From an uncultured Candidatus Saccharibacteria bacterium (GTDB lineage Bacteria > Patescibacteriota > Saccharimonadia > Saccharimonadales > Saccharimonadaceae): a stretch of 32,313 nt of DNA. The notes under the pieces are model-generated. The model was given only the letters and a program-made list of their open reading frames with translations. It did not search any database and was not told the origin of the DNA. The position numbers and the translations under genes are program-made. The stretch spans positions 1,436-33,748 of the forward strand of contig CAZQMP010000002.1 in the NCBI GenBank assembly GCA_964594565.1, read 5' to 3'. Of this stretch, positions 1 to 32,313 are shown one piece after another; position 1 is the stretch's first letter, and each line of letters starts with the position of its first letter.

Positions 1-2
1 TT

Positions 3-1406
3 TGTAAAAGCAGCGTTAACAATTGCAAGGGTACCCTGTGCATCGCTACTATAGGTCATCGCTTTGACAAGGCCCCGCCCACTTCCTATAATCCCTGCAA
101 ATATCTGTGTAATGTCACTGTCTGTACTTTCACTGATTTGAGTCATAACGTTTTCTGGGTTGTTAGCCTGAACGCTTTTATCGTTCGCATTAATTTGCGA
201 ACCGGAAAACAATGCGCCCATACCGGCGGAACTCATAGCCGTCTTTCCGGTATTTTCATCTTTAGTCGTCAGGCGATTATTATATTCGTCCATTGGGCTA
301 TCTTTTCCGTCGCCGGCTTGGACTTTCTGGACGGATTCCATATAACCAGAGACCATGTTAAGTCTTTGGATTCTGGAGTAAGTTGAAATCATAGTTTGGA
401 TACTAATAAAACCATTAACCGCCGCACAGCCTATATCAGTAATGTTGCTTGCCGCATTAACAAACTTTGCTGCGAGCGCCATGGAATTCATACCGCCGTC
501 TGCATCGGTAGTGTCGTGATAAGTAGATTCTGTCTCCGTGCTCCCGTATTCGTGCGTTATGGTTTGTTCGGTTTCCTCACTGCTTCTATTTGTTGTGCCG
601 CCGTCAACATCGAGGTTCGCCGAAGCAATAGAGCGGAATGCTGATGTTACTCCGCTTGCAAAGCTTTTCGCGGCATATTTATACCATCTTGCGCGCGTGT
701 ATCCGTGAACTTCCTCCGCTAGACTTGCCAACTGGTCAAACCAGCCGGAGTTTCCTCCGCGCCAAGTCTTCGAGGCGGTCGTGTAAGCGTTTTTGAACTC
801 GGAGTCTTTAAAGGCTTCAGTTACGTCGATTACGGCGGGGTTCATGAACGAGGCGGCAGTTCCCTCCGGGAGACGAGACATGATGTCGTTTGCGGGTTGG
901 ACACCGGCATTGACGGAAGTCGAGACGATGGTCTGATATTTTCCGTTGCGCTTTTTATAAGTCAAAGTTTTTGTCCCGGCATAAGTTCCGACATAAAAAC
1001 CATTTTCTTCGAGCGAAGAAATTTGGGTCTCGGTTAGACCGATGTTTTGGTCGGACATGGAAAGTTGGAGGTCGAGAAGGTTATCGGAACGAAGAACGGA
1101 AGAAATCCCGTTTGTGTTGAACTCTTCAATCAGACGGTTTACGACGGCGAACGGCATCATCGTCTGAGCGCCAAAAATCAGCGCAGCGCCGCCAATAATC
1201 AAAGCGAGAATCAAAATCACGGGGCCTTTGCCGCCGAGTTTCCCTTTTCCTTTTACTTTCTTTCCGGAAGGTTGGACTCCGGAGACGGAGTTTACGAAAT
1301 TTCCTTCGGCTTCGCGGGCGTCAGAAATTCCACCTTCGGCGCGAGAATTGCTATTCTCGTCGGCGGAAGAGGACTCTGCGTTTCGCAAGACCGATTCACT
1401 AGGCAT
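3..1406 (-). CDS. Large membrane-anchored hypothetical protein, paralogue of the 1292-3955 gene (3'-truncated by the window edge; absent from the ORF track)
   Basis: Manual translation from ATG at 1406 gives MPSESVLRNAESS...KGPVILILALIIGGAALIFGAQTMMPFAVVNRLIEEFNTNGISSVLRSDNLLDLQLS...YTTASKTWRGGNSGWFD...VQAGDGKDSPMDEYNNRLTTKDENTGKTAM. These blocks align with the neighbouring 887-aa protein. The frame is open in all segments I translated, including the window edge. TGtTATAAT lies 6 nt upstream of the ATG. Confidence 0.9.
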   Translation of the reverse strand, partial: MPSESVLRNAESSSADENSNSRAEGGISDAREAEGNFVNSVSGVQPSGKKVKGKGKLGGKGPVILILALIIGGAALIFGAQTMMPFAVVNRLIEEFNTNGISSVLRSDNLLDLQLSMSDQNIGLTETQISSLEENGFYVGTYAGTKTLTYKKRNGKYQTIVSTSVNAGVQPANDIMSRLPEGTAASFMNPAVIDVTEAFKDSEFKNAYTTASKTWRGGNSGWFDQLASLAEEVHGYTRARWYKYAAKSFASGVTSAFRSIASANLDVDGGTTNRSSEETEQTITHEYGSTETESTYHDTTDADGGMNSMALAAKFVNAASNITDIGCAAVNGFISIQTMISTYSRIQRLNMVSGYMESVQKVQAGDGKDSPMDEYNNRLTTKDENTGKTAMSSAGMGALFSGSQINANDKSVQANNPENVMTQISESTDSDITQIFAGIIGSGRGLVKAMTYSSDAQGTLAIVNAAFT

Positions 1407-3955
1407 GATTCCATTATAACATAAGCGAAATCATTTTTGGTGAAGTTTTTACGGGTTTCCGGCTCGTAGGTCGCGATATATTCGAGCGCGTCGATATAGT
1501 CAAGGGTCGCGATTACGTCGTCTTTTGTCATTCCAGAATAACGGGCAAGGATACCTTCATAAGAGTTGTCGAGAGGATTCTCGGCATAATAATTCTCCAA
1601 CATGACCGAGACGGAGGATTTGCCAAAACCGGCGGATTCGAAGAGACGTTCATCTTCAGTATAGCGAGAATAAATCATTACTTCTTCAAGATAAGGATTG
1701 TCAGCGGAGTTTCCGCAAGCTTGGCCGGAAATCCAAGGCATATTATCGGCGGTTTGGATAGCGGAAGTAATCTCGGCAATATCACCGACGAGCGGGATAT
1801 TCGCGATTAAATTCGAAGGGTTCTGGACGAGAATATTCGCAGCTTCAGCGTCAGCAAGCCCAAGCGACGCGACACGCTGGTCGCAAATCAAGATTTTCTT
1901 CCCGAGACGAGAGTTCGGGTTGATGATTTTCTTACCGTTCGAATCGGTTCCGGAGAAGTTTGACGGATCAAGTTCGGCGACTTTGTCTTCGATTTCTGAC
2001 GGAGTCAAATCCATCGTCTCGACATCCGTTACGTAATATGGATTACAGTATGCGTCGCCAATCAAACCAATCGACTCGAGAAGAGGACAGTTTCCAATCG
2101 ACTGTACAAGGTCGGTTTCTGCGATAGCCGAAGCGGACGGAAGTAAGTTTGTTAGTGAGCCGGAGAAGAGATTTCCGAAGGTTTTAACGGCAGAGCCGAG
2201 GGAGCTCGACGTCGCGAACGGAATCAAGCTATAAGCGAGAGAGCCAAGGAAAGTATTGTTCGAAGTTATGTCGAAGGGAGAGCGAGTCTTGCGGTCGAGC
2301 TCGGCTTCTTCGGCGAGGACAGCTTCTTGGGCGCGGCGATAGGCAAGGAACGATTCTTTGGACGCCGGAGAACCACCGCCGGTCTGGAAGTTCCCGCCGA
2401 GATATTTATGCCCCCCAGAGAACATAGCGTTTCCTAGATCCATACCTGTCCATTCTGTTGCGACGTTCATGATGACGTTTTTAGTAACCTGAGCGAGGAT
2501 TTTCGGGATGATGAAGGAGGCAATCGCGCCAACCGTGACGCCAAGCGCAAGTCTCCCGACAACTTTTGCGACGATATGAATCGCAGAAGTAGCTTGGCCA
2601 AGAACCGGGACAAAGTTCAGAATTGTCGTTGCAAAGTTCGCTGCTGCGACACCCATGCGAATGTAGGAACAGGCTTGGAAAGCTTTCGCGGTAAAGCTTA
2701 CATTTCCCGTCAGCGTTCCGAGACTCGACATTAAGCTCTCAAAGTTAGTTGTTTTTACGCTTTCGTCGTCGGGACTAATCGCCGTTCCAGAAAAAAGGCT
2801 TGAAAGTCCAGCAGATTCGATTGCGGTTTTGCCGGTTTCTGGGTCTTTTCTTGTTAAAGCTTCGTTATATTCGTTCATTGGTCCACCGTCGTTCGTTCCG
2901 GCTTGGACAGATTGAACAGCTTCAAAATAGCCAGTCGCGAGGTTTAGGTACTGTAAAGATTGTTGCGCGGACATGACGGTATGGATTGCCGAGGCAATTT
3001 CTACGCCGGCACATCCGGCCGTTGCGGCGACTTTTGCGATTGAGGTGATTTTTGAGTTCAGGACATTACGAACGCCGTCCATGGTTGTCTGGGTCGTAAG
3101 CGAAGTTGAGTCGATTGTTCCGGAAGTTGTTGTCGAGACTTCGTTCCCGTCGGCATCCGTGTCAACGATCGTCCCGTAGCTCGAGACGCCAGAATCGTTT
3201 GTTTTATAGTTCCCGGAGGCAAGTTTTTTCCATGCTTCTTTCGTCCCGGAGTTCAAGACGACCGTCGCCCAGTTCGCATAACGCGTGCGGGAAATCGCTA
3301 GGCGCGCTTCGGTCAAATTGGTCACAGAATCATACCAGCCAGAGCTACCTCCGCGCCAGATTTTTGAGGCGGAAGCGTATTTCTCTTTAAAGACGGCGAG
3401 ATTCATTGCGTCGGCGGTCGAAATCGGGTTATTTACAAGTGAGATTTCTGCATTCCCGAGCGCTCCGGAAATGGCAGAATTAATCGCGGAGGGATTTCCG
3501 CTTTCGATTAAGGATTTCGGAACGACAGCGGTAAATTTTCCGCTCGATTGTTCAAAAACGAGCGCAGTTGCGTGCGTCCCGCCGGAGGTAAAATCGACGG
3601 GATAGATGTTCGACTCTTTGAAGGCGGAACGTTGGGTCTCGGAAAGAGCCAAAGCTGAACCGGCAGAAGAAAGCTGGAGATCGAGGATGTTATCAGAGCG
3701 GAGTGTCGAAGAAATGCCGATTGAGTTGAATTCTTCGCGGAAACGGTTTACGATTGCAAACGGCATCATAGTCTGGGACACAAAAATCAGTCCGCCCGCG
3801 AGAAGAATTAGAAAAAGAATAACGAACAAAGGGCCACGTTTTTTTAGTTTTCCCTTTTTGTTTTTCCCAGAGATTTTTGTCTTTTTGGGGGTTCCAGAGA
3901 CATGAGAAACAAAGCTTTCTTCGCGTTTTCTTGCTTCTTGAATCTCGTCAGACAT
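1292..3955 (-). CDS. Large membrane-anchored hypothetical protein (887 aa)
   Basis: Long ORF with a Lys-rich N-terminus followed by a TM helix (LFVILFLILLAGGLIFV), a central Gly/Ala-rich hydrophobic stretch and a Cys-containing C-terminal region. No family recognised. Confidence 0.9.
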   Translation of the reverse strand: MSDEIQEARKREESFVSHVSGTPKKTKISGKNKKGKLKKRGPLFVILFLILLAGGLIFVSQTMMPFAIVNRFREEFNSIGISSTLRSDNILDLQLSSAGSALALSETQRSAFKESNIYPVDFTSGGTHATALVFEQSSGKFTAVVPKSLIESGNPSAINSAISGALGNAEISLVNNPISTADAMNLAVFKEKYASASKIWRGGSSGWYDSVTNLTEARLAISRTRYANWATVVLNSGTKEAWKKLASGNYKTNDSGVSSYGTIVDTDADGNEVSTTTSGTIDSTSLTTQTTMDGVRNVLNSKITSIAKVAATAGCAGVEIASAIHTVMSAQQSLQYLNLATGYFEAVQSVQAGTNDGGPMNEYNEALTRKDPETGKTAIESAGLSSLFSGTAISPDDESVKTTNFESLMSSLGTLTGNVSFTAKAFQACSYIRMGVAAANFATTILNFVPVLGQATSAIHIVAKVVGRLALGVTVGAIASFIIPKILAQVTKNVIMNVATEWTGMDLGNAMFSGGHKYLGGNFQTGGGSPASKESFLAYRRAQEAVLAEEAELDRKTRSPFDITSNNTFLGSLAYSLIPFATSSSLGSAVKTFGNLFSGSLTNLLPSASAIAETDLVQSIGNCPLLESIGLIGDAYCNPYYVTDVETMDLTPSEIEDKVAELDPSNFSGTDSNGKKIINPNSRLGKKILICDQRVASLGLADAEAANILVQNPSNLIANIPLVGDIAEITSAIQTADNMPWISGQACGNSADNPYLEEVMIYSRYTEDERLFESAGFGKSSVSVMLENYYAENPLDNSYEGILARYSGMTKDDVIATLDYIDALEYIATYEPETRKNFTKNDFAYVIMESCLVNRSCETQSPLPPTRIAILAPKVEFLTPAKPKEIS

Positions 3956-3970
3956 GCTGTCTTTATTATA

Positions 3971-5809
3971 TCATATTTTCCCGGTATTTGGAGCCTTTGG
4001 GACGACAATGGAAGATGTCTGGTTTTCGGAACCTTGACCCGCGCTCAAAAGAGTTCCTCCAGGAATCTCTAAACAGCTATTTGAGCCGCGATAACCGGTG
4101 CTGCTAACAGGAGAAAGACAGATTTTTAGGTCGCGCGAGAAGTCGAGTTCGCCAATTTCGAAAGACTTTTCGCTTGTATAGCCGGCTGGCATCTCGCCAA
4201 TCGTTAAAAGATAGTAAGCTCCGTCAGAATCAAAGAAAATTCTTAAGCTGTCGTCGCTGGTCTGGGAGTAAGATAAGTTAGAAATCGACGATAGGGTGAG
4301 CGGGGCGCGCGATTCAGTCACAACTGAAGCTTCGTGAGCAATAATGTCGTCCCCGGCCGCAGTTACGGCTTCTTCAGAAGAATTTTCGATATCTCCGAGT
4401 GAGAGAATATAGACTTCTCCGCCGGAACGGTCAGCAAGATAGCGATATTCGTCGGCATGCTCGGCGGTCGTAATTGTATAGAGGTTGACCGGGTCAATTG
4501 AGTAGGCAAGTTCGACGATTTCGTCGCGAGAAACGTTTGAGTTTTCTGGGTTCTCGAGGCGAGTGTCGGTCATGAGGACGAGCGATTTGTTTGCTCCGTC
4601 TTGCCAAGAAGTCTGGCGAAGCACGGAAGCGATATCATCTATTGTTGACATAGCCGGAGCGCCATAAGTCGAACTGACGTATTGGAGCTCAGTTCGAATC
4701 ACGTTCATATCTCGGCAATTGCCACCGCAGAGATTGTCGATACGAACGGAATTGTCGGTTTTGTCGACAAAATAGTAGTAAACGGAAACTTTTCCGCCTT
4801 TGCCGTAAGTTTTATAGGCGAGCGAAAGTGCCTCGGATTTAAACCGACGCAATAAATCGGCGCTTGAGGTTGTGTTGTCGATGATAATTGCGAGGTCACG
4901 AGCGGACTCTGGGGTTTCTGGGAGGTTAAAATACATGTTATAGAGGTCAGTGGCGGCTCGCGCATAAGTTCCCTGCTCATCGTAGGAAGCGTGACCATAA
5001 GCAAAGTTCATGAGATCGATATAAGAGCTACAAATCACATCGTGGAACTGACAGTGCGCGCGGAGCTTACCGGAATAACCACTAGGTTGATATGGATGCC
5101 AGCCACCAAGTATGCCTTCTTTCGTCGTACAATCAGGGACGTAAGCGCGGTATTCTGAGAAAGAACTTTTTCCATTGTAGCAGGCGGGCGTCGTGCGATA
5201 ATACAAATCATATTCGCCTTCCGGGAGATAGAGTTTTGGGTCGCCGAACGTAAGCGCAGCAAAAATCTTTTGACCATCAATCATTTGGGTGAGTTGGGAG
5301 ATTAGCTGGGCACCCTGGGAGTACCCCGAAAGTATTACTCTAGTGTTCGGACAACGGAGACGAAGGGCAGTAATATAGTTTGCAGCCTCAAGCGTTCCTT
5401 CGTAAACCGAGTCACCATACGGTCCGGCTTCCCCGCCGCTCACCCAAGCGCCAAAGCTCGTCTCAAATCGCTGCCAAGTCTGAATGCCAACACCCGGAGC
5501 GGGGTAAGTGTGTCCGCCCCATCCGTCTGGTTTTGAACCGAGTTCGTAATAGCTTATGGAGACACCGGAGCCGCTAAAGGCGGAGTTAATGGCAGTCGAA
5601 AACGGAAGAAAATCACGCGCGGAGTTTACTTCGACGCCAGAACCACGAGCGAAAATTATTTTGATATCCGTACACGAAAGATATTCATCGTCACTCGAAG
5701 CAGCTTCCGCAGCAGAATAAACATTCGTAAAGCTACTAAAAACAAAAATCAGGCTTGTTGCAAGAAGCTTTAAATTAGGTTTTCTGAAATTGTATTTATG
5801 TAAACGCAC
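3971..5809 (-). CDS. Secreted cutinase-family serine hydrolase with vWA-like and C-terminal beta-sandwich domains
   Basis: Signal peptide; cutinase motifs IIFARGSG, GYSQGA (nucleophile elbow), FGDP, C..HDVIC, H..Y; vWA-like DLAIIIDNTTS...LVLMTD...YLADRSGG. GTG start with AAGGAGGT SD at 5813-5820. Confidence 0.85.
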   Translation of the reverse strand: MRLHKYNFRKPNLKLLATSLIFVFSSFTNVYSAAEAASSDDEYLSCTDIKIIFARGSGVEVNSARDFLPFSTAINSAFSGSGVSISYYELGSKPDGWGGHTYPAPGVGIQTWQRFETSFGAWVSGGEAGPYGDSVYEGTLEAANYITALRLRCPNTRVILSGYSQGAQLISQLTQMIDGQKIFAALTFGDPKLYLPEGEYDLYYRTTPACYNGKSSFSEYRAYVPDCTTKEGILGGWHPYQPSGYSGKLRAHCQFHDVICSSYIDLMNFAYGHASYDEQGTYARAATDLYNMYFNLPETPESARDLAIIIDNTTSSADLLRRFKSEALSLAYKTYGKGGKVSVYYYFVDKTDNSVRIDNLCGGNCRDMNVIRTELQYVSSTYGAPAMSTIDDIASVLRQTSWQDGANKSLVLMTDTRLENPENSNVSRDEIVELAYSIDPVNLYTITTAEHADEYRYLADRSGGEVYILSLGDIENSSEEAVTAAGDDIIAHEASVVTESRAPLTLSSISNLSYSQTSDDSLRIFFDSDGAYYLLTIGEMPAGYTSEKSFEIGELDFSRDLKICLSPVSSTGYRGSNSCLEIPGGTLLSAGQGSENQTSSIVVPKAPNTGKI

Positions 5810-5830
5810 TAGACCTCCTTAGATTATTTA

Positions 5831-5860
5831 AGCTTAGCGCATGGAAGCTTTTTGAGTCAA
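5831..5860 (-). promoter_or_regulatory. Putative sigma70 promoter for the cutinase gene
   Basis: TTGACT-18 nt-TAAGCT on the minus strand, just upstream of the SD. Confidence 0.45.
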
Positions 5861-5893
5861 GCATAGCCTTTTTTCTAGATTTTTTTCGGAAGT

Positions 5894-5922
5894 TTGCTCC
5901 GCGCTCAAAAGTCTGCTATAAT
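5894..5922 (+). promoter_or_regulatory. Putative sigma70 promoter for the deaminase gene
   Basis: TTGCTC-17 nt-TATAAT with extended TG, followed by an AGGAG SD before ATG 5941. Confidence 0.65.
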
Positions 5923-5940
5923 CGAGGAAAAGGAGATGTA

Positions 5941-6552
5941 ATGGACAACGATAAAAGCTATCGCGGGTTCGATCGACACTTTGAGAACGGACTTTCGAAT
6001 GAAGCGAAGAAGAGCCAGGAGAAGTGGGATAAATATTTCATGGGAATTGCGAACGAAGTCGCAAAAAAATCGAAGGATCCTTCTTCGAAAAACGGGTGTG
6101 TGATTGTCGATGAAAAACATCGTCCGGTTTCTTTTGGGTATAATGGAACAATCCAGGGCGCGGATGAATCAAAAATGACGCTGACGGAGCGCCCGATGAA
6201 ATATTATTTTGCGATTCATTCGGAGATGAACGCCGTTCTCTTCGCGGGGAAAGATTTGACGGGATGCACGCTTTATAACAAAATCGCAACTTGTGAAAAC
6301 TGCCTGAAATATTGTCTCCAAGCCGGGATAAAACGGTTTGTTTATGAAGAACTTCGCGTCCATTCACATAAGTCCGATTCAAAAAGTTCGATGACAACAA
6401 TTGACACGGACGAAGCTGTGATTCGTCTGCTCGCGGCCTGTCCGGACGTCGAAACTCTTAATCTTTCAAACGGAAAAACCTACACAGAAGATATCCTCGC
6501 GCAATACGCTCCGGGAAGCGAAGAGCGTGAGCGATTGCTGAAATGGGTCTAG
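5941..6552 (+). CDS. dCMP deaminase family (ComEB-like) zinc-dependent deaminase
   Basis: WDKYFMGIA..VAKKSKDP...GCVIV...GYNG, HSE (HxE) and TCENC (variant of PCxxC) zinc motifs, QAGIKR. Confidence 0.9.
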   Translation: MDNDKSYRGFDRHFENGLSNEAKKSQEKWDKYFMGIANEVAKKSKDPSSKNGCVIVDEKHRPVSFGYNGTIQGADESKMTLTERPMKYYFAIHSEMNAVLFAGKDLTGCTLYNKIATCENCLKYCLQAGIKRFVYEELRVHSHKSDSKSSMTTIDTDEAVIRLLAACPDVETLNLSNGKTYTEDILAQYAPGSEERERLLKWV

Positions 6553-7260
6553 TTACCAGACAATTTTATCGAGACCGTGAGCAACGAGATAGTCGTTGGT
6601 TTTTGTAAACGGACGTGAGCCGAAAAAGCCGGCGTGTGCGGAAAGTGGCGAAGGGTGCGCCGATTCAAGAATAAGATGTTTCTTAGAATCAATCAAGGAT
6701 TTTTTTGAGCGCGCGTCACGTCCCCAAAGAATGAAGACAAGATGGTCGCGGTTTTTTGAGAGATATTTGATTACATTTTCCGTAAACACTTCCCAACCTT
6801 TTCCGCGATGAGAACCGGCGAGATGTGCCTCGACTGTAAGGACGTTGTTCAAGAGTAAGACACCTTGGTCCGCCCAAGAACTTAGGTCTCCGGATTTGTT
6901 TTTGTGCTTATAATCATCTGGATTAAGGTTTAAGGAAGGATTCAGCGTGAGAAGTTCGGACTTCAAAGTCCCGAGGTCAGAATCGATTTCTTTATAGATG
7001 TTTACGAGGGACGGCGGGATTTTCTCGGAACTCGGGACGGAAAAAGCAAGTCCCATGGCGGCACCGGGAGTGTGATATGGGTCCTGGCCGAGAATGACAA
7101 CTTTGACCTTGTTTAGATCCGTCGAAAAAGCTCGGAAGACTTGCTCACGCTTAGGGAAGATTGTCTTTTTCGCGTAAGCATCCCGCAAAAAAGCAGAAAG
7201 CTCCTGGAAATATTCTTTCTCAAATTCGGATTCAAGAAAAGGTTTCCAGGAGTCATGCAT
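6553..7260 (-). CDS. ung: Uracil-DNA glycosylase (family 1)
   Basis: VVILGQDPYH, GLAFSV, PPSL.NI, QGVLLLN, LWG and HPSPLS motifs. Confidence 0.97.
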   Translation of the reverse strand: MHDSWKPFLESEFEKEYFQELSAFLRDAYAKKTIFPKREQVFRAFSTDLNKVKVVILGQDPYHTPGAAMGLAFSVPSSEKIPPSLVNIYKEIDSDLGTLKSELLTLNPSLNLNPDDYKHKNKSGDLSSWADQGVLLLNNVLTVEAHLAGSHRGKGWEVFTENVIKYLSKNRDHLVFILWGRDARSKKSLIDSKKHLILESAHPSPLSAHAGFFGSRPFTKTNDYLVAHGLDKIVW

Positions 7261-7272
7261 ATATATTATATA

Positions 7273-8469
7273 CTATTTCTTAGGTTTTGCAAGAAGGCGG
7301 TGCACAGAGTATCCAAAGCCGAAGCAGACGGAAATCGCCGAGATGAGACCACCAACAACCGGGACGAGCGAGAGAAGCTCGATCAAAACGATGCCGATTG
7401 AGTATTTTGCGAAAATATGGAGTTTTGGCTTCTTGAAAAGCGACTTTGCGAGCTGGTCACCAACGACGCCGCCAGTTATGCTCGTCGCAAGATAGGCGAA
7501 GACACCCCAGAAAACCATCGCAAGAATTCCGAGCGGAAGACCAATAATCGAGACAAGGACGAAGATTGAGCAAATCGGAATCAAACAAATCAAACCGAGG
7601 CCGAGAGCGAGGTGCTTCCAAGAGCTCTTCCAGTTAAAGGTATCGAGAAGTTTCTTCGCGAATTTCGGGGCAAGAGCGATAAGAATAATTGTTACAAGAA
7701 GACGACCCAAGAGGAAGATAACTTTGTCTTCGATCGTCGTCGCGAAAGAGATTCCGGACGAAGTTGTGCCGGCAAAAGTTTCGGTCGAGCCAGTCGAAAG
7801 GTCTTCGAGGCCAGTGATTTTTGCGTTATCGTTGTATTCGAAGACGCCAGTAATCGATGATTTGCCTTTAATGACGATTTCGTCAAAATCGGCGTGGAAA
7901 TTCCCTTCGATTGTAACGTTTTCGAGAACAAGGCGGTTCCCGCCAACAAAAGCGTTTCCGTAGAGATTTGACTTGATAAGGACGGTGTTGGCGGCGAGAT
8001 AGAGATCACGTCCAACGTATGCATCTTCAGTCAATTCAATCGCGTTCCCAGCAACAAACAAGTCTTCTTCAATTGAACCGGAGACTTTTACGGAATTTCC
8101 GGCAAGCGCGGCATATTCAGTCGAACCAGAAAATTCAACAAGGTTACCAGCGACGAAACTTATTCCTTCGACATTATCCTTCGATTCGACTTGATTTCCG
8201 GCAAGAAAGAAAGAGTGCCTAACTTCACGTTCGCTAACGAGCTCAGCGTCCGCATCGAAATATAAGTTCGCCGTATCGCCAGAGTCTTCAGGATCGACTT
8301 CCTCTTCGCCGGTCCCAGCTACGAGCTCAACACATTTTTCTGTCTCGCTGTTAGTTTCGTCCGATCCGCCACAAGCAAGAGTCGGTTTTTCGATAATTGC
8401 AAGGTTCAAAGTCAAAACCGTTAACACGGCAAGACCAACCTGCGAAAAAAATTTGATTTTGTTAGCCAT
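7273..8469 (-). CDS. Membrane protein with a polymer-forming-cytoskeletal/bactofilin-like beta-repeat ectodomain and a multi-pass C-terminal domain
   Basis: N-terminal signal/anchor, repeated (F/L)xAGNxV....V..D units every ~15 aa, then 4-5 hydrophobic helices (IIGLPLG, LVPVVG). AAGGAG SD upstream. Confidence 0.7.
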   Translation of the reverse strand: MANKIKFFSQVGLAVLTVLTLNLAIIEKPTLACGGSDETNSETEKCVELVAGTGEEEVDPEDSGDTANLYFDADAELVSEREVRHSFFLAGNQVESKDNVEGISFVAGNLVEFSGSTEYAALAGNSVKVSGSIEEDLFVAGNAIELTEDAYVGRDLYLAANTVLIKSNLYGNAFVGGNRLVLENVTIEGNFHADFDEIVIKGKSSITGVFEYNDNAKITGLEDLSTGSTETFAGTTSSGISFATTIEDKVIFLLGRLLVTIILIALAPKFAKKLLDTFNWKSSWKHLALGLGLICLIPICSIFVLVSIIGLPLGILAMVFWGVFAYLATSITGGVVGDQLAKSLFKKPKLHIFAKYSIGIVLIELLSLVPVVGGLISAISVCFGFGYSVHRLLAKPKK

Positions 8470-8496
8470 AATACTCCTTACGCTTATAATTCTACA

Positions 8497-9933
8497 CTAT
8501 TTAAGCTTTTTCTTCAAGATTTCTTGTACGGCAGACGGGTTAGCTTTTCCTCGCGATTCTTTCATTACCTGTCCGACCAAGAAGCCAAGGACTTTCTCGG
8601 AGCCGTTTTTATAGTCCGTTTGCGCCTGCGCAGTTTCAGGCTTCGCAAGGACTGTATCGACGATAGCCTCGAGCGCCGCGGTGTCGTTCTCTTGGAGAAG
8701 ATTCATTTCTTTCGCAAGTTCAACGGCTGGCTTGTTGTTCTTTCCCTTCGTGAAGAAGGCGAGGAAGATTTCTTTCATGGCCGTCGAAGAAATCTTTCCT
8801 TCGGAATACAGGCCAACCAGTCCAATAAGCTGGTCGGTTGTTGGGAGCGGGTCGTTCAAGAGACTGTAGTTTTCTTCCGCAAGTAAAACTGAAGCGAAGA
8901 GGTTCGCAATTCTTTCGACGTCTTTCGAGTTGGAAAGTGTCGCCGAAGCGTCGGAAAGGCTTTTAATGAGCTGAGGATAGTCGAGCAAGATTTCGAGGGT
9001 GTCGGCGGGAACGATTTTGTTGAACTTGGTACGATAATCCGCCGGGAGAGCAGGGCAAGTTTTATATTCGGCTTCGATGAATTCTTTTGAAAGATTGAGC
9101 GGCGGGAGATCTGGTTCAGGCATGTAGCGATAATCCTGAGCCTCTTCCTTCGAACGCTGGGAGGTAGTTTTTCCTGTTGCATCGGACCAGCCGCGAGTTT
9201 CCTGGACAACTTTCTCACCTTTGTCGAGAAGTTTCGACTGACGTTCGTATTCGTATTCAACGGCGCGCTCGATTGAGCGGAACGAGTTTAGGTTCTTAAT
9301 TTCGGCACGAGTTCCGAGCGGGTCGGATTCAGATTTACGCAAGGAGATGTTGACGTCAAAACGCATGTTGCCGTTATAAAGGTCGCCGTTTGTAACTCCT
9401 GCATAAACCATGTTGCGCCAAAGTTCCTTACAATAATCGTGCGCTTCTCTTGCGGAAGTGATGTCGGGCATGGAGACGATTTCGATAAGCGGTGTATCGA
9501 CGCGATTTAAATCAACGAGTGAATACGAGTCGGAATGAGAAAGCTTTCCAGCGTCGCCTTCGAGATGGGCGTGTTCGATACGGATATGTTTCCCAGAAGG
9601 AAGTTCAATATAACCCTCGCCGATAATCGGGGAGTAGAATTGTGTGATTTGGTAACCCTTCGGGGAATCTGGATAGAAATAATGTTTGCGGTCGAAGCGT
9701 GAACGCGGGTTGATTTTTGCGTTCATGGCGGCACCAGCACGAACAGCAAGTTTAACCGCCTCGCCGTTCAAACGCGGAAGCATACCCGGGAGAGCGTAAT
9801 CAACCGGTGACACGCAAGAGTTCGGTTCTTTTCCGCGTGCGTCGTTATCAACTTCGGAGAAAAGCTTGGTTTTTGTCTTTAGCTGGACGTGGCATTCGAT
9901 GCCGATGGTGATTAAATATTTTTGATCAGACAT
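8497..9933 (-). CDS. gatB: Asp-tRNA(Asn)/Glu-tRNA(Gln) amidotransferase subunit B
   Basis: IGIECHVQL, FDRKHYFYPD.PKGYQITQ, EIKNLNSFR, QRSKEEAQDYRYMPEPDLP, GFLVGQVMK...GKANP. Confidence 0.98.
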   Translation of the reverse strand: MSDQKYLITIGIECHVQLKTKTKLFSEVDNDARGKEPNSCVSPVDYALPGMLPRLNGEAVKLAVRAGAAMNAKINPRSRFDRKHYFYPDSPKGYQITQFYSPIIGEGYIELPSGKHIRIEHAHLEGDAGKLSHSDSYSLVDLNRVDTPLIEIVSMPDITSAREAHDYCKELWRNMVYAGVTNGDLYNGNMRFDVNISLRKSESDPLGTRAEIKNLNSFRSIERAVEYEYERQSKLLDKGEKVVQETRGWSDATGKTTSQRSKEEAQDYRYMPEPDLPPLNLSKEFIEAEYKTCPALPADYRTKFNKIVPADTLEILLDYPQLIKSLSDASATLSNSKDVERIANLFASVLLAEENYSLLNDPLPTTDQLIGLVGLYSEGKISSTAMKEIFLAFFTKGKNNKPAVELAKEMNLLQENDTAALEAIVDTVLAKPETAQAQTDYKNGSEKVLGFLVGQVMKESRGKANPSAVQEILKKKLK

Positions 9934-9934
9934 A

Positions 9935-10357
9935 TTAAATCGCTCCTAAATCTTTTAAGGCTTGTTTGAACGTCGCAAGAGCGCGTTTGGATTGTTGATA
10001 GTCGACAGAAAAATGAGGTTCGTGAGCGATTTGGTTGCGGAGTTTGTGCGCATGCCAAACCGAGTCAAGTTTAGAAAACTTTTCTTTGCCGCAGCGTTTC
10101 AACCGTTCTCCCATGGTCTTTCCTTGTATCCCCATCTCACACATAGCTTTATCGAGAAGTTTGTCGGCTTCGACGACTGCCATGTTGTATGTTGCGGGAT
10201 TTTCGCGGGTAAGAGAGTTTTCGATCGCGAGAAAATCGGTCTGGTATTCCATTTTGTCGAAGGAATATTTGCGGCGGGAAGTCAGAAGGATTGCGATAAA
10301 AATTAAAAGACCAACGACAAAAATCGATCCAAATAAAGTTATAAACGAAGCGTCCAT
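9935..10357 (-). CDS. Small membrane-anchored protein with a HEPN-like R-N-x3-H motif
   Basis: N-terminal TM helix, then a helical domain AVVEADKLLD...GKTMGERLK...AHKLRNQIAHE. Start overlaps the gatA stop (TAATG); 1 nt gap to gatB. Confidence 0.75.
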   Translation of the reverse strand: MDASFITLFGSIFVVGLLIFIAILLTSRRKYSFDKMEYQTDFLAIENSLTRENPATYNMAVVEADKLLDKAMCEMGIQGKTMGERLKRCGKEKFSKLDSVWHAHKLRNQIAHEPHFSVDYQQSKRALATFKQALKDLGAI

Positions 10358-11736
10358 TAAGCAAGCTCCTCCACAATTTCGAGCAAGTTTTTGTCGCTAC
10401 GGCGTGGTCCGATAAGTTGGAGACCAAGCGGGAGATTGTCTTTCGAGGTTCCGGACGGGAAAGCGACAGCAGGAACGCCGGCGAGGTTAACCGGGACTGA
10501 CATAACATCTTCGAGATACATTGCAACCGGATCGTTAACTTTTTCGCCAAGTTTAAACGCAGGATTCGGGGCGACTGGAGACAAAATCGCGTCGACTTTT
10601 TCGAAAGCTTTTTCGAACTCGTTTATAATGAGCGTGCGAGCTTTAGCGGCTTTAAGGAAATAAGCATCGTAAAAACCGGAAGAAAGGACGAAGTTTCCGA
10701 TCATGATGCGGCGTTTGTTTTCGCGCATAAAACCTTCGTCGCGAGTATTTTCGTAAAGCGAAGTTAAATCCTTTGAATCTTTTGAACGGAAGCCGTAGCG
10801 AATTCCATCATAGCGAGAAAGGTTTGAAGCAACTTCGGCGGGCTGGATGATGTAGTAAACGGCGAGAGCGTATTCGAGCGTTGGCATCGAAAGTTCAACG
10901 ATTTCGTAACCCTTCGCGCGAGCGAGGGCGACTTTTTCTTCGAGAGATTTTTTAATCTCGGGATTTAAAGCTTTCGATTCGAGAAATTCTTTCACGACGC
11001 CAAGTTTTTTCTTTTCGAGTTTTTTGTCTTCGGTCCCGTAAAAGTCAGGAAGTGAAGTCATGTCTTTTTCGTCGCGACCGCTCGCAACTGACATAAGAAG
11101 GTCGAGGTCAGACGCAGATTTTGCAAAGAAGCCAAGGACGTCGGTCGAACTCGCCATTGCAACAACGCCATAGCGAGAAATCGCGCCGTAAGTCGGTTTG
11201 ATGCCATAAACGCCGTTAAACGAGGCAGGTTGGCGGATCGAACCGCCTGTGTCGGTTCCGGTTGCGAACTCGACAATGTCGAGCGCAACCGCTACGGCGG
11301 AACCGCCGGAGGATCCGCCAGCCACGCGTTCGGTATCAAAAGCATTCTTCGTCGGGCCGAAGAAAGAGTTTTCAGTCGAAGAGCCGTGCGCGAATGCATC
11401 GAGGTTTGTGCGACCGATTAGGATTGCGCCTTCGTTTTCGAGTTTTTCAACACAAGTTGCATCGAGCGGAGATGTTAGACCGGTTAAAATGTTTGCGGAA
11501 GCAGTTGTTTCACCTTGTTTTGAAAGGAAGTTGTCTTTCAAAGCGTAAGGAACGCCGGCGAGCCGGCCGACGGATTCACCTTTTTGGATTTTTTCGTCAA
11601 TTTCGCGAGCTTTTTCGAGCGCCGCTTTTTCATTGATAAAAGTAAAAATATGATGGGTTTTCTGATATTTCTTCGCTTTTTCAAGCGCGGCTTCGACGAG
11701 AGAGACGGCAGATGTGGTTTTGTTGGCTATCTTCAT
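10357..11736 (-). CDS. gatA: Asp-tRNA(Asn)/Glu-tRNA(Gln) amidotransferase subunit A
   Basis: Amidase signature KDN, GGSSGGS, GTDTGGSIRQPA, SNLSRYDG.RYG. Start moved to ATG 11736 (MKIANK), 1 nt after the gatC stop. Confidence 0.97.
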   Translation of the reverse strand: MKIANKTTSAVSLVEAALEKAKKYQKTHHIFTFINEKAALEKAREIDEKIQKGESVGRLAGVPYALKDNFLSKQGETTASANILTGLTSPLDATCVEKLENEGAILIGRTNLDAFAHGSSTENSFFGPTKNAFDTERVAGGSSGGSAVAVALDIVEFATGTDTGGSIRQPASFNGVYGIKPTYGAISRYGVVAMASSTDVLGFFAKSASDLDLLMSVASGRDEKDMTSLPDFYGTEDKKLEKKKLGVVKEFLESKALNPEIKKSLEEKVALARAKGYEIVELSMPTLEYALAVYYIIQPAEVASNLSRYDGIRYGFRSKDSKDLTSLYENTRDEGFMRENKRRIMIGNFVLSSGFYDAYFLKAAKARTLIINEFEKAFEKVDAILSPVAPNPAFKLGEKVNDPVAMYLEDVMSVPVNLAGVPAVAFPSGTSKDNLPLGLQLIGPRRSDKNLLEIVEELA

Positions 11737-11737
11737 A

Positions 11738-12025
11738 TTATAAAACTTTCGGAACTTTAATTTGATTGTCAAAACTTTCGACCGTTAGATTTAGCAAATC
11801 TTCACGGGAAGCGTCTTGGGGCTTGATTTCGTCGTCGCGCCAAACGTTTTCCATCTCAAAAACTTGATAAGTCGGCTCAACTCCCGACGTATCGAGTTCA
11901 TTAAGTTTAGAAATATAGTTAAAAATGTTGCCGAGATCCTTCGCTAGAGATTTCTTCTCTTCATCGTCAAGAGAGAAATTCGACAAACTAGCAAGGTGGT
12001 TGATTGTATCTTCAGTAATTTCCAT
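11738..12025 (-). CDS. gatC: Amidotransferase subunit C
   Basis: I.HLA.LS...L.ELDT.GVEPT....NVWRDD...KVPKVL; first gene of gatCAB. Confidence 0.95.
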   Translation of the reverse strand: MEITEDTINHLASLSNFSLDDEEKKSLAKDLGNIFNYISKLNELDTSGVEPTYQVFEMENVWRDDEIKPQDASREDLLNLTVESFDNQIKVPKVL

Positions 12026-12067
12026 CAATCAAAATTATACCACTTTTTCGAGAGGAAATAAACCGGG

Positions 12068-12508
12068 TTAGTTCGTAAGTTCGTTGATTTGGGTCTTTAA
12101 ATCGAGGATTTCGGTTTTATAGTCGGAAATCTCCGAGCGGAGAATGTCGATTGATTCATTTTTCGAGAGAATGGAGACGAGAGCAAAAACGTTCAGGACG
12201 ACACTAACTAAGAGCGCACCAATAAGGACCGGAACAAGCGGAAACTTTTTCTTTTCGGCAGGAGCCGCCATAATCGAAACAACGTTCGGCTTTGCAGCCG
12301 GAGCGGATTCGAGTTCTTTTACGTCAACTTTGATTTTTTCGACACGTTTTTCTTCGTGGCGTTCGTCATGACGATTTTCGTGACGGTCTTCATGGTCGTC
12401 ACGATCGTCGCGATCGCGTTCGTCATGTTCGTCACGTTCTTCACGTTCGAACTCATCTTCGTGTCGCTCTTCGCCGACAACTTTTTTCTCTTCTTTTTCT
12501 TCTCCCAT
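12068..12508 (-). CDS. Bitopic membrane protein with a charged D/E/R/H low-complexity N-terminus and a C-terminal coiled coil
   Basis: 146 aa; single TM (LVPVLIGALLVSVVLNVFALVSIL) and heptad-like tail; TGtTAAAAT 9 nt upstream of ATG. Confidence 0.8.
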   Translation of the reverse strand: MGEEKEEKKVVGEERHEDEFEREERDEHDERDRDDRDDHEDRHENRHDERHEEKRVEKIKVDVKELESAPAAKPNVVSIMAAPAEKKKFPLVPVLIGALLVSVVLNVFALVSILSKNESIDILRSEISDYKTEILDLKTQINELTN

Positions 12509-12542
12509 GTTGTTTCTATTTTAACATAAACGAGATTAAAAA

Positions 12543-14552
12543 TTAAGATTTTTTCGGACTTTTTATAAGATTTTCTATGTTCGCTATCTGGTCGCGAAGC
12601 ATAGCAGCTTGTTCAAATTCGAGATTCGCTGCAGCAAGTTTCATTTGGGCGGTTAGTTCTTTGACGAGACTTGGCAATTCTTCCTTTGGAATGCGTTTGA
12701 TGTCGAGTTCGGATTTTTCTTCTTTTTCTGGAATGATCGCGCGGAGTCCGGCAGAAATTTCTTTTTGGACGGATTTCGGAGTTATATGATGTTTCTCGTT
12801 ATATTCGGTTTGAATTTCGCGACGACGAGCGGTTTCGGAAATTGCTTTTTCCATTGACTCGGTAACAAAATCAGCATACATGATGACTTTGCCTTCTACG
12901 TGGCGAGCGGCACGCCCGATGGTCTGAATCAGAGCCGATTCAGAGCGTAAGAAGCCTTCTTTATCGGCGTCAAGAATCGCAACAAGTGAAACCTCGGGAA
13001 GGTCGAGGCCTTCGCGAAGTAAGTTGATTCCGACGAGAACGTCGTAGACTCCTGCGCGGAGATCACGGAGAATGTCTCCTCGCTCCAAAGTATCAATGTC
13101 GGAATGGACGTAGGCGGTTTTTATTCCGCGCTCCTTTAGGTGGTCGGTTAAATCTTCGGCCATGCGTTTCGTCAAAGTCGTGACAAGCGTGCGCTGGTTT
13201 TTCGAGATGCGCTTGTCTATTTCTTCCATGAGATCGTCGATTTGATGTTCGGAAGAACGGACTTCGATTTCTGGGTCAAGAAGGCCAGTCGGGCGAATGA
13301 CTTGCTCGGCAGGCTTCGGGCAATTCGAAAGCTCATAGTCGCCAGGGGTCGCGGAAACATAAACGGCGTGGGAGATGTGACGATAGAATTCAGGAAAAGT
13401 AAGTGGGCGGTTGTCGAGCGCGCTCGGAAGACGGAAGCCATAGTCAACGAGATTTAGCTTTCGGCTATGGTCGCCGTTGTACATGCCTCGAACTTGGGGC
13501 AAGGTCATATGGGATTCGTCGACGAGTAACAAGAAGTCCGACGGGAAAAAGTCGAGCAGGGTCGAAGGCGGTTCGCCGGCTTTTCTTCCTTCGAGATGAC
13601 GAGAATAGTTTTCGATTCCTTTGACAAACCCGGTTTCTTTCAACATCTCAAGGTCGTATTTTATGCGTTGAGAAAGGCGTTGGGCTTCGAGATATTTTTG
13701 ATGTTTTTCAAAAAAGGCGAGGCGTTCTTTGTATTCTTTCTCGATTGAAACAAGTGCGCGTTGGAGGTCGGAATCCGGCGTAGCGTAGTGAGTGTTCGGG
13801 AAGATGTGGATATGGTCGGGTTTTTCGCGAATATCGCCCGTCAAAGGTTCGATGATTTTTACGGTTTCGAGGTTATCAAAGCCAAATTCAAATCGATAAG
13901 CCCATTCTCCGGAAGCCGGGAATAAATCGACCGTGTCGCCCATCACGCGGAAATTGCCACGCTCAAACGCGAGGTCGTTGCGATGGTACTGCATCGAGAC
14001 GAGTGTACGGATGAAAGAAAGTTGATCGGGGACCGGAACGTCGCCGGTCGTGACCCATCCAGCAGATTTCTTCCAGAGCGGGAAGGACATTTCTTGGTAG
14101 TTCTCGGGCGAGCCAATACCGTAAATACATGAAACTGAGGCAACAATAATTACGTCGTCGCGAGTTAAAAGCGCTTCAGTCGCGCCGTGGCGGAGCCGAT
14201 CGATTTCTTCATTGATTGCGGAATCTTTTTCGATGTACGTGTCAGTCGAGGCAATATAAGCTTCTGGCTGATAATAGTCGAAGTAAGAAACAAAATAGTG
14301 AACCTCGTTTTTTGGGAAAAATTCGCGAAACTCAGAATAAAGCTGGGCAGCAAGGGTTTTATTATGCGCAAGAACAAGCGTCGGGCGGCCGTAGTTCGCG
14401 ATAATGTTCGCCATCGTGAAAGTTTTTCCAGAGCCGGTCACGCCAAGAAGAGTTTGCTCTTTAATTCCCTCTTTTAGGCCTTTTGTAAGCTGCGCAATAG
14501 CAGCAGGCTGGTCGCCAGTCGGTTGGTATTTTGAAACGAGTTCAAACTTCAT
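12543..14552 (-). CDS. uvrB: Excinuclease ABC subunit B
   Basis: [30 protein letters not shown] beta-hairpin, [25 protein letters not shown] and the C-terminal UVR domain. Confidence 0.99.
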
Positions 14553-14561
14553 AGGATTAGT

Positions 14562-14960
14562 TTAAATCCTTAAGCTTTCGAAGTCAATCTTTTTGTATGT
14601 AAATTTTTTTACGTCAGAGATTTTTTCGGTTGTGAGGGATTTTACGTAAATATAATAGTCGGTTTCTTCGTCAAGTTCGAAGTCGTCGTAATTTTCCCAT
14701 TCACAGTTTTCTGCGCCTTCGACTTTCTGGACGCAGTAAACAAATTGCTCGTTTAGGATTTGTTCGATGGCGGATTCAGGGAATCCGGTTTGTGCGCGAA
14801 CAATCAAAGTCGATCCGTCCGTCTCTAGGCTAAACACTGTTGGATTTTTTGCAAAGTTCTTTCGAGAATGAAGAACGAGACTAATCGCGGTGAAAATAAT
14901 CAGAATCGCGACAAAAGCAGAAACGAGAATAACGATAAGATTTTTTTGGCGTTTATTCAC
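14562..14960 (-). CDS. Small membrane-anchored hypothetical protein (beta-sandwich-like ectodomain)
   Basis: GTG start at 14960 overlaps the 3' end of the upstream gene; basic N-terminus plus TM helix; YC...C.W...YYIYVK pattern. Confidence 0.7.
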   Translation of the reverse strand: MNKRQKNLIVILVSAFVAILIIFTAISLVLHSRKNFAKNPTVFSLETDGSTLIVRAQTGFPESAIEQILNEQFVYCVQKVEGAENCEWENYDDFELDEETDYYIYVKSLTTEKISDVKKFTYKKIDFESLRI

Positions 14961-17900
14961 AATCACTCTCCATATTATAATCGTTTTCAGCATAGCAGAG
15001 ATACTTCCTGAAGGCGGAATTTAAAGAATCGGTCGTATAGCCAAGAGTTGTGCTGTAGTAGGCGCCGTAGCGATCACGATAGTACGCAATGAAGGCTTCG
15101 GCCAGGAATTCAAATCCTTCGTCGTCACTAAAAGCGTATTCGCTGAGCGGGCGGTCGGCGTCCGCGGTCGAATCGTCTTGAGCATTGCGGATGGCGAGGA
15201 GTTCCGAGCGGGCAGTCGTAAATTCGGAATAATCGTGGAGGAAAGTTCCAGTACGCTCATAGAAAGCGCCGTCAAGAGCGTGCCCGAGTTCGTGAATGAT
15301 GGCATGTTTAATGTAGCCGTCTGCGGCGTCGTCGTATGGCGAGAGAATGTCGACAGGGGCGAAAACACCAAAGTATGGGTAAGTTACGCCCGCAGAGCCA
15401 TCGTGACTCGGATAGGCGTTATACGTCGTATAGTTCGAGAAGCGCATCTTTCCGTAAAGAGTTTTGAGTGCAGGGACGTTATTGAAGGCGCGTTCGATAT
15501 ATTCAGTATAATCAGTTCGAACGGAGCTTTCGATTGTGTCTTGGAATTCGACAGGATAGTATGCGTTTTCATTCGAGTCGTCGACGGAAACCTTTTTTGT
15601 TTCACCAAGGACAAAGTTACTGAGCGAGTACCAGTCCCAGATGCGAGCATAGAGCGTTCCGCTACCGGTAATGTTTAAGCTGTAGACGAGATAGACGTCT
15701 CCGCCAGGGTTAATTCCATAGCCAAGCACCATATGTCCGGGCGAATAGACGCGAGGGACACTAGCGAGTTTGCAGGTGTTGAGGTTGTAACTCACACAGT
15801 TTGTTGATCCTTCGAAGCTTAAGGCGGTCGCGGCGAGGTTGTTGTTCAACCAGTTGCCGTAGGCGATTTCTGTCGTTCCGCTTTGGAAAGTTGTGTTTTT
15901 ACTGAAGTAGACGACGATATTGTTCTGGGAGATAGAATAATAAGTCGTATCTTCGCCGAGTTGGAAAGGAATGCCAGCGCCGAGCGTGACAGGGCCGTTC
16001 TCGCTTAGGCCCCAGCCAGCGGCATAGTTATTACTGTCGGAGGAAGTAAGGGTCGGAGAGACGAGTTGGCAAGTCGAGGCGCCGTTATAGAGGAAGCATT
16101 GGGTTGTTCCGCCGGATTGGCTCATGAACGAAGACGTGCTAGAAGGAATGGTGAAAGTTGCACGGACGGGAGCCGTTCGCCGAGTAATCGAGTAGTAAGT
16201 TTCTTCGCGAGAGAAGTTAAACGAAGCGCCAGGAGTCAAAGAAGCGGTTGTTGCGGTCGGGTCAGTATTCCAGCCGAGCGCCGTATAGCCGGACGCGGCA
16301 GTTAGCTCAGGCACGGTTCCTGGGCAGTAGGTTGCGCCGTTATAGAGGTTGCATTGAACGTCGACGGAAGTCGAAGTGACGGCGTTGTGATCTTGGACTT
16401 GGAAGAGGATGTGGATTACGACTCGAGAAACACTGTAGTATTCGGTATTCTCGTAAACGGTCGCGGATTCTCCGCCATAGAATTCAGGTTCGTCGGCGTT
16501 CATAATCCAGCTCCAGCCGAGGAAGTCGGAAGAGTCGATGGTCGGAAAGACGAATGTACATTCTTTTGTGCCGCGGTAGAGGACGCAAGTATGAGTTGTT
16601 GTTTCAGTCCCGTTATGGAAGGTTACGACAATGGTTTTCTTGGTGATAGCGTAGAAAATTTCACCGCCAGAAATCGACGTTGTTCCGCCGGAAGCGACAG
16701 TCGCTTCTTCTGCTTCGCTTGACAAAGCCCATCCGAGCGGAGCGTGACCGTTGGAACCTCGGAGAGTCGGGGCAACAATTTCGCAACTTGAAGCGCCGTT
16801 GTAGCGCAAACAAGAAGTCGTTCCTCCATCCATGGAAGAAATGGTCGAATCTTGAAGGCGGAAAGTTGCGGAAATTGGCGAAGAGTCACGCGTAATTGAG
16901 TAGAAAGTTGTATCGGAACTTATTTCCGCGCTCGTTCCGAACGGGACGGAAGCAGAAGTCGACGAGGAGATAGTGTTCCAGCCGAGAGCCTCGTAACCAG
17001 AATTTGCGGTCAGGCTCGGCGCAACGATTTCGCAACTTGAAGCGCCGTTGTAAAGTTCGCAGGTCAAGGTTGACTCGCCCGACAACGTCGCGGCAGAAGA
17101 ATCTTGAATGACAAAGGTCGCAGAAAGCGGAGTCGTTTTCTTCGTTACGGAATAGTAGGTTATGTTTTCTGTCAGGAGAATCGTCGTCGCGGAGAGCTCG
17201 GCGGTTGTTGAGGCGGCAGTCCGACTCCAGCCGAGAAGCGCGTAGCCAGAGTTTAGCTCGACGGTCGGGACGTTCACGGAACAGCTTTGCTCGCCAGCTT
17301 CCGGAAGACACGAAACGGTTGAACGGCTCAGAGTCCCGGCGGCAGGATCTTGAAGGATGAAAGTCGCAGAGAGATAAAGGTCAGAGCGAACGACGGCATA
17401 AAAAGTCTTTCCGTCTTCATCGGCACCGAGGTAGAAAGTTTCGCCAGATTCGAGAGAAATCTGCTCTTCGTCGTTAGGGTTATGCCATCCAAGGGCGGTA
17501 TAGTTTTCGTTTGCGACAAGGTTCGGCGCCACGAGTTGACATTCAGTCGCAGCGTTATAAAGCAGACATTCAGTCGTCCCGCCGTTCATGGTTGCGGAAT
17601 CCGGGTCAGGGATCGTGAAGACGGCATGAATCGGAGTATCGCGACGAGTGATGGAATAGAAAATTGTGTCTCCGACAAGGTTATAAGTTGTGTTTTGAGC
17701 GATACTTGCGGTTGTCGAAGATGGAGTTAGGTTCCAGCCGAGAGCAGTATATCCCGAAGCGACAAGAAGCGGGGCGGTCATGATTGGGCAGGAATATTCT
17801 TCATTGTAAATCGAGCAAGAGGAAGAAGTCGTGGTCGTCGAAGCGTGAATAGAATCCTGGACTGCGAAGCTCGCGGTAAGAGTGCGCTTGGCGATGGCGT

Positions 17901-19098
17901 AGAGAGTGATGTTTCCAGAGAGGGTGATTTGCTCATTCGGAGCGAACTCGGCCGTGTGCGAATCAGCATGGGTTGACCAGCCAATGATTTCGTAGCCAGA
18001 GCGGTAGATAGAAGGGGTGCGGATAACACAGGTCGAGGTGGTCGTGCAGGAGCGGGAAGTCTCGCTCGAGGCGCCGTTACCGACGAACAGAGCAACGTAA
18101 GTATATGTCGACGGAGTCGGGTCAGGGTTTGTCGGATTCGTCGGCGATGGTGGGCGAACAATAACGGTGATATCTTCATCTCCGCCGCGTTGAATGTTGT
18201 CGGTCGGCTGACGGGTCGAGGAAGAGCCCGAGGAGCTTGAGGAGCTCGAAGAGCTTGAAGAGCTTGTGTCGGGGAGAGTGCCAACTTCCTCGTCGGTCGT
18301 AAACCGGACAACGACAGATTTGCGGGCAACGTTCCCCGCTACGTCTGTAACAGAGACAGCGTAGGTCCCGGAAGTCGTGACGGTTATGGTCGGGGTGGTC
18401 GCGCCATTATTCCAGGAATAGCTATCGATTCCCGAAGCGGTGTCGGCGGCAATCGCGGTCAGAACAGCTTCCGACTCGCCGGTTATTTCTCGAGAAATCT
18501 CCAAAGTTGGGGCGACTGTGTCGACTTTTGTGACTTTGACGGACTGAACATCAGAAAGAAAGCCAAAATAATCTCGAGCTTGGACTTTATAGGTTCCGTT
18601 TTTGGTAATTCGAGCGGAGTTCGAGGTCTGCCAGGTTTCCCCACCGTCAAAGGTATATTCAAGTTCTTTTACTGTCCCGGAGTTTTCTACGGTCACAGTC
18701 AGCGTCGCGTCGTTTGTCCAGGCGGTCGGATTCCCACGGATTGAGCGAATCGCAAGGGTAGTTGAATTCGGAGCAACCTTCGTAATCGAGAAGGTGTAAG
18801 TCTTGTTGTTGATTACGATCGTATGGCTTGAACTTGAGTTTGAAACGGGGACGGGCGTGTCGCAGCCAGTGACACTCGAGCCGGTACAGACAAAGTTTAA
18901 TGAAGTCTCACTTGTGTAGATTGTATAGTTAGAAGTTTCTTCAGAGAAACTTGGATAGCTCGTTCCGTTCGAGATAGAGATAGAAGCGGGGGTTGTTTCG
19001 CGGGTAAGGAAAAAATAGAGAGCAACGCCAACCCCAATTAACAACAAAAGGATGACGATAATTATAACAAGCTTTTTGTTATCTTTTTTATTCTCCAC
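14953..19098 (-). CDS. Large surface protein: N-terminal anchor, Ig-like domains, ~10 Cys-containing repeats and a C-terminal HExxH zinc-metallopeptidase-like domain
   Basis: N-terminal TM; Ig-like segments (YTFDGG.TW, DTVAPTL...D..SGI); Ser/Pro linker; ~80-aa repeats; HELGHALD (15280-15294) with downstream YA.....EFLAEAF. GTG start with GAGGT SD. Confidence 0.9.
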   Translation of the reverse strand: MENKKDNKKLVIIIVILLLLIGVGVALYFFLTRETTPASISISNGTSYPSFSEETSNYTIYTSETSLNFVCTGSSVTGCDTPVPVSNSSSSHTIVINNKTYTFSITKVAPNSTTLAIRSIRGNPTAWTNDATLTVTVENSGTVKELEYTFDGGETWQTSNSARITKNGTYKVQARDYFGFLSDVQSVKVTKVDTVAPTLEISREITGESEAVLTAIAADTASGIDSYSWNNGATTPTITVTTSGTYAVSVTDVAGNVARKSVVVRFTTDEEVGTLPDTSSSSSSSSSSSSGSSSTRQPTDNIQRGGDEDITVIVRPPSPTNPTNPDPTPSTYTYVALFVGNGASSETSRSCTTTSTCVIRTPSIYRSGYEIIGWSTHADSHTAEFAPNEQITLSGNITLYAIAKRTLTASFAVQDSIHASTTTTSSSCSIYNEEYSCPIMTAPLLVASGYTALGWNLTPSSTTASIAQNTTYNLVGDTIFYSITRRDTPIHAVFTIPDPDSATMNGGTTECLLYNAATECQLVAPNLVANENYTALGWHNPNDEEQISLESGETFYLGADEDGKTFYAVVRSDLYLSATFILQDPAAGTLSRSTVSCLPEAGEQSCSVNVPTVELNSGYALLGWSRTAASTTAELSATTILLTENITYYSVTKKTTPLSATFVIQDSSAATLSGESTLTCELYNGASSCEIVAPSLTANSGYEALGWNTISSSTSASVPFGTSAEISSDTTFYSITRDSSPISATFRLQDSTISSMDGGTTSCLRYNGASSCEIVAPTLRGSNGHAPLGWALSSEAEEATVASGGTTSISGGEIFYAITKKTIVVTFHNGTETTTHTCVLYRGTKECTFVFPTIDSSDFLGWSWIMNADEPEFYGGESATVYENTEYYSVSRVVIHILFQVQDHNAVTSTSVDVQCNLYNGATYCPGTVPELTAASGYTALGWNTDPTATTASLTPGASFNFSREETYYSITRRTAPVRATFTIPSSTSSFMSQSGGTTQCFLYNGASTCQLVSPTLTSSDSNNYAAGWGLSENGPVTLGAGIPFQLGEDTTYYSISQNNIVVYFSKNTTFQSGTTEIAYGNWLNNNLAATALSFEGSTNCVSYNLNTCKLASVPRVYSPGHMVLGYGINPGGDVYLVYSLNITGSGTLYARIWDWYSLSNFVLGETKKVSVDDSNENAYYPVEFQDTIESSVRTDYTEYIERAFNNVPALKTLYGKMRFSNYTTYNAYPSHDGSAGVTYPYFGVFAPVDILSPYDDAADGYIKHAIIHELGHALDGAFYERTGTFLHDYSEFTTARSELLAIRNAQDDSTADADRPLSEYAFSDDEGFEFLAEAFIAYYRDRYGAYYSTTLGYTTDSLNSAFRKYLCYAENDYNMESDCE
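15631..18107 (-). repeat. About 10 tandem ~72-95 aa protein repeats
   Basis: Consensus A.F..QD...T.C..YNG..C...AP.L....GY.ALGW......T.Y(S/A)IT(R/K). An identical 26-nt segment occurs at 16778-16803 and 17027-17052. Confidence 0.9.
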
Positions 19099-19121
19099 TT
19101 TTACCTCGCTATACTTATTTA

Positions 19122-19151
19122 ATTATAGCATAAGAAAAATCATTATTTCAA
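19122..19151 (-). promoter_or_regulatory. Putative sigma70 promoter of the 1381-aa surface protein
   Basis: TTGAAA-18 nt-TATAAT with extended TG. Confidence 0.65.
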
Positions 19152-19164
19152 GAACATTTTAGCA

Positions 19165-19195
19165 CAAACATTAAGACCGGACTTTCGTCCGGTCT
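19165..19195 (-). terminator. Putative intrinsic terminator hairpin
   Basis: AGACCGGAC-GAAA-GUCCGGUCU, a perfect 9-bp stem with a GNRA loop on the minus strand, followed by a weak U tract (UAAUGUUUG). Confidence 0.65.
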
Positions 19196-19311
19196 CGCTG
19201 ATGCGCGCCCACCCGAGGGCACATTGTTTTGTTTTAATCCGCTGTTTTTGTTTTTAATGTAGTCTCCACACTCCACTAAGATCAGTGGAACCCTGTGAAG
19301 CGTATCAGCTT
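19174..19311 (-). ncRNA. Candidate structured small non-coding RNA (~140 nt), family not recognised
   Basis: Own promoter and terminator-like hairpin; closing stem 19300-19309/19197-19206 encloses three further stems; no convincing coding capacity. Confidence 0.65.
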
Positions 19312-19335
19312 AAGTTTATTATAATAAACTTAAGC
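19308..19335. repeat. Perfect 28-bp palindrome
   Basis: GCTTAAGTTTATTA|TAATAAACTTAAGC is its own reverse complement. Confidence 0.95.
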
Positions 19336-19346
19336 ATTAAAATCAA
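19318..19346 (-). promoter_or_regulatory. Near-consensus sigma70 promoter for the candidate ncRNA
   Basis: TTGATT-17 nt-TATAAT; predicted start ~19311, immediately before the closing stem. Confidence 0.7.
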
Positions 19347-19375
19347 GAGGTTTCGCAAAAAATATGTTGTAATTT

Positions 19376-20683
<1,308 letters not shown>

Positions 20684-20716
20684 TTAAGTATACCATATAT
20701 ATTATAAGTTGGCAAA

Positions 20717-21793
20717 CTAAAGCGCTTCGTGGATGAAGGAGTAGGTCTGCCATTCGGAAGCGGCAATCGTGCGAGTTGCGACGCGTCCCCAACCTTGCGG
20801 ACCGTTCATGTCGGAGATGGTAATGGTCCCGTCGGCATTTACGCCGTCAGAGATAACGACGCCAACGTGGCCGTAGTATCCGCCTTCAGCGACGAAGACT
20901 GCACCCCATTCAGGGTTACGGTCAATACGATAGCGACCATAAAGCTGGTTGTCCCAATAGCGGGCGTTACCGAGGCCAGACGGGAGCGGCGAGAAGTTCT
21001 CGTAGCGCCATTGCCAGGCGTACCAAGTACACCAGCCCCAAGGCATCGGGTTGTAGTTTACATAGTTCAGGTTCGAGCGGTAATAGTAAGTTGTCTGGAC
21101 AGGGGCAGGAGCGACGTATTCTGGGCGTTCAGTTTCAGGGAGAGTCCCGCCAGGAATGACGATTTTCATGCCGGCAGAAATGCCGCGAGCGGAGAGGTTG
21201 TTCTTTTCTTCGATTTCTTCGGCGGTCGAGCCATATTTTTCGGCAATCGACGCCGCAGAGTCGCCTTCCTTAACGGTGTAGACGATCCCAGGAACAGAGG
21301 GGAGATAGAGAGTCTGGCCAGCAGAAACGTCGGTCGTTTTGAGGCCGTTCGACCAGCGGATTTGGTCGGTCGAGAGACCCTTTGAGCTTGCGATTGCTTC
21401 CATCGTCTCAGAGGTGCCGACTTCATATTCAATCACACCCTTCGCGAGAGAGGAAGTGTCGACGATATTCGTCTTCTCAATACGGGTCGAGGCGGTTTGG
21501 TTGATTGAGTACTGGGTTACGGCGGAAATATAGTCCATGTTTAGGTAGTTTGAAGAGCTAAGCGAGACATTGTTCGCGATTTCGGCGACGATATAGAGTT
21601 CAGAAAGCTGGTCGACAGAGACGGAATAGTTGTTGTCGGAGATGGCGAGCATGATAGGGACACCGTTCTCTTCGACAGTCTTGTTTTTGGAACCAAAATA
21701 AACTGTTCCGAGGATGAGAGCGCCGGACAAAACATAGCAAAGACCCCTTAAGAAAGGATTCTTGGACTCAGATTTGGATTTTTTAGCTGTCAT
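20717..21793 (-). CDS. LysM-LysM-CHAP peptidoglycan hydrolase with N-terminal anchor
   Basis: Two LysM repeats (YEV...ETM..IA...IRWSNGL; YTVKEGDS..SIA.KYG); CHAP Cys (WCTWYA), GNA..W, His (YGHVGVV), SDMN. ATGA overlap with the upstream gene. Confidence 0.9.
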   Translation of the reverse strand: MTAKKSKSESKNPFLRGLCYVLSGALILGTVYFGSKNKTVEENGVPIMLAISDNNYSVSVDQLSELYIVAEIANNVSLSSSNYLNMDYISAVTQYSINQTASTRIEKTNIVDTSSLAKGVIEYEVGTSETMEAIASSKGLSTDQIRWSNGLKTTDVSAGQTLYLPSVPGIVYTVKEGDSAASIAEKYGSTAEEIEEKNNLSARGISAGMKIVIPGGTLPETERPEYVAPAPVQTTYYYRSNLNYVNYNPMPWGWCTWYAWQWRYENFSPLPSGLGNARYWDNQLYGRYRIDRNPEWGAVFVAEGGYYGHVGVVISDGVNADGTITISDMNGPQGWGRVATRTIAASEWQTYSFIHEAL

Positions 21794-23502
21794 AATGAAA
21801 CGTTACAGAGTTCTGTGCAATGACTGACGATGTTCTGTTGATGCTCAGCCTTTGTAGTACTATAATACATCAAACCATCGTCTCCTGTCAAGAAATAAAG
21901 ATAAGAGGTGTCAGCGGGGTTTGCGGTTGCGATCAGGACAAGGGCGGACGGATTTGAGATTGGTCCACAGGGGAGACCGACATTAATCCGTGTGTTATAA
22001 CAAGAGTCGATTTGGAGCGCAGCGGCGTTGTCGGTGTAGGTTTTACGCTCAGGATCGACCAAATCGAGGGCGTATTTTACGGTTACATCAGATCCAAGCG
22101 ACATACCCATCTGGAGACGAGAATAGAAAACTTGGGCGACGGTCGCCATATCTTCTTTCGAGAGTGTTCCAGCTTCTTTCTGGACAACAGAGGCGAGAAC
22201 AATTCCCTCATGGAGAGTGAGACCCATGTTGTTAAACTTTTGTTTCAGATTGTTTTTCTGGACAACGGTATAGAGTTCGTCGAGCATACGAATCACAATC
22301 GTTTCGACAGAGTCGGTCGTGTAAAATTCGTACGTTTCCCCGAAGAGATAGCCCTCGATAGAGGCGTCAGCGGGTTTGTCGGCCAGAACGGGATGGTCGT
22401 AGGCTTTAGAGAAGGCAGCGTCAATTTCCTCTTCTTCGTAGCCGATGCTCATCAAACGTTTTTTAATGTCCTTCATCGTTTCTCCAGGGAGAGCAGTGAA
22501 CCGGAAGACGATGGCGTCGTTTGAACCGGCTTGGAGCTTTTCGATGATTTTTTCGACGGATTCAGAGGCGGAGATTTGGTAGGTTCCGGCTTTCAAATCG
22601 GCAGAAACCTTGTTTAGCGTCGCATAAATTCGGAAACCAAGAGAGCTTTTTATCAAACCCGCATCTTTCAAAGTATTCGCAATGTCAGTTACGGTCGAGC
22701 CTTCGGCGATTTTTACTTCAACGTACTTACAGGGGTCGGAATCATCAGAGGAAAAGATGCTTGCACAGCTATCCGAGGCGATTTTTGGAGAAATCGAGGA
22801 GTTATACCAGAAATTTGCGCCTAGAACGCCCAGAACAGCCACCAGAACGACGATAATCAAAACCCGAATCACAACCCACTTTTTTGTCGGATCCTTCCTA
22901 TAGGGCTTAAATTGCGTTTTAGGGGCATTTTCGCCTTCTCTCGAGAAGTCAGGGCGACTAGAAACAGGAGCGCCATTAGGGGCTTTTAGGGGATTTTGGA
23001 CGTATTTTGAGGCGTTTTTAGGGACTTTTACGGCAGCAGGGGCAGGTTCTTCGGAGGCGGTTTTCTTCTCTTTTAACCTTCGCTCAAGGTTTTCGAGAAA
23101 ATCTTGGAGGATAATCGTCGCGGCTTCAGTGTCGACATCTCCAGCTTTTTTGTCAAAACCTTTGTTTTTTAGGTTCTGTTTTGCCTCAACAGAGGTCAAA
23201 GATTCGTCTTGGAACAGGATTCTGACGCTCTTGTTATTAGGTTTTTCGCGTTGGAGGAGCTTGTTTAGAGATTTCGCGAAGCGTTTAACGTAGTCAGATT
23301 GGGCAGTTAACTCGCCTTGGAGATTTCGGGGCATCCCGATAACGACTGCGTCGATGTTGTTTAGACGGACGACTTTGACGATGTTTGCGACTTCTTGACC
23401 ATCAACCGCAATCATCCCGAGCGGGACGGCGATTTTTACACTTGAGTCGGCCTTTGCGAGGCCGATTCGCTTTTCTCCGACATCTAAGGCGATAAACTTC
23501 AT
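21790..23502 (-). CDS. ruvX-mltG: Fusion of YqgF/RuvX RNase H-fold nuclease (aa ~1-138), linker, TM helix and endolytic transglycosylase MltG
   Basis: YqgF motifs IALDVGEKRIGLA, VIGMP, QDESLTS, VD..AA.IILQ.FL; MltG motifs EGYLFGETY, LASVVQKE, LGSDVTV.Y, YNT....GLP.GPISNP, YLYF; one uninterrupted frame. Confidence 0.92.
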   Translation of the reverse strand: MKFIALDVGEKRIGLAKADSSVKIAVPLGMIAVDGQEVANIVKVVRLNNIDAVVIGMPRNLQGELTAQSDYVKRFAKSLNKLLQREKPNNKSVRILFQDESLTSVEAKQNLKNKGFDKKAGDVDTEAATIILQDFLENLERRLKEKKTASEEPAPAAVKVPKNASKYVQNPLKAPNGAPVSSRPDFSREGENAPKTQFKPYRKDPTKKWVVIRVLIIVVLVAVLGVLGANFWYNSSISPKIASDSCASIFSSDDSDPCKYVEVKIAEGSTVTDIANTLKDAGLIKSSLGFRIYATLNKVSADLKAGTYQISASESVEKIIEKLQAGSNDAIVFRFTALPGETMKDIKKRLMSIGYEEEEIDAAFSKAYDHPVLADKPADASIEGYLFGETYEFYTTDSVETIVIRMLDELYTVVQKNNLKQKFNNMGLTLHEGIVLASVVQKEAGTLSKEDMATVAQVFYSRLQMGMSLGSDVTVKYALDLVDPERKTYTDNAAALQIDSCYNTRINVGLPCGPISNPSALVLIATANPADTSYLYFLTGDDGLMYYSTTKAEHQQNIVSHCTELCNVSL

Positions 23503-25277
23503 TATTCCTCGATTTCTACGTTAATTTCGACTTGGTTTGGATTCGACGGGACGGCATTGACCCAGAAATAAGACTTCTCGATCGAAACGGAAGCAATTCC
23601 AGGGAAGGCGTCCTTAAGGACAGGTTCGATACGACCGATTTTTTGACCGGAAATTTTGTCGAGGATTTCGGTTTCGGAAATCTTCGGACCGGTTTTATAG
23701 GTCGTTTTTAGCTTTGCACTATAGGTCTTGTTGTCGGATTCGGTGAAGTATTCGACGAACGGAGAACCGATTGAGTACATTTGGCGATTTTCTTCGAGTT
23801 CGGTGCGGAATTTGATGAATTCTTCGATGCGAACCATGTCAACGGTAAGAATCGTGTAAGTTGTCTTCGAGGAGACGGAAGGAGTGACCCCTTCAGGGAC
23901 TTCTTCACCAACCGCCGGCGTCGAGGACGGAGCGGTCGCTTCGGATTTGAAGCTGGCTTCAATCGGAAGGACGGAATCGGAAAGCTTTCCGAGCAACTCG
24001 GTTTTCCCGCCATCTTTTGTTTCGGAGGCGAGTTTGTCGAGCGCAAGGTCGATGTCAGACTGAAGGACGATAGTGACGATTTGCGACGTGCCGCCAACGA
24101 GGTCTGATTTGTTATAGACAGAGACTGATGGGAATTCTTTTGAACTCCACCCAGATTGTTGACCGGAAACGTTGTATTGTTCACCAGGAGAAACGGCTTT
24201 AACGGAAACAGTTTCGGAAATTATACAGCCGCGAGATATCGAGCTTCCATCTCCACAATTCGTTTCATCTTCGCCATCCCACGCCAAAGTTGCGTCAGAA
24301 ACGGCAATATATTCGAGGCCCTTGTAGATGAAAGTTGAACCTGCAGCAAAATCAAAGGAAAATCTGTCTCGATCTTGGAAATAGACAACGAGCGTGCCCG
24401 AAGCTTTTTCTCCAAGGTCTTTCTGGCCGGTGGCGGTGAATTTGATGGTTTGGTCTTTTTCGAGCTTTTCTTCGTGGGCGTAGAAGATTCCCGATTCGGT
24501 GTTTTCGTCAGCGGGAGCTGTCGTGAAAGTTACGTTTTCGGAGAAATTACCAGAGCTGGTGCGGACGGAGACGGAAACCTTAACACGCGGAGCAATCATA
24601 AGTGCCCAGACAAAGAAGACAACAAGGGCGGTTACGGCGAGAGTACCGAAAATAATCCATTTTTTATGACCATTAATCCAGGCGATGAACGGAGAGCCGG
24701 ATTCTTTTTTCGACTTCTTCTTTTCTTCTTTCTTGGACTTTTTCTCGGGTTTTTTGGACTTTTCGGGTTTATCGGATTCTTCAGTCTTTTCGTCAGCTTC
24801 AATTTCGTCGACAAGTTTCGAGGCTTCTGGCTCCTCGGTGAATTCTTCGGCGGATTCGGAAGTTTCTTCCTCGTTTTCTTCCGCTTCTTCGGTCTCGGCT
24901 TTTTCTTCCTCGGCGTCTTCAGAATCTTCTTCAGGTTCGCTCGGTTCTTCTGGCTCTTCTTCGCCAGGATCTTTCTCGGGTTTTTCAAGCTCGGATTCGT
25001 GGCCGGGCATGACTGGGCGAGATTTCAAAGAAGGAGCAACTGGAAGATTTGCGTGCATGGCAAGTTTCGTCAAAGAATCGTCGGTCGTGACGAGAACAAC
25101 GGCTTTTTTCTCGGACTTTGCGGTGCGCGCGATGAGTTTTATGTTTACGGAACTAAGTAAGACGCCCGGTTTTTTCGGAGGGACGAGCGCAATCACTTTT
25201 TTCTCGGAAGATTTTAGCCGCGCGAGAATGTCAGTGATGTCGTCACCGGGTTCAATGTAAATAGTTTCTTTATTCAT
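23502..25277 (-). CDS. Bitopic membrane protein with a baseplate-J-like extracellular region
   Basis: Start moved to ATG 25277 (MNKETIYIEPGDDIT), 8 nt after TGgTATACT. Small N-terminal alpha/beta domain, acidic/Lys-rich linker, TM, then KASGTLVVY...V.V.A..PGEQYNV...GG. TAATG coupling to the ruvX-mltG gene. The family call is from recognition only. Confidence 0.75.
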   Translation of the reverse strand: MNKETIYIEPGDDITDILARLKSSEKKVIALVPPKKPGVLLSSVNIKLIARTAKSEKKAVVLVTTDDSLTKLAMHANLPVAPSLKSRPVMPGHESELEKPEKDPGEEEPEEPSEPEEDSEDAEEEKAETEEAEENEEETSESAEEFTEEPEASKLVDEIEADEKTEESDKPEKSKKPEKKSKKEEKKKSKKESGSPFIAWINGHKKWIIFGTLAVTALVVFFVWALMIAPRVKVSVSVRTSSGNFSENVTFTTAPADENTESGIFYAHEEKLEKDQTIKFTATGQKDLGEKASGTLVVYFQDRDRFSFDFAAGSTFIYKGLEYIAVSDATLAWDGEDETNCGDGSSISRGCIISETVSVKAVSPGEQYNVSGQQSGWSSKEFPSVSVYNKSDLVGGTSQIVTIVLQSDIDLALDKLASETKDGGKTELLGKLSDSVLPIEASFKSEATAPSSTPAVGEEVPEGVTPSVSSKTTYTILTVDMVRIEEFIKFRTELEENRQMYSIGSPFVEYFTESDNKTYSAKLKTTYKTGPKISETEILDKISGQKIGRIEPVLKDAFPGIASVSIEKSYFWVNAVPSNPNQVEINVEIEE

Positions 25278-25285
25278 ATAAAATA

Positions 25286-25319
25286 AGTATACCACTTTTT
25301 TTAAAGCTTGTGTTAAAAT
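25286..25319. promoter_or_regulatory. Back-to-back extended -10 promoters in a 49-bp divergent spacer
   Basis: Minus strand: TGgTATACT-8 nt-ATG(25277). Plus strand: TGtTAAAAT-7 nt-ATG(25327). Confidence 0.65.
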
Positions 25320-25326
25320 ATTATTA

Positions 25327-26877
25327 ATGAGTCTGCTTAATTTTAAAAAACCTAAGCCGAACGAAGCCGGAAATGGTTCAGAAAATGGCGCGACGCCACC
25401 GCCGCCGGTTGATGCTGCTGTCCTTGCGGAACTTGCTTTGAAAACAATCCATGACGGCGTTATTATCGTCAACAAAGCCGGGGTGATTCGCTTTTTGAAT
25501 CCGGCCGCGATTGATATGCTTGGGATTGAAAAAGCCGACAATGCGGTCAATCTCGACATCGCGCTTGTGATGAAGTTCGAAATGACGGACGGAACGCGGA
25601 TTGATTCTTCAAACAACGATTTGGTAAAATACATAAAAGCCAACACTCCTTTTGAAACAAAGGATTATGTGCTTGTTTCTGCGTTGTCCGACAAAAAGAC
25701 ACCAGTCGCACTGACGATGACGCCAACAGGAAATTCCGGAAGCGATAAAATCATAACGTTCAGAAACATCGCGAAGGAACTTGAGGAAGAGGGCGCACAA
25801 GCAGAATTTATTTCTACTGCTTCGCACGAAATGCGTACGCCAGTTGCTTCGATTGAAGGCTATCTCGGTCTTGCCTTGAACCCTCAAACTGCGACGATTG
25901 ATGCGCGTGCTCGCCAATATCTCGAATCGGCTCATTCCGCCTCACAGCGGCTTGGAAACTTGTTTAAGGATTTGCTCGACGTAACAAAACTCGAAGATAA
26001 CCGCGTAAAAGTACGCCCGGTTCCGATTGAGTTGGTTGGATTTGTAAAAAAGTTTGCGGACGAATATATCCCGAAATTCAAAGAAAAAAATATTACTTAT
26101 AGTTTCGGGGCGGAAAAAGCAAAAACAAGTCGTTTCGGCGGGGGTGGTGGCGCTCAAAAAACCATCGGCCAAGTCGTATATACGTTTGCGGACGTGGATT
26201 TTTTGGGTGAAATTCTCGCAAACTTAATCGAAAACGCAATAAAATACACCCCGATTGGTGGGGCGGTTTGGGTCAATGTTCAAGGCGACGGCGACCGTGC
26301 GCTTATCAACGTAACCGACACCGGAATCGGAATCGCGGCGGAAGACCTCCAGCATATTTTCCAGAAATTCTATCGCGCCGATAACTCCCAGACACGTACA
26401 GTCGGCGGAACCGGACTTGGACTTTATATCGTTAAACAACGTACGGAAGCGATGGACGGACGCGTTTGGGCGGAAAGTGCCTTTGGAGAAGGTTCGACTT
26501 TTTATGTTTCCCTGCCACGTCTTTCTCAAGAAGAATACGAGAAGCGTCAAATTGCCGTGAAAAACCAAGCCGCAGTCCAAATGTTCGCCGAGACTCCGCT
26601 TTCGATGAACGCAAAGACCGGCTCGATGGCGACCAGCTTAGCTCCTGCTCCGGGTCAGCCAATGATTCAACAAACCCAGGCTTTTGCCCCGCAAATGACG
26701 GCGATGCCGACTGTCGGCACAGCGCCAACTTTGCAGCCTTTACAACAGCCAGCTCAGCCAATACAACAACCAATGCCGCAGCCAATCCAACCCGCGCCGC
26801 AAATCCCTCAAGCTCCAGTCCAGCCTGCTCCGCCGGGAGCTCCCTCTATTCAAAACGCACAAAATATAATACAATAA
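25327..26877 (+). CDS. Soluble PAS-domain sensor histidine kinase with a Pro/Gln-rich tail
   Basis: PAS (DGVIIVN..G.I...NPAA), H-box ASHEMRTP, N-box NLIENAIKYT, DTGIGI, F-box, GTGLGL; no TM helix. Confidence 0.95.
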   Translation: MSLLNFKKPKPNEAGNGSENGATPPPPVDAAVLAELALKTIHDGVIIVNKAGVIRFLNPAAIDMLGIEKADNAVNLDIALVMKFEMTDGTRIDSSNNDLVKYIKANTPFETKDYVLVSALSDKKTPVALTMTPTGNSGSDKIITFRNIAKELEEEGAQAEFISTASHEMRTPVASIEGYLGLALNPQTATIDARARQYLESAHSASQRLGNLFKDLLDVTKLEDNRVKVRPVPIELVGFVKKFADEYIPKFKEKNITYSFGAEKAKTSRFGGGGGAQKTIGQVVYTFADVDFLGEILANLIENAIKYTPIGGAVWVNVQGDGDRALINVTDTGIGIAAEDLQHIFQKFYRADNSQTRTVGGTGLGLYIVKQRTEAMDGRVWAESAFGEGSTFYVSLPRLSQEEYEKRQIAVKNQAAVQMFAETPLSMNAKTGSMATSLAPAPGQPMIQQTQAFAPQMTAMPTVGTAPTLQPLQQPAQPIQQPMPQPIQPAPQIPQAPVQPAPPGAPSIQNAQNIIQ

Positions 26878-26899
26878 GATAAATGGAGGAGACAGAATT

Positions 26900-27607
26900 A
26901 TGACAAAAATTATGGTAGTCGAGGACGATCAGAGCCTCCGCGAGATTTATTCAATTAGATTAACTGCTGAAGGATACGAAGTTGTTTCGGCCGGAGACGG
27001 CGAGGAAGCTTTGGCGATTGCTGTGAAAGAAAAACCGGATTTGATTCTTTCGGATGTAATGATGCCAAAAATTTCCGGGTTTGATATGTTGGACATTTTG
27101 CGTTCAACCCCCGAAACAAAGTCGATAAAAGTGATTATGATGACAGCGCTCTCGTCGGATGACCAGAGAAAACGCGGAGAAGGTCTTGGCGCGGATAAGT
27201 ACCTCGTTAAGAGCCAGGTCGGGATCGAAGACGTGATTACCGCAATTAAGGAAGTCCTTGGAGGAGCTCCTTCGCCTACGCTTCAGCAGCAAGCCATGGC
27301 GGACGCCCCCGCAGAAGTTGCTCAAGCCGCCGGAATTGCCCCGACAGCGGCTCCTGCTGCACCTGCACAAGCCCCCGTTGCTGCGCCTGCGGTCGCGCCT
27401 ACAGCCCCAGTACAGCCCGCTCCGGCCCCCGTTGCTGCGCCTGCTCCGGTTGCACCTGAAGCTCCAGTACAAGCTCCTGCCGCCCCCGCTCAACCAGTTC
27501 AACCTGTTCAACCCGTCGCCCAACCTGCTCCAGTAGCCCCTGCCCCACAAGGAGAAGTCAATGCAGCCCCAGTCGCCCCAAGCGCCCCAGCCGCTCCGGC
27601 TCAATAA
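26900..27607 (+). CDS. Response regulator: receiver domain plus Pro/Ala-rich tail, no DNA-binding domain
   Basis: VVEDD, LILSDVMMP (phospho-Asp), MMTA, YLVK; GGAGG SD. Confidence 0.93.
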   Translation: MTKIMVVEDDQSLREIYSIRLTAEGYEVVSAGDGEEALAIAVKEKPDLILSDVMMPKISGFDMLDILRSTPETKSIKVIMMTALSSDDQRKRGEGLGADKYLVKSQVGIEDVITAIKEVLGGAPSPTLQQQAMADAPAEVAQAAGIAPTAAPAAPAQAPVAAPAVAPTAPVQPAPAPVAAPAPVAPEAPVQAPAAPAQPVQPVQPVAQPAPVAPAPQGEVNAAPVAPSAPAAPAQ

Positions 27608-28265
27608 ATATCTTGCTGAAAGACTCGGTATTTCTCGTCGCGAAGCAGACGATTTGATTGCGAGCGGGAAGGTTTTTGTTAACGAAAAGCGTGCAGAACT
27701 CGGCATGCGAGTTTTTGAAGGTCAGGAAGTTAGGCTCGGAGACGAAATTGTTCCGTTCGAGAACTCTTATATTTATCTCGCGTTCAATAAACCGGTGGGG
27801 TATGTTTGTTCGCGGAAACGTCAAGGTGAAACGCCGACTATTTATGAGCTACTTCCGGAAGAATATCGAACGCTAAAAACCGTCGGTCGGCTTGATAAAG
27901 ACTCTTCGGGCTTGATTTTATTCACAAACGACGGAGATTTTGCGTTTAGAATGACGCATCCGAAGTTCCACAAGATAAAAGTTTATCATGTCGAACTCGA
28001 TCGAGACCTCGAGCCGCTTCATCAACAAATGATTGCGGATTTTGGGGTCCAACTTCCAGACGGCGTTTCTAAACTTGGGCTGGCGAGGCTTCGAGACAGC
28101 GACCGAAAAGGCTTTGAAGTGACGATGAGCGAAGGACGGAATCGCCAAATCCGCCGGACATTTGCGGCGCTTGGCTATGAAGTCAAAAAACTCCACCGAA
28201 TCCAATTCGGGAATTACGAACTTTCCGGACTTAAGACCGGAGAATACGAAAAGTTTAGAATTTAG
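27561..28265 (+). CDS. rRNA pseudouridine synthase, RsuA/RluB/RluF family
   Basis: S4 domain RLNKYLA...SRREAD, NKP.G, GRLDKDSSGL (catalytic Asp), EGRNRQIRR; AAGGAG SD before ATG 27561. Confidence 0.95.
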   Translation: MQPQSPQAPQPLRLNKYLAERLGISRREADDLIASGKVFVNEKRAELGMRVFEGQEVRLGDEIVPFENSYIYLAFNKPVGYVCSRKRQGETPTIYELLPEEYRTLKTVGRLDKDSSGLILFTNDGDFAFRMTHPKFHKIKVYHVELDRDLEPLHQQMIADFGVQLPDGVSKLGLARLRDSDRKGFEVTMSEGRNRQIRRTFAALGYEVKKLHRIQFGNYELSGLKTGEYEKFRI

Positions 28266-29573
28266 TTAGTGGCTAAGGAGTTTTGTCAGCTTTGCTTTTA
28301 GGCCCTTCGCTTCGGGAGCAGCAAGAAGGGTGTCGACGGCGACGCGCAAAAGACCGAGAGCAGTGATGAATGAGCTGTCGAGGAGGAGAGATTCGTCTTC
28401 ATCTTCAGGTAAAATGAAATCGGGGAGTGAGAACGGGTCGAGAAGGTGGACGAGTGGACGTTTTTCAAAAGAAAGATGTTTAAACCAGTCGCCAGTTGCA
28501 AGCGCCTCTTCGAGAGGCAAAAGATTTGAGCTTCCTCCGGACAAGAAAATATCTTCCGGTAAAGGCGAGACATTTTTAAATTCTTCAAGCGCGAGAGAAA
28601 CTCCGGCGAGCCAAACCGACAAACTGCGCGAAAGAGCGCCGGTCGTTTTGTTAATAATGGCGTCAGAAAGGGCTTCGTCATCTTCGAGATTGACTTTGTA
28701 TTTTTCTGCAGTAGCGAGTTTTACGCCGAGCGATTCGGAAACTTGGCGTGTGAAAGCCTGACCGGCGATGTTAAACATTTTTGTTCCGCAAATTCCACCA
28801 GCATCAATCACGGCGATGTCGGTCGTCCCGCCGCCAATATCAATCAACACAGCCGAAAAATCAACATCGACTTCGTCGCCGAGACAAGCGCGACAAACCG
28901 CGAACGGTTCGACAACAACCGCGAGCAAATCAAGTTCGAGTTCGACACAAACTTTTTCAATCGCAGAAACGGCAATCGCCGGGGCAAACGCGGTATAATA
29001 TTCGATTAAAACTTCGCCACCTTTAAAACCGACGGGGTTGTTGATTTTATAGCCATCAATCGAAAGTGAGACGAGCGCGGAGTTAATTAACGAAAGCTCG
29101 ACTTCAGGATTGTCAGTTTCGAGGGAAAGTTCGGTTTTGACTTTTTCTTCGGCGCGCGATTCGATTTTTTCGAGTAGCTCACGAAGTTCAGATTCGGTTA
29201 TCGACTTGTTCGGAGAATCGCGACGATAGCGAATCGTCGTCGTCGAGCCTTTGACGAGTTCCCCAGAAATTCCGACGACAACGGCTTTTGCACGTTCGCC
29301 GGTTTTCTTTTCGAGTTCGGAAAGGGCGTCTTCACAAGACGTAACAACGCCAGGAATATCCGCGATTGCACCGCCGGACATATTTCCGGGGGCTTGGCGG
29401 GATTTTGAAAATCCGAGCAGTTTCAGTTTTCCGGACTTTAAAGTGTCTTTGAAACGAATGACTTTTTCGGGCTTGTCCGGGTCGACGGGCGTCGCAAGGG
29501 CACACTTAACAAACTCCGAACCAATATCGAGAGCGAGCAAAGTATGTCTTGGCTCAGTTTGTTTAGAGCTCAT
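28266..29573 (-). CDS. FtsA-like actin-fold ATPase (no adjacent ftsZ)
   Basis: LALDIGSEFVK (phosphate 1), VVEPFA, LIDIGGGTTD (phosphate 2), AE..K, LSGGSSNL (adenosine), basic amphipathic C-terminus. Start moved to ATG 29573, 6 nt after TATACT. Confidence 0.85.
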   Translation of the reverse strand: MSSKQTEPRHTLLALDIGSEFVKCALATPVDPDKPEKVIRFKDTLKSGKLKLLGFSKSRQAPGNMSGGAIADIPGVVTSCEDALSELEKKTGERAKAVVVGISGELVKGSTTTIRYRRDSPNKSITESELRELLEKIESRAEEKVKTELSLETDNPEVELSLINSALVSLSIDGYKINNPVGFKGGEVLIEYYTAFAPAIAVSAIEKVCVELELDLLAVVVEPFAVCRACLGDEVDVDFSAVLIDIGGGTTDIAVIDAGGICGTKMFNIAGQAFTRQVSESLGVKLATAEKYKVNLEDDEALSDAIINKTTGALSRSLSVWLAGVSLALEEFKNVSPLPEDIFLSGGSSNLLPLEEALATGDWFKHLSFEKRPLVHLLDPFSLPDFILPEDEDESLLLDSSFITALGLLRVAVDTLLAAPEAKGLKAKLTKLLSH

Positions 29574-29600
29574 GAATAAAGTATAAGCCAAATTTGAAAA

Positions 29601-31478
29601 TTATTCAAGGACGGCTTTTATGCGGCGAACGCCGGCCGAGGAAGATTCTTCTTTTTTGATTTTGAATTTGCCGAGGACGCCGGTGTGTTCGACGTGTGGA
29701 CCGCCACAAACTTCGCGAGAAACCGGGTTTTCAAAATCGCCGATTGTGTAGACTTTTAATTTTTCAGGATACTTTTCCCAGAATTGGCCGTGCGCCTTCA
29801 AAACATTTCGGGCGTAGTCTTTATCGTATTCCGCAAAAACAACCGGAAGATCGGCGGCGATCCAGCTATTGACTTGGTCTTCGACGGTTTTAATTTCTTC
29901 GGGCGTCATTTTATGGTCGAGATTAAAATCGAAACGAACACGTTCAGAAGTAATGTTAGAGCCTTTCTGGCAGGCGTCTTTTGAAATGTGTTTTTGGAGC
30001 GCAGCGAGAAGAAGGTGAGTTGCGGTATGGTATTTTACGGTTTGTTCGCCGTGGTCTTCGAGACCGCCTTTAAACATACCTTTCGAGGCAGTCTTTGAGC
30101 GTTCGCGTTGCTCGTTAAGCGCAGCGTCGAATTCGGCTTTGTAATTTTCCGAAAGTTCAATTCCCTGGCGGAAAGCTTCTTCGACGGAAATTTCAAACGG
30201 GAAGCCGTAAGTATCCTGGAGCTTAAACAAGTCTGCTCCGTCGAGGCTCTTTGCGCGGGCCATTTTTGTCATTTCTTTAAGACCGCGGTTTAAAGTCGAG
30301 CGGAAGGCTTTTTCTTCCTTTTCAAGAATTTCGAGAGCATGCTCACGATTCGTCAAAATCGAGTCCGGAAGAGATTTATATTCGTCGGAAATCGTCGAGA
30401 TGGTTTCGCGGAGAAAATCTTGCGCGATACCGAGATCGAGAGCCTTTAAAATCGCGCGGCGAATAAGGCGGCGGAGGGCATAACCTTGGGCCTTGTTGCT
30501 TGGGGCGAGGCCCTGCGCAGCGAGGAGGTAAGCTCCGCGCAAATGGTCGCAGATGATGCGCATTTCGTCGGTACTGTTTTCGTAAGTTTTTCCGGAAAGA
30601 GTTTCGAGCTTTTCGATAATCGGGCGCATGAGCGAGATTCTAAAGACGTCAAAGCTACCCATCGACGCCGCCGCGAGGCGTTCAAGCCCGCCGCCAAAGT
30701 CGACGTTTTTGTGTTCAAGTTCAGAAAAACTACCGTCTTCGTTTCGGCGATATTGCATGAAAACTTGGTTCCCGATTTCCATGAAGCGAGCGCCGTCGGA
30801 AGCGGGATGGCTTTTGCCATATTTTTCGACGTCTTGTTTGTCTTCGCCGAAATCGTAAAAAACTTCACTATCTGGTCCGCAAGGATCGCCGATTGGCGTG
30901 GTTTCGATTCCGCCGCCGCGACTCCACCAGTTTTCTTTGTCGTTGTAGAAGAAAATTCGTTCGTCATCTTTAATTCCGCGTTTGTCACCATTTTCAGCGG
31001 TATCCATGTCGACGATTTTCGCTTCGATCCCAGCTTCTTTAAAGACAGATTGCCAGATTTTCGCAGCTTCGAGGTCCTTCGGAATGCCATATTTTTCTGA
31101 GCCGATGAAACAAGTGACGAAAATCTTCTCGGGGTCGAGGCCGATTTCTTTCGTCAAAAATTCAAAATAATTTCGGATTTGTTCTTCTTTAAAATAATCG
31201 CCGAGTGACCAGTTTCCGAGCATCTCGAAAACAGTCGTATGGCGCGGGTCGCCAACATCTTCGATATCTTGGAGACGAAGGCAAGGTTGAGAATCGGTCA
31301 AACGAGTTCCGTCAGGATGTTTCTCGCCAAGAAGATAGCGCAAAAGCGGCTGCATGCCTGAGCCGGTAAACAGAGTGGTCGGGTCATTCTCGAGGACGAG
31401 AGGAGCCGGGGCGATAACTTTGTGACCTTTTTTAACTTGAAAATCTAAATATTTTTGACGGATTTCGCTTGCATTCAT
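29601..31478 (-). CDS. alaS: Alanine--tRNA ligase, short form lacking the C-Ala domain
   Basis: DPT.LFT.SGM, RHTTVFEMLGNWS.GDYFKE, GPDSE, DFGGGLERL, DH.R, FKLQDTYGFP, editing HTATH and CGGPH; ends at GVRRIKA. Confidence 0.97.
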   Translation of the reverse strand: MNASEIRQKYLDFQVKKGHKVIAPAPLVLENDPTTLFTGSGMQPLLRYLLGEKHPDGTRLTDSQPCLRLQDIEDVGDPRHTTVFEMLGNWSLGDYFKEEQIRNYFEFLTKEIGLDPEKIFVTCFIGSEKYGIPKDLEAAKIWQSVFKEAGIEAKIVDMDTAENGDKRGIKDDERIFFYNDKENWWSRGGGIETTPIGDPCGPDSEVFYDFGEDKQDVEKYGKSHPASDGARFMEIGNQVFMQYRRNEDGSFSELEHKNVDFGGGLERLAAASMGSFDVFRISLMRPIIEKLETLSGKTYENSTDEMRIICDHLRGAYLLAAQGLAPSNKAQGYALRRLIRRAILKALDLGIAQDFLRETISTISDEYKSLPDSILTNREHALEILEKEEKAFRSTLNRGLKEMTKMARAKSLDGADLFKLQDTYGFPFEISVEEAFRQGIELSENYKAEFDAALNEQRERSKTASKGMFKGGLEDHGEQTVKYHTATHLLLAALQKHISKDACQKGSNITSERVRFDFNLDHKMTPEEIKTVEDQVNSWIAADLPVVFAEYDKDYARNVLKAHGQFWEKYPEKLKVYTIGDFENPVSREVCGGPHVEHTGVLGKFKIKKEESSSAGVRRIKAVLE

Positions 31479-31509
31479 GATTAATTATTATACCATGAAG
31501 CCTGCTCAA

Positions 31510-32313
31510 TTAGCAAACAATTCCGCCACCAAGACAGATGTCGCCTGCGTAAAAGACGACAGATTGACCCGAAGCAGGACGCTTGATTTCTTCAGCTAAA
31601 ATAACTTTTTTGCCGTCAAAGCGCGCGGGAAGAAGCGGGGCACGGTGACGAATGCGGATTTTGATTTCTCCGGATTCAGGCAAATCAGATTTATCGCGGA
31701 GGAAGATATTTTCGAGGGGGATTTCCTTTGTCCAAAGGTCCTTTGCGTTTAGGTTTTTTGAGACATAGACAATGTTTTTCTCGAGGTCCTTTTTGACGAC
31801 ATAATAGGGCAAGCCACCGCCGACATAGAGTCCGTGACGTTGACCGAGAGTATAGAAAACTGCGCCGTCGTGCGCGCCGAGGACTTTGTCGGTTTCGAGT
31901 TCGCGGATTTCGCCGGGCTTTACGTCGATATATTCACGAAGAAAATCCTTCATGCCGACATCGCCGACAAAACAGACTCCCATCGACTCCTTTTTATAGG
32001 CATTCGCGAGACCGTGGGCCTTCGCAAACTCTTTTACTTCCGGTTTTTTCATGTCGGAGAGCGGGAACAGAGTTTTTTCAACTGCTTCCTTTGAAATACG
32101 ATAGAGAAAATATGTTTGGTCTTTGTTCTCGTCGAGAGCAAGTTTAAGTTTTCCGTCTTCGGACTTTGCGTAATGGCCGGTCGCGATAAAATCGGCGCCG
32201 CGTTTCAAAGATTCTTCGAAGAAAAGTTTGAATTTTATTTCTTCGTTGCACATGATGTCGGGGTTTGGCGTGCGTCCGGCTTTAAACTCAGCGAGCATGT
32301 AATCGACGACTTT
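31510..32313 (-). CDS. mnmA: tRNA 2-thiouridine(34) synthase MnmA (5'-truncated by the window edge)
   Basis: GRTPNPDIMCN..IKF, ATGHYA, KDQTYFL, ESMGVCF, YTLGQR.GL, GQSVVFY...CLGGG. Confidence 0.98.
   Translation of the reverse strand, partial: KVVDYMLAEFKAGRTPNPDIMCNEEIKFKLFFEESLKRGADFIATGHYAKSEDGKLKLALDENKDQTYFLYRISKEAVEKTLFPLSDMKKPEVKEFAKAHGLANAYKKESMGVCFVGDVGMKDFLREYIDVKPGEIRELETDKVLGAHDGAVFYTLGQRHGLYVGGGLPYYVVKKDLEKNIVYVSKNLNAKDLWTKEIPLENIFLRDKSDLPESGEIKIRIRHRAPLLPARFDGKKVILAEEIKRPASGQSVVFYAGDICLGGGIVC

Follow-up and report, generated by a model that had tools for sequence, protein, structure and literature searches.

The nearest described counterparts of the locus presented here are sponge RNAs. 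In the passages of PMC8216469 that treat them, RosA of Bacillus subtilis and RsaI of Staphylococcus aureus are both sponge RNAs, and both bind C-rich sRNAs through G-rich motifs. The small RNA considered here, from an uncultured Candidatus Saccharibacteria bacterium, also presents a G-rich motif and may act in a comparable way. What is new is a corrected fold, the removal of a 6S identity by locating the real 6S RNA, and a concrete candidate partner with a predicted contact of nine bases.

Gene organization and distribution

The source genome is 665 kb in length and 95% complete, and the analysis began from a window of 32,313 nucleotides, which is the whole stretch of DNA under study. The small-RNA locus lies between obg, which encodes a GTPase (19376..20680), and the gene of a 1381-aa surface protein with a Listeria-Bacteroides repeat (14953..19098), both on the minus strand. 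The gap of 277 nt that holds it is the largest between called genes of the window, as the preliminary description had noted, and every motif named there was found at its position. As judged from the sequence and its relatives, the locus is a stand-alone non-coding RNA gene with a predicted transcript from about 19311 to 19197 on the minus strand. A promoter scan recovered both promoters that had been proposed. The first (19346-19318) consists of a -35 hexamer at 19341..19346 and a -10 hexamer at 19318..19323, both on the minus strand, with a spacing that suggests a start near 19311. The second (19122..19151, minus strand) is the separate promoter of the downstream surface-protein gene and lies outside the small RNA. 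The conserved core of about 115 nt (19197..19311, minus strand) is followed by an intrinsic-terminator-like hairpin with a GAAA loop (19165..19196, minus strand). The hairpin itself (19196-19173) is present as first described; however, the U-tract behind it is weak in the window copy.

The claim that the gap is structured on the minus strand holds in that this strand folds far beyond shuffles (z -4.5), but the plus strand does so as well (z -5.2), and thus folding alone cannot fix the strand. The strand is set by the promoter at a fixed distance and by the downstream terminators, all of which lie on the minus strand, and the plus-strand reading was rejected on these grounds. A TTGAY hexamer is found exactly 35 nt upstream of the RNA start in 31/31 genus rows, and the terminator hairpins differ in sequence among the genus copies. 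Across the order, a promoter-like site just upstream was identified in 58/93 members, compared to 105/4,650 control windows, and a hairpin with a T-run is present downstream in 65/93.

The surroundings of the gene are not constant. Linkage to obg is typical of the genus only, and the small RNA may follow obg on the same strand, follow it on the opposite strand, precede it or lie elsewhere; adjacency to the surface-protein gene is not conserved. Order-wide, 39 of 90 listed upstream ORFs were scanned, and 19 of these 39 encode an NAD-dependent DNA ligase; the gene downstream varies, a Mur ligase being present at 9 of the 33 loci scanned out of 87. Since neighbors and orientation change, the small RNA is judged not to be a leader, and comparison of promoter, terminators and flanking genes supports the independent transcription unit that had been suggested. 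In the window itself, a single 570-aa ORF on the minus strand (21790-23502) fuses a RuvX/YqgF domain with a YceG/MltG domain.

A sequence search matched the small-RNA DNA in 143/150 genus genomes. There is one copy in the source genome and one strong match per genome among the relatives listed, which argues against the dispersed MITE/REP-like repeat that had been raised as an alternative. A first covariance model, built from the genus, reached 30/150 order genomes, and a second, built on 26 of the first model's loci, reached 108/150 (E <= 0.1), of which about five weak matches look doubtful. In a class sample, the second model found the small RNA in 41/46 genomes of its own order versus 4/104 from other orders. 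From 104 aligned matches, the 93 best were kept for member counts and the 11 weakest rows were dropped. The alignment rows and the long-RNA examples discussed below include one unpublished genome (G183); no conclusion depends on it alone. Two genomes gave more than one copy. In one (G225:C19, L105/L135), a partial second copy follows about 90 nt downstream, on the other side of an N gap, and a genome titled Nanosynbacter sp. has two different copies (L387, L393), one on a 517-nt contig, perhaps from contamination.

A pattern scan of GTDB genomes returned at least 117 loci; the first 80 listed were scored and 41 reached at least 30 bits. Of these, 36 are in records titled Saccharibacteria, Saccharimonadales, Saccharimonas, Nanosynbacter or Nanosyncoccus, one is titled Patescibacteria and four carry only the title 'bacterium'. 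The best match from another phylum among the scored loci (29.6 bits, 29% G+C, broken stems, selected by pattern) is probably due to chance. Records under the titles Ca. Nanosyncoccus and Nanosynbacter sp. also contain the long form seen in the window. In viral contigs, the genus pattern had no match and 13 G+C-rich motif matches scored at most 22.5 bits, giving no convincing copy of the small RNA. Matches in four sequencing runs all came from contigs of relatives, with small word shares, and continued into the flanks.

Extremely reduced epibionts retain very few non-coding RNAs. With a mean column identity of 85% over 31 aligned genus copies and presence in most of the order, the small RNA probably does something important. 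Family members are found in records titled Nanosynbacter, Nanosyncoccus and Saccharimonas; thus, the small RNA can be sought in cultured strains. For one strain, TM7x, the relevant passages of a 2022 preprint (10.1101/2022.03.25.485537) report no validated small RNA.

Predicted fold and conserved elements

The preliminary description drew a cloverleaf, in which a closing stem encloses a four-way junction made of a long arm (a), a five-pair stem ACAUU/AAUGU displaying an A/C-rich loop (b), and a short hairpin (c). Covariation favors and supports a rod instead as the conserved fold. Over the order, this rod is 73-150 nt long (median 86) and is composed of a closing stem (P1), an asymmetric internal loop with a near-invariant GGUGGG on its 3' side, a G+C-rich second stem (P2) and an A/C-rich apical loop. 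All of its elements are read on the minus strand. In the window copy, the 5' strand of P1 (19295..19309) pairs with the 3' strand (19197..19212), an assignment based on covariation. The 5' strand of P2, AGGGU (19290..19294), pairs with GCCCU (19216..19220), which in an alternative conformer forms a short hairpin with GGGC. A genus-specific insertion of 34 nt (19256..19289), which is present in the genus rows and absent from most order members, contributes a hairpin (19289-19272) and two GUGGAG repeats. The unpaired A/C-rich strand (19226..19255) carries an AAAYAAAMA module, often in two to four copies, with a mean unpaired probability of 0.82-0.95. A near-invariant motif at 19206..19214, GGGUGGGCG, is referred to as the key since it is the reverse complement of the terminal loop of a long RNA beside dprA.

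The A/C-rich loop, for which the preliminary description had suggested several roles, is indeed unpaired and conserved (84/93 members); however, no element is as constant as GGUG[AG]G, present in 93/93, with the qualification that the model selects for both. The spacing between the module and GGUG tends to be 33-39 nt.

Support for the rod comes from several alignments. The pairing NGGG/CCCN of P2 shows seven double changes in the 31 genus rows, and across the order all eight P2/P3 pairs vary on both sides. In a plain MAFFT alignment, 8/16 pairs change on both sides versus 3.9 in shuffles (0/500 shuffles). In the 104 model-fitted rows, pairing is kept in 92.6% of cells, and double-changed cells number 250 versus 62 when shuffled (0/500), a comparison that leans toward the model since the rows were fitted to it. 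In contrast, no two-sided change is seen for arms a, b and c anywhere in the 31 genus rows. One to three of these rows break stem b with no compensation, and forcing this stem costs 1.9 kcal/mol more in the window copy, with a stem probability of 0.02. The GGUG region, formerly assigned to hairpin c by a pairing that lacks covariation, is part of the internal loop of the rod. Examination of relatives thus upheld a conserved and covarying RNA but not the four-way junction.

The window copy may be able to adopt a second fold. A three-arm form, consisting of arm a and hairpin c without stem b, is predicted at -34.1 kcal/mol compared to -34.2 kcal/mol for the rod, and it accounts for 0.61 of the ensemble versus 0.37. 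The 3' hairpin of this alternative form pairs in 86% of cells with one-sided changes only, and its probability exceeds 0.1 in 30/93 members. From these calculations, bistability between rod and three-arm form is possible.

When 40 of the 42 order genomes lacking a match were searched again with relaxed settings, mostly chance matches and three variants (G276, G058 and G260) emerged. The variant in G276 (L325:1501-1581) has no A/C-rich loop, contains two GGUGGG motifs and keeps the key; the variant in G058 (L326:1501-1535), also without the A/C-rich loop, is a 35-nt hairpin displaying the key. In G260 (L331) and G048 (L103:1501-1650), which belong to two different families, a related hairpin of 60-70 nt is inserted 5' of the A/C-rich loop. 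A recurring A/C-rich element that gave weak model matches in four further families (G187, L168; G215, L332; G241, L333; G243, L335) ends in a shared 19-nt motif and is distinct from the small RNA.

Relation to known RNA families

No Rfam family reached its gathering score in the window, and the matches on the gap were sub-threshold and due to chance, as were those on 20 further loci with family members. On comparative evidence, the small RNA is a real, conserved RNA family that belongs to no catalogued (Rfam) family. Its initial separation from tRNA, tmRNA, 6S, SRP and RNase P RNA is borne out by comparison and by the presence of separate genes. ARAGORN identified no tRNA in the window. Both 5S rRNA and RNase P RNA have separate genes in 5/5 genomes, as does tmRNA in 4/4 relatives searched; neither ARAGORN nor Rfam identified a tmRNA in the source assembly, from which it is probably missing. 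The SRP 4.5S RNA was rejected because the small RNA has no such Rfam match and the Ffh M-domain (PF02978) was found in 0/5 genomes, with 14/14 controls positive. A Y RNA was rejected because its partner Ro60 (TROVE) was found in 0/5 genomes, and a sponge for CsrA or Hfq because each of these proteins was also found in 0/5. Mimicry of 16S rRNA was discarded as well; a relative's 16S contains no GGUGGG and alignment scores are no better than shuffles.

The 6S RNA required closer comparison. Rfam 6S was found in 31/104 other-order versus 1/46 own-order genomes, and this distribution, opposite to that of the small RNA, made a 6S identity attractive at first. One own-order genome has a real 6S alongside the small RNA. 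A lineage-trained model, built from 24 Patescibacteria 6S cores, identified 6S in 109/150 order genomes, 77 of which carry both RNAs. Given these separate 6S genes at another locus, the 6S identity was rejected. The small RNA matched neither the Rfam 6S covariance model (RF00013) nor the lineage-trained model (R3), and its alignments, unlike those of 6S, have no central bubble and upstream duplex with GGGAG/CACCCACC. In the source genome, contig C36 carries a likely 6S that Rfam missed (E 0.011 in 4 kb; ~4330-4470, plus strand; L292:1857-1956); a NUDIX/RNase H-like gene and rnpB lie downstream of it. The 6S gene is near rnpB in all four genomes where both were located.

In the open literature covered, no description of such an RNA was found, and a prior description is possible; this literature also yielded nothing on Saccharibacteria with 6S RNA. 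The relevant passages of PMC8321541, PMC11109978, PMC8172020, PMC8216469 and the TM7x preprint do not describe the small RNA, and the main text of PMC11109978 does not mention these taxa.

Candidate partners and comparison with known systems

The candidate partner is an intergenic RNA of about 350 nt that is divergent from dprA (contig C25 of the source genome, ~4290-4645, plus strand; L230/L231) and has no Rfam match. Two of its loops, UACCCUCCAC and UGCCCACCC, are invariant, and a GGUGGG in its interior is predicted to form a 3' pseudoknot with the UGCCCACCC loop. The 9-nt UGCCCACCC loop caps the terminal hairpin and is predicted to be open. This long RNA is present at 9/9 dprA loci examined, where the UGCCCACCC loop is invariant, and the exact pattern of its 3' domain occurs in 62/150 order genomes (reversed control, 0). 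A strict pattern of the hairpin gave four true sites in 150 genomes and two other matches in a coding gene. The other invariant loop, CUCCAC, resembles the 16S tail and is found in 42/44 copies. In both RNAs, GGUGG is directly 5' of the 3' strand of the closing helix.

The reading that we prefer, and hold tentatively, is that the small RNA is a RosA-like sponge whose GGGUGGGCR would pair over 9-10 bases with UGCCCACCC of the dprA-linked RNA. The partly exposed GGGU would nucleate a loop-bulge contact, which would then extend to 9-10 pairs and displace the long RNA's own GGUGGG, which pairs with 6-8. Displacement would open the 3' pseudoknot and may change the stability of the long RNA or the exposure of its anti-Shine-Dalgarno-like loop. 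In such a scheme, a KH-type chaperone or nuclease would dock on the A/C-rich strand, and the second fold of equal energy would hide the key.

Counting both strands, the 665-kb genome has four perfect complements of the 9-mer key. Two lie within coding regions, one is simply the strand opposite the key itself, and the fourth is the hairpin loop of the long RNA on C25. About 0.003 such complements would be expected across small RNA genes totaling 1,500 nt, a value computed after the fact. Where both RNAs were compared, the contact with the long-RNA loop spans 9-10 contiguous pairs in 16/20 genomes, eight in one and five in three, and the long RNA's own motif pairs with the loop over 6-8 bases in these 20 genomes. 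The varying ninth base of the key is nearly always A or G, either of which pairs with the loop's U, but it also pairs inside P1. Likewise, the GUGGAG repeats of the genus insertion are complementary to the CUCCAC loop, but they also pair inside the small RNA. The variants in G058 and G276, which keep the key without the A/C-rich loop, were counted for the sponge.

Other observations weigh against the sponge. In 3/3 genomes with a GGUGAG key, the loop is unchanged and the run drops to five pairs with no compensation. Since the long RNA has its own GGUGGG, pairing in cis suffices to explain the conservation of the loop. The key is half buried, with a mean unpaired probability of 0.35-0.63 over 93 members, and that of its GGG is near 0 in the window copy. 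Allowing G-U pairs places the UGCCCACCC loop 57th among 2,755 candidate sites. Co-occurrence of the two RNAs is no more than chance (48/60/14/28, p 0.27), in a comparison where related genomes are non-independent and both searches are incomplete. Cofolding them gains 1.3 kcal/mol by a method that is blind to kissing loops. The match was a post hoc observation, and a 7-base complement of the key is present in 6S as well.

A more elaborate version, which we regard as rather unlikely, is a two-RNA device in which the dprA-linked RNA would display a copy of the 16S tail and be locked by its 3' pseudoknot, with the bistable small RNA unlocking or joining it by strand exchange. If true, such a device would serve the whole order as a switch made of RNA only, or as an RNA machine with two subunits, of an uncatalogued kind, operating in Saccharimonadales genomes of less than 1 Mb in which Hfq, CsrA and SRP were not found.

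A protein may be the partner instead, which is the main rival reading and only slightly less favored than the sponge. The small RNA would then be a decoy or part of a small RNP, with the AAAYAAAMA strand and the GGUG loop contacting a conserved protein, possibly one of the KH or S1 type such as KhpB/Jag. The GGUGGG shared with the long RNA would reflect binding of that same protein by both. The conserved, unpaired and often repeated module, its regular distance to GGUG and the like placement of GGUGG in both RNAs are all consistent with this, and no covariation with another RNA is required. Proteins of the KhpA/B family are present in 5/5 genomes, but they are so widespread that their presence says little. 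Against a decoy, the partner protein is hypothetical, the classic targets CsrA, Hfq and Ro60 were not found, and two variants are without the A/C-rich loop.

The small RNA is unlikely to be an ordinary trans-acting sRNA, with either the G-rich key or the A/C-rich strand as its mRNA-pairing segment. The gene is a stand-alone unit from promoter to terminator, and pairing energies of -22 to -27 kcal/mol were predicted between the key and several sites in coding regions; however, the key does not match the Shine-Dalgarno signal in use (GGAGG in 65 and GGTGG in 3 of 469 upstream regions), and G-rich seeds would be unable to block such sites. On the same counts, the small RNA was rejected as a Shine-Dalgarno mimic. 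The antisense pairing to GUUUU tracts that had been suggested for the A/C-rich repeats found no specific target, the genome having 54 TTTTGTTTT sites.

The small RNA might also be a ligand of RNA polymerase, acting as a minimal 6S-like decoy through an A/C-rich bubble or as an antagonist that pairs with the 6S motif CCCACCU. 6S RNAs refold their 3' strand into a hairpin after product-RNA synthesis, and here too a long closing stem has a 3' strand that can refold into a hairpin, in addition to the 7-base complement to the conserved 6S motif. This reading is nevertheless very unlikely given the true 6S elsewhere in the order, with a likely one in the source genome, and the missing upstream duplex and 6S model match. 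Moreover, 6S is uncompensated in 3/3 GGUGAG genomes and cofolding with 6S gains nothing.

The L15 loop of RNase P and the antiterminator bulge of the T-box both pair with the tRNA 3' ACC(A). A similar role for GGUG(G) is suggested by its invariance within the internal loop and by the many tRNA genes here that end in CACCA. It is highly improbable since the bulge is shorter than that of the T-box and permuted, there is no specifier stem, the GGUGAG variants break UGG, and the small RNA is no leader of synthetase genes. Finally, a reverse-transcriptase template, a dispersed repeat or a short coding gene might be imagined from a repetitive A/C loop framed by stems, but these are largely excluded and scarcely tenable given one copy per genome, no reverse transcriptase among 72 neighboring ORFs scanned (which also speaks against the template role once suggested), 1-nt indels through the loop with no start-led reading frame, and no convincing viral copy.

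Compared to known systems, the small RNA shares with the 4.5S SRP RNA and Y RNA a size of ~75-120 nt and a rod closed by a stem, and differs in having no Rfam match to them and in a host in which searches for the Ffh M-domain and Ro60 came up empty. As a stand-alone RNA in which unpaired motifs are repeated, it also recalls the protein sponges CsrB/RsmZ and CrcZ; however, CsrA and Hfq were not found here, a GGA motif is present only in the genus form, and the CrcZ match is weak (10.7 bits versus a cut-off of 95). Like 6S RNA (RF00013), it is single-copy and housekeeping-like, is closed by a stem and has a 3' strand that could refold, but the central bubble and upstream duplex are lacking and a true 6S coexists.

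The RosA-like sponge, the preferred reading, draws on a closer likeness. Differences are apparent in that the small RNA is much shorter than RosA and RsaI, is rod-shaped and has no sequence or Rfam relation to them. Its key is partly paired, its binding is predicted, and its presumed partner is an undescribed RNA that pairs the same loop in cis. In common with RosA and RsaI, it would be a stand-alone small RNA with its own promoter and terminator, as read here from sequence, in a host where Hfq was not found, with a G-rich motif complementary to the C-rich loop of another non-coding RNA. The arrangement of RosA with RoxS, as given in the corresponding passages of PMC8216469, is the one proposed here for the small RNA and the dprA-linked RNA.

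What the first reader, a model, noticed from the sequence alone, without database searches (positions are those of the whole stretch)
21790..23502. YqgF/RuvX nuclease fused across the membrane to the peptidoglycan terminase MltG
Seen: a single 570-aa frame contains a complete YqgF domain with its acidic motifs (LDVG, DE, VD), a ~70-aa Pro/Lys linker with no ATG, one TM helix (aa ~209-232) and a complete MltG domain with the catalytic-motif Glu (SVVQKE). Established: YqgF is a cytoplasmic RNase H-fold protein implicated in pre-16S rRNA 5' processing; MltG is an extracytoplasmic lytic transglycosylase that terminates glycan strands; the two are normally separate, often neighbouring, genes near alaS. 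Inference: the fusion tethers a ribosome-maturation nuclease to sites of wall synthesis at 1:1 stoichiometry, a possible physical link between ribosome biogenesis and envelope growth in a minimal cell. The ribosome GTPase gene obg lies two genes downstream.
Basis: partly seen in the sequence, partly recalled or inferred. Interest (0 to 1): 0.8.

Follow-up and report, generated by a model that had tools for sequence, protein, structure and literature searches.

The report
YqgF nuclease fused to MltG
In this ultra-small Saccharibacteria genus, the gene for a nuclease (YqgF/RuvX) and the next gene, for a cell-wall-cutting membrane enzyme (MltG), form one reading frame, which likely arose when two already overlapping neighbour genes merged, so the nuclease is predicted to hang on the inner face of the membrane while both halves likely keep their separate jobs.

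Summary
One 570-aa frame carries YqgF (aa 1-137), a disordered linker, one membrane helix and MltG (aa 263-558), with all catalytic residues intact. It is no assembly error: none of 139 genus genomes with YqgF has a free copy, and contigs from three studies bridge the linker. The fusion arose twice in Saccharimonadales (this genus; part of family f44; one origin rejected, p-AU 2e-11). Elsewhere the genes are separate but already abut (41 of 46 loci), so near-1:1 coupling likely predates the fusion. The linker matches the long cytoplasmic tail of unfused MltG in sister genera. Evidence against a ribosome-wall link: the linker is unconserved (16-84 aa); obg is a neighbour in unfused genomes too; one f44 genome re-split, kept YqgF and lost mltG; published Tn-seq in an unfused Saccharibacterium calls ruvX essential and mltG not. 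Best reading: a tolerated, hard-to-reverse fusion of coupled neighbours, with membrane tethering as a by-product. A selected tether is not excluded. No paper found; the architecture is visible in databases, and the scan noted it before on other DNA (e1-5206459).

The parts
21790..23502 (-). yqgF-mltG fusion gene, 570 aa
23092..23502 (-). YqgF/RuvX RNase H-fold domain (aa 1-137); acidic triad D7 (23484-23482), E100 (23205-23203), D124 (23133-23131)
   Evidence: Pfam; invariant in 100 of 100 aligned fusions; aligned to E. coli YqgF 1nu0; fold matches 7ess, 1vhx, 7w89, 1nu0
22879..23091 (-). Linker (aa 138-208): helix extension to about aa 150, then disordered and Pro/Lys-rich, basic just before the membrane helix; likely the former cytoplasmic tail of MltG; no in-frame start codon
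   Evidence: tails of unfused sister MltGs
22810..22878 (-). Single transmembrane helix (about aa 209-231), predicted N-in/C-out
   Evidence: hydropathy peak 3.09, only segment over 1.6; net charge higher before than after the helix in 40 of 41 fused and 46 of 46 split proteins; all six Cys lie after the helix (sequence)
22522..22725 (-). MltG membrane-proximal LysM-like subdomain (about aa 260-327; name taken from 10.1101/2021.03.06.434200); present here, absent in 16 of 37 genus members
   Evidence: alignment to 4iiw
21793..22515 (-). MltG catalytic subdomain (aa 330-570): catalytic E443 (22176-22174) and D472 (22089-22087), the Asp of lytic-transglycosylase-type members
23502..25277 (-). 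Upstream gene, Baseplate_J-like bitopic membrane protein (about 591 aa); its stop overlaps the fusion's start (TAATG)
   Evidence: Pfam PF04865 on only 14-32% of cluster members; in 37 of 37 fused and 45 of 46 split loci
20717..21793 (-). Downstream LysM-CHAP wall hydrolase; its start overlaps the fusion's stop (ATGA)
21862..21891 (-). Sigma-70-like promoter match (TTGACA-18-TATTAT, 11 of 12) inside the 3' end of the fusion gene, facing LysM-CHAP; consensus match only
19376..20680 (-). obg GTPase; conserved neighbour in fused and unfused genomes; promoter-like site at 20715-20687 just upstream

Best explanation
The gene encodes one protein, YqgF nuclease, then a flexible linker, one membrane helix and MltG, that likely arose by loss of the stop between two overlapping neighbour genes and is predicted to sit with the nuclease inside the cell and the wall enzyme outside, each likely doing its usual job independently. 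Shown: one frame, both domains whole, catalytic residues invariant, two separate origins, abutting genes in unfused relatives. Inferred steps: (1) a small indel or stop loss at the yqgF/mltG overlap put YqgF in frame with MltG's existing long cytoplasmic tail, which served as a ready-made spacer; (2) the helix acts as an internal signal-anchor (N-in, C-out); (3) outside, E443/D472 cut nascent glycan strands as a lytic transglycosylase; (4) inside, the tethered YqgF trims RNA, most likely pre-16S rRNA, since a separate RuvC is present for Holliday junctions; (5) tethering costs little in a very small cell; (6) once the internal start decayed, re-splitting would need a new stop and a new start together, or loss of mltG, so the fusion stays fixed without having to be beneficial.
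For: Unfused relatives: start within -20..+10 nt of the stop in 41 of 46 loci, 21 of them -4 or -1 overlaps; G042 and G049 are in frame with only a stop plus 3 nt between. Long MltG tails in unfused sisters of both fused groups: 41-84 aa in 6 of 7 f1 genomes, 37-75 aa in 3 of 3 f44 genomes, against 3-32 aa in 32 of 33 loci from 25 other families (one without a called start) (post hoc Fisher p 0.008 on 28 families). Linker 16-84 aa, unconserved, disordered in the model, pTM 0.56. No excess of convergent residues between the two fused groups: 3 sites against 0, 1 and 2 in three control pairings. Purifying selection on both halves (155 close fused pairs: pS 0.82/0.75, pN 0.18/0.20). G426 re-split with mltG decayed and four flanking genes intact. 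ruvX ES, mltG NE in S. epibionticum. RuvC, FtsW-type, class A PBP and MurG genes in 5 of 5 genomes tested. YqgF also fuses to another downstream neighbour family (P0121, RuvX plus PF06949, one cluster).
Against: The same fusion was fixed twice, and 0 of 139 genus genomes went back, which a benefit would also explain. Many unfused lineages have the same one-step route to fusion, yet only 7 of 245 order genomes with YqgF are fused, so ease of mutation alone is not enough; the long-tail explanation is post hoc, rests on three families, and S. epibionticum appears to have a long tail without fusion (YceG begins at aa 154 of about 481). The gene order itself (yqgF beside mltG) is ancient, two loci apart in B. 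subtilis (PMC3814617 table passage), which may reflect a real functional tie. No activity, localisation or proteomic data exist here. ATG is mildly enriched in the 15 codons before the helix (14 of 615 against 11 of 1207, p 0.03, kin not independent), so some members may still make free MltG.
Confidence: 0.65

Rival explanations
1. Selected tether: the fusion is favoured because holding the nuclease at the membrane helps (confines a promiscuous nuclease, raises its local concentration for dimer formation, or places it with other membrane-bound RNases); MltG is only a convenient anchor and no signal passes between the halves.
For: Two independent fixations; no reversion in 139 genus genomes; 11 of 41 fused linkers have no start codon at all, so tethering is obligate there unless the protein is cut; YqgF homologues are broad nucleases and some dimerise (PMC9601230); membrane-bound RNase E and RNase Y are recalled precedents.
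Against: 238 of 245 order genomes and 133 of 133 genomes of the phylum outside the order with YqgF do without it; G426 lost the tether and kept YqgF; no convergent changes.
Confidence: 0.17
2. Growth coupling: the fusion places ribosome maturation at sites of wall synthesis, so that ribosome production and envelope growth are physically linked.
For: The conserved block mixes ribosome factors (yqgF, obg) with wall enzymes (mltG, LysM-CHAP) across the order. Pneumococcal MltG binds the RNA-binding protein EloR (title only seen in a reference list; details recalled), and Jag_N was not found in 0 of 5 genomes searched here, so the tail is free for another RNA-handling partner.
Against: A floppy, unconserved linker and a single helix give no evident route for a signal; ruvX and mltG differ in essentiality; re-splitting with mltG loss; obg linkage is independent of fusion and obg has its own promoter-like site; 16 of 37 genus members lost the LysM-like subdomain while keeping the fusion.
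Confidence: 0.09
3. Polyprotein or dual start: one gene, but two working products, through cleavage in the disordered linker or an internal start before the helix, so YqgF is not tethered in practice.
For: Disordered basic linker; 20 of 41 fused linkers have an in-frame ATG, mildly enriched near the helix.
Against: 11 of 41, including this one, have no ATG/GTG/TTG in the linker; no conserved linker motif that could be a cleavage site; an internal start would add free MltG but not free YqgF.
Confidence: 0.08
4. Assembly or sequencing artefact that hides a stop or frameshift.
For: The window comes from a fragmented assembly (84 contigs); no raw reads were available.
Against: Fusion read directly, stop to stop, in 55 genus genomes; contigs of three studies span the linker without indel; the 120 best of 1033 long homologues all carry both Pfam domains.
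Confidence: 0.01

Closest known systems
YqgF/RuvX (PF03652, TIGR00250; E. coli YqgF 1nu0, B. subtilis 1vhx, M. tuberculosis 7ess, D. radiodurans 7w89)
   Same: Fold, length and the three-carboxylate site.
   Different: Characterised members are free, soluble proteins of about 140 aa; here the domain is the N-terminus of a membrane protein.
MltG/YceG (PF02618, TIGR00247; Listeria 4iiw, E. coli 2r1f)
   Same: Membrane helix, LysM-like subdomain, catalytic Glu and the conserved Asp.
   Different: Its cytoplasmic N-terminus carries a folded nuclease; part of the genus lacks the LysM-like subdomain.
Unfused ruvX-mltG pair of Southlakia epibionticum (SEML1_0654/0653, PMC10633639 Tables S1, S2)
   Same: Same order (baseplate-J-like, ruvX, mltG), 1-nt overlap between the genes.
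   Different: Two frames; ruvX called essential at two later passages, mltG non-essential.
Pneumococcal MpgA/MltG with EloR (KhpB/Jag)
   Same: An RNA-handling protein held at MltG's cytoplasmic side (title seen; mechanism recalled).
   Different: Non-covalent, an RNA-binding regulator and not a nuclease; MpgA has Asn and is a muramidase; Jag_N not found in the 5 genomes searched.
Membrane-anchored RNases (RNase Y, RNase E) (recalled)
   Same: A ribonuclease held at the inner membrane face.
   Different: They use their own anchor; none is known to me to be joined to an extracytoplasmic enzyme.

Membership tests
YqgF/RuvX | Whole-domain match over the curated cut-off | tested here: met
   PF03652 105.5 bits (cut-off 29.2), TIGR00250 74.2 (43.25); the narrower PRK00109 model was below its cut-off, 61.3 against 155
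YqgF/RuvX | Three carboxylates (Asp, Glu after strand 5, Asp), unlike RuvC | tested here: met
   D7, E100, D124 invariant in 100 of 100; feature described in PMC9601230
YqgF/RuvX | RNase H-like fold | tested here: met
   Model matches 7ess, 1vhx, 7w89, 1nu0 at E 4e-8 to 6e-7, ahead of RuvC
YqgF/RuvX | Nuclease activity on pre-16S rRNA or branched substrates | not testable with these tools
   Needs an assay; a separate RuvC is present
MltG/YceG | Whole-domain match over the curated cut-off | tested here: met
   PF02618 234.8 bits (32.4), TIGR00247 176.7 (103.4); the narrower PRK10270 model was below its cut-off
MltG/YceG | One membrane helix before an extracytoplasmic LysM-like plus catalytic module | tested here: met
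   Hydropathy, charge bias and model; topology is predicted, not measured
MltG/YceG | Catalytic Glu (E. coli Glu218) | tested here: met
   E443 aligns with the KE Glu of 2r1f and 4iiw; invariant
MltG lytic transglycosylase type (against MpgA muramidase type) | Asp at the E. coli Asp245 position | tested here: met
   D472 in 41 of 41 fused proteins; the paper says other residues also matter
MltG/YceG | Cleavage of nascent glycan giving anhydro ends | not testable with these tools
   Needs an assay; synthesis genes are present
Functionally coupled (Rosetta-stone) fusion | Recurrent fusion | tested here: met
   Two origins, p-AU 2e-11
Functionally coupled (Rosetta-stone) fusion | Conserved junction or interface, shared fate of the two genes | tested here: not met
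   Linker unconserved, no convergence, re-split with mltG loss, differing essentiality

The most novel reading that the evidence does not exclude
The ancient yqgF-mltG neighbourhood reflects a real partnership: MltG's cytoplasmic tail is a docking site that holds the ribosome-maturation nuclease where new wall is made, and two Saccharibacteria lineages made the link covalent, so that ribosome finishing and envelope growth happen at the same spot in a minimal cell.
Probability: 0.1. Interest if true: 0.78.

Novelty: new variant of a known kind. Interest (0 to 1): 0.38.

Why it matters
It shows that an essential nuclease of RNA metabolism can apparently work while tied to the membrane by as few as 16 residues, across a large animal-gut genus. 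It gives a clean genus marker that annotation hides: NCBI names these proteins MltG only, so YqgF would be scored as missing. The natural series (abutting genes, in-frame with one stop, two fusions, one re-split with mltG loss) and a genetically tractable unfused relative make it cheap to test whether such a fusion is neutral or selected. If coupling were shown, it would be a physical link between ribosome biogenesis and wall growth, a long-standing question in growth control; present evidence leans against that.

Tried and rejected
Long 'open frame' values for G042 and G049 first looked like third and fourth fusions; the DNA shows an in-frame stop plus 3 nt plus ATG, so they are split. That column can therefore run through a stop, and of the 139 long genus frames only those checked stop to stop count as proven (55 genus genomes in all). 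Search for fusions in other phyla: a Riflebacteria YqgF against longer proteins gave 3 hits among 1074 candidates, two that resemble the genus fusions and one with PF06949; weak evidence, and only 120 of 1033 hits were listed. ESM Atlas: 5 RuvX+YceG clusters among 30 hits; the three shown are commonest in Saccharimonadota. The search for related loci gave 9 loci, one of them Saccharibacteria. No RNA holder listed. No 16S or 23S motif found in the assembly, so the rRNA substrate could not be examined. Convergent-site test negative. The careful 87-row tree did not finish (quick tree); a 30-row careful tree was used for the test (57 of 87 rows left out for time). Paper searches with no result: yqgF+mltG, ruvX+mltG (11), Saccharibacteria+MltG (50); YqgF+membrane+fusion+yceG gave one unrelated paper (67). 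The EloR-MltG paper is not held. No complex prediction was sent, as no binding is claimed. The genus name is unknown; Nanosyncoccus was my recalled guess for one search and is untested.
Full report
OBSERVATION. The window is from a 665-kb, 84-contig assembly (95% complete). Close homologues are named Candidatus Saccharibacteria, and the runs that hold the stretch are mostly animal gut metagenomes. The minus strand has one 570-aa frame at 23502..21790. Pfam places RuvX at aa 1-137 and YceG at aa 263-558, both nearly whole and far over cut-off; NCBIfam agrees. There is one hydrophobic segment, about aa 209-231. AlphaFold2 on a 100-sequence alignment gives mean pLDDT 88.6 but pTM 0.56, with aa 159-203 disordered, which fits two folded halves without a fixed arrangement. 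Foldseek returns MltG structures and YqgF structures. D7, E100, D124, E443 and D472 are invariant in 100 of 100 aligned fusions. The linker has no in-frame start codon. Contigs from three studies span the linker with no indel.

DISTRIBUTION. In the genus (g1), 139 of 141 genomes have a YqgF match and all 139 lie in frames of 332-601 aa; the two under 430 aa run off a contig. Because that column can read through a stop (see Tried and rejected), I checked DNA stop to stop: 37 of 37 loci with both domains (G016 and G018 are cut by contig ends, and G016 reads through the helix) and 18 of 19 further loci (the other is cut by a contig end after the helix). All 7 genomes of the six sister genera are unfused. 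In an even draw of 251 order genomes, 245 have YqgF and 7 are fused: 3 of g1 and 4 of family f44. This count includes two unpublished genomes, G069 and G284, both unfused. In f44, 13 of 16 genomes have a match: 8 fused, 5 split. Of 138 phylum genomes outside the order, 133 have YqgF, none in a frame over 222 aa. Trees of the two domains need two changes, forced by starred branches (87 rows, quick; 30 rows, careful); one fused clade is rejected (p-AU 2e-11). With unfused outgroups all round, two origins is the simplest reading.

ORIGIN. In 46 unfused loci the nearest mltG start lies within -20..+10 nt of the yqgF stop in 41, and 21 are -4 or -1 overlaps (starts chosen by a nearest-codon rule). 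G042 and G049 are already in frame, with a stop and three bases between. In the window the fusion is itself chained by TAATG upstream and ATGA downstream. So coupled translation is likely the ancestral state, and one small change joins the genes. The linker needs no new sequence: unfused MltG has a 41-84-aa Pro/Lys/Gln-rich tail in 6 of 7 sister-genus genomes and 37-75 aa in 3 of 3 unfused f44 genomes, but 3-32 aa in 32 of 33 loci from 25 other families. A third family, f34, has long tails in 2 of 3 loci and no fusion. Fusions in 2 of 3 long-tail families against 0 of 25 gives p 0.008, but this is post hoc, most families rest on one genome, and S. epibionticum also seems to have a long tail unfused. 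I read the tail as permissive, not sufficient.

BOTH HALVES ARE KEPT. Among 155 close fused pairs, pS is near saturation (0.82 YqgF, 0.75 MltG) and pN is 0.18 and 0.20. The YqgF/MltG distance ratio is 0.84 in g1, 0.83 in unfused sisters, 0.79 in fused and 1.28 in unfused f44 (3 genomes), so YqgF is not decaying. The genome keeps FtsW-type, class A PBP and MurG genes, so MltG has a substrate, and keeps RuvC, so YqgF is not needed as the resolvase (5 of 5 genomes). D472 matches E. coli Asp245, the residue found in most YceG proteins and replaced by Asn in the muramidase MpgA (10.1101/2021.03.06.434200, passages; its supplementary figure was not seen).

ARE THE HALVES COUPLED? Against: the linker runs from 16 to 84 aa with no conserved motif. 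The two fused groups share 3 residues not found in their unfused sisters, against 0-2 in control pairings. G426 is sister to fused G235 (95/96), yet its YqgF ends at three stops with its catalytic motifs intact, its mltG is broken by many stops and frameshifts, and four flanking genes are whole; it is one genome, 89% complete, which keeps FtsW-type and one class A PBP gene. In S. epibionticum, where the genes overlap by one base, Tn-seq calls ruvX NE/ES/ES and mltG NE/NE/NE over three passages (PMC10633639, Table S1 rows and methods passages). obg follows LysM-CHAP in fused and unfused genomes alike (33 of 37, 4 of 4, 2 of 3, 6 of 7 and 16 of 36 loci, limited by locus length) and has a promoter-like site of its own (consensus only). 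For: two fixations, no reversion in the genus, and an old neighbourhood (B. subtilis yrrK and yrrL are two loci apart; PMC3814617, table passage). Lack of reversion is also expected without benefit, since 11 of 41 linkers have no start codon left and a clean split would need two changes while MltG is under selection. The pneumococcal EloR-MltG interaction is a precedent for an RNA protein at MltG, but I saw only its title (PMC8563077 reference list); passages of PMC9804626 add only that a KhpB-RodZ complex was not detected in vivo.

HOW IT LIKELY WORKS. The ribosome makes YqgF first, then the basic tail; the helix anchors the chain with its C-terminus outside (charge bias in 40 of 41 fused proteins; all six Cys lie after the helix). 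MltG cuts nascent glycan strands. YqgF acts on RNA near the membrane. For a sphere of 100-150 nm radius (size recalled for Saccharibacteria, not from a call), 42-58% of the volume lies within 25 nm of the membrane, so a tether would cost little. What YqgF cuts is uncertain: pre-16S rRNA in E. coli and Acinetobacter, branched DNA in Helicobacter and Mycobacterium, RNA in Deinococcus (PMC9601230, introduction and passages).

NOVELTY. No paper holding both gene names was found (open-access library only, subscription journals missing). The architecture is visible in databases: automatic Atlas clusters named for both domains, and NCBI entries named MltG only. The scan reached a like verdict on another genome (e1-5206459); my reading was set down before I saw it, and it is not independent support. 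Added here: the counts, the two-origin test, the long-tail precondition, the re-split genome, the essentiality contrast and the LysM-like loss. Verdict: real, a new variant of known parts, interest 0.38; the coupling story is about 1 in 10.

Noticed in passing
L018, L021-L023, L026-L030, L071-L076, L078: 16 of 37 genus fusions lack about 70 aa between the membrane helix and the catalytic subdomain, the LysM-like part that sets product length in MpgA/MltG; all 16 fall in one well-supported clade of 18. An E. coli MltG without it was reported non-functional, yet these keep invariant catalytic residues.
   Followed up: partly
L113 (G426:C1:181500-190500): Natural re-split inside the fused f44 group: intact free YqgF, decayed mltG, intact neighbours.
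   Followed up: yes
window 23502-25277 and 28266-29591 (-): Baseplate_J-like membrane protein and an FtsA/PilM-like protein, adjacent in G426 but separated here by a plus-strand kinase, response regulator and pseudouridine synthase (25327-28265). The Baseplate_J-like gene is called essential in S. epibionticum, possibly through polarity on ruvX.
   Followed up: partly
G011, G034, G004, G268, G012, G027: In six genus genomes the Obg N-terminal domain match is in two pieces within one frame, about 15-45 codons apart, suggesting an insertion in the Obg fold.
   Followed up: no
L063, L069 and other unfused loci: 4 of 46 unfused MltGs have Asn at the Asp245 position, the muramidase-type residue; which loci was not listed.
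   Followed up: no
P0121: A 260-aa protein joining RuvX to PF06949, another apparent fusion of YqgF to a downstream neighbour; one cluster, one contig.
   Followed up: no
window 14953-19098 (-): 1381-aa membrane-anchored surface protein with Listeria-Bacteroides repeats and an HELGH zinc-peptidase-like motif near the C-terminus (motif reading recalled).
   Followed up: no
window 3971-5809 (-) and 1292-3955 (-): A 612-aa protein with a cutinase-family domain next to an 887-aa protein with no Pfam match.
   Followed up: no
window 29601-31478 (-): AlaRS is 625 aa and ends after the tRNA_SAD domain, so it lacks the usual C-terminal extension (recalled).
   Followed up: no
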